This document shows positions 1 to 64,000 of a DNA stretch of 64,000 bases, in pieces. The notes beneath the pieces were generated by a model. That model was given only the letters and a program-made list of their open reading frames with translations. It was not told where the DNA came from and searched no databases. The stretch lies in the NCBI GenBank assembly GCA_963728965.1, contig CAVSMH010000010.1, forward strand, positions 212,573-276,572, given 5' to 3'. Position 1 is the first letter of the stretch. The number at the start of each line of letters is the position of its first letter. Position numbers and translations under genes: made by a program. This DNA is from Bryobacterales bacterium. GTDB taxonomy: Bacteria; Acidobacteriota; Terriglobia; Bryobacterales; Bryobacteraceae.

Positions 1-3000
1 CGTCCACGCTCGGCACGGTAGTCGATAGTCGAAAAGTCGCGGATCTTCCTTTGGCGGGCCGCAACCCGCTCGCCCTGGCCAACCTGGTTCCCACGGTCCA
101 GGGGATCGGCAACTTCGGCAGCGAAGTCTACTCCACGTGGAGCATGGGCCAAGTGGTGATTGCCGGTGGCTCGCCGCTCAACAACGGCTTCGTCATCGAT
201 GGAATCGCCAACGAAAAGATGACCGACTACAGCGCCATGGCGTTCCTGCCGGTGGATGCGACGCAGGAGTTCAAGGTCATCGCCAATAACATGTCCGCCG
301 AATATGGCCGCAGCGGCGGCGGCATCATCAGCATGGTCAGTAAGTCGGGCACGAACGAGTTTCACGGCAACCTGTTTGAGTACGTGCGCAATACCGTCTT
401 CAACTCCAACGAGTTTTTCGCCAATAAGGCCGGATCGCCGCGCCCGCCGGTGCACTACAACACCTTCGGCGGAACCCTGGGCGGCCCCATCCGTAGAGAC
501 AAGCTGTTCTTCTTTTTCAATGTCGAGGAGTTCAAGGAGCGCCGCGCCGCATCCCGCACGATTACGGCGCCGGACGCCAGTCAGCGCGCCGGTGACTTCT
601 CGAGCACCTTCGCCGCCACTGGCTCCAGTTGCAGCCAGATCGTGGTCTATGACCCCTCGACCACCCGGGACGATCCCAACCGTAAAGGCCAGTATCTCCG
701 CACGGCGTTCCCCGGCAATCGGATCCCCGCCAGCCAGATCAGCCCCATCGCGGCCGCGATGCTCAAGTACTACCCCAATCCGAATCTCCCCGGATTGCCC
801 TGTTCGGGCGCGCAGAACCTGTTTCAGGCGGCGCCGGTTGCCACCGACAAGAGCAATGTCGGAATCAAAGTCGATTACAACCTCACCTCCACGAAGAGAA
901 TCTCGGGCCGGTTTACGCGGGACTACCTGGATCGGGCCAACTCCAACTATTTCGGGAACATCGCCGACGCCACCGGATACCACGTCCTGATTCCGCGCCG
1001 CACCGCGTTCCTGGAGTACACCGACACGATCACACCCACGCTGCTGCTGGATGCCCGCATCGGTGTGAACCGCGAACAGGAGCAGATCATCTCTCCCAGC
1101 GCCAACTTCGATGTGACCTCGATCGGCTTCTCCCAGTTCTTTGCGGACACCATCCAGAAGGGAATCAAGGGCGCGGGTTTCCCCGCCGTCAGCATCACCG
1201 ACATGAGTAACTTCGGACGCCCCGATTCGACCGGCAACCCGACCGCGACCGGCACCGCCAACGCCACCGTGACCAAAATCCACGGCCGCCACAACATCAA
1301 AGCGGGTTATGAGCAGCGGTTGTATCGCCGCAGCGACTGGGGAACCTCCAACAGTTCCGGCAGCTACGCCTTCAGCCGCAGCTTCTCGCAGGGGCCCGAT
1401 CCCCTCGCCGCCAGCGCCACCGGCGGTTACGGCCTGGCCACCTACCTGCTCGGCACGCCCACCAGCGGGAGCTCCGGCATCACCACCGACACCGCCGTCA
1501 GTATGAACTACTCGGCGGCCTTCCTGCAGGACGACTGGAAAGTCACCAATCGGCTGACGCTGAATCTCGGCCTGCGCTGGGAATACGAAGGTCCTACCAA
1601 GGACCGCCGCAACGTTTTCCCGAATTTCGACCCATCGATTACGAATGCTCTCGCCGCACCGGCGGGCATGCCTGGCCTGAAGGGCGGCTACACCTTCGTG
1701 GGCGCCAACGGGATTCCGAATGGCCTGACCGACCCCAGCCACAAGAACTTCGGTCCGCGCCTTGGATTCGCCTACCAGTTCGATCCCAAGACCGTGATCC
1801 GCGGCGGATACGGCATCAGCTACATTCCAACCTTTGGGCCGGGTGGCACGGCGGCGGGCGCCGGCTTCTCGACCACCACCACCATGGTTACCTCGATCGA
1901 CGGCGGACTCCATCCGTACAACACCCTCGCCAACCCGTTCCCGACCGGGCTCACCCAGCCCAGCGGCAGCAGCCTGGGGACGCTCACCGCGGTTGGACAG
2001 TCGGCCAGCGCGCAGTTGCGCGATACGCGCCGCGGCTATGCCCAGGAATGGAACCTGACTGTCCAGCGCGAACCGTGGGCCAACTGGCTGCTCGAGATTT
2101 CGTGGGTGGGCAACAAGGGAACCCACCTGACTATGTCGCGAGCGCTCGATGCGCTTCCCACCTCGCTCCTCTCGCTCGGCACTCAGCTCACTTCTACCGT
2201 GCCCAACCCGTTTGCCGGCCTGATTACCACCGGCACCCTGGCGGCTGCGACGGTGACGCGCCGGCAGTTGCTGCTGCCCTTCCCGCAATACCTGAGTGTG
2301 TCGAGTAACGCCTATATGGGGGACTCCATCTACAACGCCTTTGCCCTCAAAGTGGAGAAACGGTTCTCGCGCGGCTTCTCGCTGCTCGGCAGCTACGTCT
2401 TCTCGAAGCTGATCGACGACCTGCCGGCAACCGGCCGCCCGGGAGCGGTTCCCGGAACCAGCGTTCAGGACTGGTATAACCTGCGCGGCGAACGGTCTCG
2501 CAGCTACCAGGACATTCCTCAGCGGGTGGTGATGACCGCAACGTGGGAACTTCCGTTCAAGCCCTCCGACCGCATCCTGCGCGGCATCGCAGGCGGCTGG
2601 CAAGTGAACGGCATCTCCACCATTCAGAGCGGAAGACCGATCGCCTTGGCGGCCAGCATCAGCGGCGGCGGCAATCGGCCCAACGTGGTATCCGGCACGA
2701 GCGACCAGCCCACCGGGCAGTCGCTGTTCAATTGGTTCAATACCGCCGCGTTTGCACAGCCCGCCGCGTTTACCCTGGGGACCGTCTCGCGGACTCTGCC
2801 CGACATCAACGGTCCCAGCTTTTTCGATCTGGATGCGTCGCTGTTCAAGTTTTTCCCCATCCGCGAACACATGAAGCTGCAATTCCGCGCGGAAGTGTTC
2901 AACCTGACCAATACACCCAGCTTCGATGTTCCGGGCAGGACCTTTGGTTCCTCCACCTTCGGCGTCGTGACTTCCACCTTGTCGCCGGTGCATACCCGGG

Positions 3001-3032
3001 AAATGCAGCTCGCCTTGCAGTTGATCTTCTGA
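1..3032 (+). CDS. TonB-dependent outer-membrane receptor (5' end cut by window edge)
   Basis: The frame is open from nt 3 (STLGTVVDSRKVADLPLAGRNPLALANL..., plug-domain region), so the N-terminus lies upstream of the window. Long Gly/Asn/Tyr/Thr-rich barrel. Ends ...REMQLALQLIF, with the terminal Phe typical of OM beta-barrels. Confidence 0.85.
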   Translation, partial: STLGTVVDSRKVADLPLAGRNPLALANLVPTVQGIGNFGSEVYSTWSMGQVVIAGGSPLNNGFVIDGIANEKMTDYSAMAFLPVDATQEFKVIANNMSAEYGRSGGGIISMVSKSGTNEFHGNLFEYVRNTVFNSNEFFANKAGSPRPPVHYNTFGGTLGGPIRRDKLFFFFNVEEFKERRAASRTITAPDASQRAGDFSSTFAATGSSCSQIVVYDPSTTRDDPNRKGQYLRTAFPGNRIPASQISPIAAAMLKYYPNPNLPGLPCSGAQNLFQAAPVATDKSNVGIKVDYNLTSTKRISGRFTRDYLDRANSNYFGNIADATGYHVLIPRRTAFLEYTDTITPTLLLDARIGVNREQEQIISPSANFDVTSIGFSQFFADTIQKGIKGAGFPAVSITDMSNFGRPDSTGNPTATGTANATVTKIHGRHNIKAGYEQRLYRRSDWGTSNSSGSYAFSRSFSQGPDPLAASATGGYGLATYLLGTPTSGSSGITTDTAVSMNYSAAFLQDDWKVTNRLTLNLGLRWEYEGPTKDRRNVFPNFDPSITNALAAPAGMPGLKGGYTFVGANGIPNGLTDPSHKNFGPRLGFAYQFDPKTVIRGGYGISYIPTFGPGGTAAGAGFSTTTTMVTSIDGGLHPYNTLANPFPTGLTQPSGSSLGTLTAVGQSASAQLRDTRRGYAQEWNLTVQREPWANWLLEISWVGNKGTHLTMSRALDALPTSLLSLGTQLTSTVPNPFAGLITTGTLAAATVTRRQLLLPFPQYLSVSSNAYMGDSIYNAFALKVEKRFSRGFSLLGSYVFSKLIDDLPATGRPGAVPGTSVQDWYNLRGERSRSYQDIPQRVVMTATWELPFKPSDRILRGIAGGWQVNGISTIQSGRPIALAASISGGGNRPNVVSGTSDQPTGQSLFNWFNTAAFAQPAAFTLGTVSRTLPDINGPSFFDLDASLFKFFPIREHMKLQFRAEVFNLTNTPSFDVPGRTFGSSTFGVVTSTLSPVHTREMQLALQLIF

Positions 3033-3033
3033 T

Positions 3034-4242
3034 ATGCGCCGCGCAGGGCTCCTGGCGTGTTCCGTAGTCGCGCTCTGGCTGCTGGAAGCGTGTGCGCTCC
3101 GGCCGCCGACGCTCCCGGCGGGAGAGCCGCTCCGCGCACGAACGGTCCTGGTGGATGCCACGGTCGGCCAGGACCGGACCTATGCGGCGGCATTCCAGGA
3201 AGTCGAACGGTGGATCGGACAGAAGGCCTTTCCGGGCGCCGTGGTGGCGGTCGGCCAACGCGGCAAGCTGGTGGCTCTCAAGCCGTTCGGGAGGATGGAT
3301 TACTCCAGCCACGCCGACCCGGTCCCGCGCGACGCCGTTTTCGATCTCGCTTCGCTGACCAAAGTGATCGCGACCACTACCGCCGCGGCCATCCTCTACG
3401 ACCGCAAACAACTCGACCTGGACGCGCCGGTCGTCCGCTACCTGCCGGAATTCGCCGGCGTCTCCGGCCACGAGAACGTCCTGGTGCGTCACCTGCTGAC
3501 CCACAGTTCCGGACTGAATTCCCGGCAGGTGCTCTGGAAACAGGCCGGCGACCGGCAGGGCATTCTGAAACTGGCTTTCGCGCTGCCGCTCGAATGGGCT
3601 CCCGGCGAACGAACGCAATACCGCGACTACAACATGATCGTGATGGGCGAGATCATCAACCGCATCACCGGCCAGCGGCTCGATGAATTTGTCGCGCGCA
3701 ACGCGTTCGAGCCCCTGGGCATGCAAGACACCCGCTACAATCCGCCGGCGGAGTGGTTGAGTCGTATCCCTCCTACCGAACAGGACGACGTCCTGCGGCA
3801 CCGCATGGTGCATGGCGTGGTGCATGACGAGAACGCTTTCCTGATGGATGGCGTGAGCGGTCATGCCGGCCTCTTCTCCTCGGCGCGCGATCTTGCTCGC
3901 TTCGCACAAATGTACCTCAACGGCGGCGTCTACGATGGAAAACGCATTTTGAGCGAGGCCACCGTCCGCCGGTTTACGGCACGCCAGGTGTTTCCGATCG
4001 GGACCACGCGCGCGCTGGGGTGGGACACACCGGGCGAAGGCTCGTTTCCCGGCCCCCTCGCCGTGCCGTCCGCCATCATCCACACCGGTTTCACGGGCAC
4101 TTCCATCTACATCGACCGTTCCCGCCAATCATTCATCGTTCTGTTGACGAACCGCGTTCACCCGACCCGGCAGAACCTGCGCATCAACCAGGCTCGGCCC
4201 GCGATTCATACCGCCATCCTTTCCATCCTCGACCATACCTGA
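3034..4242 (+). CDS. Serine hydrolase of the beta-lactamase/esterase fold, probable lipoprotein
   Basis: Lipoprotein-like signal MRRAGLLACSVVALWLLEAC. SxxK nucleophile motif ASLTKVIATT. HTG box (IIHTGFTGTS). Starts 1 nt after the upstream stop. Confidence 0.8.
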   Translation: MRRAGLLACSVVALWLLEACALRPPTLPAGEPLRARTVLVDATVGQDRTYAAAFQEVERWIGQKAFPGAVVAVGQRGKLVALKPFGRMDYSSHADPVPRDAVFDLASLTKVIATTTAAAILYDRKQLDLDAPVVRYLPEFAGVSGHENVLVRHLLTHSSGLNSRQVLWKQAGDRQGILKLAFALPLEWAPGERTQYRDYNMIVMGEIINRITGQRLDEFVARNAFEPLGMQDTRYNPPAEWLSRIPPTEQDDVLRHRMVHGVVHDENAFLMDGVSGHAGLFSSARDLARFAQMYLNGGVYDGKRILSEATVRRFTARQVFPIGTTRALGWDTPGEGSFPGPLAVPSAIIHTGFTGTSIYIDRSRQSFIVLLTNRVHPTRQNLRINQARPAIHTAILSILDHT

Positions 4243-4243
4243 C

Positions 4244-7111
4244 ATGAGATTGACTTGTGCCTTTGGCTATTGCCTGATGGCCGGCTTGCCGATGGTTGCC
4301 GCCGAGCAACCGCCGCACATGCCGATGCCGATCGAATTCCAGAATTCCGCCGAGTTCGGCTGGTTGAACAAGAAGGTGCTGGACTCGCGGCTGCTCGACG
4401 ATATGTCCGATCCAACAACCTGGACCGTGCAGGGGCAGGCCAACGTGATCGGGACTCAGCCGGGCAGTGTCGGCTTGCCGCACGCGCTGCGTGTGGATAT
4501 GGAACTGTCCCGCGAACAGCCCCCGCCCACGCGGAACGGCCTCGCCGCCGTCAATTTGAAACGCTCCTTCGCCGGCGAGGACTGGAGCCGGTACAACCGC
4601 ATTTCGTGCTGGATCCGCCCGGAGTTGTCGGGCTTTCCCATGCTTCCCCTCGAGCTCGTCCTGCGCAACGACGGGAAGGAGAAAGTGCCGGATGTCTACC
4701 ATCGCGAAGGCATTCACTACCTGACTCTCCAGGACCGCAAGTGGCAGCACGTGGTCTGGGAGATCGCACCCCTGGCTCGCGACAAGGTGATCTCGCTCGA
4801 GATCGGCTACTGGGTGAACAAAAGGCTCCCCGATCCGCAGGACCGCGTCGCTTTCGAAATCGCCAGGCTCGAGTTGGAGCGCGTCGAGCCCGACCTCTAC
4901 GAGGGTTGGAATGTGGCTCCCGGCAGAATCTCGTTCAGCCACACCGGATACCAGGCGGGCTCGTCGAAGACCGCGCTGGCGAGCGGTCTTGCGGCCCGCG
5001 AATTCCAGTTGATCCGGCTCGACAACAACGGCGCGGGTGAGGTCGTACTCGCGAAACCGGTGCGCGGCCGGAAAACCCGGTTGGGCGAGTTTCAGGAATT
5101 GGACTTCTCCGAGGTGCGGCGGCCGGGCAGCTACGTGATTCAGGCCGGCGACACCCGCACCCGGCCCTTCCGCATCGATGAAGATGTCTGGAGCGGGACC
5201 ATCTGGAAGACCATCAACTTCTTTTTTGGAGAGCGGTGCGGCTTTGCGGTTCCCGGCTCGCACGATGTGTGTCATCGGGATTGGCAGGCGACGCTCGGCG
5301 ATAAGAAAATCGTCATGAACGGCGGCTGGCACGATGCCGGCGACCTCTCGCAAGGCCTTGTGAACACCGGCGAAGCGGCTTACGCCATGTTCGCCCTCGC
5401 CGAGCGTTTGCAGGCGCGGGGCGACAACCCGGCGTTGTTGCGGAGGCTGATCGAGGAAGCCAGGTGGGGCCTGGCATGGATCCTCAAGGTGCGTTTCGAA
5501 GGCGGCTACCGCATTGGTTTCGCCGGAATGAACATCTGGACGAATGGTATTTTGGGCGATGCCGACGACCGCACACGCGAGGCGCGCAACAATCCTAACG
5601 TGAACTACATCGCTGCCGCAGCCGAAGCCGCCGCCTTTCGCGTGCTGCGGCACAGCCACCCGGAGCTTGCCCGGCAGAGCCTACAGCTTGCGGAGGACGA
5701 CTGGCGCTATGCCATTGCCGGTAAAGAGGGGCCTGAGACCTGGAGCACGCCGGCCTTTGCCGCTTCGCCCATGGAACTGGCGGGCATTGGCGCGCTGGCC
5801 TCGCTCGAGCTGTACCAGGATACCGGCAACGAAACGTACGCCCGGAAAGCCGTCGAGCTGGCCGCGATCATCGTGGCTTCGCAGCAGCGAACCTATGTGG
5901 GCAGCGCGTTCCCGCTCGCCGGTTTCTTTTACACCGGCCCCGATAAGAAGACGCTGTTCCACCAGTTTCATCGCGGCAACGATCAGGCGCCCATCGTGGC
6001 ACTGGCCCGTCTGTGCGCGGCGCTCCCGGATCACCCGGACTGGATGAAGTGGTATTCGGCCGTGGCGCTGTATTCCGAATACCAGAAGACCTCCGTGCAA
6101 GCGACGGCGCCCTACGAGGTGCTGCCCGCGTATGTCTACAAGGATTCGGAGTACCTGGACGTGCCCGCCGAGGGCGGCATGTATCAGGCCACGCGCGCAG
6201 CGTTTCGCGAACAGGTGCTGCACGGCATGCCCATGGGCGGCGGGTACTATCTGAAAGCCTTTCCGGTTTGGTTCGCGCGGCGCGGCAACTACGGCGTGCT
6301 GCTCTCCCAGGCCAAGGCGCTCTCCACCGCCGCCCACCTGCGAGGCGATTGGGACGCCGCCAACCTGGCGCAAAAACAGCTTCAGTGGATCGTGGGCCGC
6401 AACCCGTTCGTGCAGAGCACCATGTACGGCGAAGGATACGATTGGGCCCAGCAGTACAGCGTCTCCTCGGGCGATATCGTCGGCGCCCTACCGGTGGGAA
6501 TGGAAACCCGCGGCTCGAACGACGCGCCCTACTGGCCTTCGCAGAACTGTTACGTGTACAAGGAGGTATGGGTCCACTCGACCGGCCGCTGGCTCTGGCT
6601 GATGCAGGACCTGGCGGGACCGGCGCTCGTCGAAGGCCGCGTGCCGGCGGGAGCTGCCGCTAAAGTGGAGTTCGTCGAACCGTCAACCGGGCGTGTACTG
6701 CCGGTGGATGCGGATCTGTCCGGTTCGTTTCGCTCGTTCGTGCCCGAAGGCAATTACAGCATTCGTTCCGGGATCCGGCAGGTGAGCCTCACGGCGCTCC
6801 CCGGAGGTACCTATGTGGTGGACCTGCGGCCTGGCCGGTCTGTCGATTTTGCCCTCGCGGCCGAAACCGCGCGGAACGGCGAGGTGACCATCCGGCTGAC
6901 GGCAACCGGAGACGGCCGCCACACTTTTGCGCTCCGCGCCGATAATCTCGAGCTGGACCCGTCGGCAAAAGAACTGATGCTGGCCCCCGGCAAAGCGGGC
7001 GCGCTCGTCTGGAAAGCCAGGATGGTGGCGCATGGCGGGCCGTGGGTTTTGGTCGCCGTCGCGGATGAGGACGTATTGCGACGCCGCGAACTGGTGGGTT
7101 CGATCCGATGA
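4244..7111 (+). CDS. Glycoside hydrolase family 9-like protein with accessory beta-rich domains
   Basis: Signal peptide present. GH9-type signature NGGWHDAGDLSQG. Later blocks WIVGRNPFVQSTMYGEGY, GALPVG and YKEVWV resemble the GH9 (alpha/alpha)6 barrel. Assigned by motif recall, not by HMM. Confidence 0.6.
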   Translation: MRLTCAFGYCLMAGLPMVAAEQPPHMPMPIEFQNSAEFGWLNKKVLDSRLLDDMSDPTTWTVQGQANVIGTQPGSVGLPHALRVDMELSREQPPPTRNGLAAVNLKRSFAGEDWSRYNRISCWIRPELSGFPMLPLELVLRNDGKEKVPDVYHREGIHYLTLQDRKWQHVVWEIAPLARDKVISLEIGYWVNKRLPDPQDRVAFEIARLELERVEPDLYEGWNVAPGRISFSHTGYQAGSSKTALASGLAAREFQLIRLDNNGAGEVVLAKPVRGRKTRLGEFQELDFSEVRRPGSYVIQAGDTRTRPFRIDEDVWSGTIWKTINFFFGERCGFAVPGSHDVCHRDWQATLGDKKIVMNGGWHDAGDLSQGLVNTGEAAYAMFALAERLQARGDNPALLRRLIEEARWGLAWILKVRFEGGYRIGFAGMNIWTNGILGDADDRTREARNNPNVNYIAAAAEAAAFRVLRHSHPELARQSLQLAEDDWRYAIAGKEGPETWSTPAFAASPMELAGIGALASLELYQDTGNETYARKAVELAAIIVASQQRTYVGSAFPLAGFFYTGPDKKTLFHQFHRGNDQAPIVALARLCAALPDHPDWMKWYSAVALYSEYQKTSVQATAPYEVLPAYVYKDSEYLDVPAEGGMYQATRAAFREQVLHGMPMGGGYYLKAFPVWFARRGNYGVLLSQAKALSTAAHLRGDWDAANLAQKQLQWIVGRNPFVQSTMYGEGYDWAQQYSVSSGDIVGALPVGMETRGSNDAPYWPSQNCYVYKEVWVHSTGRWLWLMQDLAGPALVEGRVPAGAAAKVEFVEPSTGRVLPVDADLSGSFRSFVPEGNYSIRSGIRQVSLTALPGGTYVVDLRPGRSVDFALAAETARNGEVTIRLTATGDGRHTFALRADNLELDPSAKELMLAPGKAGALVWKARMVAHGGPWVLVAVADEDVLRRRELVGSIR

Positions 7112-9168
7112 GGTTCACCCTCGTTCTATGCGCCGCCGCCACCCTGGTGTCCGCGCAGACGCTTCGCACCGACGCCCGTCTCTCCACGCTGATCCAGGAA
7201 ATTCGCGCGGAGGTGGACGGAAACGAAGCCCTGGATTTCGTCGTTCGCCTGCACCATAGCGACCGGTGGGCCAATTTCGCGAAATTCCAGGAGACCGCCG
7301 ATTCCCTGCAAAAAACGATGACCGCGATCGGCCTCCGCAAGGTGGAGTTGCTCTCCGCTCCCGCCGATGGCGTCACGCAATTCGGCTTCTGGACCATGCC
7401 GCTGGCATGGGATGTGAAACAGGCGCGGCTTGAACTCGTCGAGCCCGCGGCTACTCCCGAGATGCGCGTCCTGGCCGACTACCGCAAGGAGCCGGCATCG
7501 CTCATCATGTGGAGCGGCGCCACGCCTTCGGGCGGCATCACCGCGGACGTGGTCGAACTCGAGCCGGCTACTCTTGCGCAGCTCCACCGTCTCGACGTAA
7601 AGGGAAAGATGGTGCTGGCGCAGGCGCCGCTCGATCTGGCCCAACGTGGTGCGCTCAAAGCCGCCCTCTATCAAATGGGCGCGGCGGGTATGATCAGCGA
7701 TGCCACCGAGAATCCCGACCTGCTGAACAGCCACTACTGGATGAATGCCTGGGGCGACTATGGCTGGGGCTTCACCCGGTCCAGCAGCCCGCTGGTAGGC
7801 TTTTCGATCACGCCGCGACAGGGATCGTACCTTCGCGGCCTGCTGGTGCACGGCACCCGCGTGCGGGTAAAGGCCGTGGCGGACACCCGCTACTATTCCG
7901 GCCCTTACCCCTATGTCACCGGCGTCATCCCCGGAAGCGATTCCGCCGAGGAAGTCCTCGAGCTGGGACACGCCTTCGAACTGGGCGCGCAGGATAACGC
8001 CACCGGAGTCGCCGGCATGCTGGAAGCCCTGGCCACTCTCCAGCGGCTGATCGATACCGGCAGGCTGCCGCGGCCGAGACGTTCCATCCGCATTCTCGCC
8101 ATGCCGGAAGATTATGGTTCGTCGGCATATATCGCCACCCACCGGGACCGAATACAACGGACCGTGGGAGCTATCTGCCTCGACACCGCCGCCGGTCCCT
8201 ACGACGAGACCCCCGGCTACAGCTTTGCCATGAATCCGGACGTGAACCGCTCGTATCAGGATGCGCTGATCATGCGCATCGCCGAGGGTCACTACGCGGG
8301 AATCCCGCGGCGGTTCCCACGCTGGATACCCTACCGCCCAACTTCAGATTCGTTCCTGAGCGACCCCACCATCGGCGTCCCCACCGTGGCCGCGGCAGGC
8401 AGCAGCGGCGCCGTGAACGTGCATCACAACAGCGCCGATACGCTCGACCGCGTGGACCCGCGCTCGCTGCGCGATTTAAGCGCTGTGGTGGCCGGCTTCC
8501 TGTACTATCTGGCGGCGGCTGGAGATCGCGACATCGAGTGGCTGGCCGGCATTACCGTCGACCGGAGCTACGAAAATACCATTCGGGCTGCGGCGCCATT
8601 CTTCGATCGGGTGTCCACGATCACGAGCGTCGAGGCCCTCGGACGGGAGTTGCACGCCGGGCTCGCGAAGATCCGTTACAACTCGGATCGCGACCGCGAA
8701 GCGTTGCTCTCCATGCTTCGGCTGGCATCTTCGGCGGGCCGTGAGAAGATCCGGCCGCTGGTGGACGCATCGGTCGAAAGAGCGCGCCGTTTCGCGGACG
8801 GCGAGTGCGCACGGCTTGTCGAGGCCGTGAACCATCGCGCCGGCGAACTTGGCGTCGCCCCATCCGTAACTCCGGTGGAGCCGCCCGCCGATCCGCGGCG
8901 CGCAGAAGCCGCACAGATCATCGTAAAGCGGAAACGATTCGGGCCGGTGACTCTCGATGATCTCCCGCTTGACCAGCGGGAAGGCTTCCCGGGCTTCGCG
9001 GGCACTCCCGCCCCGCTGCCACTTCTGGTCTGGTGCGATGGAAAGCGAACCCTGGCCGAAGTGATTCGCCTGATCGAACTATCGCAAGGCCGCATGGATT
9101 TCGACTTCGTCGGCTACTTCCGCTTCCTGGCCAGGCACGGCTACGTCGATCTCCTTCCGGCCCATTAA
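7108..9168 (+). CDS. M28-like / DUF4910-type aminopeptidase-like secreted protein
   Basis: Signal peptide MRFTLVLCAAATLVSAQ. M28-like metal-site blocks LELGHAFELGAQDNATGVAGMLEAL and VHHNSADTLDRVD. Small C-terminal domain (GKRTLAEVIRLIEL...FLARHGYVDL). ATGA overlap with the upstream gene (7108-7111). Confidence 0.6.
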   Translation: MRFTLVLCAAATLVSAQTLRTDARLSTLIQEIRAEVDGNEALDFVVRLHHSDRWANFAKFQETADSLQKTMTAIGLRKVELLSAPADGVTQFGFWTMPLAWDVKQARLELVEPAATPEMRVLADYRKEPASLIMWSGATPSGGITADVVELEPATLAQLHRLDVKGKMVLAQAPLDLAQRGALKAALYQMGAAGMISDATENPDLLNSHYWMNAWGDYGWGFTRSSSPLVGFSITPRQGSYLRGLLVHGTRVRVKAVADTRYYSGPYPYVTGVIPGSDSAEEVLELGHAFELGAQDNATGVAGMLEALATLQRLIDTGRLPRPRRSIRILAMPEDYGSSAYIATHRDRIQRTVGAICLDTAAGPYDETPGYSFAMNPDVNRSYQDALIMRIAEGHYAGIPRRFPRWIPYRPTSDSFLSDPTIGVPTVAAAGSSGAVNVHHNSADTLDRVDPRSLRDLSAVVAGFLYYLAAAGDRDIEWLAGITVDRSYENTIRAAAPFFDRVSTITSVEALGRELHAGLAKIRYNSDRDREALLSMLRLASSAGREKIRPLVDASVERARRFADGECARLVEAVNHRAGELGVAPSVTPVEPPADPRRAEAAQIIVKRKRFGPVTLDDLPLDQREGFPGFAGTPAPLPLLVWCDGKRTLAEVIRLIELSQGRMDFDFVGYFRFLARHGYVDLLPAH

Positions 9169-9262
9169 ATCCCAGCCGTACTGCCTGGCGCCGACGCTCC
9201 GCTCCGCCGGGTCGAGCTTCGCCCCGGCGCTCCCCCGCCCTATTGCTCGGCCGCGCCGGATC

Positions 9263-9292
9263 TTGACATTCGGGTGCGAAATGTGACATATT
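9263..9292 (+). promoter_or_regulatory. Candidate sigma70-type promoter for the second TonB receptor
   Basis: Perfect -35 TTGACA (9263-9268), 18-nt spacer, then CATATT (9287-9292) preceded by TG (9284-9285). It lies about 40 nt upstream of ATG 9331. Confidence 0.35.
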
Positions 9293-9330
9293 TGATCCAC
9301 TTTGCAGTCTCGCACGTCCAAGGTTTTCTT

Positions 9331-12300
9331 ATGTCCAGAGTCCTTCACGCAAGCAGTGTCTTCGTTTTTCTAGCCGCCTCCCTGTTGGCTCAAACGGATC
9401 GCGGAACCATTACCGGTACGGTCGTGGATACCAGCGGCGCGGTGATTGCCGGCGCCAAAATCCTGTTGGTCAATAGCGAAACCGATCTCAAACAGGATAC
9501 CGTCACGACGTCTACCGGCAATTACACGCTTACCGCATTGCCCGCCGGCGTCTACACGCTGTCGGTGGAGCAGACCGGATTCAACCGGTATCAGCAGAGC
9601 AATATCCAGATCCAGGTCGCCGTGACCACGCGCGTGGACGTCACCCTGACCGTGGGCCAGACCACCGAGTCCATCGAGGTCACGGCCGATGCGAGCATGC
9701 TCAAGACGGAAAGCGCGGAACAGTCGAGCACGATTTCGGGCAAGACCATCAATGAGCTGCCCGTCAATTTCGGCATCGGCGCCGGGGCCATTCGCAATCC
9801 GTTGTCCTTCGTGCAATTGACGCCCGGCGCCACGATCTCCGGTTGGAACACCATCCAGGTGAACGGATTGCCCGCGGGCTCGTTCCGCATCCTCTTCGAG
9901 GGGCAGGAATCCAATAACGGGCTCGACGGCCGGGTCTCCGATGAGACTCAGCCCTCCGTGGAAGCGATTCAGGAATTCACGCTGCAAACCTCGAACTTCG
10001 CCGCCGAATTCGGGCAGGTGGGCGGCGGCCTCTTCAATTTCACCTCGCGCAGCGGAACCAACCAGATTCACGGCAGCGCCTACTCTTACTTCGCCAACGA
10101 AGCCCTGAACGCGGGCATGCCCTACACCGACGACGGCTTGGGCCACCACTTCCGGCCGCAAGAACGGCGCATCGATGCCGGCGTCTCCTTCGGCGGGCCG
10201 GTCTACATTCCCAAGCTCTACAACGGCCGGAACCGCACCTTCTTCTTCTTCAATTACGAGAAATACCGCGACCGCCAGAATGCGTACATGGGCTTGGGAA
10301 CCGTGCCTACCGCGAAGATGCGGAACGGTGATTTCAGCGAAGTGCTGACCAACCGGAACCTGGGCACGGATTTCGCCGGCCGCGCGCTTCTCGAAAACAC
10401 GATTTATGATCCGCTGACGCGCACCACCGACGCCAGCGGCAGGTTCATCGTGAATCCGTTCGCCGGCAACCTCATCCCGTCCACCCGGCTCGATCCGGTC
10501 GCCTTGAAGATCCTGGACTATATCCCGAATGCGACCAATCCCAACAGCATCGTGAACAATTACGAACTGCGGAATCCGTTCCATAAGATTCAGGACCTGC
10601 CTTCCTTCAAGATCGACCACAACCTGAACTCATCCAGCCGCCTCAGCGGCTACTTCGCCGACGAGATCACCGACAAGGATGTGGGGCAGGACGGGTACCC
10701 GGATCCGATTTCGATCCGCCGGGCGCTGCACATCAAGGGCATCAACGCCCGCGTGAATTACGACCAGTCGCTTTCGCCGACCCTGCTTCTGCACATGGGC
10801 GCGGGGGTGCAGCGCTATGTGAACCCGGACACGGCTCCCCCCAATATCACCAACTTCGATTCCGCGGGCCTGCTCGGCATCCAGGGCGCGCCAGGGACGG
10901 GCTTCGTCCGCCTTTCCGGCGTGGGCACCAATACCTATGGCGGACTGGCGCAGTCGTCGATTGCGACATCGACTTCGTTCGGGCCGGTGGGCCGCGGCAA
11001 ATTCTCCGGTACGAAACCAACCGCGCTGGCGCAGGTCACCTGGGTCCACAATAACCACACATACAAGACCGGCAGCGAATGGAAGATCGACGCGTTCAGC
11101 AACTACTCAGCCACCGGCCTTGCGCCGATTTTCGGCTTCAGTTCCGGACAGACCGGGCAGCCGTTGTACGGCGGAACCCTGCCAGGCGGCACTACCATCG
11201 GCCATCCGTTCGCGAGCTTCCTGCTGGGGCAGTTCAACAGCGCCAACATTTCCAACGTGCAGGCGCCGCAATACCGTAAGTCGTCGTGGGCGTTCTACGT
11301 GCAGGACACGTGGAAGGTCAGCCGCAAACTCACGCTCGACTACGGCATCCGCTACGACCTGCAAAAGCCGCAGCGCGAGCTGAACGCGCGCACCAGCGGA
11401 TTCAACCAGGCCATCGTCAACCCGAATGCCAACGGCATGCTGGGCGGCGTGATCTATGAAGGCAACGGGCCGGGGCGCTGCAATTGCGACCTGGTGGCGA
11501 CCTATCCATACGCCGTGGCGCCGCGCATCGGCGTCGCCTATCAATTGACACCCAAGACGGTGCTGCGCGGCGGATGGGGACTCGTCTACGGGCAGAGCAA
11601 TATCTTCGCCTATATCGGTGGCGGCAACAGCCAGGGCATGGGCTTCAATACCATCAACTTCACCTCGCCGGGCAATGGCGTGGAAGCGGGCACGCTGGCG
11701 AATGGCTTGAGCTGGGATCCTGCCGTGCTGTACGGCGCCAGTTATAATCCGGGCCTCCTGGTGAATCCCGGTGCTGCTGTCCAAAACGCGCCCAACGTGC
11801 TCGACCCCAATGGCGGCCGTCCTCCGCGCATCAATCAGTGGAACGTTTCGGTGCAGCGCGAAGTGACCAAGGACCTCGTTCTCGAAGTCTCCTACGTCGG
11901 CAACCGCAGTGTGTGGCTGAACCAGAATGGCCTGATCAACTACAACGCAGTGGACCCGAACCGCTTGACGGCTTTGGGCATCGACATTACCAATCCCACC
12001 GACCGCACCCTGCTCACGTCCTCCATCACCTCGACGGTCGCGGTGAATCGCGGCTTCACTAAGCCCTATCCCAATTTCCCCAACACCGGCACGGTCATCC
12101 AGAGCCTGCGTCCGTTTCCGCAGTACGGCGGCATCGGCTCAATGTGGGCGCCACTCGGCAAAACCTGGTACGACGCCCTTCAGGCAAAGGCCACCAAGCG
12201 CTTTTCGCGCGGCCTGGAGTTCACCGCCTCGTATGCATTTTCGAAGAACCTGGACAACTGGGAAGGTTCGGGCAACATTTTCGACCGCGACAGTTTCAAG

Positions 12301-12948
12301 AGCCTGGCGGCGAGCAGCCTGCCGCACGTGCTCACGGCGAGCGTCAATTACCGCGTAACCTCGCATGGTTTCGTTGCCCGCAACCGGTTCACGCGCCTGG
12401 TCCTGGCGAACTGGAATGTCGGCGCGGTGCTGCAATACACCAGCGGCGGACTGCTCCAGGCGCCCGGCTCGACGAACAGCCTCGGCACCTATCTGCCGGG
12501 GCAGGGAACCCGCCAGTTCCGCGTGGCCGGCCAACCGCTGTTCCTGAAAGATCCGAACTGCGGCTGCATCGATCCGACGCAGGAGACGATTCTGAATCCG
12601 AAGGCTTGGGTGGACCAGGCCCCAGGCGTGTGGGGAACGGCTGCGAACTGGTACAACGATTTCCGCGGCCAGCGCCGTCCGGCGGAGTCGATGAGCCTCG
12701 GGAAGACGTTTCCCATTCACGAGCGCGCGCGCATCAGCTTCCGGGCCGAGTTCTTCAACATCTTCAACCGGCTCGAATCGTTCCCGAATCCCAGCACGGC
12801 CAACCCCGCCACACCGCCCACGCGGTCTAACGGGCTGCTGACTGGAGGATTCGGCTTCATCAACTACACCCAGATCACCAGCAACAGCCAGAACAACGCC
12901 TATCCGTCACCGCGCACGGGGCAGGTGGTGTTGCGCTTCGAGTTCTGA
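9331..12948 (+). CDS. TonB-dependent receptor with N-terminal carboxypeptidase-regulatory-like domain
   Basis: Signal peptide MSRVLHASSVFVFLAASLLAQ. CarboxypepD_reg-like segment TGTVVDTSGAVIAGAKILLVNSETD...YTLTALPAGVYTLSVEQTGF. Plug plus a ~1000-aa barrel, ending ...VVLRFEF. ATG 9331 (AAGG 7 nt upstream) is preferred over the ORF-track GTG 9274. Confidence 0.85.
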   Translation: MSRVLHASSVFVFLAASLLAQTDRGTITGTVVDTSGAVIAGAKILLVNSETDLKQDTVTTSTGNYTLTALPAGVYTLSVEQTGFNRYQQSNIQIQVAVTTRVDVTLTVGQTTESIEVTADASMLKTESAEQSSTISGKTINELPVNFGIGAGAIRNPLSFVQLTPGATISGWNTIQVNGLPAGSFRILFEGQESNNGLDGRVSDETQPSVEAIQEFTLQTSNFAAEFGQVGGGLFNFTSRSGTNQIHGSAYSYFANEALNAGMPYTDDGLGHHFRPQERRIDAGVSFGGPVYIPKLYNGRNRTFFFFNYEKYRDRQNAYMGLGTVPTAKMRNGDFSEVLTNRNLGTDFAGRALLENTIYDPLTRTTDASGRFIVNPFAGNLIPSTRLDPVALKILDYIPNATNPNSIVNNYELRNPFHKIQDLPSFKIDHNLNSSSRLSGYFADEITDKDVGQDGYPDPISIRRALHIKGINARVNYDQSLSPTLLLHMGAGVQRYVNPDTAPPNITNFDSAGLLGIQGAPGTGFVRLSGVGTNTYGGLAQSSIATSTSFGPVGRGKFSGTKPTALAQVTWVHNNHTYKTGSEWKIDAFSNYSATGLAPIFGFSSGQTGQPLYGGTLPGGTTIGHPFASFLLGQFNSANISNVQAPQYRKSSWAFYVQDTWKVSRKLTLDYGIRYDLQKPQRELNARTSGFNQAIVNPNANGMLGGVIYEGNGPGRCNCDLVATYPYAVAPRIGVAYQLTPKTVLRGGWGLVYGQSNIFAYIGGGNSQGMGFNTINFTSPGNGVEAGTLANGLSWDPAVLYGASYNPGLLVNPGAAVQNAPNVLDPNGGRPPRINQWNVSVQREVTKDLVLEVSYVGNRSVWLNQNGLINYNAVDPNRLTALGIDITNPTDRTLLTSSITSTVAVNRGFTKPYPNFPNTGTVIQSLRPFPQYGGIGSMWAPLGKTWYDALQAKATKRFSRGLEFTASYAFSKNLDNWEGSGNIFDRDSFKSLAASSLPHVLTASVNYRVTSHGFVARNRFTRLVLANWNVGAVLQYTSGGLLQAPGSTNSLGTYLPGQGTRQFRVAGQPLFLKDPNCGCIDPTQETILNPKAWVDQAPGVWGTAANWYNDFRGQRRPAESMSLGKTFPIHERARISFRAEFFNIFNRLESFPNPSTANPATPPTRSNGLLTGGFGFINYTQITSNSQNNAYPSPRTGQVVLRFEF

Positions 12949-13114
12949 TCGGAGTCACGCGCTGGCGTCGCCCTGGGGGCCGGCAGGCCTCTCGGGCGCG
13001 CGCCGGCCCACCATCAGCCACACCGGGAGCCGCGGCAGATGGAACTCTGCGGGCTGCACATGGCGTGGCGCAGTTAAGGCCGCATGGATCGAATAAAATA
13101 AGTCAAGGTTCTTG

Positions 13115-14521
13115 ATGCTGTTCCTCGTCGCGGCGTTCTTTGTGGGTAGCCAGGAATGCCAGACATGCCACGCCACCATCGCAGAGAAGTACTCCCGAAC
13201 CGCTATGGCGCAGTCGAGCGGTCCGGTGAAGTCGGTCGCACCGGCGGAGTTCATGGCGGCGGGGCAGGCCTACCGCATCGCCGGCAACCGCCTGTTTGCA
13301 GGGACGGCCAGCGTCGCGTTCGATTACTTCATCGGCTCCAATACCCGCGGCCGGACCTGGCTGTACCAGCGAGATGGCTACCTCTTCGAGCTGCCGGTAA
13401 GCTGGTACGTCCAGACGCAGTCCTGGGATGCTTCGCCTGGCTATGAGCAGTACCGCCACGCGCGTTTCGACCGGCCGGTGGAAGACAGTTGCCTTGGCTG
13501 CCATGCCAGCCGCGTGCGCGTGGTCCGAGACACTCAGAACCGCTTCGGTGAGCCCCCCTTCGCCGACAACGGCGTCTCGTGCGAGCGTTGTCATGGCCCG
13601 GGCAGCGAGCACGTTCAGAATCCCGCCGCCGCGCCCATGGTGAACCCCGCCGCGCTCGATCCGGAGCGGCGCGATTCCGTCTGCGCCCAGTGCCACCTCT
13701 CGGGAGTAAGCCGCGTGACCCGTGCCGGCCGCCGCTTCGCCGATTTCCGCGCCGGCGAGAAGATCGCCGACTACGCCACCTATTTTGTCTGGGACGCCGC
13801 GCATCAGGATCTGAAGGTCACCAGCCACGTCGAGCGGCTGGCTGCCAGCGCGTGCAAACGGGCCGCGGGCGACGCGCTCTGGTGCGGTTCGTGTCACGAC
13901 CCGCATACCGACGCGAATCGCACCCAGGCGGCGTGTGTCGGATGTCACTCCGAGGCACACCACGCGAAAGAAGAGTGTGCCACGTGCCACATGCCCAAGG
14001 CCGCCGCCGTGGATGCCGGCCACGGCGTGTTCACCGACCACTCCATCCCTCGCGTCCCCAGGCATGCCGCCCAGCACGCCGGCCAAAAACACCTGGTGGC
14101 CTTCCTCGGTGCCGCGGACGATCGGGCCTGGGGAATCGCCTACGCCGAGGCCGGCGACGGCCGCGCCCGCCAACATCTGCTCCGCGCCCAGCCGGCGGAC
14201 GCACAGGTTCTGCTGCGGCTGGCGGTCTCGGAGCCGGATGCCCGGCGCGCCGCCTCGCAATACCAGTCCGTGCTGCGCGAGGACCCTGGGAACGTGACTG
14301 CCTTGGTGAACCTGGGCGTCTTCTATGCGCGGGCTGGAGGCACCGAGGAGGCGGCCAAACTGTGGCGGCGGGCCTTGGACGCGAATCCCGCGATCGAAGG
14401 CGCCGCCGTGAATCTGTCGCAGGTTCTGCCGCGCGATCAGGCGCGCCAGGTGCTGGAGCGTTATTTGAGCTTCAACCCGGGCTCCACCCCCGCGCGCGCT
14501 CTGCTGGATGCGCTGCACTGA
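13115..14521 (+). CDS. Multihaem (7 x CxxCH) c-type cytochrome fused to TPR-like repeats
   Basis: Haem motifs CQTCH, CLGCH, CERCH, CAQCH, CGSCH, CVGCH and CATCH. Helical TPR-like C-terminus (...ALVNLGVFYARAGGTEEAAKLWRRALDANP...). Short hydrophobic N-terminus. AAGG lies 6 nt before ATG 13115 (TTG 13112 is an alternative start). Confidence 0.8.
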   Translation: MLFLVAAFFVGSQECQTCHATIAEKYSRTAMAQSSGPVKSVAPAEFMAAGQAYRIAGNRLFAGTASVAFDYFIGSNTRGRTWLYQRDGYLFELPVSWYVQTQSWDASPGYEQYRHARFDRPVEDSCLGCHASRVRVVRDTQNRFGEPPFADNGVSCERCHGPGSEHVQNPAAAPMVNPAALDPERRDSVCAQCHLSGVSRVTRAGRRFADFRAGEKIADYATYFVWDAAHQDLKVTSHVERLAASACKRAAGDALWCGSCHDPHTDANRTQAACVGCHSEAHHAKEECATCHMPKAAAVDAGHGVFTDHSIPRVPRHAAQHAGQKHLVAFLGAADDRAWGIAYAEAGDGRARQHLLRAQPADAQVLLRLAVSEPDARRAASQYQSVLREDPGNVTALVNLGVFYARAGGTEEAAKLWRRALDANPAIEGAAVNLSQVLPRDQARQVLERYLSFNPGSTPARALLDALH

Positions 14522-14533
14522 TCCCCATGCATG

Positions 14534-14569
14534 CCGGCGCGGCGCAGACTCTCGTGTCTGTCGCGCCGG
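14534..14569. terminator. GC-rich imperfect hairpin between convergent genes (candidate bidirectional terminator, no U tract)
   Basis: CCGGCGCG (14534-14541) pairs with CGCGCCGG (14562-14569). Inner AGAC/GTCT pairing (14546-14549 / 14556-14559). It lies between stop 14521 (+) and stop 14595 (-). Confidence 0.3.
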
Positions 14570-14594
14570 GACTTCTCTCGGCGGTGCTTTTCGC

Positions 14595-15437
14595 TTATAC
14601 CGTGAAAATCTCGATCGCCCGTTTCAGGCTGGCCTGCGGGTCGCGCCCCTGTGCCGGCGAATATTCGTGTCCCACGTAGCCCGTGAAATTCACGTCCGCG
14701 ATTGCCTGCGCGATAAACCGATAGTTCAGTTCCTGGGTCTCGTCGAGTTCGTGCCGCCCCGGGTTTCCCCCCGTGTGGAAGTGCCCGATCCATTGCAGAT
14801 GATCGCGGATGTTCCGCACGATATCGCCGTCCATGATCTGCGCATGGTAGATGTCGTACAGGATCTTCACCCGCGGCGAGCCGACCCGCTTCATTACGTC
14901 CACGCCCCAGGCGATGTGATCGAACATGTAGTCCTTGTGGTTGACCTTGCTGTTCAGGTACTCCATGCAGATCGTCACGCCCTTGTCCTCGGCGTGCGCC
15001 TTGACCTTGTTCAAAAACGTGACGCAGTTCTCCGCTCCACGCGCGTCTTCCATGCCGGCCCGGTTGCCCGAGAAAGTAATGACGTTCGGCACGCCATTGG
15101 CCGCCGCTTCGTCGATGGCGGCGTGGAAGGGCTTCTCGAATCGCTCGTGGTTTTCCACCCGGTTCAGTCCATTTTGGATGCCCGTTCCGCCGCCGCCCGG
15201 GTACATGGTCGGCGTGAGCCCATACTTCTTCAAGGTCGGCCAGTCCGCCGGCCCGATCAGGTCATACCCCACAATTCCCATGCTGGCGGCGAGCTTGCAG
15301 GTCTCTTCGAAATTCGCGCCGCGGCCGAAGACACCGCGGGTGACCGTCTGTTTCAAACGTCCTGTATGTGAATTGGCGGGCGCCTGGGCCCACGCGGCGG
15401 ACGCGGCAACAACTGGAAAGAAGTCTCTACGACGCAT
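14595..15437 (-). CDS. Tat-exported hydroxypyruvate-isomerase / xylose-isomerase-like TIM-barrel protein
   Basis: Twin-arginine signal MRRRDFFPVVAASAAWAQA. Family blocks ICMEYLN, ILYDIYHAQIMDGD, GHFHTGGNPGRHE and GYVGHEYSP. ATG 15437 is chosen over the longer ORF-track start 15473. Confidence 0.8.
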   Translation of the reverse strand: MRRRDFFPVVAASAAWAQAPANSHTGRLKQTVTRGVFGRGANFEETCKLAASMGIVGYDLIGPADWPTLKKYGLTPTMYPGGGGTGIQNGLNRVENHERFEKPFHAAIDEAAANGVPNVITFSGNRAGMEDARGAENCVTFLNKVKAHAEDKGVTICMEYLNSKVNHKDYMFDHIAWGVDVMKRVGSPRVKILYDIYHAQIMDGDIVRNIRDHLQWIGHFHTGGNPGRHELDETQELNYRFIAQAIADVNFTGYVGHEYSPAQGRDPQASLKRAIEIFTV

Positions 15438-15514
15438 GACAGCATGAGTAACACAGGGCGCTCGCCCGCGCAATTTTCTCCGTCATCCCGCCGGCGGTGT
15501 GGGACGATGGAACA

Positions 15515-16879
15515 ATGGACGATGCGCTCCTGTTGCACCGCATCCATTTTGCGTTCACGGTTACTTTTCACTACCTGTTTCCGCAGCTCACTATGGGGCT
15601 CGCGCCCCTCATCGTCGTCTTCAAAACCCTGTACCTGCGAACCAATAACCCGCTCTACAACCGCTCGGCGCGCTTCTGGGCCAAGGTGTTCGGCATCAAC
15701 TTCGTTATGGGCGTGGTCACCGGCATCCCCATGGAGTTTCAGTTCGGCACCAACTGGTCCCAGTTTGCGCGGCTCACCGGCGGCGTCATCGGCCAGCCGC
15801 TGGTCATGGAGGGCGTGTTCTCGTTTTTCCTCGAATCCGCCTTTCTCGGCCTGTTTCTCTTCGGCGAGCGCCGGCTCAGCCGCTTGGCTCACTGGTGGAT
15901 GGCCGTCGCGGTCTTCGCCGGTTCCTGGCTCTCCGGCTTTTTCATCATCGTTACCAACGCCTGGATGCAGCACCCGGTCGCCTATCAGCGCATGCCCGAC
16001 GGTACCTTCAACGTCACCAGTTTCTGGGGCCTGCTCTTCAACCCCTGGGGGCTGATTCAGTACGCTCACAACATGTGCGGGGCGCTCATCACGGGCGCTT
16101 TCGTGATGGCCGCGGTCGGCGCTTATTACCTGCTCGAAAACCGGTTCGCCGAGCAGGGCCGCGCCTTTCTGCGCGTTTCCGTCATCGCCGGAATCATCGC
16201 TTGCATAGCCCAGATCTTCCCCACCGGCGATATCCACGGCAAGTACCTGGCTGTCCATCAGCCCATCACCACCGCCGCCATGGAAGGCCTCTTCCGCACC
16301 GAGACCGGCGCCCCCATCGTCATCCTGGGCCAGCCGGATGCCGAGAGCGAGCGCATCGACAACCCGCTCACCGCCAACCGGGTGCTGAGCTTCCTGATCT
16401 ACGGCACCCCCACCGCGGCCGTCAAAGGCCTCAACGAATTCCCTAAAACCGACTGGCCCACCAACATCCCACTGCTGTTCTACAGCTATCACATCATGGC
16501 CGGCCTGGGGACCCTGTTCGTGGCGGCCATGGGCGCGGCCGCGTTCCTATTGTGGCGCGGCAGGCTCTACCGCACGCGATGGATGCTGTGGATTCTGCTG
16601 CTCTGCGCCCCCTTGCCTTACGTGGCCAACACCGCGGGCTGGCTTACCGCGGAAATGGGCCGCCAGCCGTGGGTCGTCTACGGGCTCATGCGCACCAGCA
16701 CCGGCTATTCGAAGTACGTCCACGCCGGCAACGGCCTCTTTACCCTGCTCGGCTTCATGGGCATGTACACTCTGCTCGCCGTGCTTTTCCTGTTTCTGCT
16801 GAGCCGCGAAATCGCCCGCGGTCCGGTGGACGACTCTGCCGCCGACATCACCTCGGGAGTGTCCGTCACATGCTCCTGA
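15515..16879 (+). CDS. cydA: Cytochrome bd ubiquinol oxidase subunit I
   Basis: N-terminus MDDALLLHRIHFAFTVTFHYLFPQLTMG matches the CydA start. EMGRQPWVVYG motif near the C-terminus. Polytopic membrane protein. Confidence 0.9.
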   Translation: MDDALLLHRIHFAFTVTFHYLFPQLTMGLAPLIVVFKTLYLRTNNPLYNRSARFWAKVFGINFVMGVVTGIPMEFQFGTNWSQFARLTGGVIGQPLVMEGVFSFFLESAFLGLFLFGERRLSRLAHWWMAVAVFAGSWLSGFFIIVTNAWMQHPVAYQRMPDGTFNVTSFWGLLFNPWGLIQYAHNMCGALITGAFVMAAVGAYYLLENRFAEQGRAFLRVSVIAGIIACIAQIFPTGDIHGKYLAVHQPITTAAMEGLFRTETGAPIVILGQPDAESERIDNPLTANRVLSFLIYGTPTAAVKGLNEFPKTDWPTNIPLLFYSYHIMAGLGTLFVAAMGAAAFLLWRGRLYRTRWMLWILLLCAPLPYVANTAGWLTAEMGRQPWVVYGLMRTSTGYSKYVHAGNGLFTLLGFMGMYTLLAVLFLFLLSREIARGPVDDSAADITSGVSVTCS

Positions 16880-17913
16880 CCTGGTTTCTGCTGGTAGCCG
16901 TCATGATCACCGCCTACGTGGTCCTGGACGGGTTCGACCTCGGCGCCGGCGTGCTGCACCTCTTCCTGGCCCGCAACGAAGAAGAGCGCCGCCTCATCAT
17001 CCGCAGCATCGGCCCGGTGTGGGACGGTAACGAAGTCTGGCTGCTGGCCGGCGGCGGCACGCTCTATTTCGCCTTCCCCCTGCTCTACGCCTCCGGCTTC
17101 AGCGGCTTCTATCTGCCGCTCATGATGGTCTTGTGGCTGCTCATTCTGCGCGGCATCGGCGTCGAACTGCGCATGCATCTCGATTCGCCGGTGTGGCGCG
17201 GTCTGTTCGACGGCTGCTTCGGCATCGGCAGCCTGCTGTTGACCGTCTTCTACGGCGCCGCGCTCGGCAACGTGATTCGCGGCGTTCCGCTCGAACCCGA
17301 CGGCTACTTCTTTCTGCCGCTGTGGACCAACTGGAACGTCGGTCCGCAGCCGGGCGTGCTCGACTGGTACACGGTGATTGCGGGAGTGGTCGCCCTGGTG
17401 GCACTGTCGCTGCACGGCGCCAACTACGTGGCGATCAAAACCACCGGGGACTTCAATGCCCGCGCTCGCCGCGCCTCCCGCCTGCTCTCGCCGGTGCTGG
17501 TTCTGCTCACCGCCGGCAGCCTCGCCGCGACGCTTGCGATCCGTCCCGCGCTGCTCGACAACTATCTCCGCTTTCCAGTGCTGTTCGTGATTCCGGTGCT
17601 GGTAGCAGCCTCGCTCGCCACCCTCTGGAACGCCAACCGCCAAAACCTCGAACGTGCCGCGTTTCTGAGTTCCTGCGCGTATCTCGTGTTCATGCTCGTC
17701 GGTGCGGCGGCCGCGGTCTACCCGAACCTGCTGGTCTCGACCACCGATCCCGCGCGCAACATCACCGTCTACAACGCCCATTCCGGCGAGCACTCGCTGG
17801 CCGTAGGTCTCATCTGGTGGGGCTTCGGAATGGCCCTGGCGGTCGCATACTTCACATTCGTCTATCGCATGTTCCGCGGCAAAATCTCTCCCGCCGCCGG
17901 CGGTCACTACTAA
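16870..17913 (+). CDS. cydB: Cytochrome bd ubiquinol oxidase subunit II
   Basis: MLLTWFLLVAVMITAYVVLDGFDLGAGVLHLF... is a typical CydB N-terminus. ATG 16870 overlaps the cydA stop (16877-16879). The upstream part of ORF 16552.. is out-of-frame overlap with cydA. Confidence 0.9.
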   Translation: MLLTWFLLVAVMITAYVVLDGFDLGAGVLHLFLARNEEERRLIIRSIGPVWDGNEVWLLAGGGTLYFAFPLLYASGFSGFYLPLMMVLWLLILRGIGVELRMHLDSPVWRGLFDGCFGIGSLLLTVFYGAALGNVIRGVPLEPDGYFFLPLWTNWNVGPQPGVLDWYTVIAGVVALVALSLHGANYVAIKTTGDFNARARRASRLLSPVLVLLTAGSLAATLAIRPALLDNYLRFPVLFVIPVLVAASLATLWNANRQNLERAAFLSSCAYLVFMLVGAAAAVYPNLLVSTTDPARNITVYNAHSGEHSLAVGLIWWGFGMALAVAYFTFVYRMFRGKISPAAGGHY

Positions 17914-17964
17914 GTCCGACAGACCAGGCACATCTCGTTCTCGGTGCTTTCGCTGCAACAGGGT

Positions 17965-17970
17965 TAGAAT
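17965..17970 (+). promoter_or_regulatory. -10-like box TAGAAT 7 nt upstream of GTG 17978 (candidate leaderless promoter)
   Basis: Sequence is gggtTAGAATacggagcGTG. No usable Shine-Dalgarno spacing. Confidence 0.3.
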
Positions 17971-17977
17971 ACGGAGC

Positions 17978-18865
17978 GTGACACCTCCTACTCGCCGTCA
18001 GTTTGTCTCCACCCTGGCCGCGGCCCCGCTGGCCGCCGCCGCCGCGGCGCCGGCGCGCCTGCCCATCCGAAAAGCCGTCTGGTACGGCATGCTTCCGAAA
18101 GCCCTCGGAATTCCCGAAAAGTTCCAACTGGCCAAGGACTGCGGCTTCGAAGCCATCGAGTGCCCCACCACGCCCGATGCCACCGAAGCCGAAGAGATGC
18201 TCGGCGCCTCGAAGAAAATCGGCCTGCCCATCCACTCCGTGATGAACCAGGAGCACTGGCGCAGCCCGCTTTCCTCTCCCGATCCGGCCGTCGTCGAAAA
18301 GAGCATGGAAGGCATGCGCACCAGCCTCCACAATGCGAAGCTCTGGGGCGCCGACACCGTGCTGCTGGTGCCTGCCGTCGTGACTGCCGACGTCACTTAT
18401 GCCCAGGCATGGGAGCGCAGCCAGCGCCACATCCGCCAGCTCCTGCCCCTCGCCGCCGAAGTGAAAGTAATCATCGGGATCGAAGACGTGTGGAACAAGT
18501 TCCTGTTGAGCCCGCTCGAAATGGCGCGCTACGTGGACGAGTTCCAGAGCCCCTGGGTCCGGGCCTACTTCGATATCGGCAACGTGGCCATCAACGGCTA
18601 CCCGCAGGACTGGATCCGTACGCTCGGCAAGCGCATCGTGAAGCTGCACGTGAAGGACTTCGCCTTCAAGAGCAATCCCGCCATCCGTAAGCGGGTACCG
18701 GATTTCACGGCGCTGCTCGAAGGCGAAATCGACTGGAAGGCCGTCCACGCCGCGCTCACCGATATCGGGTACAAAGGCACGGCCACAGTCGAACTCCCCG
18801 GAGGTGATGCCGACTATCTCAAAGAGGTGAGTAAGCGCTTCGACCGGATCCTCGACGGCGTGTAG
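17978..18865 (+). CDS. Tat-exported sugar phosphate isomerase/epimerase-like (xylose isomerase fold) TIM-barrel protein
   Basis: Twin-arginine signal MTPPTRRQFVSTLAAAPLAAAAAAPA. Blocks IGIEDVWNKF, YFDIGNV and KLHVKDF are typical of the AP_endonuc_2 fold. Confidence 0.8.
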   Translation: MTPPTRRQFVSTLAAAPLAAAAAAPARLPIRKAVWYGMLPKALGIPEKFQLAKDCGFEAIECPTTPDATEAEEMLGASKKIGLPIHSVMNQEHWRSPLSSPDPAVVEKSMEGMRTSLHNAKLWGADTVLLVPAVVTADVTYAQAWERSQRHIRQLLPLAAEVKVIIGIEDVWNKFLLSPLEMARYVDEFQSPWVRAYFDIGNVAINGYPQDWIRTLGKRIVKLHVKDFAFKSNPAIRKRVPDFTALLEGEIDWKAVHAALTDIGYKGTATVELPGGDADYLKEVSKRFDRILDGV

Positions 18866-18882
18866 CACCCCGCTCGGCCGGC

Positions 18883-20703
18883 TTAGTTCGCGGTGGGTCT
18901 CTCCGCGTGATCGATGACCAGCACTTCGACCGGGCCTCCGCCTGGCGCGAGTTTCAGCCCGAGCTGTTCTTCGAGGGCGGTAAAGATGTCGGGGCGGTTG
19001 GGTGCGCCCGCACTTCCAAACCCCGGCAATCCTGAAGTGGCCTGGTCCGCGGCAAAACTCAGGTTGAGATCGAATTCGGCCGTGAATCCGGTTCGATCCA
19101 GGACCGGCCGGTCCAGCACCACCGCCAGCTCCCGAACAAGGTCGGCCATACGGACCTTGCTTCCTTGGATGTCCAGCAGGCCGGACCGGTTCCCGGAGAA
19201 GGGTCCCGAGACATAGCCGCAATCGACCTTCCCCGGCACGGATCGCGGAGTCGTGCCAGGTGGAAAAGAAACGCATCCAACCTCTTTCGGCGGCGGCGGC
19301 AGTCGGAAGCCGTTCCTCGCGCGGGTCAGAACATACACCGGGAGATCCCGCGTCTCCCGATGGAGCCTCAGTTTGAACCGATCGGCCAGGAGCGATTGCC
19401 ACATTTGCCAGATCTGCTTCGGATCGCTGCCAGCGGGCGGTTTGGCCTCGATATCGTAGCGCTCGGAATGGACCCAGGCCGGACCTCCGGTCACTTGCGA
19501 GGCCGGTAGCGGCAGCGTGTGGCCTGCCATAGGGTTGTCGTGGGACGCGTACGCGAAGCGGATGAGAAGCATCAGCGACGCGTTGGCGCTCATCCCCATC
19601 GGGTGCTCGAAACGTTCACTCCAGTTCGACGTGTTTCGTTGGATCGCGATCGATTGAAACGTGGGATGCGCGGCGGACTGCCCGAACACGCCGAACGTAG
19701 CGGCCGCCAGCAGGATCGCTACCGCCGCCGAGCCTGGACCCAGGCCCGCGCGGACCGCCGGCCGCGGCTGCCCCAGCACTCTCGCGATGCGGCCGGACAG
19801 GGATCCGCCATTGGCGGCCAGCGCGGTGCGGAGATGCGCCGGACGGTAGGCTTCCAACCGGGCCAGGGCGCGCGCATACGTGAGCGCATCGCCCGAGACC
19901 GATACGGCCTCATCGTCGCAGCACAGTTCGCGCTCGGCCCGAATGTGGCCCGATACCCACCACACCGCCGGGTGGTAAAACAGCAGCGCTTCGGCGGCGC
20001 TTTGCAGCAGGTTGACCAGGTAATCGTGTCGCCGGATGTGCGCCAGCTCATGCAGCAGCAGCGCCTCCACTTGTTCGGCAGGCAGCCCGGCCAGCGCCCC
20101 CACCGGCACCAGCACCACCGGGCGCAGCCAGCCGACGACCGCCGGCGCTTCGACCAGTGCGGAGACCAGCAGCCGCACTGGGCGAGCCAGGCCGAGGCGC
20201 GCGCCGAGCCTCCGCAGAGTCTCCTGCCATTCGACGGGCGCCGCCCGTACCCGCACCGACCGCATCCGTGCCGCAACCACCCAACCTCCCGCCAGCCGCG
20301 CCCAAAACACCACCGCACCGGCAAGCCAGGCCATCACCACCCAAGCCAGGAGCCGTTCTCGCTGCACGTCCAACACCACGGTACGGACGGAAGCGGGCAA
20401 AGGCGTGGTGCCGATATCGGTCTTCCAAGCGGCTGTGGGAATGTTTCGCTGGCCATAGGACGGTACCGGACTGGCGTCCCAGGGACCCATCAGCCCCCAG
20501 GTCACGAGCGGAGCCGCCATCATGGCCACCAGCGCTCCGCAGGCGAGCAGGTATCGCGCCTTCGCGTTCCTCCGGCGCGCCATCGCCCGCCGCACCGCCG
20601 CATAGGGGGCCGCAATCGTCAAGCCCTGCCAAAGGAAGTGAACCAGTGTCCAACCGAGGCGTTCCACCGATGCCGACGAAGCCAGCGTTGGCAGGACGTT
20701 CAT
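18883..20703 (-). CDS. BlaR1-like M56 membrane metalloprotease fused to a TIGR03435-type C-terminal domain
   Basis: Polytopic N-terminus with HExxH (LLHELAHIRRHDY). The C-terminal ~280 aa match the TIGR03435 pattern (LIRFAY, GGPAWV..ERYDIEAK, LLADRFKLRLHRETRDLPVYVL, LDRPVLDRTGFTAEFDLNL, EEQLGLKLAP..PVEVLVIDHAERPTAN). 4-nt overlap with the repressor gene. Confidence 0.8.
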   Translation of the reverse strand: MNVLPTLASSASVERLGWTLVHFLWQGLTIAAPYAAVRRAMARRRNAKARYLLACGALVAMMAAPLVTWGLMGPWDASPVPSYGQRNIPTAAWKTDIGTTPLPASVRTVVLDVQRERLLAWVVMAWLAGAVVFWARLAGGWVVAARMRSVRVRAAPVEWQETLRRLGARLGLARPVRLLVSALVEAPAVVGWLRPVVLVPVGALAGLPAEQVEALLLHELAHIRRHDYLVNLLQSAAEALLFYHPAVWWVSGHIRAERELCCDDEAVSVSGDALTYARALARLEAYRPAHLRTALAANGGSLSGRIARVLGQPRPAVRAGLGPGSAAVAILLAAATFGVFGQSAAHPTFQSIAIQRNTSNWSERFEHPMGMSANASLMLLIRFAYASHDNPMAGHTLPLPASQVTGGPAWVHSERYDIEAKPPAGSDPKQIWQMWQSLLADRFKLRLHRETRDLPVYVLTRARNGFRLPPPPKEVGCVSFPPGTTPRSVPGKVDCGYVSGPFSGNRSGLLDIQGSKVRMADLVRELAVVLDRPVLDRTGFTAEFDLNLSFAADQATSGLPGFGSAGAPNRPDIFTALEEQLGLKLAPGGGPVEVLVIDHAERPTAN

Positions 20704-21113
20704 GACGAGCGTCCTTTCTCTTTCGCATAGGCGTCCAGCATGGCGCGGATTTCGTTCAGTTCCTCGTCCGAGGCCGGCTGCGCCGCCAGCGCGCCCACCA
20801 CCAGGCTGCGGGCCGAACCGCCGAAAGCCCTCCTCAGCAGGTCGCCCGCTATCTGCTGCTGGGTTTGCTCTTTGGGCACGCTGGCCTCGTAGACGTGCGA
20901 TCCAAACCGTTCGCCGCGCAGGAGCAGTCCCTTTTCCTTCATCAATTGCATCTGCTTCAGCGTGGTGGTGTAGCCGTTCTCCTTACCGAGTTCCTCGTGG
21001 ACTTCCCGTACGGTCGCCATTCCCAGCCTCCACAGCACCGCCAGAATGTCCAACTCGGCGGCGGTCGGAAGGGCCAGAGGCGCCCGGTTGCGGCGGGAAG
21101 AAGCCATCTGCAT
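20700..21113 (-). CDS. BlaI/MecI/CopY-family winged-helix repressor
   Basis: ...AELDILAVLWRLGMATVREVHEELGKENGYTTTLKQMQLMKEKGLL... (Penicillinase_R fold). Located directly upstream of the BlaR1-like gene. ATG 21107 is an alternative, probably leaderless, start. Confidence 0.85.
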   Translation of the reverse strand: MQMASSRRNRAPLALPTAAELDILAVLWRLGMATVREVHEELGKENGYTTTLKQMQLMKEKGLLLRGERFGSHVYEASVPKEQTQQQIAGDLLRRAFGGSARSLVVGALAAQPASDEELNEIRAMLDAYAKEKGRSS

Positions 21114-21115
21114 CC

Positions 21116-21144
21116 ACCATACGACGATAAAAGACGTAAGTCAA
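21116..21144 (-). promoter_or_regulatory. Candidate promoter of the blaI-like operon
   Basis: On the minus strand: TTGACT (21144-21139), exactly 17 nt spacer, TATGGT (21121-21116). ATG 21113 is only 2 nt downstream and ATG 21107 is 8 nt downstream. Confidence 0.4.
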
Positions 21145-21157
21145 CGATAGAAATCGT
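21124..21157. promoter_or_regulatory. Two dyad-like operator candidates overlapping the blaI-like promoter
   Basis: Perfect dyad ACGAT-AGAA-ATCGT (21144-21157) abuts or overlaps the -35 box. A related imperfect copy ACGAT-AAAAG-ACGT (21124-21137) lies inside the spacer. The centres are 20 bp apart. Confidence 0.4.
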
Positions 21158-21216
21158 ACCGTGCGCGGACACATTGGCGAGAGCCCGGGCACAGGGCCCT
21201 CGCCACCCGCCCCCGC

Positions 21217-22554
21217 TCAGACGAACTTGTAGGTGCCCGGCACAGGCAGTGGGATATTCGGCATCGTCTCCTCATAGCCGAACGATTTGGGCATCAGGTC
21301 CTGCTTGGAGTTCATGATCTGATCCCAGGTGATCGCCATGCCCGAGTAGGCCGATTCGCGCGCCATGATGCAGGTCAGCGTGCTCTCCGCGATCGGCACG
21401 GACTGGTTGATGTACGGCCCGCGCCCGAGAATGCTGTCCACCATGTTGATGTGCTCCTGCACGTAGGGACTGATGCCCTTGGTGCCGAGGTCCGTCCCAC
21501 TGGTGTGGCCCTTCGCCCCCACAATCAGGTCGCTCACGTTGTTGTACACGCCGCGCGGATACTGCCGGCACGTGCTGCTCAGGTGGACGCCGTTGGGATA
21601 GGTGAAGTCCGAAGAGATGTGGTCGTAAATGTTGCCGTACAGCGGTTCGCGCGGACGCCACGCCGCGCCGCCGGACGCCACCACGCGCTCCGGATGCCCG
21701 CCCATTACCCAGTTCATGAAGTCGATGTTGTGAAAGTGCTGCTCCACGATCTGGTCGCCGCACAGCCAGATGAACGAATACCAGTTACGGTGCTCCCACT
21801 CCATGTCGCCCCACTTGGGATCGCGCCCCTGCGCGTGGAACACCGGACTGCTGAGGTAGTTGGAGTAGAGCGCCACCACGTCGCCCACGGCGCCGGCATG
21901 CACCTTCTCCACGGTTTCCATGTATGGCTTGTCCTCGTGGCGCTGCGCGCCGGACATCACGGTGAGTTTCTTCTCCGCGGCTTTGCGTCCCGCCGCCAGG
22001 AAGCGGCGCACGCCGGTGGCATCGGTGGCGATGGGTTTCTCGGCGAAGACATGTTTGCCCGCTTCCACTGCGGCTTCGAAGTGCATCGGGCGGTAGCCCG
22101 GCGGCGTGGTCAGCATCACGATATCGAGGTCCGAGTGAATCAGTTTCTGATAAGCATCGAAACCTACGAAATGGTGGTCCGGCTGGACCTTGATGCGCGG
22201 CTGGAGGGATTCCACCAGTTCCTGCGCGGTCATGGTCTTTGGCTGCCCGTTACGTTCCACCGTGATGCCGGCGTGGCGGCCGAGGTCGCGGGGTTCGCGC
22301 AGCCGTTTGAGCGAGCTTTCCAGGTGATCCTCGAATACGTCCGCCATGGCCACCAGTTCCACGTTCTCGTTGCCGGTGAGCATGTCCACCACTGCCTGCG
22401 TGCCGCGTCCGCCGCAACCGACGATGCCGGCGCGCAGCGTTTCCTTCCCCGCACCGCGGACCAGGTGGGGTTTGACTATGGTGAACGCGGAGGCGCCAAC
22501 CGCCGTCCGCCTCAGCAGAGACCTTCGGGATATCGGGTTCGGATTGTCTGGCAT
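21217..22554 (-). CDS. Tat-exported Gfo/Idh/MocA-family NAD(P)-dependent oxidoreductase
   Basis: Twin-arginine signal ...ISRRSLLRRTAVGASAFTIV. Rossmann motif LRAGIVGCGGRGT. Typical C-terminal alpha/beta domain. ATG 22554 (MPDNPN...) is preferred over the ORF-track TTG 22593. Confidence 0.85.
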   Translation of the reverse strand: MPDNPNPISRRSLLRRTAVGASAFTIVKPHLVRGAGKETLRAGIVGCGGRGTQAVVDMLTGNENVELVAMADVFEDHLESSLKRLREPRDLGRHAGITVERNGQPKTMTAQELVESLQPRIKVQPDHHFVGFDAYQKLIHSDLDIVMLTTPPGYRPMHFEAAVEAGKHVFAEKPIATDATGVRRFLAAGRKAAEKKLTVMSGAQRHEDKPYMETVEKVHAGAVGDVVALYSNYLSSPVFHAQGRDPKWGDMEWEHRNWYSFIWLCGDQIVEQHFHNIDFMNWVMGGHPERVVASGGAAWRPREPLYGNIYDHISSDFTYPNGVHLSSTCRQYPRGVYNNVSDLIVGAKGHTSGTDLGTKGISPYVQEHINMVDSILGRGPYINQSVPIAESTLTCIMARESAYSGMAITWDQIMNSKQDLMPKSFGYEETMPNIPLPVPGTYKFV

Positions 22555-22563
22555 GATGTTGGG

Positions 22564-22569
22564 ATCATA
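22564..22569 (-). promoter_or_regulatory. -10-like box TATGAT 9 nt upstream of ATG 22554
   Basis: Minus-strand sequence is gggagTATGATcccaacatcATG. Confidence 0.3.
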
Positions 22570-22675
22570 CTCCCTCACGGCTCTGGTTTTCAAATGGCCG
22601 GCACCGCGCCGCCTTTCGACATGCTACGACGCCTTCCGCCTGACGGAGCGTTTCCGGGGCGGAATTGCGGCGCAG

Positions 22676-22694
22676 TATGATTGGTTAGTCCAAT
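22676..22694 (+). promoter_or_regulatory. -10-like box TATGAT plus a 15-bp palindrome overlapping the GntR-family start codon (candidate auto-operator)
   Basis: TATGAT at 22676-22681. Palindrome ATTGG-TTAGT-CCAAT at 22680-22694, whose last bases are part of ATG 22693-22695. Confidence 0.35.
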
Positions 22695-23475
22695 GCCCAC
22701 GCAACGGAAGAAAGAAGACCTCACGGCGAGGCTGCTGGCGACGTTCAAGCAACTGATCTCCGAAGGCACCATCGCACCGGGTGCGCGGCTGCCCGCCGAA
22801 CGCGAAATGGCCTCGCATTTGCGCGTCAGCCGGGGCTCGCTGCGGCAGGTGCTGAAGATGCTCGAGTTGATGGGTGTTGTCTCGCAGCGCGTGGGTGACG
22901 GGACCTATCTGAATCGTGCCGCGCACTCCATCCTCGCCGAACCGATGGAGTTCCTGATCCTGCTGGATGGTATTTCCTTTGAGGAGTTGATGGACGCGCG
23001 GCTGATCGTCGAGCCGGAACTCGCCGCCCGCGCCGCGATCCATGCCACCGCCGAGGAGGCGGCGCTGTTGCGCCAATCGCTGCTTCGCATGGAGAACAGC
23101 CGCGACGATCATGCCGGGCTCATCGAGGCGGACCTCGAGTTTCACCGCACCATCTTCCAGATGGCGCAGAACCGGGTCTGCCGGCTGATGTTTTCCATCG
23201 TTCACGAATCGCTGCACGGGCTGATGGAGATCACCTCGCAGATGGTGGACCTGGAGCACACCGTGAGGCTCCACCGCCGCATTTCGACGGCCATCCGCAA
23301 ACGGGATCCTGACGAGGCCCGCGCACGGATGTTCGCCCACCTGACCGATGCCAAGGACCTGCTGATTCGCTCGCACCAGGCCCGCGCCCAAGCCCGCCTG
23401 GGCGACCGGTTTTCGCGGCTGTCGCTGACCGTGCCCGCGGCCCCAAGGGGTGCGCGGCGGGTTGTCACGTCGTGA
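22693..23475 (+). CDS. GntR/FadR-family transcriptional regulator (wHTH + FCD domain)
   Basis: LPAEREMASHLRVSRGSLRQVLKMLELMGVV is the GntR HTH signature. All-helical C-terminal FCD-like domain. ATG 22693 is preferred over the ORF-track TTG 22681. Confidence 0.85.
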   Translation: MPTQRKKEDLTARLLATFKQLISEGTIAPGARLPAEREMASHLRVSRGSLRQVLKMLELMGVVSQRVGDGTYLNRAAHSILAEPMEFLILLDGISFEELMDARLIVEPELAARAAIHATAEEAALLRQSLLRMENSRDDHAGLIEADLEFHRTIFQMAQNRVCRLMFSIVHESLHGLMEITSQMVDLEHTVRLHRRISTAIRKRDPDEARARMFAHLTDAKDLLIRSHQARAQARLGDRFSRLSLTVPAAPRGARRVVTS

Positions 23476-23486
23476 TTGCCGGCCGG

Positions 23487-24737
23487 TCAGGCGCCTGCCG
23501 TCTGGAGAGCGCGCAACCGCCGCTCGAGAAAGCGCCGCTCGCTGTCGTTGGTGGCCAGGGCGAGCGCCCTCCGATAGCTTTTCGCTGCTTCCTCGCGGGC
23601 GCCGGTGCGGCGCAACAGGTCGGCGCGGGCGGCGTGCAGCAGGTGGTAGCCGTCCAGATCGCCTCCGGCGGCGAGCACATCGATCAGGCTCAGCGCCGCC
23701 TCCGGGCCCGCCACCATCGCGACGGCCACGGCGCGGTTCAGCGACACCACCGGCGAAGGCTGCAACCGCTCGAGCAGATCGTACAGCCGGAGGATCCGGC
23801 GCCAGTCGGTATCTTCGGCCCGCGCCGCCCGGCAGTGCTCGGCCGCCAGCGCCGCCTGCACCGTGAAAGGACCGGGCTCGCCGCGCAGCGCTTCCTCGAC
23901 CAGGGGCAGGGCCTCGGCGATTTGCCGCCCGTGCCAGCGGCAGCGGTCCTGATCTTCGAGCGTCACCAGGTCGCCGGCCTCATCCAGCCGGGCCTCGCGC
24001 CGCGCATCGTGCAGCAGCATGAGGGCCAGCAGTCCGGTCGCCTCCGACGGCGGTTTGGGCGCCATCAGGTTTCGCACCAGGCGTCCCAGGCGAATGGCCT
24101 CCGCGCAGAGGTCGGTGCGGAGCAGGGAATCGCCGCGGGTGGCCGCGTAGCCTTCGTTGAAGATGAGATAGATCACCGTGAGCACTGCGTCCAGCCGGGC
24201 CGGCAGTTCGGCAAGGTCGGGCACCCGATAGGGAATCCCGGCATCGCGGATCTTGCGCTTCGCGCGTACCAGTCGCTGCGCCATTGTCGCCACCGGTACC
24301 AGAAAGGCGCGGGCGATCTCGTCGGTCTCGAGGCCGGCCAGGGTGCGCAGCGTCAAAGCAACCTGCGCCTCGAATGCCAGCGCCGGGTGGCAGCAGGTGA
24401 AGATCAGCCTCAGGCGATCGTCGGGTATCTCCGCGATGTCGTAGTCTGGCTCTTCGACGGTGTCGCCTGACGCCGCCAGGCTCTGTACCGTCTCGGCGAA
24501 TCGCACGCGGCGGCGGATGCGGTCGATGGCCTTGTGACGCGCCGTCTGGATGATCCACGCGCGCGGCAAGTCGGGCACCCCGCCGTCACGCCACTGATCG
24601 ACCGCGGCGGCGAACGCTTCCTGGGCCGCCTCTTCAGCCACTTCGAAGTCGCCGAAAAGCCCGATCAGCGTGGCCACGATGCGGCCCCACTCGGAACGAT
24701 AGACTTCTTCCACCGCCATGTCGGATTGCGAGCGCAT
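23487..24737 (-). CDS. ECF sigma factor with long C-terminal TPR-like extension (ECF42-like)
   Basis: Sigma region 2/4 blocks (VYRSEWGRIVATLIGLFGDFEVAEEAAQEAF..., ...LAGLETDEIARAFLVPVATMAQRLVRAKRKI). About 200 extra C-terminal helical residues. Divergent DGPF/YciI neighbour. ATG 24737 (MRSQSD...) is chosen as the start. Confidence 0.8.
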   Translation of the reverse strand: MRSQSDMAVEEVYRSEWGRIVATLIGLFGDFEVAEEAAQEAFAAAVDQWRDGGVPDLPRAWIIQTARHKAIDRIRRRVRFAETVQSLAASGDTVEEPDYDIAEIPDDRLRLIFTCCHPALAFEAQVALTLRTLAGLETDEIARAFLVPVATMAQRLVRAKRKIRDAGIPYRVPDLAELPARLDAVLTVIYLIFNEGYAATRGDSLLRTDLCAEAIRLGRLVRNLMAPKPPSEATGLLALMLLHDARREARLDEAGDLVTLEDQDRCRWHGRQIAEALPLVEEALRGEPGPFTVQAALAAEHCRAARAEDTDWRRILRLYDLLERLQPSPVVSLNRAVAVAMVAGPEAALSLIDVLAAGGDLDGYHLLHAARADLLRRTGAREEAAKSYRRALALATNDSERRFLERRLRALQTAGA

Positions 24738-24815
24738 GCACCGATGGTAAATAATTCTTCGGTGGGTCGTCGATCCGGTTGCCGGCATCGCGACCTACTG
24801 GTTGGAGGTATACGC

Positions 24816-25220
24816 GTGAAATATATGCTGTTGGTCTACCTGGATGAGCAGGCCCTGAACGAGAGCGAACGTGAGAAATGTTACGTCGAGTCGGCGCAAC
24901 TGGCCCAGGACCTGGCGTCAAAGGGTCAGTATTTGGCCGCTTCTCCGCTGCACCCCACCGCTACGGCGACCAGCGTCCGCATGCGCGAGAACCAGCGCCT
25001 GGTCACCGACGGCCCCTTCGCGGAGACGCGCGAGCAGTTGGGCGGCTACTTCCTGGTCGAAGCCCGCGACCTCGACGAGGCTATCGGCATTGCCGCCCGC
25101 ATCCCCGTAGCGCGTGTCGGCACGATCGAAATCCGGCCGGTGTTGGAAGTGGCGGGATTGCCGGACGACCCCGCGGCGAAACGATCCCAGGTTGCTGGTC
25201 GCGCTACCATGACCACGTAA
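24816..25220 (+). CDS. YciI-related / DGPF-domain protein
   Basis: Begins (GTG) MKYMLLVYLDE... and contains VTDGPFAETREQLGGYFLVEARDLDEAIGIAARIP. GGAGG (24804-24808) lies 7 nt upstream of GTG 24816. Confidence 0.85.
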   Translation: MKYMLLVYLDEQALNESEREKCYVESAQLAQDLASKGQYLAASPLHPTATATSVRMRENQRLVTDGPFAETREQLGGYFLVEARDLDEAIGIAARIPVARVGTIEIRPVLEVAGLPDDPAAKRSQVAGRATMTT

Positions 25221-27901
25221 TGGTCCATTGCCGCTCCTGCTCGCACGAGTCTCCGGACGACAGCCGATTCTGCTCCTGGTGCGCGGCGCCGCTGGAAGTC
25301 ACATCGGCCATGACGGCGGTCCTGCCGGCGCCCTCCTCCAGCCGGCCGCCTGTCGGAACTGTATCGCGGCTCACCAGCACGAGCGCGGTGGATGAGGGCC
25401 GGTTTCTGCCGGGAACGCTGCTGGCCGGCCGCTATCGCGTGGCGGGGCTGTTGGGCCGGGGCGGCATGGGCGAGGTGTATCGCGCCACGGACCTTACCCT
25501 GGGCCAGGCGGTGGCGCTGAAGTTCCTGCCGGAGGCGATGGCTCGCGACGACCGCGCACTGGCGCGCTTCTATAACGAAGTGCGGATCGCACGCCAGGTA
25601 ACGCACCCCAACGTGTGCCGCGTTTACGACATCGGCGAGGTGGAAGGGCTGCACTACATCTCGATGGAGTTTGTGGATGGAGAGGACCTGGCGTCGCTCT
25701 TGCGGCGCATCGGCCGCCTGCCCGCCGACAAGGCCATCGACACTGCGCGCGGCTTGTGCGCGGGGCTCGCCGCGGCGCACGAGAAGGGCGTGCTGCACCG
25801 CGACCTGAAACCGGCCAACGTGATGATCGACGGCCGTGGCCAGGTGATCATCATGGATTTCGGACTGGCCGGCCTCACCGAGCAGTTGCAGGCGGACGTG
25901 CGCAGCGGAACGCCGGCCTACATGTCCCCGGAGCAGTTGGCGGGCACCGAGGTCACCGCCAAGAGCGACATCTACGCGCTGGGCTTGCTGCTCTACGAAC
26001 TGTTCACGGGGCGGCGGGCATTCGAGGCGGCATCGCTGATGGAACTGATGCAGATGCAGGAGCGCGCTTCGCCGGCCAGCATCACTACCCTGGTGAAGGA
26101 CTTGGACCCGACGGTGGAGCGCGCGATTCTGCGCTGCCTTCAACCGGACCCGCGGCTGCGCCCCAATTCGGCGCTGGCCGTCGCGGCCGCGCTGCCTGGC
26201 GGAGATCCGCTCGCCGCCGCGCTGGCTGCGGGCGAGACGCCATCGCCCGAATTGGTGGCGGCCGCCGGAGAAACGGAGGGTTTGAAGCCGGTGCTCGCGC
26301 TGGCTTGGCTCGGAGCCGCCCTGGCCGGCATCGTTGTGATTGGCGTGTTGGGGGTGCGGTTCGGCATCACCGAACGGATTCCGCTGGACGTATCGGCCGA
26401 GGCGCTGGCGCGCGATGCACGCAACCTGCTGCGCAGTTTCGGCTACGCCCAGAAGCCCGGTGACAGCGCTTGGGGCTTGGGCTATAACGGCGAATACCTC
26501 GACTATCTGAAGCAGCACCCCGATCGCGCCTCCGCCCGCTGGAAAGATCCCGCCGCGGGAGAGCCTCCCGTGATCCGGTTCTGGTATCGCGAGAGCCCTC
26601 GCGAGATGTTGGCCGAGCGCGGCTTCAACGCCTCCATTCAGTTTGCGGACCCGCCTTTGCAAATGTCCGGTTCGGCGCGGTTGTACACCGATGCGGAGGG
26701 ACGCCTGGAGAGGCTCGAGGCCGTTCCGCCCCAGGTCGAGCCGCCACCCGCCACCGGCGCCGCCCCTTTTGACTGGACCGCGCTGTTCCGCGCCGCCGGG
26801 CTGGACCCCGCGCATTTCCACGGCACCGACCCGCAATGGACCCCGCTGGCCAACTGGGATGCTCGCTCCGCTTGGACCGGCGACGATCCACGCACCGGCG
26901 CGCCCTTGCGCGTAGAGGCGGCTTCGTGGCGCGGCAGGCCGGTGTTCTTCCGCGTGATCGGCCCGTGGACTCAGCCGGAACGTATGCAGGGCGGCTCGGG
27001 CAGATCGACGGGCCAACTTGCCGTGATGGCGGCGGTGTACACGGCGCTGATTACGGCCGTCGTGATCGCCTGGTACAACCTGCGCAACGGTAAAGGCGAC
27101 CGGAGGGGCGCGCTCAAGCTCAGCTTGCTTTATTCCGTGTCCCAGTTCGCCTCACAGTTTCTGGTGGCGCACCACACCGCCACCACGCTCGAACTGGACG
27201 TTTTCTGGAAAACACTCTCCACCGCGGCGATCAACGGGGCCGCGTTGTGGACCTTCTACCTGGCGCTCGAACCGTGGGTTCGCCGGCGCTGGCCGCAAAC
27301 CATGATTTCGTGGAGCCGCTACACCACGCAAGGCATCCGCGATCCCCTGGTCGGCCGGGAGACGCTGTATGGAGTCTTCTTCGGATGCGTTCTGGCGGGT
27401 ATGAAGCTGCTGCAACTTGGGCTGCACGGCAGCGGGGGCGAACCCGTGATGCCAAGCTTGGAGGTGTTGCTGGGAGGCCGCGCAGCCATCTCCTCCGGAC
27501 TGATTGTGATCACCGCGGCCCTTTTCGACGCGATGATCCTGTTCTTTTTCCTGTTCATCACGCGTGTGGTGTTGCGCCGCCAGTGGATCGCCGCGGCGGC
27601 ATTTGTGGTGCTCGTCGCCGCCGTCTCTTCCGCCGGGACGGCCTATCCCTGGACCGACGTGCCGGTGAACGTGCTTTTCGGCGCAATCTACGCCTTTGTG
27701 CTGCTCCGCTTCGGTCTGGTGGCCCTGATCGTGACGGACGGGATTTTCGAGATTATGCTGGGGGCCCCGCGAACCCTGGACTTCTCCTCGTGGTACGCCG
27801 GAGTGGGCGTGCTTCCCCTGGTGTTGGCAGCGAGTATCGCTTATTACGGCTTCCGAATGTCGCTTGCAGGGCGCCGCCTTTTGCGCGAGGACTTGCTGTA
27901 G
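25220..27901 (+). CDS. Ser/Thr protein kinase: N-terminal zinc ribbon, Hanks kinase domain, ectodomain and polytopic C-terminal membrane domain
   Basis: MVHCRSCSHESPDDSRFCSWCAAPL (CxxC-N12-CxxC). Kinase motifs LGRGGMGEVY, VALKFL, HRDLKPANVMID, DFGLAG and GTPAYMSPEQ. One TM helix, ~250-aa ectodomain, then at least 6 hydrophobic helices. ATG 25220 shares one base with the DGPF stop (TAATG). Confidence 0.85.
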   Translation: MVHCRSCSHESPDDSRFCSWCAAPLEVTSAMTAVLPAPSSSRPPVGTVSRLTSTSAVDEGRFLPGTLLAGRYRVAGLLGRGGMGEVYRATDLTLGQAVALKFLPEAMARDDRALARFYNEVRIARQVTHPNVCRVYDIGEVEGLHYISMEFVDGEDLASLLRRIGRLPADKAIDTARGLCAGLAAAHEKGVLHRDLKPANVMIDGRGQVIIMDFGLAGLTEQLQADVRSGTPAYMSPEQLAGTEVTAKSDIYALGLLLYELFTGRRAFEAASLMELMQMQERASPASITTLVKDLDPTVERAILRCLQPDPRLRPNSALAVAAALPGGDPLAAALAAGETPSPELVAAAGETEGLKPVLALAWLGAALAGIVVIGVLGVRFGITERIPLDVSAEALARDARNLLRSFGYAQKPGDSAWGLGYNGEYLDYLKQHPDRASARWKDPAAGEPPVIRFWYRESPREMLAERGFNASIQFADPPLQMSGSARLYTDAEGRLERLEAVPPQVEPPPATGAAPFDWTALFRAAGLDPAHFHGTDPQWTPLANWDARSAWTGDDPRTGAPLRVEAASWRGRPVFFRVIGPWTQPERMQGGSGRSTGQLAVMAAVYTALITAVVIAWYNLRNGKGDRRGALKLSLLYSVSQFASQFLVAHHTATTLELDVFWKTLSTAAINGAALWTFYLALEPWVRRRWPQTMISWSRYTTQGIRDPLVGRETLYGVFFGCVLAGMKLLQLGLHGSGGEPVMPSLEVLLGGRAAISSGLIVITAALFDAMILFFFLFITRVVLRRQWIAAAAFVVLVAAVSSAGTAYPWTDVPVNVLFGAIYAFVLLRFGLVALIVTDGIFEIMLGAPRTLDFSSWYAGVGVLPLVLAASIAYYGFRMSLAGRRLLREDLL

Positions 27902-27919
27902 CTTTCCGTTTGTAGCTTT
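27897..27919 (+). repeat. Direct repeat TGTAGCTTT x2 (14-nt period) upstream of the L,D-transpeptidase gene
   Basis: TGTAGCTTT at 27897-27905 and 27911-27919. A third partial copy TGTATGCCC lies at 27927-27935. The first copy includes the kinase stop codon. Confidence 0.2.
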
Positions 27920-27966
27920 TCGCCCTTGTATGCCCGCGCGCCGCCTGCGGCATCCTGCGTGCGTAT

Positions 27967-29004
27967 ATGCATAACAGCATGCGATGGCACTGGGTAACAT
28001 TTGCACTTTTTCTTTTTGTAACCGGCTTGTGTGCGGAAGGCCACCATGGAGCGAACGCGCTCTCCAGGAAGGGACATGCCAACCGTGTGGTTCAGCCCCA
28101 GCCACCCAGTTACGATCCCGCGGCGATTGCCAATCCAAATCAGCCCGATACCGCGGAGGGCGATCGCGGTTCGGCCGTGCTGCGGATTCAGATTCTGCTG
28201 GGCCGCGCGCATTTTTCATCGGGTGTGCTCGACGGGCAGTTCGGCACCAACCTGAAGAGAACCGTGGCGGCTTACCAGGCGAAGCAGCACATCCCCCACG
28301 ACGGCGTGGTGAATGCCGCAACCTGGGCGGCGTTAAACCGCGATATGGCGCCGCCGCTGGTCAGCTACGCCATTGCGGCGGACGATCTGAAAGGGCCATG
28401 GGTCAACGTTCCGGGCAGCATGGAGGAGCAGGCCAAACTACCCTACCTCGGATATGCATCGCCCCTCGAGGAATTGGCCGAACGGTTCCATGTCAGCGAG
28501 GCAGTCCTCCAGGCACTGAACCCGGGGGCCGATTTCGGCCGCGAGGGCCAGGTGATCCAGGTGCCGAACGTGCTGATCATGCCGCCGGCGCAGGCCAACA
28601 AGGTGGTAGTGAGCCGGTCTGAGTCCTCGATCCGGGTCTATGACGATGTGGGGAAACTCGTCGCGTTTTACGTCTGCACGAGCGGGAGCGAGCACGACCC
28701 GTTGCCCATCGGCGACTGGAAGATTCAGGGCGTGCGCCGCAATCCGGAATTCCACTACAACGCGAAACTGTTTTGGGATGCCAAAGACCCCGACGCGACG
28801 GCGGTGATCAAGCCCGGTCCGAACAATCCGGTAGGCCTGGTATGGATCGATCTTTCCAAGGACCACTACGGAATTCATGGAACGCCGGACCCCTCGAAGA
28901 TCGGGCATGCATCTTCCCACGGGTGCATCCGGCTGACCAACTGGGATGCGTTGGAACTGGCCGCGATCGTGAAGCCGGGGACGCCGGCGATGTTGCGGGA
29001 GTAA
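27967..29004 (+). CDS. L,D-transpeptidase (YkuD fold) with peptidoglycan-binding domain
   Basis: PG_binding_1-like segment [37 protein letters not shown]. YkuD catalytic block [27 protein letters not shown]. Signal peptide present. ATG 27979 is an alternative start. Confidence 0.85.
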
Positions 29005-29016
29005 AGGAGTAAAGCG

Positions 29017-29817
29017 ATGAACGTGCGTGCGAGAATGGCGGCTGCATTCGTGTTGGGCCTGGCGGCAGGAGCGCTACTGTTGACGGTCGGACTTTGGTGG
29101 TCGGGCAGTCTGCGGGTGAACCCGATGGTTTGGCACCGGAATCATCCGGCAACGCCGGCCGTGGACCTGACCGGGACGGTGGCGGAAGCCAAGAACCTGC
29201 CGCCGGCGCCATTGCCCGAGGTGCCCCCGCCCGCAGTTTCCCAGCCCTCCGTACCCGCGGCTCCTGCCCCCAAAGTCGGCCAGCCGACGCCTGCCGTGCC
29301 TCCCCCCGCGGTGCCGCAGCCGGCGCCGCCGCCGCCTGCGGGCGGCAAGACAAATCCAGGAAGCACATCCGCCAATCGCATGGCTCCCGAAGCGCCGCCG
29401 CACCTCGCCTTACCGATCGCGGGCCTCGATCCGTCGAAGATCGCCGATACGTTCGCCGACGCGCGCGACGGCCGCCGCCACGAGGCGCTCGATATCATGT
29501 CGCCGCGCGGCACGCCTTTGAAGGCCGTGGCGGAAGGAAACGTGGTCAAGCTCTTCACCAGCAAACAGGGTGGCCTGACCGTGTACCAGTTCGACGATAG
29601 CCAGACCTACTGCTTCTACTATGCGCACCTCGATCGCTACGCTCCGGGGCTCCAGGAAGGCACGTTGCTGCGGAAAGGCGATGTGTTGGGATACGTGGGA
29701 AGCACCGGCGATGCCTCGCCCGATGCACCGCACCTGCACCTGGCGGTCTTCAAACTGGGGCCGGAAAAGAAATGGTGGCAGGGGACGCCGATCGATCCGC
29801 TGCCGCTCCTGCAATAG
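29017..29817 (+). CDS. M23 (LytM-type) peptidoglycan endopeptidase with Pro-rich linker
   Basis: HEALDIMSPRGTPLKAV... and YYAHLDRY...GYVGSTGDASPDAPHLHLAVF (HxxxD and HxH metal ligands). N-terminal TM anchor and a Pro/Ala-rich spacer. Confidence 0.85.
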   Translation: MNVRARMAAAFVLGLAAGALLLTVGLWWSGSLRVNPMVWHRNHPATPAVDLTGTVAEAKNLPPAPLPEVPPPAVSQPSVPAAPAPKVGQPTPAVPPPAVPQPAPPPPAGGKTNPGSTSANRMAPEAPPHLALPIAGLDPSKIADTFADARDGRRHEALDIMSPRGTPLKAVAEGNVVKLFTSKQGGLTVYQFDDSQTYCFYYAHLDRYAPGLQEGTLLRKGDVLGYVGSTGDASPDAPHLHLAVFKLGPEKKWWQGTPIDPLPLLQ

Positions 29818-29826
29818 GCCGCCGCC

Positions 29827-30684
29827 TTACTTGGGCAGGTAGGAGCGCGCCGCCAGGATCAGGTCGTGCTCCTGTCCTTCCTCGGCGTGGCTGTAGTAGC
29901 CCACCTGGGTTCCGGGCTTGAAGAAGAAGGCCGCGCCCGCCGTCACGGGGTGGCGCACCTCTTTGCCGTCGGCGTCGAGCCCGGCCACGATCTCGCCGCT
30001 GCCGCGCAGTAAGAGGTAGATTTCTTCCTCGCGGCGGTGGCTGTGCGGAATATTGGTTCCCCCCGGCGCGAAGTCCATGATGAACAGGCTGTTCATGACG
30101 TACGCGGCGGAAAGCTTATCGCGGGTGCTGGAGGTGAGGCCCATCAGCAGTTTGAACTGCGTGGTGGGGCCGTGGCTGCCGAGCACCTGGAGCTTTACCT
30201 CGTCCGCGGAAGCAAGCATGAGCTTCGCAGTGGGCGCTACCTTGACGGTGGACGGGATGCGGTACCCCATCACGATCGCCTTCGCCGGCGCACCCGAGGA
30301 GTTGGCGAGGCCGTGCCGCACGCCTGGCGGTAGGTACACATAGTCGTTGGCTTTGACGGGTGCTGTCTCCTCCCCGTAGAGGAGCGTGGCCCGCCCTTCG
30401 GTGATGAAGTACATTTGCTCCTCGGCCGGATACTCCACCAGGGCTGTGGCACCGCCGGGCATAATGGTGAGCTCGCCGTAACGCGCCACGCTTTTGAGTT
30501 GGTCCGCATCCGCGTCGCCGATACCGAACAGCGGCTTATAGGAAACCTTGGAGATGTTCGCCGTGAGGTCGTCGGGACGCGCCGGCACGTCCGCCAACTG
30601 GCGGCGAAGGAAGAGGGGATCCGCCGCGAGAAGACAACTCGAAGCGGCCAGGGCCACGTAGGCCAGGTGCCGGAGGGTGCGCAT
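29827..30684 (-). CDS. Secreted bicupin protein
   Basis: Signal peptide MRTLRHLAYVALAASSCLLA. Two cupin barrels, the second with GGTNIPHSHRREEEIYLLLRGSGE (cupin motif 1). ATG 30684 is preferred over the longer ORF-track start. Confidence 0.6.
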   Translation of the reverse strand: MRTLRHLAYVALAASSCLLAADPLFLRRQLADVPARPDDLTANISKVSYKPLFGIGDADADQLKSVARYGELTIMPGGATALVEYPAEEQMYFITEGRATLLYGEETAPVKANDYVYLPPGVRHGLANSSGAPAKAIVMGYRIPSTVKVAPTAKLMLASADEVKLQVLGSHGPTTQFKLLMGLTSSTRDKLSAAYVMNSLFIMDFAPGGTNIPHSHRREEEIYLLLRGSGEIVAGLDADGKEVRHPVTAGAAFFFKPGTQVGYYSHAEEGQEHDLILAARSYLPK

Positions 30685-30734
30685 CACGGCCCTTATGGTA
30701 TCTGATGGCGCGGCGCGACGAGGACGTGCCGGGG

Positions 30735-30953
30735 CTATTCGTCGCGATACTGTTCGTTCTTCTTGAACACGAAGGCGATAAATCCGGCCAGGATCAGGAA
30801 CGGAGGCGCGCCCAGCACCACGATGCCCATGTCGAGCACGCGCGCCCGCGCCTGGTTCTGCGCGTGGGCGGTACGGTAGCACATCACGCACTGCGCCGCC
30901 GATGGTATCGAGAGCGCGGCGTAGAGCGCGGGGATCAGCAACAGTCGTTTCAT
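30735..30953 (-). CDS. Small (72 aa) membrane-anchored CxxC protein, translationally coupled to the oxidase operon
   Basis: MKRLLLIPALYAALSIPSAAQ/CVMCYRT...MGIVVLGAPPFLILAGFIAFVFKKNEQYRDE, i.e. a signal peptide, CVMC, and a C-terminal TM helix with a KK-positive cytoplasmic tail. ATGA overlap with the subunit IV stop (30950-30953). Confidence 0.45.
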   Translation of the reverse strand: MKRLLLIPALYAALSIPSAAQCVMCYRTAHAQNQARARVLDMGIVVLGAPPFLILAGFIAFVFKKNEQYRDE

Positions 30954-31273
30954 AGGGGCGGCCGCATTACCTCGACGCGCGCCGCGTCGCTGAGGAAAGT
31001 CAGCATCAGCACGATGCAGAAAATCAGCATGGGAAACAAGGTCAGGAACAGGCTCAGCCGCTCGAATTTCAGGTGCATGAAATAGGCGATGATCAACGCA
31101 GCCTTGATGATCGACAAGCCCACCAGAATAGTCAGCATGATGAGCGTTGGCAACTGCTCGTAGGCGAGAAAGACTTCCACGCCCGTGAGCACCAGCAGAA
31201 CGATCCAGACCTTGGCGAAGGTGATCGTGGTGGCCCCTGTGGTGTGTTTGACTTCTTCGGTATGAATGCTCAT
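30950..31273 (-). CDS. Cytochrome c oxidase subunit IV (prokaryotic COX4 family)
   Basis: 107 aa with 3 TM helices. ...FAKVWIVLLVLTGVEVFLAY...IIAYFMHLKFE... is typical of bacterial CoxIV/CtaF-like proteins. Last conserved gene of the oxidase cluster. Confidence 0.75.
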   Translation of the reverse strand: MSIHTEEVKHTTGATTITFAKVWIVLLVLTGVEVFLAYEQLPTLIMLTILVGLSIIKAALIIAYFMHLKFERLSLFLTLFPMLIFCIVLMLTFLSDAARVEVMRPPL

Positions 31274-31285
31274 GCGAACGCTCCC

Positions 31286-31918
31286 TCAGATTCTTGCCGA
31301 CATCAGGTAGACCAGCGGGAAGATGAACATCCACACCAGGTCCACGAAGTGCCAGTACAGCCCGCTCACCTCCACATCTTCCGCTTTGAACTTGCCGCGC
31401 AGCACGGCCTGGCAAATGATGGCGAGATAGACGATGCCGATGATCACGTGGGTCATGTGCAAGCCGGTGAGGGCGAAGAACGTACCGCCGAAGAGCGGCA
31501 CGCCCCAGGGATTATCGAAGGGGGTGACGTGCTCGTTGTGAATCAGGTTCAACCACTCGGTGAGGTGCAGCGCCACGAAAGCGCCCCCGCCGCCAATCGT
31601 CGCCAGGATCCAGCCGGCGGCCGCCTTGCGCCGGCCGTGGCTCATGGCGTGTACGGCCATCACCATGGTCAGGCTGCTCGAAAGCAGGCAGAAGGTCATG
31701 ATGCTGGAGAACACGATGCTCGGCGAAAAGTGAAACGGCCTGGGCCAGTTCGGATTCGAGACGCGGCTGTAGGTGTAGGCAAACAACAACGCCGAAAACG
31801 TCAGCGCGTCGGAAATGATGAACAGCCACATCCCGAACTTTTTCGAGTTGGTCGCGTACGGTGAGCCTCCCCCCTCCCAGGGAGAAACGGCAGCCGCACT
31901 GATCTGCTGCGTTGACAT
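31286..31918 (-). CDS. Cytochrome c oxidase subunit III family protein (copy 2)
   Basis: ...KKFGMWLFIISDALTFSALLFAY..., LTEWLNLI and YWHFVDLVWMFIFPLVYL are hallmarks of haem-copper oxidase subunit III. ATG 31918 (MSTQQ...). Confidence 0.8.
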   Translation of the reverse strand: MSTQQISAAAVSPWEGGGSPYATNSKKFGMWLFIISDALTFSALLFAYTYSRVSNPNWPRPFHFSPSIVFSSIMTFCLLSSSLTMVMAVHAMSHGRRKAAAGWILATIGGGGAFVALHLTEWLNLIHNEHVTPFDNPWGVPLFGGTFFALTGLHMTHVIIGIVYLAIICQAVLRGKFKAEDVEVSGLYWHFVDLVWMFIFPLVYLMSARI

Positions 31919-31920
31919 CC

Positions 31921-32562
31921 TTACCCCCAAACGTAAAATAGAACCATCAGGTACAACCAGAGTCCGTCGAGAAAATGCCAGAAGATGGCGGTGACGTCGA
32001 TGGCGGTCCGTTTGGCCGGGCCGAGCCGCAGCCGCCACGCCTGCACGTCAACATACACCAGCGCCGCCACGCCTCCCAGCAGGTGGAAGGCATGCGCGGC
32101 CGTCAAGACGTAAAAAAACGAACTGCTCGGGTTGGTGGCGATGTACACGCCCGCGTCTTTCAACTCGCGCCATGCCATCGCCTGGCCTACCAGAAACAGC
32201 ACGCCCAGGGCGGTAGCCACGGTCCACCACAGGTTGAACGATTCGCGATGGTGCCGTTTCAACGCACGGCGCGACAGATCGAGCACAATGCTCGAAGCCA
32301 GCAGCAGAGCGGTGTTTACCCAGAGAATGTGCGGTTTGGTGAGGCTTGTCCAATCGTCGGAGAGGCCGCGGCGCACCACCAGGGCGCTCGTGAAGGCGGC
32401 GAACACCATGGTGCTGGCGGCCAGCAGGACAAATAGGCCGGTGAACGAGGCGCGCCGGTTGGCGCCGCGGCCATCGCTTCCGCCTCCGCCCGAACCCCAC
32501 TCGATGGGCGGGGGCGGCGGGCCTTGGACGATATCGTGGGTGAGGGATCCAGCCATACTCAT
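31921..32562 (-). CDS. Cytochrome c oxidase subunit III family protein (copy 1)
   Basis: Gly-rich N-terminus, then ...FYVLTAAHAFHLLGGVAALVY... and IFWHFLDGLWLYLMVLFYVWG (subunit III C-terminal signature). Confidence 0.8.
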   Translation of the reverse strand: MSMAGSLTHDIVQGPPPPPIEWGSGGGGSDGRGANRRASFTGLFVLLAASTMVFAAFTSALVVRRGLSDDWTSLTKPHILWVNTALLLASSIVLDLSRRALKRHHRESFNLWWTVATALGVLFLVGQAMAWRELKDAGVYIATNPSSSFFYVLTAAHAFHLLGGVAALVYVDVQAWRLRLGPAKRTAIDVTAIFWHFLDGLWLYLMVLFYVWG

Positions 32563-32571
32563 TTGGATGCG

Positions 32572-34344
32572 TCAGCGCCCGGAGTGCACTTCGGGCGGAT
32601 CGGTTTGCATGATGAAATCGGTAGGTGCCCCGGGAATACTGTACTCATACGGACCGTGGTGCACCACGGGATGGACGCCGGCGAAGTTGTCGAAGGGCGG
32701 AGGCGAGGGAACGGTCCACTCGAGTGTGGTCGCGTTCCACGGATTCGACGACGCCGGAGCGCCCTTGCGGATGCTCCAGATCAGGTTGAGGAGGAAGATG
32801 AGCTGTGCGGCGGCCGTGATGTATGCCGCCCAGGTCATGAAGGTGTGGACCGGGATCAGCCCGGCCAGGTACTCGACATCGGTGAAGGCGGAGTAACGCC
32901 GCGGGTTGCCGGCGATCCCCAGGTAGTGCATGGGCGTGAAGATGGCGTACACGCCGGCGAAGGTGAGATAGAAGTGGAGCTTGCCCAGGGTCTCGTTGAG
33001 GTGCTTCCCGGTCACCTTGGGGAACCAGTAGAAGGTGCCCGCGAACATGCCGAAAATCGCCGCCACGCCCATGATCATGTGGAAGTGCCCCACCACGAAA
33101 TAGGTGTCGTGGAAGTACAGGTCGAGCGCCGGCTGACCCAGGAAGATGCCGCTTACGCCGCCCGTCACGAACAGCGAAACGAAGCCCAGGGCGAACATCA
33201 TGGCGGTGGTGAAATGGATCTTGCCGCCCCACAATGTGCCGATCCAGTTGAACGTCTTGATGGCTGACGGCACCCCGATGCACATCGTCAGAATGGAGAA
33301 TGCCATCGCCGAGTAGGGATTCATGCCGCTCATAAACATGTGATGGCCCCACACCAGGAATCCCAGGAAGCCGATGGACAGGATCGCGTACACCATGGCC
33401 TTGTAGCCGAAGATGGGTTTGCGCGAGAACGTGGAGAGCAACTGCGAGGTGACGCCCATGCCCGGCAGAATGGCGATATACACTTCCGGATGGCCAAAGA
33501 ACCAGAAGAGGTGCTGCCACAGCAGCGGCGAGCCGCCCTTGTGGTTGGCGATGATCTGGTCGCTGATAAACAGTCCGCCGGGAAGGAAGAAACTCGTGCC
33601 GGCGAGCCGGTCGAGCAGCAGCAGGACGCCGGCGGCGAGCAGCACGGCAAAGCCCAGCAGGCCCAGGATGGCGGTGACCAGCCACGTCCAGCACGTCAGC
33701 GGCATACGCATCAGGCTCATGCCCTTGCAGCGGAGATCGACCGTGGTGGCGATGAAGTTGATGGCGCCCATCAGCGACGCGCCGCAAAAAATGGCGATGC
33801 TCAGAATCCACAGGTTCTGCCCCATGCCTTCGCCGGGTCCGGTGATGCGCCCGACGCCGCTCAGCGGCGGGTAGGCGGTCCACCCGGAGAGCGGCGCGCC
33901 ACCCTGCACGAAAAACGCCGATACCATCACCACCAGGGCCAGGAAGGTGGTCCAGAACGACATCATGTTCAGCACCGGGAAGGCCATATCTTCGGCGCCG
34001 ATCTGGAGCGGAAGGAAATAATTGCCGAACCCGCTCTGCGGCACCGTGGTGAGCACGAAGAACACCATGATCGTGCCGTGCATGGTCATCAGCGACAGGT
34101 ACAACTCCGGGGTCATCACGCCGCCCGCCGCTGCGGTCGGCCATAACTTCGCAAACCACGACACCGACACGTTCGGGTTGATCATGTGGTAGCGCATCAG
34201 CAGCGAGAGCGACATTCCCAGGAATACCGAAAACAACCCCAGGAAGTAGTATTGGATACCGATCACCTTGTGATCGAGGCTGAAGATATAACGCCGGATA
34301 AAACCGTGCGGCGCCGCGTGGGCGTGGGCTACGGGAGAAGACAT
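32572..34344 (-). CDS. ctaD: Cytochrome c oxidase subunit I
   Basis: DHKVIGIQYYFLG, GHPEVYIAILPGMG, WGHHMF and VVGHFHMIM are canonical haem a/a3-CuB ligand blocks. 590 aa. Confidence 0.95.
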   Translation of the reverse strand: MSSPVAHAHAAPHGFIRRYIFSLDHKVIGIQYYFLGLFSVFLGMSLSLLMRYHMINPNVSVSWFAKLWPTAAAGGVMTPELYLSLMTMHGTIMVFFVLTTVPQSGFGNYFLPLQIGAEDMAFPVLNMMSFWTTFLALVVMVSAFFVQGGAPLSGWTAYPPLSGVGRITGPGEGMGQNLWILSIAIFCGASLMGAINFIATTVDLRCKGMSLMRMPLTCWTWLVTAILGLLGFAVLLAAGVLLLLDRLAGTSFFLPGGLFISDQIIANHKGGSPLLWQHLFWFFGHPEVYIAILPGMGVTSQLLSTFSRKPIFGYKAMVYAILSIGFLGFLVWGHHMFMSGMNPYSAMAFSILTMCIGVPSAIKTFNWIGTLWGGKIHFTTAMMFALGFVSLFVTGGVSGIFLGQPALDLYFHDTYFVVGHFHMIMGVAAIFGMFAGTFYWFPKVTGKHLNETLGKLHFYLTFAGVYAIFTPMHYLGIAGNPRRYSAFTDVEYLAGLIPVHTFMTWAAYITAAAQLIFLLNLIWSIRKGAPASSNPWNATTLEWTVPSPPPFDNFAGVHPVVHHGPYEYSIPGAPTDFIMQTDPPEVHSGR

Positions 34345-34375
34345 ATTTTCACCTTTGAATGCGTTCCCCGGAATC

Positions 34376-35209
34376 TCACTTTTGGGCCTGTTGTTGCTGC
34401 TTCCACTGCTCGAAATCGGCTTCGCTCATAACCTGCATGGTGGTGCGCATCTGGAAATGGCCCAGCCCGCACAGTTCCGAGCAGGGGACTTCGTAGATGC
34501 CGATGCGGTCAGCCTGGAACGGGAGGGGAATCTCCATTCCGGGCACGAGGTCCTGTTTCAGGCGCAGTTCGCGAACGAAGAAGTTGTGGATCACATCGCG
34601 CGAATGCAGCAGGAGCTTGATCGGTTTGCCGACCGGGACCTTCAACGATGCGCTGACGATATCGTCTTTGCCGGCGGGATCGTGCTCATCGAGTCCCAGC
34701 GGATTGCCGGCGGAGTCGTTGATGAGCTTGAGATCGGTGCGGCCGAATTTGCCGTCGGGCCCGGGATAGCGGAAGGACCACGCAAACTGTTTGGCGGTGA
34801 CCTCGACGGCGAGGGCGTCCGATGGCGACTGGGCGAAGTGGACGCCGGCCCAGATCCGCGTGCCCATCAGCACCAGGCCGAGAAACAGGATGGCGGTGGC
34901 GGTGGTCCACAACGTTTCGAGCTTATTATTGCCGTGGGAGTAGACCGCGCGGCGACCGTCATCCCGGAACTTGACAATGGCGTATCCAAGCACGAACTGC
35001 GCCAGGACGAAAATGATGCCGACTACGATCAGGGTGCGCATGAACTGCACGTCGTACGCCAATCCATGCTGCGAAATAGCGGGCGGAAACCACCAGGTTC
35101 TCGCGAAAAAAAAGTAAGCCGTGACGATCGTTATCACCCACACCAGCGGGGCAAGCAGCATCCCGAAACTCCTCCACGAGGGCGCAATGCCCTCCCCATG
35201 CGCGACCAC
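34376..35209 (-). CDS. coxB: Cytochrome c oxidase subunit II (CuA, no fused cytochrome c domain)
   Basis: Two N-terminal TM helices. CuA motif HNFFVRELRLKQD...CSELCGLGHFQM. The protein ends shortly after the CuA domain. ATG 35161 is an alternative internal start. Confidence 0.9.
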   Translation of the reverse strand: MVAHGEGIAPSWRSFGMLLAPLVWVITIVTAYFFFARTWWFPPAISQHGLAYDVQFMRTLIVVGIIFVLAQFVLGYAIVKFRDDGRRAVYSHGNNKLETLWTTATAILFLGLVLMGTRIWAGVHFAQSPSDALAVEVTAKQFAWSFRYPGPDGKFGRTDLKLINDSAGNPLGLDEHDPAGKDDIVSASLKVPVGKPIKLLLHSRDVIHNFFVRELRLKQDLVPGMEIPLPFQADRIGIYEVPCSELCGLGHFQMRTTMQVMSEADFEQWKQQQQAQK

Positions 35210-35259
35210 CGGGCTCTCTGAGGCGCCCGGACCGGAGATCGCATTGAAGCGGAGAAGAC

Positions 35260-35267
35260 ATTATCAC
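35260..35267 (-). promoter_or_regulatory. Extended -10 (TGtGATAAT) candidate for the oxidase operon
   Basis: Minus-strand sequence gcTGTGATAATgtc. The hexamer lies at 35265-35260, about 50 nt upstream of the coxB ATG at 35209. Confidence 0.3.
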
Positions 35268-35313
35268 AGCCGGTGAAGGAGGTGCAAGTCGGATTTCAAA
35301 CGGAAGGCAAAGG

Positions 35314-35348
35314 AAAAGGTCCGCCGGCGGCCCTACCGGCGGACTTTT
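35314..35348. terminator. Intrinsic-terminator-like hairpin flanked by A4 and T4 tracts in a divergent intergenic region
   Basis: AAAA (35314-35317), G, stem GTCCGCCGG (35319-35327), 8-nt loop, stem CCGGCGGAC (35336-35344), TTTT (35345-35348). 9 perfect GC-rich base pairs. No annotated gene lies upstream on either strand. Confidence 0.45.
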
Positions 35349-35367
35349 CCGCCGCCCCGCCCGTCGT

Positions 35368-35373
35368 TAGAAT
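35368..35373 (+). promoter_or_regulatory. -10-like box TAGAAT 11 nt upstream of ATG 35385
   Basis: Sequence is cgtcgtTAGAATgagggtatacgATG. Confidence 0.3.
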
Positions 35374-35384
35374 GAGGGTATACG

Positions 35385-36152
35385 ATGCTCCGCATATCCA
35401 TACTGTTGATGTTCGCCGGACTGCTCTGCGCGCAGAACGCCGACAATCCGTTCGACCGGCCGCCCGCCCGGGTGGACAAGGCGCTGCGCAGCCGGATCGC
35501 CGAGTTCTACGAAGATCACGTCAAAGGTGAGTTTCGCAAGGCCGAGGCGCTGGTGGCCAACGACACGAAGGAGTTCTTTTACAGCCACAACAAACCCTCG
35601 TACCTGAGTTTCGAAATCGGCAGGATTCAATATTCGGACGGCTACAAGCGCGCCCGCGCGACGGTGATCTGCGAGCAGTACGTCATGGTGCCCGGATTTG
35701 CCAACAAGCCCATGAAGGTGCCGACGCCCAGCACCTGGAAACTGGTGAAGGGCAAGTGGTACTGGTATGTGGACCAGGAGGCCATGCGGAATACGCCGTT
35801 CGGCAAACTGGTGGGCGGGCCGCCTTCTGCGCAGGGTGGTCCGATTCCGGCCGTAATCCCCGACACCGTGGAGCCGTTTCTGAAGAAGGTGAAAGTGGAT
35901 AAAAAGGCCGTGATCCTGAAGCCCGGTAACTCGGACCAGGTTACCATCTCGAACACGGCGCCGGGTGTGATGAACATCTCGCTGTTCGGCGCCCTGGCGG
36001 GAGTGGAAGCTAAACTGGATCACACCAGCCTGACGGTGGCCGGGAAAGCGGTGCTGACCCTCCGCGCCGCGGCAGGCGCAAGGTCCGGTCTGCTCACGAT
36101 TCGCGTGGAGCAGACCGGGGAAGTCATACCCATCCGGGTAGAGATCCAATAG
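35385..36152 (+). CDS. Secreted hypothetical protein (no recognised domain)
   Basis: Signal peptide MLRISILLMFAGLLCAQ. Coding-like composition. The C-terminal ~90 aa are beta-rich and Ig-like (KPGNSDQVTISNTAPGVMNISL...TIRVEQTGEVIPIRVEIQ). Confidence 0.6.
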   Translation: MLRISILLMFAGLLCAQNADNPFDRPPARVDKALRSRIAEFYEDHVKGEFRKAEALVANDTKEFFYSHNKPSYLSFEIGRIQYSDGYKRARATVICEQYVMVPGFANKPMKVPTPSTWKLVKGKWYWYVDQEAMRNTPFGKLVGGPPSAQGGPIPAVIPDTVEPFLKKVKVDKKAVILKPGNSDQVTISNTAPGVMNISLFGALAGVEAKLDHTSLTVAGKAVLTLRAAAGARSGLLTIRVEQTGEVIPIRVEIQ

Positions 36153-36197
36153 AAAGCGCACGAGCGTTCGGCGCCCGTGCGGGTTGCGGCCGAGCGG

Positions 36198-36701
36198 TTA
36201 GCTGATGCGCTCGTACCAGCCTTTACCCACGGCTCCGCCCACGCATTGATACACGTGGCCGTCCATCGGCGGGGTCTTTTTACCCGACTTGAACCAGGTG
36301 TCCATCGGGCCAACGGCGAACCACACACCAGCTCCGCCGTCCGCGGAATGGCCGATGTCGATCACGCCCTGGGGCAGCGCGGCTTCACGCTCGGCTTGGG
36401 TCTTGCTGCGGTCTTCGGGCAGCGGCGGCACGTCGCACACGGGTTGATCGCCCCGCGTGACGTAGGCCCACCCCTCGGCGTCGACCTTCACCACCAGGCC
36501 GTTGGGCGGTTGCGGCGGATTCGAGGTATCGATCCGGCCGGCGTCCACCGAGATTTTCCAGTTATTGAAGGCCGTCATGTAGATAGTCTTCAAGTCTTCG
36601 TTGCGGAAATCGCACTGCAGCTTCGCGCTCGCCAGTACATTTGCCTGAGCGGCTTCCAACGTAGTCGTCTCAGGGTCGAGTTTTACGGGTATAGTCCCCA
36701 T
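36198..36701 (-). CDS. Hypothetical protein (no signal peptide, no recognised domain)
   Basis: 167-aa ORF with normal amino-acid composition, convergent with the preceding gene. No motif that I can assign. Confidence 0.5.
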   Translation of the reverse strand: MGTIPVKLDPETTTLEAAQANVLASAKLQCDFRNEDLKTIYMTAFNNWKISVDAGRIDTSNPPQPPNGLVVKVDAEGWAYVTRGDQPVCDVPPLPEDRSKTQAEREAALPQGVIDIGHSADGGAGVWFAVGPMDTWFKSGKKTPPMDGHVYQCVGGAVGKGWYERIS

Positions 36702-36871
36702 CCAATCTCCTAGTTCCAGGCTAGAAGACGGTCAGCGGGGTTCCGGTGGCGGAAGGTGGCAAGTGGTTGATTTCTTGGACAAAACTATTTTGCTGGGGGC
36801 GTGAATGCCTCATTGGGGGTCCCCCACAACGGAGGATGAAACGAAATCCGCGCCGGATATCGAGGTTGCCG

Positions 36872-36893
36872 CCACAGAGTCTGCACCACAGAG
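36872..36893 (+). repeat. Direct repeat CCACAGAG x2 (14-nt period) upstream of the FHA operon
   Basis: CCACAGAG at 36872-36879 and 36886-36893, about 45-65 nt upstream of the TAGAAT box at 36936. Confidence 0.2.
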
Positions 36894-36935
36894 AGCGACG
36901 AATTGACTGAACCGGCGGGGAAGACCGTACGTTGT

Positions 36936-36941
36936 TAGAAT
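36936..36941 (+). promoter_or_regulatory. -10-like box (TGtTAGAAT, extended) immediately upstream of the FHA operon
   Basis: Sequence is gtTGTTAGAATcgtATGaggctccttATG. ATG 36945 is 3 nt downstream and ATG 36957 is 15 nt downstream. Confidence 0.3.
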
Positions 36942-36944
36942 CGT

Positions 36945-37856
36945 ATGAGGCTCCTTATGGACCGGCCTGCCACGACCCAAGCTGCTACCGCCCGCGACAT
37001 TATTATGGAGATCCTTCGGAATATGCGGGAAGGGCTGGAGCCCCTTCATTACTCCGTGCTGCCCCCTTCCATCTTCGACGTTTACCTGTATCCGGATGAT
37101 TTGGAACGGCTGCGCGGCATTCTGCCGCGGATTCTGGATGAGGCCCGGCGGGCGCTTGATGCGGAACTGGAGAAGCTCAATCGGGCTTCGCTGCGGGAGC
37201 GGTTGAAAATCGCGCGTCGCGGGGAGCCGAAGATCGCCGCGCCGGAGGGCGGGTGGCGGATCCGGCTCCTCGAGAATACCGACGACGATGCCGAGCCGGG
37301 CGACATCACGATTCATTCGGAACTGGCGCTGCCGGCCAAGCCCGAGTTCGGCGCCGGGTCCATGACTAAGCGGATCGCGACGCGGCGCAATGTGGGCGGC
37401 GGGCGCACCACCTATCAGCCCCAACCTGCCGCGGCGGCAGCCACGACGGCCGCGGCTCCTGCGCCCGCCGAGCGCCCGCCGGAGATCGAGGCCGGTTGCC
37501 TGGCCGTGATCGAGTACGACGATCACGGCGTGCGGAAGACGTTCCAGATGACCAAAGAACAGATCGTAGTAGGGCGCGGCGGGCGCGACTACTGGACCGA
37601 TCTCAAGCTCGACACCGTGCCGGATGTTTCGCGCGAGCACTTCCGCCTGCGGCGCGACGCGGAAACCGGCAAGTTCTTCCTGAAGGACCTGAGCCGGCTG
37701 GGCACCACCATCAACGGGGAGAAAGCGCCTTCGAGCATCGAAATCGTGGACGGGGAGAAGCGGGACCGGAACGTGGAGGCGCCGGTGCCCGACGAGGCGC
37801 GGATCGGGCTCGCGGACGTGCTCTACCTCCATTTCCGAAGCGCATCGCATGGTTAA
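36945..37856 (+). CDS. FHA-domain protein (N-terminal FhaA-like region, Ala/Pro linker, C-terminal FHA)
   Basis: FHA signature IVVGRGG...VSREHFRLRRDAETGKFFLKDLSRLGTTINGEK. N-terminal ...LPPSIFDVYLYPDDLERL... ATG 36957 is an alternative start. Confidence 0.8.
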   Translation: MRLLMDRPATTQAATARDIIMEILRNMREGLEPLHYSVLPPSIFDVYLYPDDLERLRGILPRILDEARRALDAELEKLNRASLRERLKIARRGEPKIAAPEGGWRIRLLENTDDDAEPGDITIHSELALPAKPEFGAGSMTKRIATRRNVGGGRTTYQPQPAAAAATTAAAPAPAERPPEIEAGCLAVIEYDDHGVRKTFQMTKEQIVVGRGGRDYWTDLKLDTVPDVSREHFRLRRDAETGKFFLKDLSRLGTTINGEKAPSSIEIVDGEKRDRNVEAPVPDEARIGLADVLYLHFRSASHG

Positions 37857-39366
37857 AGCCAGACTGAAGTGTGCGGGTGATACCCACCCCGGCCGGGTGC
37901 GGACCAACAACGAAGATGCGTTCCACCTGGACGTGGACCGCGGCATCTTTTTCGTGGTGGACGGCATCGGCGGGCAGGCGGCGGGGGAGAAAGCCGCCGC
38001 CATCGCGGTGGAGCGGCTCCGCGCTCGCCTGGAGCGGCTGACTGGCACGGCGGAGCAGCGCATCCGCGAGGGCATCACGGTGGCAAACAATGAGATTCTG
38101 CGCGCAGCCCGCAGCCATCCGGAATGGGAGGGCATGGCCTGCGTGCTCACCGTGGCGGTGCTGGAGAACGGCTCGGCGGTGGTGGGCCACGTGGGCGATT
38201 CGCGCCTGTATCAGGTGCGCGCCGGCGGAATCCGCAAGATCACGCACGACCATTCGCCGGTGGGCGAGCGCGAGGACAACCGCGAGCTGAGCGAGGCCGA
38301 GGCCATGCGGCACCCGCGGCGTAACGAGGTTTTCCGCGACGTCGGATCGGAGGAGCACACTCCCGACGATCGCGACTGGATCGAGATCCGGCGGCTTGCG
38401 TTCGACGCCGACACCGCCCTCCTGTTGTGCAGCGACGGGCTGAGCGACCAGGTGCCTTCGGGCGAGATTCGCCGGCTGGTGGAACAGAACGCCGGTAACC
38501 CGGAGGCGGCGGTGCGCGACCTGATCGATGCCGCCAACCGTGCCGGCGGCAAGGACAACGTTACGGTGGTGCTGATGGAAGGCGAGCAGTTCCAGGCGCC
38601 GGCCCGCGTCGTCGCGGCACCGCCAACTCGCACGGGTGGCCGCTGGTGGTTTCTGGCAGCCGGACTGCTCTTGGGCTTGGCGGCGATGTTCGGAGCACTG
38701 AAGTGGCTCGGGTGGCGGGTCCCTCCCCCGCCGGTGGCGCCCCCGCAGGTAGTCCTGGTCGGTACGGGACAGGCGTTCACGCGGATCGGCGACGCGCTGG
38801 CGCAGGCGCGCGCGGGCGACGTCGTGGAAGTGCTCGCCGGCGACTACCACGAGCAGGTGCGGCTCAAAGAAGGCGTCACCGTACGCAGCCGCGTGCCGCG
38901 GGAAGCCGTGCTGCTGGCAGTGCCGCTGAGCGACGGCCCGGTGGTGGTGGCCGACTCGGTTAAAGACGGGCGCATCGCGGGCTTTCTGATTCGCGCCGAC
39001 CAGCAGGCCCCGATGGCGGCCGGAATCGTGCTCACCGGTTCGGATGTGGTGGTGGAGGACATGGAAGTGAAAGGCGCCGCCAAGGGAATCGTAATTCACG
39101 GTGGAACTCCGGTGCTGTTGGGGAATTCCATCCTCGACGGCACCGGCGAAGGCATCGTGGTGAGCGCTTCGAACGCCTGGGTTCTGCATAACTCGATTCG
39201 CAGGAACAAAGGCGCCGGGCTGGCGGCGCGCGACGGTGCCCAGCCAGTGGTGGCCGAGAACGTCTTCGAGAGAAACACAGTGGAACTGCCGAACGAAATG
39301 CTCAATGCGGTGAAGGCGCTCAACGTGTTCGTGGGAATGCCCAGGGTGGGGCCAGCCAGAAAATGA
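37849..39366 (+). CDS. PP2C-family Ser/Thr phosphatase with TM helix and extracytoplasmic right-handed beta-helix domain
   Basis: PP2C blocks NEDAF, VVDGIGGQAAGE, VGDSRLY, LLCSDGL and GGKDNVTVV. TM helix RWWFLAAGLLLGLAAMFGALKWLGW. The C-terminal ~220 aa have PbH1-like repeats (GIVLTGSDVVVEDMEV.GAAKGIVIHGGTPVLLGNSILDGTGEGIVVSASNAWVLHNSI..N). 8-nt overlap with the upstream gene. Confidence 0.85.
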   Translation: MVKARLKCAGDTHPGRVRTNNEDAFHLDVDRGIFFVVDGIGGQAAGEKAAAIAVERLRARLERLTGTAEQRIREGITVANNEILRAARSHPEWEGMACVLTVAVLENGSAVVGHVGDSRLYQVRAGGIRKITHDHSPVGEREDNRELSEAEAMRHPRRNEVFRDVGSEEHTPDDRDWIEIRRLAFDADTALLLCSDGLSDQVPSGEIRRLVEQNAGNPEAAVRDLIDAANRAGGKDNVTVVLMEGEQFQAPARVVAAPPTRTGGRWWFLAAGLLLGLAAMFGALKWLGWRVPPPPVAPPQVVLVGTGQAFTRIGDALAQARAGDVVEVLAGDYHEQVRLKEGVTVRSRVPREAVLLAVPLSDGPVVVADSVKDGRIAGFLIRADQQAPMAAGIVLTGSDVVVEDMEVKGAAKGIVIHGGTPVLLGNSILDGTGEGIVVSASNAWVLHNSIRRNKGAGLAARDGAQPVVAENVFERNTVELPNEMLNAVKALNVFVGMPRVGPARK

Positions 39367-41312
39367 TAGCGCCGGCGAGCCGGAAGATCGGAAAGTACGG
39401 CATCCTGCGCAAGCTGGGCCGCGGCGGGATGGCGGACGTGTACCTGGCCCAGGATAGCGAGTGCCACTGCACGGTGGCGCTGAAACTGATCGAGCACGCA
39501 CCCGACCCCGATACGCAGGATGCGATCGAGGCCGAACGGCGCGGCGCCACGCTGCAAGCCCGGCTGGCCGAGACCGAGCGGCACGTCGTGCGGATTTTCG
39601 ATTCGAGCGACGCCGACGGGTTCTTCTACGTGGCCATGGAGTACGTGGAAGGCCAGGACCTCTCCGAACTGCTGCGGCGCGGTCCGCTGCCGGCGGAGTT
39701 CGCCGTGGATGCGGCCCGGGCGGTGGCGCAGACCCTCGACAGCGCCCACCATCTCCAGGTGATCATCGATGGCAAGGAGTTCCACGGCATCGTTCACGGC
39801 GATATCAAGCCGAAGAACATCCGCATCGACACCACCGGAGAGGTGCGCGTACTGGATTTCGGGATCGCCAAGGCGCTGTCGCTTTCCCGGCGACTGACCC
39901 GCAACGAGTTCGGCAGCGTGCCCTACGGCTCCCCGGAACGGCTGGAACTCGGCGAAGTGAACGTGCTTTCCGACCTGTGGTCGCTGGCGGTGATGCTGTA
40001 CGAAATGCTGACCGGCGCGCAGCCCTACCAGGCGGAGAACACGGAGCGGCTCGAACGCCTCATCCGCTCGCGCGTGGCACCGCCGGCGCTGCCGGATTCG
40101 TGTCCGGAGACGCTGCGGCGCATCCTCCGGAAAGCGATGGCGCCGGAGCCGGAGTTGCGGTACCAGTCGGCGCGGGAGTTCGACGAAGACCTGGCTGCCT
40201 TTCGCGAGGGCGGAACGGTGCGGGCGCTGGTGGAGGATCTGGAGGCCACGCGCCGGACGGGGCGCCGCGACCTGGACGAGACACGCCGCACGCAGACCGG
40301 GACACTCGCCGCGGCCGACGATGAGACGCGGCGGACCGCCACCAACGGCCGGGCGTCCCTTCATTTCGGAAAATGGCCGCCCAAGCGGCGCCGTCTGCTG
40401 CGCCGGAAGATCCTGTCCGTCGCGTCCCTGGTAGTGGGATTGTGGATGGCGTGGCTGCTGATTTCGAGCGTGCTGCTCTACAAGCGCGGGCAGGCGCTGA
40501 CCCGCGAGATTGCCGCCGAGCAGGTGACCGACCCCAACCAGGTGTGGGCGCGATGGACCGAACTGGCGGGAAATAATCCTTCCTCTCCGTGGCTCAGCGC
40601 GCCCCGCAAGGCAGTGAAGCAGAAACTGGCGGGCGCCGCGGACCGGGTGATCGAGAGTTACCGCAACGGCGACGTGGTATATGAGACCCAGTGGAAGAGC
40701 GCCCGCGACCTGCTGGCCCACACCCTGGTGCTCGATCCGGACAACGAAGTGCGCGCGAAGCTGCGCGTGTGCGAGGGGCACCTGGCGCGAATCAGCGGCT
40801 CGAGCCACCGCTCGGCGTCCGAATATAACGATGCCGTGTCCAAGTTCAACGAAGCCCACCAACTGATGCCGCAATCGCCCGACCCGCTGCTGGGACTGGC
40901 GCGGGTTTACGTCTACGGCCTGAAAGACATCGATAAGGGCTACCAGGCGCTGGAGCAGGTGGAAAAGCGTGGGTTTCAACTGGGCAATCGCGAGAAGAGC
41001 CTGCTCGCCGACGGGTATCGTGAGCGGGCCGACCGGCTCTTCTGGGACTCCCGCACGGTGCGCGGGATGCCGCAGGAGAAGGACGAGATCGAGCGCGCCA
41101 GAGACGACTACGAGCGGTCGCTCAAGCTGTACCAGAGTGTGGCGCCGTGGGGCAACGCCTATGCCAGCATCGGGCGCGTGGAACAGAGCCTGGAGAGCGT
41201 CAATTCGCGATTGCAGCAGATCGAGCACGGAAACGGCCCCCTGGGCGTGCTGGAGAAGGCCAAGAAGATTCCCTCCTGGCTCAAGCCCCTGATCGATCGG
41301 ATCACCAGGTGA
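39363..41312 (+). CDS. Ser/Thr protein kinase (non-RD, HGD catalytic loop) with TM helix and helical/TPR-like ectodomain
   Basis: Kinase motifs LGRGGMADVY, VALKLI, HGDIKPKNIRID, DFGIAK and GSPERL. TM helix ILSVASLVVGLWMAWLLISSVLL. All-helical C-terminus. ATGA overlap with the phosphatase gene. Confidence 0.85.
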   Translation: MIAPASRKIGKYGILRKLGRGGMADVYLAQDSECHCTVALKLIEHAPDPDTQDAIEAERRGATLQARLAETERHVVRIFDSSDADGFFYVAMEYVEGQDLSELLRRGPLPAEFAVDAARAVAQTLDSAHHLQVIIDGKEFHGIVHGDIKPKNIRIDTTGEVRVLDFGIAKALSLSRRLTRNEFGSVPYGSPERLELGEVNVLSDLWSLAVMLYEMLTGAQPYQAENTERLERLIRSRVAPPALPDSCPETLRRILRKAMAPEPELRYQSAREFDEDLAAFREGGTVRALVEDLEATRRTGRRDLDETRRTQTGTLAAADDETRRTATNGRASLHFGKWPPKRRRLLRRKILSVASLVVGLWMAWLLISSVLLYKRGQALTREIAAEQVTDPNQVWARWTELAGNNPSSPWLSAPRKAVKQKLAGAADRVIESYRNGDVVYETQWKSARDLLAHTLVLDPDNEVRAKLRVCEGHLARISGSSHRSASEYNDAVSKFNEAHQLMPQSPDPLLGLARVYVYGLKDIDKGYQALEQVEKRGFQLGNREKSLLADGYRERADRLFWDSRTVRGMPQEKDEIERARDDYERSLKLYQSVAPWGNAYASIGRVEQSLESVNSRLQQIEHGNGPLGVLEKAKKIPSWLKPLIDRITR

Positions 41313-41412
41313 GGATTCTGGTGCCGGCTTCCGATTGCTGGAGCGGGACTCTACCCGCTCTTTGGCGAAACCATGGGACCGTACCGCGGCGGCAACACGG
41401 CGGGTCGAGGAT

Positions 41413-44400
41413 ATGGCGGTAACACGTAGCAGGGCGGCCGAACGGGCCGAAGTGCGGCGGGTGCCCGGAGGCCGCCTCTTGTGGCGGCGGCACGAGCTTG
41501 GGGGCATGGTGGCCGCGTGTCTGCTGGTCGCGGTCGGGCTCATTCTGGTCTACCGCTCCAAAGCCGACGCGCTCAACGATAACCCGCAGTTGGTGAACCT
41601 GAACGCGCTGACCGCGCGCGAGGAACTGTTGCCGGCGCTGGGCTCGATTCAGGACCCGCGGGAACGGCTGGAGACGGCGCGCAAAATCTACTACCTTTCG
41701 GGCTCGCTTCCGAATGTGGGCGGAATCCGGCACCTGCTCAGCGGCGAGCAGTTTCGCGAGTTGAAGCCGACATTCGTGGTGCGGCGGCCGGCGCAGTTCC
41801 GCCGGGCATTCTGGCTCTGGGTGACGCTGTTCTTCGCAGCGTTCCTGGCAGTGCACGTCTGGTGGAGCCTGCGGCGGTTCGAGGGCGACCCGCTGCTGCT
41901 GCCGGCGGTACTGGCCCTCAGCGGGATCGGGCTGATCCTGATGATCAGCCTGCGCGATCCACTCCGCGACAACCTGCTGTTCGTGGAGTTCGCGCAGGGC
42001 GCCGTTCTGGGCGCGATTCTGCTGGCCGGGCTGAGCGCCCTGGACTACCAGAAACTGCTGGGGAAGCTCACTTTCGTTCCGCTGCTGGCCAGCTTTGCCC
42101 TTTCGGTCCTGCTGATCTTGTTCGGCCATGGACCGGGCACGAGCGACGCCAAAGTGAACCTGCTCGGGTTCCAGCCGGTGGAGATCATCCGCCTGCTGCT
42201 GATTCTTTTCCTGGCGGGTTTTTTTGCCAGCCGGTGGGACGTGCTGCGCCACGCGCGGGAAACGCGGCCCTCGCTGGCGCGGCTGACGCGCCGCTTCGAT
42301 ATTCCGCCGGTGGAGTACACCGCGCCGGTGGTGGTGTCGGTGGCGTTGTCGCTCGTCTTCTTCTTCCTGCAACGCGACATGGGCCCGGCGCTGGTCTTCG
42401 CGAGCCTGTTCCTGGTGCTGTACGCGGTGGCGCGGGGCAGCGTCCTGGTGCCCGCGGTGGGCCTGGGGCTGGTGGCCGCGGGGTTCGGATTCGGTTATCT
42501 CATCGGCGTGCCGCACACCGTGGCCAGCCGCATGGCCATGTGGCTCTCGCCATGGAACAACGTGGTGCACGGCGGCGATCAACTGGCGCATTCGCTGTGG
42601 GCGTTTGCGACGGGCGGCCTCACGGGCATGGGAATCGGCAGGGGCGATCCCGGGCTGGTCCCGGCGGCGCACACCGACCTCATCCTCTCTGCACTGGGTG
42701 AGGAGTGGGGATTCCTGGGTGTGGCGGCGGTGCTCGCGCTCTATGCCTTCCTGGTGTACCGTTCGCTGCGCATCGCCACCCGGTCGCGGTCGGATTACGA
42801 ATTCTTCCTGGGTACCGGGCTGGCGGCGGCGACGGCTTTGCAGGTTCTGTTGATCTCGGCCGGCGCGTTGGGCGTGATGCCGCTGTCGGGCGTGGTCACG
42901 CCGTTCCTGAGCTACGGGCGCACGTCCATGCTGGCGAACTTCGCCATGATTGCGATGGTGGCGGCGATTTCCTCGCGCGCCGGCAAACCGGTCGCGGAGC
43001 GGCTGCCCCCTCTGCGCGCCGGAACGCGCACGCTCGCCGCGGTGTTCGCCGTGTGCGGAGCTGTGGTGCTAGCCAAGGCGGCTTACGTGCAAGTGCTGCG
43101 CAGCGCGACGGTTATGGGGCAAGGCACTCTGGTGGTGCAGGCCGACGGGGCTCGGCGCTATCAGTACAACCCCCGATTCCAGGACGTGATGCGCGAGATT
43201 CCGAAAGGCTCGATTTACGACCGCAACGGTCTGCCTCTGGCCACCAGCAACTGGGACGAACTGGAAAAGCACCGGGCGGAATACAAGCAGCTCGGCATCG
43301 ATATCGACCGCGCGTGCTCCAGGACGGACACCCGCCACTATCCGCTGGGCGGGCTGCTTTTCGACATGCTGGGCGATTTGCGGACGCGCATGCGGTGGGG
43401 TGCGTCGAACACTTCCTTCGTGGAGCGCGACTCGGCACGGCGCCTGCGCGGCTACGACGACCGGCCGGAACTGGTGCAGGTGAAGGATCCGCGCAGCGGC
43501 CGGATGGACACCGTGATCCGCTACGACTACCGCGAGCTGGTGCCCTTGTTGCGGCATCGCCGCGACCCGCAGAATCCGGCCGTGCGCCGCATCCTGGACC
43601 GGCCGCGCGACGTGAAGATGTCGGTCGATGCGCGGCTCGAAGTCAAGCTGGGAGAGATTCTGCGGAACCAGTTGCGGCAGGCGGGCAAGGACAAGGGGGC
43701 CGCGGTGGTGATGGATGCAGCGACGGGAGACCTGCTCGCGGCAGTGAGCCTGCCGGTGCCGCCCGATCGCCCCGAAGCCGCGGCGCCGGCGCCCGATGCG
43801 GCGAATCCGTTCCTGGACCGGGCGCGGTACGGGCTCTATCCGCCCGGCTCGACCTTCAAAGTGGTGACCGCCATGGCAGCGCTGCGAAAGGACGCGGGCC
43901 TGGTGCACCGCACCTACGAGTGCATCCGCCTGCCCGACGGGCGTGTGGGCAACTACATCAAAGGCTCGAGCCGGCCCATCCGCGACGATATTCAGGACAC
44001 CTCGCCGCACGGGACGGTCGACATGGCCCGCGGCATCACGGTTTCGTGCAACGCGTACTTCGCCCAGTTAGGGACGTACGATGTGGGGGCGCAGGCGCTG
44101 TTCGACACGGCGAAGCTGCTGGGCATTACGGTGGCCGCCCCGGATACGGCCGCGCAGCTTCATAAATCCCTGCCGCAATCGGCCTACGGGCAGGGGCAGG
44201 TCGTAGCGTCGCCATTCCAGATGGCGCGCGTGGCGGCCACTGTCGCGGCGGGCGGCATGATGCCGCAAGGCCGGTGGATTACCGACGAGAACAACGTACG
44301 CACCAACGAACCCGCCCCGGTGCTGCCCCCCGAGGCGGCGCAGACGCTGGCCCGGTTCATGCGCGCGGTGGTGACCTCGGGCACGGGGCGGCGCGCCGCG

Positions 44401-44619
44401 GCGTCCGATGTGGCCGTTGCCGGCAAGACCGGTACGGCGGAGCTGGCCGACGCGCCTTCCCACGCCTGGTTCATCGGCTTTGCGCCCTACGGGGGCACGG
44501 GGCGCAAGCTCGCCGTCTCGGTGCTGGTGGAAAATGGAATCTACGGCGGTACGGCGGCGGCGCCCGCGGCGGCCGAGATCATGAGCGCCGCGGCGAAGCT
44601 GGGGTTGATGAAACCATGA
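41413..44619 (+). CDS. Fused SEDS glycosyltransferase (RodA/FtsW family) and class B penicillin-binding protein (transpeptidase)
   Basis: Single uninterrupted frame. SEDS blocks DPLLLPAVLALSGIGLILMISL, LGFQPVEIIRLLLILFLAGFF, HTDLILSALGEEWGFLG and GVMPLSGVVTPFLSYGRTSM. Then an extra TM helix TRTLAAVFAVCGAVVLAKAAY. Then a bPBP with SxxK (PPGSTFKV), SxN (TVSCNAYF) and KTG (AGKTGTAE). The start is uncertain (ATG 41413 vs TTG 41335). Confidence 0.85.
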   Translation: MAVTRSRAAERAEVRRVPGGRLLWRRHELGGMVAACLLVAVGLILVYRSKADALNDNPQLVNLNALTAREELLPALGSIQDPRERLETARKIYYLSGSLPNVGGIRHLLSGEQFRELKPTFVVRRPAQFRRAFWLWVTLFFAAFLAVHVWWSLRRFEGDPLLLPAVLALSGIGLILMISLRDPLRDNLLFVEFAQGAVLGAILLAGLSALDYQKLLGKLTFVPLLASFALSVLLILFGHGPGTSDAKVNLLGFQPVEIIRLLLILFLAGFFASRWDVLRHARETRPSLARLTRRFDIPPVEYTAPVVVSVALSLVFFFLQRDMGPALVFASLFLVLYAVARGSVLVPAVGLGLVAAGFGFGYLIGVPHTVASRMAMWLSPWNNVVHGGDQLAHSLWAFATGGLTGMGIGRGDPGLVPAAHTDLILSALGEEWGFLGVAAVLALYAFLVYRSLRIATRSRSDYEFFLGTGLAAATALQVLLISAGALGVMPLSGVVTPFLSYGRTSMLANFAMIAMVAAISSRAGKPVAERLPPLRAGTRTLAAVFAVCGAVVLAKAAYVQVLRSATVMGQGTLVVQADGARRYQYNPRFQDVMREIPKGSIYDRNGLPLATSNWDELEKHRAEYKQLGIDIDRACSRTDTRHYPLGGLLFDMLGDLRTRMRWGASNTSFVERDSARRLRGYDDRPELVQVKDPRSGRMDTVIRYDYRELVPLLRHRRDPQNPAVRRILDRPRDVKMSVDARLEVKLGEILRNQLRQAGKDKGAAVVMDAATGDLLAAVSLPVPPDRPEAAAPAPDAANPFLDRARYGLYPPGSTFKVVTAMAALRKDAGLVHRTYECIRLPDGRVGNYIKGSSRPIRDDIQDTSPHGTVDMARGITVSCNAYFAQLGTYDVGAQALFDTAKLLGITVAAPDTAAQLHKSLPQSAYGQGQVVASPFQMARVAATVAAGGMMPQGRWITDENNVRTNEPAPVLPPEAAQTLARFMRAVVTSGTGRRAAASDVAVAGKTGTAELADAPSHAWFIGFAPYGGTGRKLAVSVLVENGIYGGTAAAPAAAEIMSAAAKLGLMKP

Positions 44620-45428
44620 GCGTGTTTTCCGAAATTGAGAAGACCATCGAACGCGGCTTCCGTCGATGGACCGAGCGCGTCTTCGGAGCCGTCGAGTCCG
44701 ACGAGCTGTTGTTGGTGCATCGCGCGGTTCTGGAGGCGATCGAAAGCAAAGTTCAGACCGTGGCGCGCGGCAAGCGCCTGTTTCCTTACTCGCGGCTCGT
44801 GGTGACGATGGTGTCGCCCGATGCCGACCGCCGCGCGGTCTACCAGGCCGCGTTCGCCGACGGCGGGCGTCTGGAGAGCGAAGTTCGCGAAATGCTGGAA
44901 GGCACTGGCTGTGAGCTCACGCGCGGGTTGACGCTCGAAGTGCGGACCGCCGGGAACGGGGACAAGCCGTTCCTCATCGAGTATGAGGTGGGCTCCGTGG
45001 CGCCCGCGCCGCCGGCGCCGGCCGCCGCTCCCGTGAACCTGGCTGCGCCCGCGATCGTAACCGGCGTGGCGCGGCTGGTGGTCGTGCGGGGCAAAGCCGC
45101 CAGCGAGGATTACCGGCTCGACAAGGCGCGCACCAATATCGGGCGGATGGTGGAATTGACCGACGCCGAGGGGCACGTCGTGCGCCGCAACGACCTGGTG
45201 TTCGAGGAAGGCGGCGACGACGCCAACGGAACCGTATCGCGCCGCCATGCGCACATCCGGCTCGAGGCCGGCGAATACCGCATCTGCGACGACGAGAGCG
45301 AGTTCGGCACGCGCGTTTTCCGCGACGGCCGACCCATTGAAGTCCCCCCGGGAAACCGGCGCGGGGAGCGCCTCCGCTCCGGCGACGAGATTTACCTCGG
45401 CCGGGCCTGCGTCCGGTTCGAGCGCTAG
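44616..45428 (+). CDS. FhaA-like protein (DUF3662-type N-terminal domain + FHA domain)
   Basis: MSVFSEIEKTIERGFRRWTERVFG... has the DUF3662-like start. FHA block NIGRMVEL...VSRRHAHIRLEAGEYRICDDESEFGTRVFRDGRPI. ATGA overlap with the SEDS-PBP stop. Confidence 0.85.
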   Translation: MSVFSEIEKTIERGFRRWTERVFGAVESDELLLVHRAVLEAIESKVQTVARGKRLFPYSRLVVTMVSPDADRRAVYQAAFADGGRLESEVREMLEGTGCELTRGLTLEVRTAGNGDKPFLIEYEVGSVAPAPPAPAAAPVNLAAPAIVTGVARLVVVRGKAASEDYRLDKARTNIGRMVELTDAEGHVVRRNDLVFEEGGDDANGTVSRRHAHIRLEAGEYRICDDESEFGTRVFRDGRPIEVPPGNRRGERLRSGDEIYLGRACVRFER

Positions 45429-45464
45429 TGGGTGGCCGCGGCGCCGCCGCACTACCATAGAAGG

Positions 45465-46130
45465 ATGCCGGCTTTTCTGTTCGACCTCGACGGCACCCTG
45501 GTGGACAGCGTTTACCAGCACGTGCTCGCGTGGAGAGACGCGCTGGAGGAAGCGGGGCTGCCCCTGGCGGTGTGGCGCATCCATCGCAAAATCGGGATGA
45601 GCGGCGGCCTCTTCGTGAACGCGCTGGCCCGCGAAACCGGTCGCCCCATGGACGCCGAAGACACGGCGCGCATGCAGACGCTCCACGCGGAGGCGTTCCG
45701 GCGCTATTCGGCGCAGGTCCGGCCGCTGCCGGGCGCGCGCGAACTGCTGGCGTACCTGGCCAAATCGGGCGTGCCGCATGCCGTTGCCACCAGCGGCTAC
45801 CAGGAAAGCGCGGGCCGCTCGTTGCGGACGCTCGGCATCGGCCCCGACGTGCCGGTGGTCACCCGCGACCAGGTGGAACATGCCAAGCCGGACCCCGACC
45901 TCTTTCTGGCCGCGGCCCAGCGGTTGGGCGTGTCCATTGAAGATTCCGTTGTGGTCGGCGACAGCATCTGGGACCTGCTGGCGGCGCGCCGCGCGCGCGC
46001 GCTTGGCGTGGGACTGCTCTCCGGCGGCTACGGCTCCGAGGAGCTGGAGCGCGCGGGCGCGTATCGCGTCTACGAGGACCCGGCGGACCTGTTGGCCCAC
46101 TTGGACGAGCTGGGCGTCAGGGTGGGCTGA
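45465..46130 (+). CDS. HAD-IA family hydrolase (phosphatase-like)
   Basis: MPAFLFDLDGTLVDS (DxDGT motif I), VATSG (motif II), HAKPDPD and VVGDSIWDLLAA (motifs III/IV). Confidence 0.8.
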   Translation: MPAFLFDLDGTLVDSVYQHVLAWRDALEEAGLPLAVWRIHRKIGMSGGLFVNALARETGRPMDAEDTARMQTLHAEAFRRYSAQVRPLPGARELLAYLAKSGVPHAVATSGYQESAGRSLRTLGIGPDVPVVTRDQVEHAKPDPDLFLAAAQRLGVSIEDSVVVGDSIWDLLAARRARALGVGLLSGGYGSEELERAGAYRVYEDPADLLAHLDELGVRVG

Positions 46131-47344
46131 ATCAAGATCCACGAGATGCCCGCCATCAGGTAGAGCGCCGAGAGGATGTGCAGCGGCGCGTTCCAGTTGC
46201 CGTAACGATCGACAATCTGCGCGAGCACGATGGGGCTGAGGATCCCGCCCACCTGGCCCGCGGTATTCATTACCGCGCTCAGCACCGCCGCGTTTCTGCC
46301 GCCAAGATCGATGGCGGTGGCCCAGCTTGGCGCGAGCGTGAACATGGATAGCGCTCCGGCCGCCGCGATCAGCACTCCCGCCAGCCGCGGATTGGACGAT
46401 ACCGTGCCCCCCAGCATGATCAGCGATCCCAGGAAGTAAGCCACGGCGCCCACCGCCGAACGGCCGATGCGCACGCCGAATCGCCGCGACAGCGCGTCGG
46501 TGGTCATCCCACCCGTGATATCGGCCACCACGCTGAGCAGCAGGGGCAGGCCCGAAAAGATCGCCAGTTCCGCCGACGCCAGGCCGCGCGCCTTTGCCAG
46601 GTAAGTGGGCAGCCACGTGATGAAGAAGTAGAACCCGTAGGTGTTGGCGAAGTACTGCGCGCAGAGCGGCAGCAGGCTCGGCGTGCCAAACACCTGGCCC
46701 CAACTGCCGTGCGCGTGCGCCGGAGGCATGCCCCGCTCCCTTTCGATGAGGTCGCGCTCGGCGGCGGTCACGGCGGGATGATCGCGCGGCTCGTCGCGAA
46801 ACCAGCGATACCAGAACCAGGCCCATGCCAGCCCTATCGAACCGAGCCCCACAAAAACCAGGCGCCACGGCATCAGCGTGGCGATCCACGCCACCAGGCC
46901 GGGCGTGAGCCCGCCCGCCAGGTGCGCCCCCGCGAAGAAGATGCCCTGCACCCGTCCGCGCTCGCGCTCCGGAATCCACCGCGAGAAGACCCGTGCCGCG
47001 TTGGGCCACGCGCCGGCTTCGCCCGTGCCGAACAGGAAGCGCACCGCCAGCAGACCCGGGTAGCTGAACGCCGCCCCGGTGAGCATGGTGAACGCCGACC
47101 ACCAGACCACGATGCGCGTCAGCACGCGGCGGCTGCCGACGCGGTCGGCCCACCACGCAGTGGGGATTTCAAACAGCGCGTAGGCCAAGGTGAAGGCGCT
47201 GAACACGTACCCCATCTCGATGCGCGTCAGGTGGAGATCGCGCATGATGGAGGGCGCGAGAATCGAGATGCAGACCCGATCGAGATAAGTGACGCCGGCC
47301 AGGGCGACCGTGAAGCCGACTACGTAGTAGCGGACGGAGTGCAC
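46070..47344 (-). CDS. MFS transporter (anion:cation symporter-like)
   Basis: 12-TM pattern. ...[30 protein letters not shown]... is the MFS loop 2-3 signature. Its 3' end overlaps the convergent HAD gene by 61 nt. Confidence 0.8.
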
Positions 47345-47379
47345 GTGTTTCGAGTTTACCGGAACCGCCGCCGCGGGCT

Positions 47380-47385
47380 GATAAT
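47380..47385 (+). promoter_or_regulatory. -10-like box GATAAT 9 nt upstream of the uvrB ATG
   Basis: Sequence is gggctGATAATctgagaactATG. Confidence 0.3.
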
Positions 47386-47394
47386 CTGAGAACT

Positions 47395-49374
<1,980 letters not shown>

Positions 49375-49378
49375 TGCA

Positions 49379-51832
49379 TCAGCTTGCCCGCAGGGCCACC
49401 GATGGATCGATGTGCGAGGCCCGCCGGGCGGGCAGGTAGCTCGCCACCGCGGCCACGGCGGTGAGTACCGCCGTCATGCCGCAGAACGTTACCGGATCCG
49501 TCGCCGTCACGCCGTACAGAAGCCCGCCGAGCGCCCGCGCCAGCACCCAGGAGGCAACCGCTCCCACCAGCATGCCCGCGGCCGCCAGCCCCAGCGTCTG
49601 GCCGACAATCCCCGCCTGCAGGGTGCCCGCCGATGCTCCCAGCGCCATGCGAACCCCGATCTCCTGCGTCCGCTGGCTCACTGAATACGAAACGACGCCA
49701 TAGATTCCCAGCGACGCCAGGATCAGCGCGAACAGGGCGAATCCGCCCAGCAGCAGCACGATCAGCCGCCGCGGCGATACGGCTTTATCGACGAGTTCCT
49801 GCAAGGTGCGAAAGTCCTTGCCGGGTATGTCCGGCGCGATCGGCCGGAGGGCGGCGCGAACCGCTGAAGCCAGTTCGGCCGGCGGCAGCTTGGTGCGTAC
49901 CACCAGGTCCACCGAAGCGATGTCGCGGCATTGCCGCATGGGCAGGTAGATTTCCATTCCGGAGCCCTGCTCCAGGGCCAGGTGCCGCACGTCCCCCACC
50001 ACGCCCACCACACGCCGCTCGCCGCAAGCCCGTATGAACTTGCCGAGCGCGCTTTCACCCGCGAAAAGCGTGCGCGCCATGGTCTCGTTGATGACGATCA
50101 CCGGATCGCTGCCGGGGGCGTCCCGTACGCTGATATCGCGTCCTTCGCGCAAGGGTATGCCCATGGAACCGATGTAGCCGTCGCTCACTACACGGACGAA
50201 AGAATCGGGGAACTTCCCTTTCGGATAGGTCTGGCCTTTGGCCGGCGTGCCCCAACTTCGGTTGCGGCCCAGCGGCAGCGCATCGGTCAGGCCGGCCGCC
50301 AAAACGCCGGGAACGGCCCGCACCCGCCGCAGCACGTCGTCGAAGTAGGCGTTCTGCTGGGGCTGGGTGGAATACCGCGAGTCGGGATCCACGCGCAGCG
50401 CGGCGGCGCGCTCCGGCCGGAATCCCAGGTCCACATCGAGAACATGCAGGAAGCTGCGTACCAACAATCCCGCGCCTACCAGCAGCACGCTGGCGAAGGC
50501 GATCTCCGCCGCTACGAGTGCGTTCCGGATCCAGCTCCGCCCCCGGCCGGCCGTCGAACCTCGCGTGGTGTCCTTCAGCACGTCGTGAAGCGCCGCACCG
50601 GGCGTCTGGAGCGCGGGCGCGAGGCCGAAGATCACCCCGGTAAGCAGCGAGGCCGCCAGCGTAAACGCCAGCGCCGCCGGATCGGTGCGGACGCTCCGCA
50701 GCAGCGGAATGCTGACCGCATCCAGGTGCGACAGAATCCGCGTGCCGGCGATTGCCAGAACCACACCCAGCGCGGCGCCGCAACAGGACAGCGCGATTCC
50801 CTCGGTGAGCATCTGCCGGATCAGCCGCCCCCGTCCCGCGCCCAGGGCGGTGCGGATCGCAATCTCCTTCTGCCGGCTGGCGGTGCGTGCCAGCAGCAGG
50901 TTCGACACGTTGGTGCAGACAATCAACATAACCACACCCACCGCGCATGCCAGCACCGTCAACGCTAATCGCAGCCGCCCGCTCACGTGTTCCGCCAGGG
51001 GCTTGATCACGCCTTCAAAGTTGTTGCGCTCCGGGTGCGCCCGCACGATCTGGGAAGCCAGAATTTTCAGTTCGGCCCGGGCCTCCCCCAGCGTGACCCC
51101 GGGCTTCAGGCGGCCGATGATGGCCATCGTGTTGCCCCAACGGTTCGTTTCGTTGCTGAGCGGAAACGGGAAATACAGATCGAAATGGCTGCCCGGCGCG
51201 AATACCGCCGCAAAATCGAAGGAGGCCGGCAGCACACCCACCACCGTCACCGGCTGGTTATTCAGCGTGAGCGCCTGGCCCACGATCGCGGGATCGGAGC
51301 CAAACCGCCGCGCCCACAGCCCGTGGCCCAGCAGCACGGCTTTGGGCCCGTGCCATTTGCATTCTTCCGCATTGAACAGGCGGCCGAGCTGCGGCTGAAT
51401 GCCCAGCACCTGGAAGAAATTCTCCGACACCGGCACCCCGCTCAGCCGCTCCGGCTCTCCCTGCCCGCTGAGCAGATTGTCGCCGACGCCATAGAACGCA
51501 AAATAGGCTGCCAGGTCGGAAAACGACCGGTTGCGCGCGCGCAGATCGAGCAGGTGCCCCACTTGCGTCGTCTGGCTCGAAAGACCGCTGCTGTCGTGGT
51601 TGGCGATCCAGACCAGGCGCTCCGGATCGGTGAACGGCAGCGGCCGAACCAGCACCGCATTGACCACGCTGAACACGGTCGCGCTGGCGCCGATCCCCAG
51701 TCCCACGATCCAGATGGCGAAGGTGGCGAACCCGGCATCGCGCCGCAGTGTGCGAAACGTGTAGTGCAAGTCGTGCAGAATACTATCCACTACGGAATGA
51801 AAATGGCCGGAAGCGGTAGATCGGGGCATCAA
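49379..51832 (-). CDS. ADOP-type (duplicated MacB/FtsX) ABC transporter permease
   Basis: N-terminus ...LHDLHYTFRTLRRDAGFATFAIWIVGLGIGASATVFSVVNAVLVRPLPFTDPERLVWI is typical of the TIGR03434 family. Two MacB-periplasmic + FtsX modules. 817 aa. Confidence 0.85.
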   Translation of the reverse strand: MMPRSTASGHFHSVVDSILHDLHYTFRTLRRDAGFATFAIWIVGLGIGASATVFSVVNAVLVRPLPFTDPERLVWIANHDSSGLSSQTTQVGHLLDLRARNRSFSDLAAYFAFYGVGDNLLSGQGEPERLSGVPVSENFFQVLGIQPQLGRLFNAEECKWHGPKAVLLGHGLWARRFGSDPAIVGQALTLNNQPVTVVGVLPASFDFAAVFAPGSHFDLYFPFPLSNETNRWGNTMAIIGRLKPGVTLGEARAELKILASQIVRAHPERNNFEGVIKPLAEHVSGRLRLALTVLACAVGVVMLIVCTNVSNLLLARTASRQKEIAIRTALGAGRGRLIRQMLTEGIALSCCGAALGVVLAIAGTRILSHLDAVSIPLLRSVRTDPAALAFTLAASLLTGVIFGLAPALQTPGAALHDVLKDTTRGSTAGRGRSWIRNALVAAEIAFASVLLVGAGLLVRSFLHVLDVDLGFRPERAAALRVDPDSRYSTQPQQNAYFDDVLRRVRAVPGVLAAGLTDALPLGRNRSWGTPAKGQTYPKGKFPDSFVRVVSDGYIGSMGIPLREGRDISVRDAPGSDPVIVINETMARTLFAGESALGKFIRACGERRVVGVVGDVRHLALEQGSGMEIYLPMRQCRDIASVDLVVRTKLPPAELASAVRAALRPIAPDIPGKDFRTLQELVDKAVSPRRLIVLLLGGFALFALILASLGIYGVVSYSVSQRTQEIGVRMALGASAGTLQAGIVGQTLGLAAAGMLVGAVASWVLARALGGLLYGVTATDPVTFCGMTAVLTAVAAVASYLPARRASHIDPSVALRAS

Positions 51833-51912
51833 TACTGATACTCCGCAAACCCGGGAAGGTTACGCTTGCATTCCGGAAAAATATGGCGCCGACCGTTTGC
51901 GCGGGGTAGAGT

Positions 51913-51933
51913 GGGGCCGGTTGCGCCGGCCCC
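51913..51933 (-). terminator. GC hairpin downstream of the OMP gene (candidate terminator, no immediate U tract)
   Basis: GGGGCCGG (51913-51920), 5-nt loop, CCGGCCCC (51926-51933). 22 nt after the minus-strand stop at 51955. Confidence 0.35.
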
Positions 51934-51954
51934 AAGGAGGTGGCTGCACGCCAA

Positions 51955-52584
51955 CTAAAACCGAAGGCCGATTGTAATGGGAATGAAGTTGGTGTCAACG
52001 CGATTTGTGAACATGTGGTGGAATCGTGCTTCGGCAAAAAGCTTCGTATGGCTTTGCCCCAATCTGAAGGCGACACCGGCGCCCGCGTCCACTCCACCCT
52101 TGTAGACTCCGTAGGAGCCGATTACCTGGTTGGTAAGGATATTGGCGGGATAGACGATGCCCCACCACGGGTCGAACACGGTGATGGTCGCCACCGCCGG
52201 CTGGGTGAATTCGATCGTGCGGTGATAGATGCCGCCGCCGCCGGTCACATAGAAATCGACCGGGCTGGATTCGGAAGGCGTCAGATGAATTACAGGGTCC
52301 AGCGTGAATGCCCATACCCTTGTGCTCCCGTTCGGTGCCTGAACCTGGTCGAGCGCGGCGCGGTTGATGCCGAAATCGTTGTACATGAAGTTCAGATTGA
52401 TGCCGGCCCAACGGCCCGTGAGACCGGCGCCGGCCGAGATGTTCCAGCCATTGTCGATGCGGCTTCCGATCGGGTTCAGTGGCACCGAGGGCCCTCCGCC
52501 TACGTAGCCGGTAAAGCGAGCCTGAGCCAGCGCGGGCAGTGCCGAAATACAGCTTAAAGCGAGTAAGGTTGCGAAAGATTTCAT
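51955..52584 (-). CDS. Small outer-membrane beta-barrel protein (OmpA-N/OmpW-like)
   Basis: Signal peptide MKSFATLLALSCISALPALAQA. Alternating beta-strand pattern. Ends ...IPITIGLRF. GAGGAG lies 12 nt upstream of ATG 52584. Confidence 0.75.
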   Translation of the reverse strand: MKSFATLLALSCISALPALAQARFTGYVGGGPSVPLNPIGSRIDNGWNISAGAGLTGRWAGINLNFMYNDFGINRAALDQVQAPNGSTRVWAFTLDPVIHLTPSESSPVDFYVTGGGGIYHRTIEFTQPAVATITVFDPWWGIVYPANILTNQVIGSYGVYKGGVDAGAGVAFRLGQSHTKLFAEARFHHMFTNRVDTNFIPITIGLRF

Positions 52585-52652
52585 ATCCGTGTGAGACTCC
52601 TCAAGTCGTACTGAGTTGGGGCACGCGCCGTGCCACTTCACACCCGGCGATG

Positions 52653-53216
52653 TTAAGACTGAAACAGCCGGATTCCGGCGATGCCTGCGGCGCCCGCGCG
52701 CAAGCACTCCGGCGCGTTGCTCTGTGTGATGCCGCCCAGCGCGACCACCGGTATGGTGACCGCCTTCACCGCCTCACGCAGCCGCTCGACTCCTTGGGGT
52801 GCGCCCCATGCCGCTTTGGAGGGCGTGAAGAATACCGGACCGAAAACGGCGAAGTCGGCGCCCTCCGCTTCCGCCGCGCGCACCTCCTCGAGCGAGTGCG
52901 TGGAGACACCAATCAGGAACCCCGCCGGAACGATAGTGCGTAGAATTTTCGACTTCACCGCGTCTGCCGGCAGATGCACACCGTGAGCGCCGCAGGCCAG
53001 GGCGATATCGGTGCGCGAGTTCACCAGGATGCGCGTGCCGTGGGGATTGGGCAGCCCGATTACGCCGCGGACCAGCGCGCACAGCTCCCGCGCCGGCAGG
53101 TCTTTTTCCCGAATCTGGATGCGCTCCACGCCCTCGCCGAGCGCCCGTTCGATCCAGCCGAGGAGCGCGCCGATGCCTCCCGCGCCGCGCCGGTCGGTGA
53201 TGTAGTAGCGCAGCAT
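52653..53216 (-). CDS. thiE: Thiamine-phosphate synthase family protein (ThiE/TenI fold)
   Basis: YYITDR..., [56 protein letters not shown] and IPVVALGGI. The start overlaps the upstream stop by 1 nt (TGATG). Confidence 0.75.
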
Positions 53217-53803
53217 CAGAGCGGTTCGTAATAGCACTCGCCCGCGCATGCGCGGCAGAGTGCCACCCCCTCGCGGATTACTTCCCGCCGGAAGTTGATG
53301 CCCTCGCCGCACCGGGCGCACACCACCCGCGGCGCCTTGTATCCCGGCAGGTCTTCCGGACCGATCGAGACGCGCACCCAGCGGGTCGCGAACAGCTCTT
53401 CATCGGCCATCTCCCGATACGCGCGCATCTGCTGCTGGTTGCGGTTTTCGATTTCGGGGTACATCTCGCGAGCCCGCTGCCTGGCGCTTTCGAGCGCCGC
53501 CACCCGCACCGCGCGATTCCGGCCGAGGTCGCAGAACGTCGCCGCCACCTTGCCGAAATCGCGGAACTTCAGCGCCCGTTTGCCGAGCCGGCAGCCGGTC
53601 ACGATGGGGATGGCGTCGGTGGCGCAGCGGTCGATTTCGACAAACGTGACCAGGCGCTTGCGGTCGGCGCCCGCCGGGTCCTCCAAACCCAGTAGCCGCA
53701 CCCCGCAGAGCGCCATGCGCAGCCCCAGGATCTGCCCCGCGCACAGATGACCGTGGGCGGCGGCGGCCAGGGTTTCGTATTCTCGCAACGACTGGAGCGG
53801 CAT
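53216..53803 (-). CDS. FmdE/FwdE-family protein with C-terminal zinc ribbon
   Basis: ...[18 protein letters not shown]...[23 protein letters not shown]... (FmdE-type Cys/His/Asp cluster). CARCGE...CRACAG zinc ribbon. ATG 53803 lies 1 nt after the lyase stop. Confidence 0.7.
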
Positions 53804-53804
53804 A

Positions 53805-55151
53805 TCAGACGGGCCGGAAGCGCGCGCTGAAATGGCGAAGAAAGGGCGGCTCCTCCACGATCTCCAGCCCGCCAATCTGCTGCTTCCGCTCGTTCACTTC
53901 CAGAATCGCCTCCACCACGTAATCGATATGGCTCTGCGTGTAGACCCGGCGTGGGATGGCCAGCCGCAGCAGTTCGTGCCGCGCCGCATCGCCGAACATC
54001 AGCGAGCCGATCTCCACCGAGCGGATGCCCGCGTGGCGGTACAACTCCACCGCCAGCGCCTGGCCCGGAAACTGGCGCGGCGGAATGTGCGGCAGCATGC
54101 GGGCCGCATCGATGTAGATGGCGTGGCCGCCGGGAGGCTCCACAATGGGCACGCCGCGGTCGGCAATGTGCCGGCCCAGGTACCCCGTCGAGACAATTCG
54201 GTAGCGCAGGTAGTCGGGCTCGAGAATCTCCTCCAGCCCCACCGCAATGGCTTCGAGGTCCCGTCCGGCCAGGCCGCCGTAGGTCGGGAAGCCCTCGGTC
54301 AGGATCAGCAGGTTGGTCTCCTGCTGGGCAATGCGGTCGTCGTTGCTGCACAGAAAACCGCCGATGTTGGCGAAGGCGTCCTTTTTCGCCGAAAACGTGC
54401 AGCCGTCCGCCAGTGAGAACATCTTCTGTGCGATCTGTTTCGGCGTGCAGCCCGCGTACCCGGGCTCCCGCTCGCGGATGAACCAGGCGTTTTCGGCAAA
54501 CCGGCAGGCGTCCAGGTACAGCAGGATGCCGTGCCGCGAGCAGACGCGCCGCACCGCTTCGATATTGGCCATGGAGACCGGCTGGCCGCCGCCCGAGTTG
54601 TTCGTCACGGTCAGCATCACCAGCGGAATGCGGTCCGCGCCCTCCGCCGCGATCAGCGCTTCGAGCGCGGGCACGTGCAGGTTGCCCTTGAAGTCCAGCC
54701 GCGCCTGCGTGTCCGCCGCTTCCGGCAGCGGCAGGTCCACCGCCCGCGCGCCGGTGAATTCGATGTTCGCGCGGGTGGTGTCGAAGTGCGTATTGGAGGG
54801 AACGATGTGCCCGGGCCGGCACATCACCGTGAACAGGATGCGCTCGGCGGCGCGGCCCTGGTGTGTCGGGACCATGTGGCGGAAGCCGGTAAGCTCGTCC
54901 ACTACGCGCTTCAGGCGGAAAAAGCTGTCGCTGCCGGCATAGGATTCGTCGCCGCGCATCACCGCGGACCACTGCCCCGTGGACATGGCGCTGGTGCCGG
55001 AATCGGTGAGCAGGTCGATCAGGATGTGGCGCGCTTCGATAAGAAACAGGTTGTAGCCGGCCTGCGCCAGCAGGCCCTCGCGCTCTGCGGGCGTGGTCTG
55101 GTGAAGCGGCTCCACGCTCTTGATGCGGAACGGCTCGATAATGGTCTGCAC
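53805..55151 (-). CDS. Beta-eliminating lyase: tryptophanase or tyrosine phenol-lyase (PLP-dependent)
   Basis: (GTG) MQTIIEPFRIKSVEP...IDLLTDSGTSAMS...GDESYAGS...PTHQGRAAE...FDTTR...SAKKDAFANIGGFL (PLP-lysine block). Collinear with my recollection of Citrobacter TPL and E. coli TnaA. I cannot separate Trp from Tyr specificity by eye. Confidence 0.85.
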   Translation of the reverse strand: MQTIIEPFRIKSVEPLHQTTPAEREGLLAQAGYNLFLIEARHILIDLLTDSGTSAMSTGQWSAVMRGDESYAGSDSFFRLKRVVDELTGFRHMVPTHQGRAAERILFTVMCRPGHIVPSNTHFDTTRANIEFTGARAVDLPLPEAADTQARLDFKGNLHVPALEALIAAEGADRIPLVMLTVTNNSGGGQPVSMANIEAVRRVCSRHGILLYLDACRFAENAWFIREREPGYAGCTPKQIAQKMFSLADGCTFSAKKDAFANIGGFLCSNDDRIAQQETNLLILTEGFPTYGGLAGRDLEAIAVGLEEILEPDYLRYRIVSTGYLGRHIADRGVPIVEPPGGHAIYIDAARMLPHIPPRQFPGQALAVELYRHAGIRSVEIGSLMFGDAARHELLRLAIPRRVYTQSHIDYVVEAILEVNERKQQIGGLEIVEEPPFLRHFSARFRPV

Positions 55152-55163
55152 TCAGACCATTAT
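55138..55163 (-). promoter_or_regulatory. Perfect 11+11 bp inverted repeat with 4-nt spacer containing the lyase start codon
   Basis: ATAATGGTCTG (55138-55148), CACT, CAGACCATTAT (55153-55163). On the mRNA this reads AUAAUGGUCUG-AGUG-CAGACCAUUAU, with GUG (55151-55149) in the loop. The upstream arm begins 1 nt after the adaptor-gene stop (55165-55167). Confidence 0.5.
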
Positions 55164-55164
55164 T

Positions 55165-56286
55165 TCATCGTGCGCCCACCGCCGCGCCGTCGCGCAGTTC
55201 GTCCGTGCCGCGCCGCACCACCCGGTCGCCCGGCTGAAGCTTGCCCGTCACCTCCACCTGGTCGCCCTCCGCCGCCCCCTTCTTCACATCCACCCACTCG
55301 GCCCGCCCATTGCGGTCGCGAATCACGAAGGTGCGCTCCGAAGTGGTCACCACCGCGGTTCGCGGCACGTACAGGCCGGGGCGCGCGCGCCGAACCGGCC
55401 ACGCGATGGTGGGATACATGCCCGGCGCGAGCGACCCGTCGCGATTGATCACGTCCAACTCCACCGGCATCGTCCGGCTTTTTGCGTCGACCGCGTGGGC
55501 GATGCGCGCGACTGTGCCGGTGTAGGTCCGCTCCGCGTACGCCGGCACGCGGAACGGCACTGTGGCGCCGCGCACGATCCCGCCGATATCGGCCTCCGGC
55601 ACCGGCACCACCAGACGCAGGCGCGATACCTGCTGGATCACCAGCAGCGTGCTTTCCGGACCGGTGCCGGCCAGCGCGCCCGGATGTACCACCCGCTCGG
55701 TGACCACGCCGTCAAACGGCGCGGTGATCCGCAAGTAACCCATCAGCTCCTTTTCCGCATCCACGGCCGATTCGGCGGCGCGCACCGCGTCCTGCCGCGC
55801 GCGCACCAGGGCCTGGGCCGCTTCCACCACCTTTTCGGCCTGCACCAGTTCGTTTCCGGCCACCGCCCCGGGCGTTCCGGAGGCCTTCTTCAGGCGCTCG
55901 CTGGTGGCCTGCGCGGCGGCCAGTTGGGCTTCGGCCTGGGCGCGTTCCGATTGCGCGCCCTGTACTTTGCTCTGCGCCTCGGCAATCCGCGCCTTCAATT
56001 CCGGCGCGCTCAACTCCACCAGCAGATCGCCCTGCTTGACCTCGCTGCCGCGATCCACCAGCACGCGTTCCACGTAGCCGGGCACCTTGGCGTGCAGCGA
56101 TACGCTCAGGAACGGCAGAAATTCGCCGGGCAGTTCCAGCGTGCGCGACACCGGCCGGGACACGACCGGCGCCAGTTCGGTGTTCTGCGGCAGGGCGGGG
56201 AGGGCGAGGAGCAGCGACAGGACCCCGATCCGCCCAAGCGAAAGCGGATGCGCCACGCCCGCTGATGGTATCTTAGTTCGCATCAT
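55165..56286 (-). CDS. Efflux RND periplasmic adaptor (membrane fusion protein)
   Basis: Signal/anchor. Coiled-coil hairpin ([26 protein letters not shown]...). [19 protein letters not shown] is a HlyD_D23-type block. 14-nt overlap with the RND gene. Confidence 0.85.
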
Positions 56287-59200
56287 AGTATCGGCTCGTC
56301 GGGTCTCGCGGATTCAATGAGGGCGAGGCGATCGATGCGCCCCGCTGCAGTATGGCGTAGATCGAGGGCAAAATCGTCAGCGTGGCGAACGTCGCCACGA
56401 TCAGCCCGCCGATGACCGCCCGGCCCAGCGGCGCGGCCTGCGAGCCGCCCTCGCCGAATCCGATGGCCATCGGCACCATGCCGAACGTCATCGCCGCCGC
56501 CGTCATCAGAATCGCCCGCAGCCTTCCCGATGCGCCCTGCCGCACGGCGTCCAGCACCCCCACGCCCTCGTGCCGCGCCCGTTCGGCAAACGTCACCAGC
56601 AAAATCGAATTCGCCACCGCGATGCCGATGGCCATGATCGCTCCCATGAACGACTGCACGTTCAGCGTGGTGCCCGTGGCCAGCAGCATCAGCAGCACGC
56701 CGCACAGCACCGCGGGAATGGTCAGTACGATAGCCAGCGCCAGCCGCACCGACTGGAAGTTGGCCGACAGCAGCAGCAGAATCACCGCCACCGCCAACAG
56801 CAGCCCGATGCGCAATCCCCCGAGCGTCTGCTCGAGCGGCGGGATTTCGCCCCGCAGGCGCACGGTCACCCCCCGCGGCGGCGTGCCGGCCGCGGCGATG
56901 GCCCGATTGAGCCTCCCCGCCGCCTCCCCCAGCGTCACTCCGTGAATGTTGGCGGTGAGGCTCACCACGTGCTGCCCGTTGTAGCGTTCGATCAATCCCG
57001 GCATCGTGCCCAGTTTCAACCCCGCCACATCCATGAGCTGCGGCTCGGACCGGCCGCCGCGCATCACCGGCAGTCCGGCCACCTCCTCCACGCTTTGCAT
57101 GCGGTTCTGCGGAATCTCCACCTGGATCTGGAACGCATTGCCGGAGTTCGGATCGCGCCAGTAGTTGGGGTCGGTGAACCGCGAACTGGACGTGGCCGGA
57201 ACCACCGAGTGAACCACGTCGGCCATGGTCAACCCGAACTGTCCCGCGCGCTCGCGGTCCACCGTGATGTCGAGTGTCGGGAAACGGCCCTCCTGCGCGA
57301 ATTGCAGGTCGCGCAGGAAACCCAGCTTCGCAAGCTGCGTCCGCACCCTTTCCCCGAACGCGTAGTCGTCCGCCAGGCTCACCCCCTGCACCGCCACTTC
57401 GACCGGCGTAGGAGCCCCGAAGCTCATCACCTGCGATACGATGTCGCCGGCCTCGAACGAAATCTGCGCGTCCGGCAATTCGCGCACGAACGATGCCCGC
57501 AGCCGCTCGCGCAGCGCCTCTCCGCGCGGCGCGTCCGGCTTCAGCCCCACCTGGATAATGGCCTCCTGCGGCCCGCTGGTGAACAGGTGGATCAGGTCCA
57601 CCGGGTAGCTGGAGGGCACCACGCCCACGAAGTCGCTGGTGATGGTCACGTTCTCCGGCCCCGCCGCGCGCCGAATCACGTCCAGCGCGCGCAGCACGAT
57701 CCGCTCGGTCTCTTCGATGCGTGTGCCCGCTGCGGCGCGCAGCCGGATCCGAAACAGCGGCGCGTTGGCCTCCGGAAACAGTTCCGTTCCCATGCGCGGC
57801 ACCAGCAGGTACAGCAGCCCCAGCGAGGTGACCAGGTAGAGCGGCGCCAACACCCACCGCAAACGCAACACCCCGCCCAGGTACGAAGTATAGAATCCGC
57901 GCAGCCGTCCCCACAGCCCCTCGCGTTCCTCGCCGCGGTGCGCCTCGCGCATGATCCACGTCGAAAACACCGGCACCAGGCTGCTCGACAGCAGGTACGA
58001 CGCGATCATCGAAAACGCCACCGCCAGCGATAGCGGCACGAAAAGCTGCCGGCCCACGCCGATCATGAAAAACGATGGCACGAACACCGCCAGGATGCAG
58101 AACATCGAGAGCAGCCGCGCCACCGCCGTGCGGCTGCACGCCTCCACCACCGCCCTCGCCCGCGACACGCCCGGCAGCATCTGCGTGTGGATGTTCTCGA
58201 TTTCAACCGTAGCCTCGTCCACCAGCACGCCCACCGCCAGCGCCAGCCCGCCCAGCGTCATGATGTTGATGGTCTGCCCGGTGAGCCACAACAGGATCAG
58301 CGCGCTGAGCAGCGCGAACGGAATGTTCAACACCACAATCAAGGCGCTGCGCCAGTCGCGCAGGAAGATCAGCACCATCAGGCCGGTGAGCGCGGCGCCC
58401 AGCAGCCCCTCCACGATCAGCCCGCGAATGGAGTTGCTGACATATGGCGATTGGTCGAACTCCAGCCGCACGTCCACGTCATCCGGCACGGCCTTCCGGA
58501 AATCCGGCAGCGCCGCTTTCACCGCGTTGATCACTGCCAGCGTCGAGGCGTCCGACCGCTTGGTGACCGGGATGTACACGGTCCGTTTGCCGTTCACATG
58601 CGCGTAGGCCGTGACGATATCGTTCCCGTTCTCGATGGTGCCGATGTCGCGCAGGAATACCGTGGTCCCCGAAACCGGACGAATCGGCGTGCTCAGCAAT
58701 TCCGCCAGGTTGCCGCCCAGCGCCGCGTTGGTTCTCGCGATGCGCTCTACCTTTCCCGTAAACATGTTGCCGCTGGGCATCACCAGGGTGGCGTGATTCA
58801 CCGCCGCAATCGCCTCTTCCGGAGAGATGCGATACTGCTGGAGCTTGTCCGGATCGAGTGTAATTACGATGGTCCTCTGGTTGCCGCCGAAGGGCGGCGG
58901 CGCCGATACGCCCGGCAGCGTGGCAAACAGCGGACGCACCCGGTTGATGGCGAAGTCCTGCATCTCCCCCTGCGTGCGATTGGCGCTGCTGAACACCAGC
59001 AGGCCCACCGCAATGCTGCCGGCGTCGAACCGCGTGATGAACGGCGGCACCGTCCCCGGAGGCATGAACGAGCGCGCCCGATTGACGTAGCCCACCGTCT
59101 CCGACATCGCCTGGCTCATGTTGGTGTTCTCGTGAAACACCAGCTTCATCAGCGTGGCCCCCTGGATGCTCTTGCTCTCCACGTGGTCGATGCCGGTGAT

Positions 59201-59419
59201 GTAGAGGAAGTGATACTCGTAGTAATACGTCATGTACCCTTCCATCTGCGCGGGATCCATTCCGCCGTAGGGTTGGGCGACGTAGATCGCCGGATCGCCG
59301 ACCTGCGGGAAAATATCGGCCGGCATACGTTCCAGCGCCAGCAGCGCGCCGAGCGCAATGGCGATCAGCGCCACCACCACGGTCAGCGGCCGGCTGAGTG
59401 CGGCCAGGACAAGTCTCAT
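56273..59419 (-). CDS. RND-family efflux transporter permease (AcrB/HAE-type)
   Basis: 1048 aa. MRLVLAALSRPLTVVVALIAIALGALLALERMPADIFPQV... with 12-TM / two-porter-domain architecture. Internal duplication is evident. Confidence 0.9.
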   Translation of the reverse strand: MRLVLAALSRPLTVVVALIAIALGALLALERMPADIFPQVGDPAIYVAQPYGGMDPAQMEGYMTYYYEYHFLYITGIDHVESKSIQGATLMKLVFHENTNMSQAMSETVGYVNRARSFMPPGTVPPFITRFDAGSIAVGLLVFSSANRTQGEMQDFAINRVRPLFATLPGVSAPPPFGGNQRTIVITLDPDKLQQYRISPEEAIAAVNHATLVMPSGNMFTGKVERIARTNAALGGNLAELLSTPIRPVSGTTVFLRDIGTIENGNDIVTAYAHVNGKRTVYIPVTKRSDASTLAVINAVKAALPDFRKAVPDDVDVRLEFDQSPYVSNSIRGLIVEGLLGAALTGLMVLIFLRDWRSALIVVLNIPFALLSALILLWLTGQTINIMTLGGLALAVGVLVDEATVEIENIHTQMLPGVSRARAVVEACSRTAVARLLSMFCILAVFVPSFFMIGVGRQLFVPLSLAVAFSMIASYLLSSSLVPVFSTWIMREAHRGEEREGLWGRLRGFYTSYLGGVLRLRWVLAPLYLVTSLGLLYLLVPRMGTELFPEANAPLFRIRLRAAAGTRIEETERIVLRALDVIRRAAGPENVTITSDFVGVVPSSYPVDLIHLFTSGPQEAIIQVGLKPDAPRGEALRERLRASFVRELPDAQISFEAGDIVSQVMSFGAPTPVEVAVQGVSLADDYAFGERVRTQLAKLGFLRDLQFAQEGRFPTLDITVDRERAGQFGLTMADVVHSVVPATSSSRFTDPNYWRDPNSGNAFQIQVEIPQNRMQSVEEVAGLPVMRGGRSEPQLMDVAGLKLGTMPGLIERYNGQHVVSLTANIHGVTLGEAAGRLNRAIAAAGTPPRGVTVRLRGEIPPLEQTLGGLRIGLLLAVAVILLLLSANFQSVRLALAIVLTIPAVLCGVLLMLLATGTTLNVQSFMGAIMAIGIAVANSILLVTFAERARHEGVGVLDAVRQGASGRLRAILMTAAAMTFGMVPMAIGFGEGGSQAAPLGRAVIGGLIVATFATLTILPSIYAILQRGASIASPSLNPRDPTSRYYDAN

Positions 59420-59457
59420 GGAGTTATCTGAGCGGAGCCAGTATAGCGCAGCAACGG

Positions 59458-59637
59458 TCAGTCCAGCGGCCGTTTCAGAAAGAGCGTGAACTGATCGTAT
59501 CCCTGGTTGTTGTCATCCACGAACTGCTGCACGCTCGCCGAAACCAGTTCCCAGCCGTCCTGCCCCATCTCCTCCAGCTTCTGCTGGATGGCGTCCAGCT
59601 CTTCATCCGACCGGTAGATCGAGTAGGCCCATCGCAT
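59458..59637 (-). CDS. Small DUF4177-like protein
   Basis: MRWAYSIY...QQKLEEMGQDGWELVSAS...FTLFLKRPLD resembles the DUF4177 pattern. The longer ORF-track start (59715) lies inside the upstream terminator, so ATG 59637 is used. Confidence 0.55.
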   Translation of the reverse strand: MRWAYSIYRSDEELDAIQQKLEEMGQDGWELVSASVQQFVDDNNQGYDQFTLFLKRPLD

Positions 59638-59713
59638 TCTGCCATGATCCCAAAAAAATCGGTCGGCGGATCGCGGCCTCTCCCCCGGCCGCAAGAACCA
59701 TCGCTGCCGGCTC

Positions 59714-59745
59714 AAAAAAAATCCCGGAGCACGATGTGCCCCGGG
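59714..59745 (-). terminator. Strong Rho-independent terminator of the ECF operon
   Basis: Minus-strand sequence CCCGGGGCAC-AUC-GUGCUCCGGG (10 bp including one G.U), then A + U8. Plus-strand coordinates: stem 59723-59745, A8 tract 59714-59721. 28 nt after the stop at 59773. Confidence 0.75.
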
Positions 59746-59772
59746 TGGGAAGAAACGATTCTCGCGGCGGAC

Positions 59773-60711
59773 TTATTTGCGATCCTGCAACTGGTAGCCG
59801 GCCGGCACCTGGAACAGGTCGGCGGGCTGCTCACCCCGAATCACGTTCGTCATTCGAAACACCTCTTCGCCGGTGCGTGGATCGTTGCGGCGGTTCATCA
59901 TCAGGGTCTGCAGATCGGGCGAATACCAGCGCTCGCTGGTGATTTCGATGGGCCGGTCGTTGCCGATCGCCCCCGTCTCGATCTTCGTCACCGACTTGGT
60001 GCCGTCGCAGTTCACTCCTTCGATGATCCGCGTGCCCAGCGATTCCGTTTGTGCCGGTGCTCCCCTCTTCATCACCATGTACCGGAAGTTCTCGCCCGGA
60101 CCCACATGGGCGATCGTGCCCGGCATGTCCGCGCCGAGCTTCACCTCCGCCATCCGCTTCAGTTCCGCCGGATCCACCGGTTCTCCGTTCGCCGTCGCCG
60201 TCGTGATACCGTCCCGCACCCGCATTTCGAACGTCTGGGTGCTCCCGGCGGTGCTGCCAACCACGCTCCCGGCCATCGGCCCAACCGCCGACCCGCCGAT
60301 CGCTTTTCCCTGGGCGATAAACACGGTCTTCATCATCGCCTTCCGCGCGGATTGCGTCTTCGGATCGAGAAAGTAACTTGTATTGCCCACCGGATCCCAG
60401 ATCGTCACCTGGTCGGGAGACTCGCGGCGCACCCGCCCCTCGCTGTCCCGGAATACCTTGGTCTGCTGCTCGTTATGAATGCGTGTGCCGTCCGCCAGCA
60501 CCTGCGTCGATTCGGCAACCTCGACGGCGGAATAGGGCGCGCCCTTCACGGTGGACCCCATGGCGCCCCCATCGAGCGCCACCATCCGCGCCTCCGACAC
60601 CATCTTCTCCAGGTCCGCCTTCATCTTCCACTGGAGCCCCGGTTCCTGCTGTGCCGTCGCCACCAGCGCCACCAGCGGTATCATCGCCAGAATTGCCCAG
60701 CATCGTCTCAT
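59773..60711 (-). CDS. Secreted protein of unknown function, third gene of the ECF sigma/anti-sigma operon
   Basis: Signal peptide MRRCWAILAMIPLVALVATAQQ. Gly/Ser-rich central linker. C-terminal ...ERWYSPDLQTLMMNRRNDPRTGEEVFRMTNVIRGEQPADLFQVPAGYQL. Confidence 0.65.
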   Translation of the reverse strand: MRRCWAILAMIPLVALVATAQQEPGLQWKMKADLEKMVSEARMVALDGGAMGSTVKGAPYSAVEVAESTQVLADGTRIHNEQQTKVFRDSEGRVRRESPDQVTIWDPVGNTSYFLDPKTQSARKAMMKTVFIAQGKAIGGSAVGPMAGSVVGSTAGSTQTFEMRVRDGITTATANGEPVDPAELKRMAEVKLGADMPGTIAHVGPGENFRYMVMKRGAPAQTESLGTRIIEGVNCDGTKSVTKIETGAIGNDRPIEITSERWYSPDLQTLMMNRRNDPRTGEEVFRMTNVIRGEQPADLFQVPAGYQLQDRK

Positions 60712-60732
60712 GCTCTGTTCTCCTCTCTCCCG

Positions 60733-61335
60733 CTATTTGAAACTCACCAGCCGGATCGCCCGCGGCCGGCCGTCCGACCCGAAAATCACATCCGCCGGCA
60801 CCTGTTGCGGCCCCAGCGCCACCCGCACCACAACGCCGGTTTCGAACGGCTCATCATCCAGCCGCACGAAACCGTCATTGGCGCCCGCCGGCCGCGCCGG
60901 CGCCATGGCCCGCCGCACCGGCCGCCGGACCGGCTGCAACACCTCGCTCCCGGCCGGATCCACCACCGGCGCCCGCACCGCTGGTTCGCGACGTTGCGGC
61001 ATCTCCGCCGCCGTTGCCGTCCGCGGCCCATCCGGTGCCGCCGGCGGCGGTCCCCCGTGTTTCGGTATCAGCAGTGCCGCCATCGCCAGTCCCGCTGCCA
61101 GCGCCAGGGCCGCTGCCACCCACCGCCGCGTGCGCGCTGGCCGCTTCGCCGCCATCACCGGTTCCAGGCCCCCGATCCGCTGCCATACGAACGCCGCCCG
61201 CGCTTCCAGTTCCCCGGTTACCCGGGCACATTCATGGCACTCCGCCAGGTGCAGCGCCACCTGTTGCTGGGTCTCCGGCTCCAGTTCGCGGTCCAGATAC
61301 GCCCGCAATTCGCCTTCCGACCAACATTCCGTCAT
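60733..61335 (-). CDS. Anti-sigma factor (zf-HC2 type), single-pass membrane protein
   Basis: ...LRAYLDRELEPETQQQVALHLAECHECA... (HxxxCxxC). TM helix WVAAALALAAGLAMAALLI. 4-nt overlap with the sigma gene. Confidence 0.8.
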   Translation of the reverse strand: MTECWSEGELRAYLDRELEPETQQQVALHLAECHECARVTGELEARAAFVWQRIGGLEPVMAAKRPARTRRWVAAALALAAGLAMAALLIPKHGGPPPAAPDGPRTATAAEMPQRREPAVRAPVVDPAGSEVLQPVRRPVRRAMAPARPAGANDGFVRLDDEPFETGVVVRVALGPQQVPADVIFGSDGRPRAIRLVSFK

Positions 61336-61838
61336 AGCTCGTCTCCGTACCGGGCACGGAACCTGCGCTCGAATTCCGCTTCGGCCCGCGCCAGCAGCGT
61401 GCCCACCGAACCCGGCTGGATTCCCAGCGTTTCCGCCAGTTCACGGTACGCCAGCCCATCCGCCCGCAGCAGCAGCAGTTGCGCGTCTCGCGGTTTGAGC
61501 GCGCTCAGCACGGTCTGCACGCGCGCCCGCCGCTCCTCCCGCAGTACCTCCTGGAGCGCATCCGGCTGACCGCCGGTCCGCAACTGCTCGGCCCCCGCCT
61601 CCTCTTCCCGCCGCCGCCGCCTGCTGCTCGACCGTAGCGCGTCCAGCCCCGCATTCGTCGCCACCCGGTAGATCCACGGCGTCACGTCGTCGCGCTCGCG
61701 CAGTACGTCCGGCTGCCGCGAGAGTTTCGAAAATACGTCCGCCGCAATCTCCTCCGCCTGCCCCCGGTCCCCCGTCAACCGCGCCAGCAGGCTCGTGATG
61801 CGCGGGTAATGCTCGCGAAAAATGGCATCGAACGACAT
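61332..61838 (-). CDS. ECF-type RNA polymerase sigma factor
   Basis: MSFDAIFREHYPRITSLLARLTGDRGQAEEIAADVFSKL (region 2). ...LLLLRADGLAYRELAETLGIQPGSVGTLLARAEAEF (region 4 HTH). The ORF-track GTG 61925 is an alternative start. Confidence 0.8.
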   Translation of the reverse strand: MSFDAIFREHYPRITSLLARLTGDRGQAEEIAADVFSKLSRQPDVLRERDDVTPWIYRVATNAGLDALRSSSRRRRREEEAGAEQLRTGGQPDALQEVLREERRARVQTVLSALKPRDAQLLLLRADGLAYRELAETLGIQPGSVGTLLARAEAEFERRFRARYGDEL

Positions 61839-61969
61839 TCCGGCGGCGCGGCCACGGGCGCCGGCGCTGGCCGGCGTCAGCGCGAATTCCTCAGCGGGCT
61901 GCACACTCTTTATTACGATCTTCACTGCGGTTCTGTGACGGGAATTTGTCGGACAGCTACCATATAACC

Positions 61970-62713
61970 ATGATTTCCTGCCGCCAATTGACGCGCCGCT
62001 TTGGCGACTTCACCGCCGTCGACGGGCTCACCTTCGATGTCGCCCTCGGCGGCATCTGCGCCTTTCTGGGACCCAACGGCGCCGGCAAATCCACCACCGT
62101 CAAGATGCTCACCGGCTTGCTGCCTCCCACCGCCGGCGAGGTCGAGGTCTGCGGCCTCGACGTCAGGAAGAATCCCCTCGAGGTCAAACGCCGCATCGGC
62201 GTCCTGCCCGAAGACCTCGGCCTGTTTGACGACCTGACCGTCGAAGAGCACCTCCACCTCACCGGCTCCGTCTACGGCGTCGACCGCCACGAAACCCGCC
62301 GCCGCACCGACCAGTTGCTGCACGCCCTCAGCCTCGAGCACGGCCGCCGCACCTTCTCCGCCTCCTGCTCCCACGGCATGCGCAAGAAGACCGCCTTCGC
62401 CATGGCCCTGCTGCCCAACCCCCGCGTGCTGTTCCTCGATGAGCCCTTCGAAGCCATCGACCCGGTCACCTCCAAAATCATGCGCGAGCTGCTCCAGTCC
62501 GTGGCGCGGCGCGGCGTCACCGTATTTCTCACTTCCCACATCCTTTCCGTCGTGGAGCGTATTGCCACCCAGTTCATTCTGATCCGCAAAGGCAAAATCG
62601 TCTGGGATTCGCCCGCCGCCGGCCTCCCCCAGTCGCTCGAAGACCACTATTTCGATCTCGTCGAAGCGCCCGTCGTGGAGGAACTGGAATGGCTCGGGTC
62701 GTCGCCATCCTGA
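61970..62713 (+). CDS. ABC transporter ATP-binding protein
   Basis: Walker A GPNGAGKSTT. Signature-like CSHGMRKK. Walker B VLFLDEPFEAID. H-loop LTSHIL. Confidence 0.85.
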   Translation: MISCRQLTRRFGDFTAVDGLTFDVALGGICAFLGPNGAGKSTTVKMLTGLLPPTAGEVEVCGLDVRKNPLEVKRRIGVLPEDLGLFDDLTVEEHLHLTGSVYGVDRHETRRRTDQLLHALSLEHGRRTFSASCSHGMRKKTAFAMALLPNPRVLFLDEPFEAIDPVTSKIMRELLQSVARRGVTVFLTSHILSVVERIATQFILIRKGKIVWDSPAAGLPQSLEDHYFDLVEAPVVEELEWLGSSPS

Positions 62714-63702
62714 AGGCTCTCGCGGTGGCGTTCCGCCGCGACCAGAAGTCGCTCGAATCGATCGCCGGCAACAACTTCTTCCTGGTTAGCGCCCTGCTCC
62801 TGCAACGGGCCGGTGGCTTCATCTACCTGATCGTCGGCGTCGTGCTGCTGTTCCCCGCCAGCACCGACCCGCTGCGCAAAATCCCCGCCTCCCGCCTCGC
62901 CTTGTGGCCGCTCCAGCGCCGCGAGCGGTTCCTGCTGCGCGCCATCAGCCCTTGGGCCAACCCGGTTTCCTGGCTCATCGCCGGGCTGGCCGTGTGGGCC
63001 GCGCGCGGCAAGCTGACCTTCGGGCTTTGGGGCTTGATCGCGGGGCTGTTCGCCGCCGGATTCCTGCTCTCGGACCTGCCCGGCATCTCCACTCAGTCCT
63101 TGTGGCGCCGAATCCCGCCGTTCCCCGGCCGCCTCAACCAGCTCATTCGCAAAAACGTGCGCGAGATGCTCTCCACGCTCGATTTCTACTGCGCCCTCAT
63201 CCTCTGCCTCTTCACGGTGGGCTTCCGCATCGCCGGCCTGTTGCCCTCCGAGGCGCGCATGATCATCAGCATTCTCGTGGTCCTGGCCCTTTCCAGCTAC
63301 GCCCAGTCGCTTTTCGGACTCGATGGCCCCGGCGGAATCGCCCGCTATCGCCTGCTGCCGCTCCCGGGCTGGCAGATCCTGGCCGCCAAGGATGCGGCAT
63401 TTCTGCTGATCGCCATTCCCCTGGTGCTGCCCCTGGCGCCCGCCGCGGGCTCTGGCGCAACCCTCATCGCGCTCGCCATGGGCCACTCGCCCACCGTGGA
63501 CCAGCCCCGCGAGCAGACCCGCTGGCGTTTCTCCATGGGCGCCTCGCTGGTCTTCGGCATCCTGCAGGCCATCCTCATGGCCTCGGCCGCTTCCGCCATC
63601 GTTTTCCAGAGCCGTCTGGTGTTGGTGCCGTGCATCGGCGCATGGGCCGGCTCCCTCTGGTATTATGGACGGCGCCTCGAGGAGCGCTTCGCCGAAAACT
63701 GA
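62689..63702 (+). CDS. Polytopic membrane protein, putative permease partner of the ABC ATPase
   Basis: 337 aa with about 8-9 hydrophobic helices. The start overlaps the ATPase gene by 25 nt. No recognised family motif. Confidence 0.6.
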   Translation: MARVVAILKALAVAFRRDQKSLESIAGNNFFLVSALLLQRAGGFIYLIVGVVLLFPASTDPLRKIPASRLALWPLQRRERFLLRAISPWANPVSWLIAGLAVWAARGKLTFGLWGLIAGLFAAGFLLSDLPGISTQSLWRRIPPFPGRLNQLIRKNVREMLSTLDFYCALILCLFTVGFRIAGLLPSEARMIISILVVLALSSYAQSLFGLDGPGGIARYRLLPLPGWQILAAKDAAFLLIAIPLVLPLAPAAGSGATLIALAMGHSPTVDQPREQTRWRFSMGASLVFGILQAILMASAASAIVFQSRLVLVPCIGAWAGSLWYYGRRLEERFAEN

Positions 63703-63720
63703 CCCTCGGCCCCGCCGGCC

Positions 63721-64000
63721 TTACAGCGTCGCCTCCACCGCGGCCGACCGCCCGCTCTCGTTGCCGTTCTGGTCTACCGCCGTCACTTCGTACCGGTACG
63801 TCTTTCCATGCTCCACTTTCTGATCCGACCAGGCCGGAATCGCGGAAAGCTCCGCTACCTTCTCGAAAGCGCCGCCGCCTGCCGAGCGGTACACGCGGTA
63901 GCCCGCCAGGTCCGGTTCGCGGTTGCGGTCCCACGTCAGCTCCATCGAAGCCGGCGCGGGCGACGCCCGCAAGCCGGTGGGAACCGCCGGCGCGAATTCG
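63721..64000 (-). CDS. Fibronectin type III domain-containing protein (C-terminal part; gene continues beyond window)
   Basis: ...SMELTWDRNREPDLAGYRVYRSAGGGAFEKVAELSAIPAWSDQKVEHGKTYRYEVTAVDQNGNESGRS... is a classic FN3 pattern. The frame is open to nt 64000. Confidence 0.7.
   Translation of the reverse strand, partial: EFAPAVPTGLRASPAPASMELTWDRNREPDLAGYRVYRSAGGGAFEKVAELSAIPAWSDQKVEHGKTYRYEVTAVDQNGNESGRSAAVEATL

Follow-up and report, generated by a model that had tools for sequence, protein, structure and literature searches.

We lean towards the view that five adjacent genes of a soil acidobacterium, here called g1 to g5, encode a single-chain peptidoglycan synthase along with a reversible threonine-phosphorylation module of its own, and that the whole serves as an extra synthase under the control of conditions. 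The genes lie in a window of 64,000 nucleotides, which is the whole stretch of DNA that was analyzed. The cluster is related to the actinobacterial cell-wall signalling locus, in rearranged form and in a Gram-negative host. The host is acidobacterial, as a previous sequence-only reading of this DNA had supposed, to go by its homologues, which are named Bryobacteraceae or Solibacter.

Layout and recurrence of the operon

In order, g1 encodes an FHA protein that resembles FhaA, g2 a PP2C phosphatase and g3 a Hanks kinase (both membrane proteins), g4 a fusion of a SEDS protein with a class-B PBP, and g5 a second FHA protein. HMM annotation (Pfam, NCBIfam) returned the five product types that the sequence-only reading had named, i.e., FHA for g1, PP2C for g2, Pkinase for g3, FTSW_RODA_SPOVE plus Transpeptidase for g4 and FHA for g5. 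Genes with a Pfam FHA domain bracket the operon, and polymerase and transpeptidase are a single polypeptide, again as had been claimed. The features, all on the forward strand, are as follows.

36945-45428, +: five-gene operon g1-g5, all five open reading frames found at the coordinates below
36945-37856, +: g1, FhaA-like protein, 303 aa (Pfam FHA, E 3.7e-9)
~36993-37364, +: g1 FhaA_N-like domain (FhaA_N E 0.07 for the N-terminal part alone)
37365-37388, +: g1 interdomain linker motif TKRIATRR, aa 141-148, candidate phospho-acceptor directly after the N-domain
~37491-37844, +: g1 FHA domain (Pfam FHA)
37849-37856, +: g1/g2 overlap, 8 nt, ATGGTTAA, g1 stop and g2 start (direct sequence reading)
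37849-39366, +: g2, membrane PP2C phosphatase, 505 aa (Pfam PP2C_2 1.5e-16, Beta_helix 4.1e-9, NosD 8.4e-6)
~37864-38583, +: g2 PP2C catalytic domain
38644-38700, +: g2 TM helix (TM prediction)
38701-39363, +: g2 periplasmic right-handed beta-helix domain, ectodomain of 221 aa
39363-39366, +: g2/g3 overlap ATGA, g2 stop and g3 start (direct sequence reading)
39363-41312, +: g3, membrane Hanks-type Ser/Thr kinase, 649 aa (Pfam Pkinase 2.8e-38)
~39390-40217, +: g3 kinase domain
39795-39818, +: g3 catalytic loop HGDIKPKN, non-RD (Gly replaces the Arg of HRD)
40218-40409, +: g3 juxtamembrane linker
40248-40337, +: three (D/E)(A/E)TRRT repeats in the g3 linker (TRRT at aa 296-299, 307-310 and 322-325)
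40410-40466, +: g3 TM helix, aa 350-368 (TM prediction)
40467-41309, +: g3 TPR-like periplasmic domain, 281 aa (weak Pfam TPR_19/TPR_2)
41313-41412, +: g3-g4 gap, 100 nt, the only junction of the cluster without an overlap
41413-44619, +: g4, SEDS::class-B PBP fusion, 1068 aa (Pfam FTSW_RODA_SPOVE 1.4e-51, Transpeptidase 1.1e-40)
41413-41430, +: g4 cytoplasmic N-terminal tail MAVTRS, Thr4 a candidate phospho-acceptor and FHA-binding site
41497-41553 and 41806-41862, +: two extra N-terminal TM helices of g4 (TM prediction)
~41887-42972, +: g4 SEDS domain
43033-43089, +: g4 PBP membrane anchor
43090-43689, +: g4 linker or pedestal-like region
~43690-44592, +: g4 transpeptidase domain
44616-44619, +: g4/g5 overlap ATGA, g4 stop and g5 start (direct sequence reading)
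44616-45428, +: g5, second FHA protein, 270 aa (Pfam FHA 7.6e-7)
44616-44993, +: g5 N-domain, remote FhaA_N-like fold
~45060-45425, +: g5 FHA domain

The sequence-only reading had all five genes chained by overlaps. Its three overlaps are exact, but g3 and g4 are separated by the 100-nt gap, which is bounded by the g3 stop (41310-41312) and the g4 ATG at 41413, where the conserved MAVTRS start begins. This gap matches no Rfam family and holds no terminator-like site; it could contain an internal promoter. In several relatives, e.g., L003, the same two genes overlap by 4 nt. Since a 4-nt ATGA overlap is an ordinary operon junction in high-GC genomes, such overlaps are compatible with translational coupling rather than proof of it.

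A synteny survey found the same five-gene order in about 28 other species-level acidobacterial genomes, belonging to Bryobacterales, Thermoanaerobaculia, Vicinamibacterales and Terriglobia, and related clusters in Desulfobulbus, Coriobacteriia and other Actinomycetota. In the genome scan, which also found the Coriobacteriia fusions L033, L035 and L044, Acidobacteriota ranked first, followed by the canonical actinobacterial clusters. The flanks differ between loci while the five genes remain together. By this comparison, with recurrence beside unrelated flanks, the gene order is far beyond chance.

The FHA proteins, the enzymes and their threonine motifs

The clear FhaA homologue of the cluster is g1, the first gene, as judged by its profiles. 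The Pfam FhaA_N domain (DUF3662) matches 21 of 23 g1 orthologues, with a best value of 1.5e-7, and the family profile scores 97.3% against actinobacterial FhaA N-domains (hhalign). On a contig that is 99.4% identical, the gene caller places the g1 start at 36957. The sequence-only reading had given the DUF3662-plus-FHA label to the last gene instead. Part of this stands, because the N-domain of g5 (pLDDT ~90 in the AF2 model) has 2LC0, the N-terminal domain of Rv0020c, as its sole non-FHA match in Foldseek (E 8e-3, TM 0.54, rmsd 3.8), and hhalign gives 95% against actinobacterial FhaA_N. However, Pfam FhaA_N matches none of the 22 g5 orthologues, and the label belongs first to g1. We regard the likeness of g5 as remote, resting on the fold match and hhalign. 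Motifs for binding phosphothreonine are kept in both FHA domains, i.e., GRGG (aa 210-213) and SREH (aa 229-232) in g1, and IGRM (aa 175-178) and SRRH (aa 208-211) in g5, for GR and SxxH, respectively. Neither has the NG motif's canonical Asn; the corresponding sequence is SRLGT in g1 and SEFGT in g5. In type-A orthologues the g1 linker motif is conserved as (M/K)T(K/H/R)RI(A/S)T(R/T)R. It is by position an analogue of T116 of M. tuberculosis FhaA, a PknB phosphorylation site (bioRxiv 10.1101/2022.02.28.482390), and would be phosphorylated likewise.

In g2 the metal-binding motifs DGIGG, GDSR, SDGL and KDN are all present. Its PDB matches are tPphA, PppA, Stp1 and PstP, and with 194.7 bits it does not reach the cut-off of 230 for NCBIfam Stp1_PP2C_phos. 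The best PDB matches of g3 are S. aureus Stk1, StkP, PknE, PknB and PknA; against NF033483 it scores 228 bits, where the cut-off is 450. A Pfam/NCBIfam domain search of g3 found no PASTA repeats, which agrees with the claim of one kinase instead of two and without PASTA. It had also been claimed that the large ectodomain belongs to the phosphatase and not to the kinase. This is wrong, since both have one and that of the kinase is the larger (281 aa against 221 aa); the g3 ectodomain profile is present in all 29 acidobacterial loci. The catalytic loop reads HGD in 25 of 27 acidobacterial cluster kinases (HAD in one, pattern unmatched in one), whereas the actinobacterial kinases scored have HRD, except for two with HLD and two without a pattern match. 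Two to three TRRT repeats are kept in type-A orthologues (Bryobacterales, Thermoanaerobaculia, Vicinamibacterales), with a variable linker around them, and we infer that they are candidate sites for autophosphorylation and FHA docking. No sign of orthology with PknA or PknB was seen, and g3 is no closer to them than to an unrelated kinase of the same window. Since this specific kinship is missing, g3 may have been recruited independently. The window encodes another Hanks kinase at 24878-27901.

The catalytic residues of g4 are invariant among 29 diverse fusions, namely D422 (HTD), S813/K816 (SxxK), S878/N880 (SxN) and K1005/G1007 (KTG). The closest solved structure to its transpeptidase is M. 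tuberculosis PbpA (3UN7/3LO7), and the PBPA_dimer domain typical of PbpA was not detected. The region from the anchor to the transpeptidase resembles clostridial PBPs (triads L034 and L082), not actinobacterial ones. A helical periplasmic loop of ~85 aa lies between the two extra N-terminal helices. The AF2 model has low confidence overall, and the membrane part alone is moderately confident. In the tail, conserved as MAVT(R/K)S, M1, T4 and S6 are invariant across 47 close homologues, and 22 of 27 acidobacterial loci, from both subfamilies, fit the strict pattern M-x-(V/I/T)-(T/S)-(R/K/Y). Thr4 is a putative phosphorylation site.

Relation to known systems

By homology of its parts, the module is related to the actinobacterial FhaA/PstP/RodA/PbpA locus. 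The match to the fhaA-fhaB-pstP-rodA-pbpA-pknA-pknB parts list that the sequence-only reading proposed is borne out by the FhaA_N matches of g1, by the transpeptidase closest to PbpA, and by the resemblance of g2 and g3 to PstP/Stp1 and PknB/StkP-type enzymes. As in M. tuberculosis Rv0020c-Rv0014c, the first gene is of FhaA type (FhaA_N + FHA) with a candidate Thr site directly after its N-domain (cf. T116), the PP2C is membrane-bound with an ectodomain, the Hanks kinase is membrane-bound, and a PbpA-like transpeptidase comes after SEDS. The differences are that the acidobacterial host is diderm, the single kinase lies upstream of the synthase and is non-RD (HGD), its ectodomain is TPR-like and not PASTA, and that of the phosphatase is a beta-helix. 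There is no FhaB, and a second two-domain FHA protein stands at the 3' end. SEDS and bPBP are joined in a single chain, which has two additional TM helices in its N-terminal part and in which PBPA_dimer is undetected.

In the Firmicutes pairs StkP/PhpP, PrkC/PrpC and Stk1/Stp1, too, cell-wall synthesis is linked with a Hanks kinase and its PP2C partner, and these pairs are the best or near-best catalytic-domain matches of g3 and g2. In contrast, their kinases have PASTA repeats, their phosphatases are soluble, and their loci have no SEDS-PBP or FhaA-like genes. In the T6SS of P. aeruginosa, an envelope machine is turned on and off by PpkA, a Hanks kinase of the membrane that has a periplasmic sensor domain, together with the PP2C PppA and the FHA adaptor Fha1. 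This is the same logic in a Gram-negative, and PppA is among the top structure matches of g2, but the machine controlled in the acidobacterial cluster would be a peptidoglycan synthase; no T6SS genes were found at the cluster, and TagH/VI_FHA scores are far under cut-off. In clostridial triads (L034, L082) an FHA gene immediately precedes the genes for SEDS and bPBP, but the latter are unfused, kinase and phosphatase are not adjacent, and the FhaA_N domain is absent.

Chimeric SEDS-bPBP 'bifunctional class B' synthases beside Ser/Thr kinase and phosphatase genes are described in a 2025 survey (Microlife 2025, PMC12516126), with examples from Senegalimassilia faecalis (931 aa) and Pedobacter ginsengisoli (1341 aa). 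Since this kind of system was already known, the acidobacterial cluster is not a new system type. The likeness extends to the order of GTase (PF01098) and TPase (PF00905) in one protein and to adjoining kinase and phosphatase genes, also in a Gram-negative host. The acidobacterial fusion has a single SEDS domain, against two in the Pedobacter chimera, and no PBPA_dimer, unlike the Senegalimassilia chimera. The acidobacterial family is absent from the main text, where FHA genes and phospho-site motifs, both present in our cluster, are not discussed (PMC12516126).

Proposed switch and role of the synthase

We suggest that the TPR-like periplasmic domain of g3 would read an envelope cue, and that g3 would phosphorylate its own ETRRT repeats, Thr4 of g4 (MAVTRS) and the linker TKRIATRR of g1. 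Both g1 and g5 would dock, by their FHA domains, on the phosphothreonines of g3, g4 and g1, and their FhaA_N-type domains would stabilize, localize or gate the synthase, as mycobacterial FhaA does for PbpA and MurJ. The membrane PP2C g2 would reset the switch, and its periplasmic beta-helix may bind glycan. There is mycobacterial precedent, in that FhaA phosphorylation is reversed by PstP and PbpA is stabilized by FhaA. We favor a threonine switch because the Thr motifs of g3, g4 and g1 are conserved within otherwise variable cytoplasmic segments.

It is possible, though we would not expect it, that the synthase is a mere neighbour and stays unphosphorylated, while the products of g1, g2, g3 and g5 serve chiefly to control targets encoded elsewhere, such as a lipid II flippase, precursor synthesis or division proteins. 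The partners of M. tuberculosis FhaA include MurJ and CwlM, and since these main FhaA/PknB targets are encoded outside the operon, the synthase need not be the target. Hanks kinases are also many in Acidobacteria, the window kinase at 24878-27901 among them. However, the invariant Thr at the extreme N-terminus of g4 lies in a basic context like that of the TRRT repeats and is kept in both subfamilies while the remaining tail varies, and the five genes stay linked despite changing flanks. That the arrangement was acquired horizontally in recent times, or is decaying and has no current role, is highly improbable and is disfavoured here. FhaA_N is otherwise typically actinobacterial, and the cluster is split into many short ORFs in L025, L028 and L047. 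Yet its GC content resembles the surrounding DNA, it spans several acidobacterial classes, and all five window ORFs are intact with catalytic motifs kept. The fragmented copies come from long-read MAGs, in which indel errors are common; uvrB, intact in the window, is likewise split in the 99.4%-identical contig L001.

Alternatively, these Acidobacteriota could have the fusion as their sole RodA-PBP2 and as their housekeeping synthase for elongation, with kinase, phosphatase and FHA proteins tuning normal growth. In Actinobacteria the homologous RodA-PbpA pair is the only RodA-type synthase, and both active sites of g4 are intact. The presence of the cluster throughout the phylum, and a fusion tree in broad agreement with taxonomy, suggest a core function that was passed on vertically. 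We consider this role unlikely, because g4 scores far under the cut-offs of the NCBIfam RodA, FtsW and MrdA equivalogs, mre or dcw genes never adjoin the cluster in the loci inspected (the window and L002), one MAG holds two paralogous copies (L018, L025), and in other phyla such chimeras occur alongside canonical pairs, according to the 2025 survey (PMC12516126).

For these reasons, we return to the view of an extra synthase, in which g4 is probably an accessory enzyme beside the canonical elongasome and divisome, not the housekeeping RodA-PBP2. The description of the cluster as a self-contained, phospho-regulated peptidoglycan synthesis machine, offered by the sequence-only reading, is an inference that the conserved Thr motifs strengthen.

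Gene order and borders of the cluster

The ORF search and translation give five long ORFs on the + strand between 36945 and 45428. The GC content of the window is about 65%, and the cluster shows no compositional break.

Genes and junctions of the five-gene cluster (window coordinates)
36945-37856, +, g1: FhaA-like FHA protein, 303 aa; C-terminal FHA domain (Pfam E 3.7e-9)
37849-37856, +, g1/g2 overlap: ATGGTTAA, 8 nt, exact
37849-39366, +, g2: membrane PP2C phosphatase, 505 aa; all metal-binding motifs; transmembrane helix aa 266-284; C-terminal right-handed beta-helix/NosD-like domain
39363-39366, +, g2/g3 overlap: ATGA, exact
39363-41312, +, g3: membrane Hanks kinase, 649 aa; kinase domain, linker of about 65 aa, transmembrane helix aa 350-368, 281-aa C-terminal domain
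41312 (g3 stop) to 41413 (g4 ATG), +, g3-g4 gap: 100 nt
41413-44619, +, g4: SEDS::class-B PBP fusion, 1068 aa; FTSW_RODA_SPOVE (E 1.4e-51) and Transpeptidase (E 1.1e-40) by Pfam
44616-44619, +, g4/g5 overlap: ATGA, exact
44616-45428, +, g5: second FHA protein, 270 aa; FHA domain (E 7.6e-7), N-domain without a known family by Pfam

A sequence-only reading of the window had described this cell-wall signalling cluster, and the finding is real and its interpretation right in general. The three overlaps that it listed are confirmed to the nucleotide. Its statement that overlaps chain all five genes holds for these three junctions but fails between g3 and g4. The start of g4 is most likely the ATG at 41413, because the resulting MAVTRS N-terminus is conserved in homologues and the motif recurs throughout the phylum. 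On a 99.4% identical contig (L001) the gene caller places this start 31 residues later. We propose that the five genes form a co-transcribed module; the overlapping stops and starts and the conserved gene order are the indications of an operon. A promoter and terminator scan of 35000-48000 gave counts within the shuffled expectation and none at the cluster borders, and Rfam found no family in 35000-47000, including the 100-nt gap.

On the 5' side, the cluster is flanked by opposite-strand cytochrome oxidase genes and two ORFs without a family. The latter, at 35385-36152 (+) and 36198-36701 (-), lie directly upstream of the cluster, have no Pfam family and are gene calls on the near-identical contig; they are not kept beside the cluster in another locus, L002. 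On the 3' side are a HAD hydrolase gene, an opposite-strand MFS transporter gene and uvrB. The HAD hydrolase gene (45465-46130, +) was considered as a sixth member and rejected, as L002 has a gene for a TPR/TonB_C protein at this place. Since the flanking genes differ, the conserved unit comprises these five genes, without the HAD gene. The latter begins 36 nt past g5 on the same strand with a GAAGGA motif ahead, and in the window's genome it may be co-transcribed with the cluster. A 3-kb internal repeat, suggested by an off-diagonal 74% blastn match, was also rejected, as the repeat search finds none; the match is a composition artefact.

Other envelope genes are found elsewhere in the window. 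A second Hanks kinase of the HRD type is encoded at 24878 (+; 1007 aa, kinase domain aa 186-431). Next on this strand come an L,D-transpeptidase (YkuD and PG_binding_1, 27967-29004) and an M23 peptidase (29017-29817), so that this kinase and these peptidoglycan-remodelling genes (24878-29817) lie 9 kb upstream of the cluster. The window also encodes, at 18883-20703 (-), a BlaR1-type M56 peptidase with DUF3738 and, at 3034-4242 (+), a serine beta-lactamase-family protein. Around the latter are two large TonB-dependent-like outer-membrane barrels (51-3032 and 9274-12948), a GH9 enzyme and an M28 peptidase.

Domain architecture of the signalling proteins and the fused synthase

The first gene has the FhaA arrangement of an FhaA_N domain with a C-terminal FHA domain. 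FhaA_N (PF12401) is matched by 21 of the 23 acidobacterial g1 orthologues (best 1.5e-7), and all 23 match FHA; in the window copy FhaA_N is the sole Pfam match of the N-domain, weak and sub-threshold (E 0.07). The N-domain profile of the g1 family also aligns with actinobacterial FhaA N-domains (hhalign 97.3%, E 2e-11), a comparison that is not fully independent, as the actinobacterial set was gathered with a g1-seeded profile; the Pfam result is independent. For g5, none of 22 orthologues matches FhaA_N in Pfam. Its N-domain is modelled confidently by AlphaFold2 (pLDDT about 90), and the sole non-FHA structure match of the model is 2LC0, the N-terminal domain of Rv0020c/FhaA (E 8e-3, TM 0.54, rmsd 3.8 Å). 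The g5 N-domain profile matches the actinobacterial FhaA_N set at 95% (hhalign). Compared directly, the g1 and g5 N-domain profiles give no significant match (0.4%), and in full-length alignments of the two families only the FHA domains align. Since this direct comparison fails, the argument for shared FhaA_N ancestry of g1 and g5 is that each matches the actinobacterial set, together with the 2LC0 fold match. Judged by sequence, g5 is much more divergent from FhaA than g1. The FhaA-like label, earlier given to g5, thus belongs foremost to g1, and g5 keeps a share in it through the remote fold match.

Both FHA proteins have the GR and SxxH elements of the FHA signature. Where the NG motif has Asn, g1 has Leu and g5 has Phe, and the residue varies among g5 orthologues; therefore, the peptide preference of these FHA domains may be unusual. 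Directly after its N-domain, g1 has the linker sequence TKRIATRR. Between g1 and g2, with their 8-nt overlap, there is no gene for a small FHA-only protein of the FhaB/FipA type, and NF049868 reaches 17-19 bits (cut-off 125); FhaB-type genes are present in the actinobacterial loci of the same genome scan.

The phosphatase has the architecture of PstP, with a PP2C domain, a single transmembrane helix and an extracytoplasmic domain, here a beta-helix by Pfam match. Among solved structures it is nearest to bacterial PP2Cs, with PstP, Stp1 and PppA among them, and PstP structures match at 1e-23. It had been proposed that the phosphatase, and not the kinase, carries the large ectodomain. This is incorrect, as both membrane enzymes have a predicted periplasmic domain and that of g3 (281 aa) is larger than that of g2 (221 aa). 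The g3 domain gives weak TPR matches in Pfam.

The sequence-only reading was correct that the cluster has a single kinase without PASTA repeats, for which Pfam gives no match in g3. This kinase lies upstream of the synthase, and the actinobacterial pair of HRD kinases downstream of pbpA, PknA and a PknB with PASTA repeats, is absent. The PASTA kinase model NF033483 (Stk1/PknB; cut-off 450 bits) gives 228 bits, with a match that stops before the ectodomain. The catalytic loop of g3 is HGDIKPKN, which is of the non-RD type. Among the 27 acidobacterial cluster kinases listed, 25 have HGD and one has HAD, with the pattern unmatched in one; the scored actinobacterial kinases have HRD, except for HLD in two and an unmatched pattern in two. 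Non-RD kinases are generally independent of activation-loop phosphorylation. The nearest solved relatives of g3 are the cell-wall kinases Stk1, StkP, PknE, PknB and PknA. Orthology with PknA or PknB was considered and rejected: g3 shares 30-39% identity with the kinases of actinobacterial clusters and 35% with an unrelated kinase elsewhere in the window, and therefore there is no sign of it. The juxtamembrane linker of g3 contains three (D/E)(A/E)TRRT repeats (aa 296-325). Two to three copies of TRRT are kept in type-A orthologues (41-72% identity), and the remaining linker is variable. The kinases of the type-B clusters are without the TRRT repeats and keep one N-(A/P)-T-(V/I)-E motif in the same linker.

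As the earlier reading had it, polymerase and transpeptidase are in one polypeptide: g4 is a single ORF without a frameshift, which contains the PF01098 GTase and the PF00905 TPase. From the hydropathy profile, two extra transmembrane helices bracket a loop of about 85 aa at the N-terminus and are followed by the SEDS core, a cytoplasmic linker, a retained PBP anchor (aa 541-559) and the periplasmic PBP part. The N-terminal 160 aa give nothing meaningful in Pfam at E<=10. Both enzymes are probably active, because the catalytic motifs, i.e., the SEDS HTD Asp (D422), SxxK, SxN and KTG, are invariant in 29 fusions, the window's included, down to 31% identity. The best PDB match of the TPase domain is PbpA. 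Residues 517-778 (numbered from ATG-41413) match no Pfam family at E<=10; this includes PBPA_dimer (PF21922), the domain that PbpA-type transpeptidases have instead of a pedestal. The AlphaFold2 model of the whole fusion (mean pLDDT 57, PBP half below 50) is too poor for the pedestal/PBPA_dimer question. The cytoplasmic tail starts with MAVT(R/K)S in both subfamilies, and M1, T4 and S6 are invariant in 47 of 47 homologues.

Distribution of the fusion and of the gene order

More than 3000 homologues of the g4 fusion can be detected, of which the best 120 are all full-length fusions of at least 69% identity; those named by organism are from Bryobacteraceae, Solibacter or Sulfopaludibacter. Among 50%-identity cluster representatives, well over 100 proteins of 1000-1400 aa have the same architecture, down to 33% identity, and it is also found in Armatimonadota and in Emticicia (Bacteroidota). 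The synteny scan, which used one genome per species and annotated loci with profiles from the window's domains, returned 80 loci of about 20 kb each. The order g1-g2-g3-g4-g5 is kept in all reasonably complete acidobacterial loci, as the proposal of a conserved cluster predicted, and the hosts are Bryobacterales, Thermoanaerobaculia, Vicinamibacterales, Terriglobia and 'Acidobacteriaceae'. Many junctions in these loci are overlaps of the ATGA type; in one of them, L003, g2/g3, g3/g4 and g4/g5 all overlap.

In a rough neighbour-joining tree without support values, type A fusions, the window's included, are phylum-wide and go with TRRT repeats and a PP2C beta-helix; type B is a derived clade inside Terriglobia, where the TRRT repeats are absent and the PP2C ectodomain is often missing. 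The Bryobacterales MAG CAWFPJ01 contains two paralogous five-gene clusters, and their fusions are 70% (L018, type A) and 46% (L025, type B) identical to that of the window. In some long-read MAGs (L025, L028, L047), the cluster is broken into many short ORFs. The uvrB gene likewise has five gene calls in L001 (15990-17877), compared with one intact 659-aa ORF in the window (47395-49374). Such split ORFs are more likely assembly indels than pseudogenes.

Outside the phylum, a Desulfobulbus MAG (L026, 8692-16736) has a fusion followed by genes for a double-FHA protein, a PP2C and an HRD kinase; therefore, the module exists, rearranged, in Desulfobacterota too. The L026 fusion carries the extra N-terminal transmembrane pair. 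Actinomycetota loci have the canonical FhaA-FhaB-PstP-RodA-PbpA-kinase(s) set, and fusions of SEDS with TPase occur in Coriobacteriia and in one further actinomycetotal lineage (L033, L035, L044). Clostridia loci have FHA-SEDS-PBP with the kinase absent. There are also hints of kinase::FhaA_N fusions in some lineages. In Actinomycetota, the best FhaA_N-like match of L036 is at residues 397-538 of a long ORF, and L069 has an FhaA_N-like match and a kinase domain in one ORF upstream of an FHA gene; the high FhaA_N-profile scores of L045 and L080 are in an ordinary FhaA-type gene.

The proposed comparison with the textbook actinobacterial locus (e.g. PMC11898655) holds for FhaA and for the PstP architecture, but not for FhaB, the PknA/PknB pair, PASTA, a detectable PBPA_dimer or the gene order. 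Because several defining features are missing, the acidobacterial cluster is best called a variant and not a strict member of the actinobacterial cluster.

Proposed role and significance

Threonine with basic residues is common to three components, i.e., g3, g1 and g4, and lies within otherwise variable cytoplasmic segments. We infer that these shared motifs are kinase targets and FHA-docking sites. The TKRIATRR of g1 is at the same position, directly after the N-domain, as T116 of M. tuberculosis FhaA, which is phosphorylated by PknB; there, PstP reverses FhaA phosphorylation and FhaA stabilises PbpA (bioRxiv 10.1101/2022.02.28.482390). By our proposal, a periplasm-sensing kinase and a periplasm-sensing phosphatase would set how far three sites are phosphorylated, in the linker of the kinase itself, in the adaptor g1 and in the synthase tail. 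Binding of g1 and g5 to these sites would then determine how active or stable the fused synthase is, or where it is placed. Alternatively, and less likely, the signalling proteins could act mostly on targets encoded outside the cluster.

The evidence suggests that g4 is an additional synthase and not the housekeeping pair. This is because its scores are far under the NCBIfam equivalog cut-offs for RodA (TIGR02210, 134.7 against 336.7), FtsW (TIGR02614, 173.7 against 337.5) and MrdA (TIGR03423, 157.5 against 455), mre/dcw neighbours are absent in the loci inspected, one MAG holds a second paralogous cluster, and chimeras coexist with canonical pairs in other phyla, according to a 2025 survey (PMC12516126). 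A housekeeping role, which we regard as less likely, has in its favour that Actinobacteria are not known to have a RodA-type synthase other than the homologous pair. Taking g4 as an additional synthase, we tentatively suggest, as one possible joint reading, that the locus is a self-contained minimal phospho-switch for a diderm SEDS-bPBP synthase and an old module of Terrabacteria and Gracilicutes. The non-RD kinase would mark its own TRRT repeats and, on a natural RodA::PbpA-type fusion, Thr4, the threonine of the MAVTRS tail. These marks would be read by two FHA adaptors with FhaA_N domains, so that the extra synthase is switched on or placed, and the TPR-like sensor of the kinase and the putatively glycan-binding beta-helix of the phosphatase would set the balance from the periplasm.

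The 2025 survey reports 117 SEDS-bPBP chimeras (PMC12516126); Ser/Thr kinase and phosphatase genes lie beside some of them, one of which is from the Gram-negative Pedobacter ginsengisoli. g4 resembles them in having GTase and TPase in a single polypeptide with the catalytic residues kept. In the literature searched, no paper deals with Acidobacteria, the FHA domain, FtsW and a threonine kinase together. In this literature, the main text of the survey included, we found no description of the acidobacterial family, of the fixed order of its five genes, two of them for FhaA_N-type FHA proteins, of the non-RD kinase and its TRRT repeats, of the beta-helix phosphatase or of the conserved Thr4 tail.

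Mycobacteria have many kinases, one phosphatase and several FHA proteins, with many targets. The acidobacterial system has one fused synthase, one kinase, one phosphatase and two putative readers, and is simple enough to reconstitute. The locus is an unusually compact system for phospho-control of a SEDS-bPBP synthase. Thr4, the TRRT repeats and the g1 linker are precise candidate sites, from which a small set of testable biochemical predictions follows. Natural SEDS-bPBP fusions are also relevant as models for structural work and as drug targets. The 'actinobacterial' FhaA/PstP/RodA/PbpA module is found across a Gram-negative soil phylum, which bears on its origin. If the locus is indeed such a phospho-switch, the FHA/PP2C/kinase/SEDS/bPBP module would be old and common to Terrabacteria and Gracilicutes, and not an actinobacterial speciality.

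Follow-up and report, generated by a model that had tools for sequence, protein, structure and literature searches.

Within the 64,000-nucleotide stretch of Bryobacterales DNA analysed here (the window), five genes on the plus strand encode an FHA-domain protein, a PP2C phosphatase, a Hanks-type Ser/Thr kinase, a protein that joins a SEDS glycosyltransferase to a class B PBP (bPBP), and a second FHA-domain protein (Table 1). The genes overlap or abut, the PP2C gene sharing 8 nt with the end of the first FHA gene and 4 nt with the start of the kinase gene, and no terminator signal above chance was found within the five-gene operon. Pfam profiles identify the phosphatase (PP2C_2, E 1.5e-16; PP2C, 9.1e-15; Beta_helix, 4.1e-09) and the kinase (Pkinase, 2.8e-38; TPR_19, 2.3e-05), the latter with no PASTA domain. 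Both FHA proteins show weak matches to FhaA_N, with E 0.21 for the first and 0.11 for the second (aa 2-80). The same order, with the fusion gene fourth of five, is kept in nearly all related loci. The kinase gene immediately precedes the fusion in nearly all of them and the PP2C gene keeps its position, whilst the first FHA gene is present in most loci whose sequence reaches that far. The second FHA gene directly follows the fusion in nearly all loci, including those of paralogues that have no kinase module. The operon to which the fusion gene belongs extends across the phylum Acidobacteriota.

Table 1. Genes of the operon and regions of the fusion protein. Positions are counted from the first nucleotide of the window.
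Feature	Position (nt)	Strand	Length or residues	Description
FHA-domain protein 1	36945..37856	+	303 aa	Operon gene 1; Pfam FHA, E 3.7e-09
PP2C Ser/Thr phosphatase	37849..39366	+	505 aa	C-terminal beta-helix/NosD-like domain; Pfam
Hanks-type Ser/Thr protein kinase	39363..41312	+	649 aa	C-terminal TPR region; Pfam
SEDS::bPBP fusion gene	41413..44619	+	1068 aa	Single ORF; PF01098 and PF00905 in one chain
N-terminal tail, probably cytoplasmic	41413..41496	+	aa 1-28	Conserved motif M-A-V-T-R-S-x-x-x-[ED]-R...W-R-x-x-E
Extra TM helix A	41497..41553	+	aa 29-47	Kyte-Doolittle peak 2.51; AlphaFold helix 20-55
Conserved all-alpha module	41554..41796	+	aa 48-128 (~80 residues)	Predicted periplasmic; between TM helices A and B
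Extra TM helix B	41797..41862	+	aa 129-150	Kyte-Doolittle peak 1.88; AlphaFold helix 126-153; N-terminal to the SEDS profile match
SEDS glycosyltransferase core, 10 TM	41893..42978	+	aa 161-522	PF01098; FQPVE (E257), HTD (D422)
Cytoplasmic linker	42979..43032	+	aa 523-540	Variable sequence and length
bPBP membrane anchor, 13th TM helix	43033..43089	+	aa 541-559	Kyte-Doolittle peak 2.15; AlphaFold helix 532-562
Divergent bPBP pedestal/N-terminal module	43090..43695	+	aa 560-761	Highly conserved within the family
Transpeptidase domain	43696..44583	+	aa 762-1057	PF00905; S813-T-F-K816, S878-C-N880, K1005-T-G-T
FHA-domain protein 2	44622..45428	+	268 aa	Pfam FHA, E 7.4e-07; starts 2 nt past the fusion stop

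The fusion gene lies in an open frame that runs uninterrupted on the plus strand from a TTG at 41335 to 44619 (1094 codons). From the ATG at 41413 it encodes 1068 residues plus a stop, in agreement with the first-pass annotation, which had described one uninterrupted frame of ~1070 codons. This start is supported by the homologues, 64/65 of which open with MAVT or MAIT, and a gene prediction made independently in a relative of 87% identity yields 1070 aa. GC content is 0.85 at third codon positions against 0.49 at second positions, and the frame is therefore genuinely coding, unlike the 815-aa ORF on the opposite strand, which arises by chance from high GC.

The SEDS half is complete, as had been claimed. 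FTSW_RODA_SPOVE (PF01098) matches aa 163-522 with E 1.3e-51 (176.2 bits against a cut-off of 26.4) and spans profile positions 4-353 of 356. Ten TM segments lie within aa 161-522 according to both the hydropathy profile and the AlphaFold helices. The start of the core, near aa 161, corresponds to Pfam profile position 4, residue 67 of PaFtsW and residue 27 of TtRodA, and the core aligns to both structures (PaFtsW, 8bh1; TtRodA, 6bar). In this alignment D422 of the HTD motif falls opposite TtRodA D255, counted from the alignment, and the FQPxE motif, here FQPVE with E257, is aligned too. Neither E257 nor D422 varies among 65 homologues. The alignment also suggests that the N- and C-termini of the core face the cytoplasm.

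After the core comes a linker that shows gaps and low conservation in the column profiles of homologues, with a length that varies and a frame that is always kept. The earlier reading of an extra TM helix behind it, given as TRTLAAVFAVCGAVVLAKAAY within about nt 42990-43100, stands: the quoted residues are aa 538-558 (nt 43024-43086). Its numbering as the eleventh helix does not, because helices A and B precede the 10-TM core and the anchor is therefore the 13th. The proposal that this helix carries the PBP from the cytoplasmic linker to the periplasm is likewise supported; it is the single TM anchor ahead of periplasmic PBP domains that class B PBPs require. The transpeptidase profile (PF00905) matches with E 1.1e-40 (140.2 bits against a cut-off of 22.1), and the STFK (813-816), SCN (878-880) and KTGT (1005-1008) motifs previously reported are all found and are invariant in the 65 homologues. 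By sequence, the best PDB match to this half is PBPA of M. tuberculosis (3un7, E 3.2e-20), and Foldseek returns PBP3, PbpA and an Atopobium PBP with target-normalised TM-scores (TMt) of 0.55-0.68. No GT51 transglycosylase domain was detected, PF01098 and PF00905 being the only Pfam domains in the chain at E up to 0.01. The first reading of a natural single-chain fusion of SEDS and class B PBP is correct.

The pedestal that had been assigned to the bPBP is only partly borne out. Its motif KGSIYDRNGLPLATS (RGxIxDRNG-like) and the VKMSVDARLE junction with the transpeptidase align to PBP3, and RHYPLGG may correspond to a conserved bPBP N-module motif. However, no PBP_dimer profile, whether PF03717 or the PBPA-type PF21922, matches the pedestal at E up to 10, and weak matches to one or the other are found in relatives (P0220 and P0211). 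The structure prediction that had been suggested gave moderate quality only for the full-length chain (pLDDT 71.5, pTM 0.55). TM helices A and B and the anchor helix are modelled, whilst the pedestal is of low confidence.

Ahead of the SEDS core lies an N-terminal extension. In the tail, residues T4, S6, R11 and W24 are invariant or almost so across 65 sequences, and the MAVTRS motif recurs in members of Thermoanaerobaculia and Holophagales. The tail is probably cytoplasmic, judging from its positive charge and from a relative (P0134) that is a PP2C-SEDS-bPBP triple fusion. There the PP2C domain sits directly on the synthase, which connects the two functions and points to a cytoplasmic N-terminus. 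The all-alpha module between helices A and B should face the periplasm. It is modelled with pLDDT of about 90 and holds eight invariant residues in the 65 homologues (L63, N64, E70, P74, A89, G103, R115 and K118). Pfam gave no match to the module, whether in the window protein, 20 other Bryobacterales sequences or 10 divergent N-termini from Acidobacteriota, and Foldseek gave no significant fold match in the PDB (best E-value 2). A ComEA-type helix-hairpin-helix (HHH_3, PF12836) was considered for the module and rejected, there being no profile or fold match; HHH_3 occurs at the equivalent position only in P0220, an Armatimonadota relative, and hhalign of the two N-terminal modules aligned only TM helix B.

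Among Acidobacteriota the fused form is the rule. The best 120 protein database matches, clusters drawn from NCBI, ENA, JGI and Logan, come from Bryobacteraceae, Solibacter and Sulfopaludibacter, and 120/120 are full-length two-domain proteins of ~1070 aa. All of the best 80 GTDB species loci are acidobacterial (80/80; Bryobacterales, Terriglobia, Thermoanaerobaculia and Holophagales) and mostly cover residues 1-1068 at 48-74% identity. A single frame from SEDS to the end of the PBP is kept in 78/80 of these species-level genomes, down to 48% identity, which answers the first-pass annotation's concern about a frameshift or missed stop. One relative (L048) has a frameshift inside the transpeptidase region. 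Some genomes hold a second fusion paralogue, with no kinase module upstream. Such fusions had been mentioned as rare; judged by the best 80 loci and the best 120 matches, within Acidobacteriota they are standard. More distantly, over 100 of the best 150 representatives of 50% identity clusters are 950-1400 aa long and span both halves, members of Armatimonadota and Emticicia (Bacteroidota) among them.

The window gene encodes both domains in one polypeptide from one uninterrupted gene, and so fits the published definition of a natural SEDS-bPBP chimera. A 2025 survey in Microlife catalogues 117 such InterPro proteins as 'bifunctional class B PBPs', and its main text highlights no acidobacterial example (PMC12516126). 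The fusion type is already published, and its novelty as an object is therefore modest. The survey's example from Rhodococcus jostii RHA1 is a 947-aa chimera that shares with the window protein the FtsW/RodA/SpoVE and transpeptidase domains and the N-to-C order of GTase, pedestal and TPase, but its gene is flanked by mreB and not by an FHA/PP2C/kinase operon (PMC12516126). A 1341-aa chimera of Pedobacter ginsengisoli is, like the window gene, described there beside Ser/Thr kinase and phosphatase genes (PMC12516126). An Emticicia protein of 1340 aa (P0272), which carries a CarboxypepD_reg domain, is likely a relative of the Pedobacter chimera, and homology to the window protein is detectable for the representative of its cluster (P0268), at 33% identity. 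The Bacteroidota proteins are longer than the window protein by ~270 aa. They are described as carrying two SEDS regions and lacking a pedestal, whereas the window protein combines a single SEDS core with a pedestal. The window family differs further from the chimeras in the survey's main text in its 2-TM N-terminal module and in a pedestal missed by PF03717. We found just two features without an earlier description, the N-terminal module and the conserved MAVTRS tail, probably cytoplasmic.

Other systems resemble parts of the arrangement. Class A PBPs carry a soluble GT51 glycosyltransferase and a transpeptidase in one chain; like the window protein they unite both peptidoglycan-synthase activities, but GT51 is unrelated to the polytopic SEDS core. 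A SpoVE-SpoVD fusion has reportedly been made in B. subtilis. In Actinobacteria the operon fhaA-fhaB-pstP-rodA-pbpA-pknA-pknB (M. tuberculosis Rv0014c-Rv0020c) also brings together two FHA proteins, PP2C, Hanks kinase, SEDS and bPBP, as is seen here at 36945-45428 (for the actinobacterial cell-wall operon see PMC6554272 and PMC11898655). The likeness to M. tuberculosis extends to PBPA, which among solved structures matches the transpeptidase best by sequence, and to the weakly FhaA_N-like N-termini of both FHA proteins. In contrast, Actinobacteria have separate SEDS and bPBP genes and two kinases, one with PASTA domains, whereas the window has a fused gene and one TPR kinase, and its order (FHA-PP2C-STK-SEDS::PBP-FHA) differs. 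Because the kinase is of TPR and not PASTA type and the gene order differs, the shared regulatory logic is an analogy only. Lastly, an engineered RodA-(GGGS)3-PBP2 was functional in vivo in E. coli and active in vitro (PMC6207328; see also PMC10449877). Like the SpoVE-SpoVD fusion, this construct follows the same order and principle as the window protein, with the cytoplasmic SEDS C-terminus joined to the cytoplasmic bPBP N-terminus, and the geometry of the window fusion is therefore workable (PMC6207328). Both are laboratory versions of canonical elongasome or sporulation pairs, whereas the window fusion is natural, ancient and non-canonical.

A rival reading, in which the fusion is no separate, kinase-controlled third synthase but just the fused form of these bacteria's housekeeping pair, from the elongasome (RodA-PBP2) or the divisome (FtsW-FtsI), is unlikely. 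The best NCBIfam model is ftsW, the best PDB match of the SEDS half is PaFtsW, and a search of the window and of 1.4 Mb of related loci turned up no further SEDS or bPBP gene, all of which would suit a housekeeping pair. However, the NCBIfam equivalog scores reach about half the cut-off or less, at 173.8 against 337.5 for ftsW (TIGR02614), 134.7 against 336.7 for rodA (TIGR02210) and under half for pbp2, and because they fall so far short the SEDS half does not count as canonical FtsW or RodA. Moreover, the gene sits in the FHA/PP2C/kinase operon, with no dcw or mreBCD/rlmH context found, some genomes hold two paralogous fusions, and chimera-bearing species in the survey's main text also have canonical FtsW/FtsI (PMC12516126).

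That one fused gene yields two proteins, by an internal translation start or by linker cleavage that frees SEDS and bPBP, appears quite improbable. The linker has no stop codon, no in-frame ATG with a Shine-Dalgarno sequence occurs upstream of the anchor helix, and the only in-frame GTGs nearby lie inside the TM anchor, which a start there would truncate. No conserved cleavage motif is seen in the linker columns, and the phylum-wide retention of the fused frame argues that the covalent link is selected. These points outweigh the linker's variability and predicted disorder (AlphaFold pLDDT <50 at aa 526-530) and the minor fraction of engineered E. coli RodA-PBP2 that was cleaved on purification (PMC6207328).

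A catalytically dead scaffold in one half, leaving a single activity, is very improbable. The pedestal is divergent and both domains score modestly against curated equivalog models, but S813, K816, S878, N880 and K1005-T-G are invariant along with E257 and D422 in the 65 homologues (mean column identity 71%), and the catalytic residues of both halves are also kept in relatives of 36-48% identity. An assembly or sequencing artefact that joined two genes through a missed stop or frameshift can be dismissed. SEDS and bPBP genes often lie side by side, one indel would be enough to merge them, and L048 does carry a frameshift, but the single frame recurs in 78 of 80 independent species-level assemblies, every one of the best 120 protein clusters is full-length and the linker varies in length yet always stays in frame.

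We consider it probable that the product of the gene is a true bifunctional peptidoglycan synthase in a single chain, with the activity and phospho-regulation proposed here. The division of labour between SEDS proteins and bPBPs is established for the family. The 10-TM SEDS core would polymerise lipid II to glycan strands through D422, in a periplasmic loop, and E257 of FQPxE. The 13th TM helix would bring the class B PBP, pedestal and transpeptidase with nucleophile S813, to the periplasm, where it would crosslink the nascent strand. The covalent link would fix the 1:1 SEDS:bPBP pairing that is non-covalent in other bacteria. By analogy, each step of regulation by the operon's own proteins may be sketched as follows. 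The membrane kinase would phosphorylate Thr/Ser on a cytoplasmic part of the synthase, candidate sites being T4/S6, which are invariant near the N-terminus, or T292, which lies in the loop between TM4 and TM5; the two FHA proteins would read these sites and the PP2C would erase them. Such control would parallel PknA/B-PstP-FhaA/B around RodA-PbpA in Actinobacteria.

A broader reading is doubtful but conceivable. The family may be a distinct, self-contained synthase class, a 13-TM SEDS::bPBP with a periplasmic helical module, a MAVTRS phospho-acceptor tail and a kinase/phosphatase/FHA switch in its own operon, and its fused state may be the one from which the actinobacterial RodA-PbpA signalling cluster descends. 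If canonical RodA-PBP2 is absent in these bacteria, the fusion would be their only elongation synthase. Were this true, structural work would gain a favourable object, an elongasome core that is minimal by nature and under phospho-regulation.

A natural single-chain fusion of a SEDS protein and a class B PBP (SEDS::bPBP) is confirmed as an observation and supported as an interpretation, with corrections. The gene is held in a single open frame (41335..44619, + strand, in the ORF listing of the window) and translation from the ATG at 41413 yields a product of 1068 aa, so the uninterrupted frame of ~1070 codons described in the first-pass annotation stands. The GC content of the window is 65-67% and long spurious ORFs lie on the strand opposite the fusion; the codon-position GC of the fusion (GC3 0.85, GC2 0.49) argues that it is a true coding sequence. 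Moreover, 64/65 homologues open with MAVT or MAIT, which supports the start at 41413. The public gene call for the window protein (P0001, 1037 aa) begins at Met32, cutting off the conserved cytoplasmic N-terminus, or MAVTRS tail, together with part of TM helix A (window 41413-41508), and this call is probably too short. In a scan of the fusion gene, none of the ATG codons in frame ahead of the anchor helix was preceded by a Shine-Dalgarno sequence. Lastly, a frameshift or missed stop, which the annotation had asked to be checked, is excluded and an assembly artefact ruled out, as everything from the SEDS core through the PBP C-terminus stays in a single frame in 78/80 loci, the best 80 of 583 stretches recovered by scanning one genome per GTDB species. 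The two exceptions are a frameshift inside the transpeptidase (L048) and a 3-nt coordinate difference at the end of the alignment (L030).

Both halves are recognised by Pfam and are probably active. Pfam FTSW_RODA_SPOVE matches aa 163-522 (E 1.3e-51) and Transpeptidase aa 762-1057 (E 1.1e-40), the latter with STFK at 813-816, SCN at 878-880 and KTGT at 1005-1008. On alignment with TtRodA, D422 (in the sequence HTD) falls on the catalytic D255, and FQPVE (E257) aligns with the conserved ECL2 motif. Residues E257, D422, S813, K816, S878, N880 and K1005-T1006-G1007 are invariant in a 65-sequence alignment with a mean column identity of 71%. The pedestal of the window protein has no Pfam match to PF03717 or PF21922 and is modelled at low confidence in the full-length AlphaFold prediction; relatives of the fusion give weak PBP_dimer or PBP_dimer_2 matches. 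At motif level, both the pedestal KGSIYDRNGLPLATS box and the VKMSVDARLE junction between pedestal and transpeptidase align to PBP3, and RHYPLGG, also in the pedestal, resembles a conserved bPBP motif. Among solved transpeptidases, M. tuberculosis PBPA is closest in sequence (E 3.2e-20) and T. thermophilus PBP2 comes next. Foldseek searches with the full model returned PBP3, PbpA and Atopobium PBPs at target-normalised TM-scores of 0.55-0.68, with matches confined to the PBP half and the SEDS-pedestal zone of the model being of low confidence. Against the NCBIfam equivalog models the fusion scores under half of the cut-offs, so it is not a canonical FtsW or RodA. It could be the housekeeping synthase or an accessory, third one; no canonical SEDS/bPBP genes were found elsewhere in the window and 81 loci, which at 1.4 Mb represent too little genome to inform this.

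The layout of the protein was derived from hydropathy and AlphaFold secondary structure and is listed with the surrounding genes in the table. The hydrophobic helix quoted in the first-pass annotation (aa 538-558, nt 43024-43086) is indeed present after the SEDS core, but it is the 13th TM helix rather than the eleventh, because the third TM helix is the first one covered by the SEDS profile or by the alignments to PaFtsW (8bh1) and TtRodA (6bar). The predicted topology nevertheless stays self-consistent, with the N-terminus in, the module out, the SEDS core N-in and C-in, and the anchor leading out. Two observations favour N-in: the tail is positively charged, and in P0134, a relative, a cytoplasmic PP2C is fused ahead of the same tail.

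Features of the SEDS::bPBP protein (aa) and of the window (nt)
Feature	Position	Strand	Remark
Arg-rich cytoplasmic tail	aa 1-28		
TM helix A	aa 29-47		
Conserved all-alpha module	aa 48-128		
TM helix B	aa 132-150		
Ten-TM SEDS core	aa 161-522		
Linker	aa 523-540		variable, poorly ordered
TM anchor of PBP	aa 541-559		
Pedestal-like region	aa 560-761		
Transpeptidase	aa 762-1057		
OMP_b-brl_4/TonB-like outer-membrane barrels (two, large)	51-3032 and 9274-12948		
Serine beta-lactamase-family protein	3034-4242		
GH9 glycoside hydrolase	4244-7111		
M28 peptidase	7108-9168		
Multihaem cytochrome with TPR	13112-14521		
Cytochrome bd oxidase subunit I	15497-16879		
COX1/COX2	32572-35209	minus	
FHA protein (FHA1)	36945-37856	+	
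PP2C phosphatase with C-terminal beta-helix domain	37849-39366	+	
Hanks Ser/Thr kinase (STK) with TPR	39363-41312	+	
Second FHA protein (FHA2)	44622-45428	+	begins 2 nt past fusion stop codon
HAD gene	45432-46130		downstream
UvrB	47395-49374		downstream flank of operon
MacB/FtsX-type permease	49379-51832	minus	downstream flank of operon

Such fusions had been noted as reportedly rare, and this did not hold in Acidobacteriota, where the fusion is conserved phylum-wide. The best 120 matches among 5.8 billion proteins, drawn from independent NCBI, ENA, JGI and Logan assemblies, are without exception full-length, two-domain proteins of ~1070 aa (69-87% identity) named Bryobacteraceae, Candidatus Solibacter, Solibacter usitatus Ellin6076 or Sulfopaludibacter. 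Similarly, the best 80 of the 583 stretches all come from Acidobacteriota (Bryobacterales, other Terriglobia, Thermoanaerobaculia and Holophagales), the majority spanning residues 1-1068 at 48-74% identity. An exhaustive HMMER search over 1.84 billion 50%-identity representatives extended this further: among the best 150, over 100 have lengths of 950-1400 aa and match over both halves, including an Armatimonadota protein (36% identity) and a member of Emticicia, a Bacteroidota genus. Four loci (L009, L011, L019 and L053) look like a second fusion paralogue, with identities of ~66-68% in the first three and 48% in L053; FHA2 is retained in them, but the 8 kb upstream contain neither FHA1 nor PP2C nor the kinase. 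L009 and L003 come from the same MAG, hence some genomes carry two fusions.

The fusion is the fourth of five genes in a tightly packed + strand cluster. By tblastn with the window proteins, the order FHA1-PP2C-STK-fusion-FHA2 recurs in nearly all of the 80 loci, across acidobacterial classes, and it is also found in the independently called genes of an 87%-identical relative. Promoter- or terminator-like sites within the operon do not exceed shuffled expectation. The HAD gene downstream is common to the closest relative only and is not counted in the system. Farther upstream, the cluster at 51-12948 resembles a locus for the uptake of polysaccharides or peptides and is unrelated to the fusion, and the genes at 13112-16879 and 32572-35209 are respiratory. 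Within the operon, the C-terminal domain of the PP2C is a right-handed beta-helix/NosD-like domain, and the kinase carries a TPR region in place of PASTA repeats. Such repeats are typical of cell-wall kinases, and PknB-type kinases sense muropeptides; the signal sensed by this operon is probably a different one. The N-terminal domain of FhaA (PF12401) matches both FHA proteins weakly and below threshold (E 0.11 for FHA2, 0.21 for FHA1), which hints at a distant relationship to mycobacterial FhaA.

In SEDS-bPBP synthases the SEDS protein polymerises lipid II and the bPBP crosslinks the product, and the SEDS protein is normally activated when the anchor helix and the pedestal dock on its TM8/TM9 and ECL4. 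The SEDS core of the fusion would likewise polymerise lipid II and the tethered bPBP would crosslink the resulting strand. An engineered RodA-(GGGS)3-PBP2, with its halves in the order of the fusion, complements a pbpA-rodA deletion and polymerises lipid II in vitro (PMC6207328), and therefore a cytoplasmic tether of ~18 residues suffices. RodA-PBP2 fusions were also employed in a structural study of E. coli RodA-PBP2 (PMC10449877). The most likely regulatory layer is phospho-control of the synthase, given that its co-transcription with genes for a kinase, a phosphatase and two FHA readers is conserved, and by analogy throughout with the actinobacterial PknA/B-PstP-FhaA/B-RodA-PbpA cluster. 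Further support comes from P0134 (1389 aa, 48% identity to the window protein), a triple fusion in which a PP2C domain at aa 4-238 precedes the same tail, TM helix A, module, TM helix B, SEDS core and bPBP, and which would tie the phosphatase functionally to the synthase. The best candidate for a phospho-acceptor is the N-terminal motif M-A-V-T-R-S-x-x-x-[E/D]-R, whose T4 and S6 vary little or not at all within Bryobacterales; the motif is recognisable in Thermoanaerobaculia and Holophagales. T292, in the cytoplasmic TM4-TM5 loop, is also invariant.

The module between TM helices A and B is conserved, and AlphaFold predicts a small helical domain with high confidence (pLDDT ~90). On inspection, the stretch 'LVNLNALTAREELLPAL' had suggested a ComEA-type helix-hairpin-helix, and HHH_3 does match the Armatimonadota relative P0220 at the equivalent position (E 1.5e-10), but this assignment failed every other test. 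Pfam HHH_3 found no match in the window protein, in 21 Bryobacterales N-termini or in 10 divergent acidobacterial N-termini; hhalign against P0220 linked the flanking TM helix alone and did not align the module; and Foldseek with the confident module model returned nothing significant from the PDB, the best hit being the RlmN N-terminal region (E = 2). Some Bryobacterales, and most of the distant acidobacterial classes, have ~28 aa inserted in this module ('ARIRVTAEE...RGLK.FRDRLG'); the form in the window protein (41554-41796) is the short one.

Natural SEDS-bPBP chimeras were published in 2025 as 'bifunctional class B PBPs', and that survey counts 117 InterPro proteins; it describes a 947-aa R. 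jostii protein (GTase-pedestal-TPase), one from Coriobacteriales whose dimerisation domain is of the PBPA type, and a 1341-aa Pedobacter protein with Ser/Thr kinase and phosphatase genes alongside (PMC12516126). Together with the S. usitatus orthologue, whose UniProt entry already carries both domains, these chimeras make the fusion as such already known. In the literature searched we found no description of the acidobacterial FHA/kinase/SEDS operon, and three aspects are not described there: an ancient fusion universal across a phylum, its place in a fixed five-gene FHA/PP2C/kinase operon of Acidobacteriota, and the 2-TM N-terminal module with its MAVTRS tail.

SEDS-bPBP pairs are core cell-wall synthases and major antibiotic targets whose coupling and activation are actively studied. 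A phylum-wide natural fusion shows that enzymes coupled covalently at 1:1 can stay functional across long evolutionary spans, and it provides cryo-EM and enzymology with a stable single-chain object. However, this point on function was already made by the engineered fusions and the 2025 catalogue, so the value added here is more limited; overall the finding is useful to the specialist and unsurprising, with real discovery potential limited to the phospho-regulatory link and the predicted periplasmic module. What is added is the universality of the fusion in a major soil phylum and its tight linkage to a Ser/Thr kinase, PP2C and FHA proteins, with the phosphatase on the same chain in one relative. 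Concrete candidates for the route by which a phospho-signal may reach a SEDS synthase are the conserved tail at the N-terminus and the helical module with its two TM segments.
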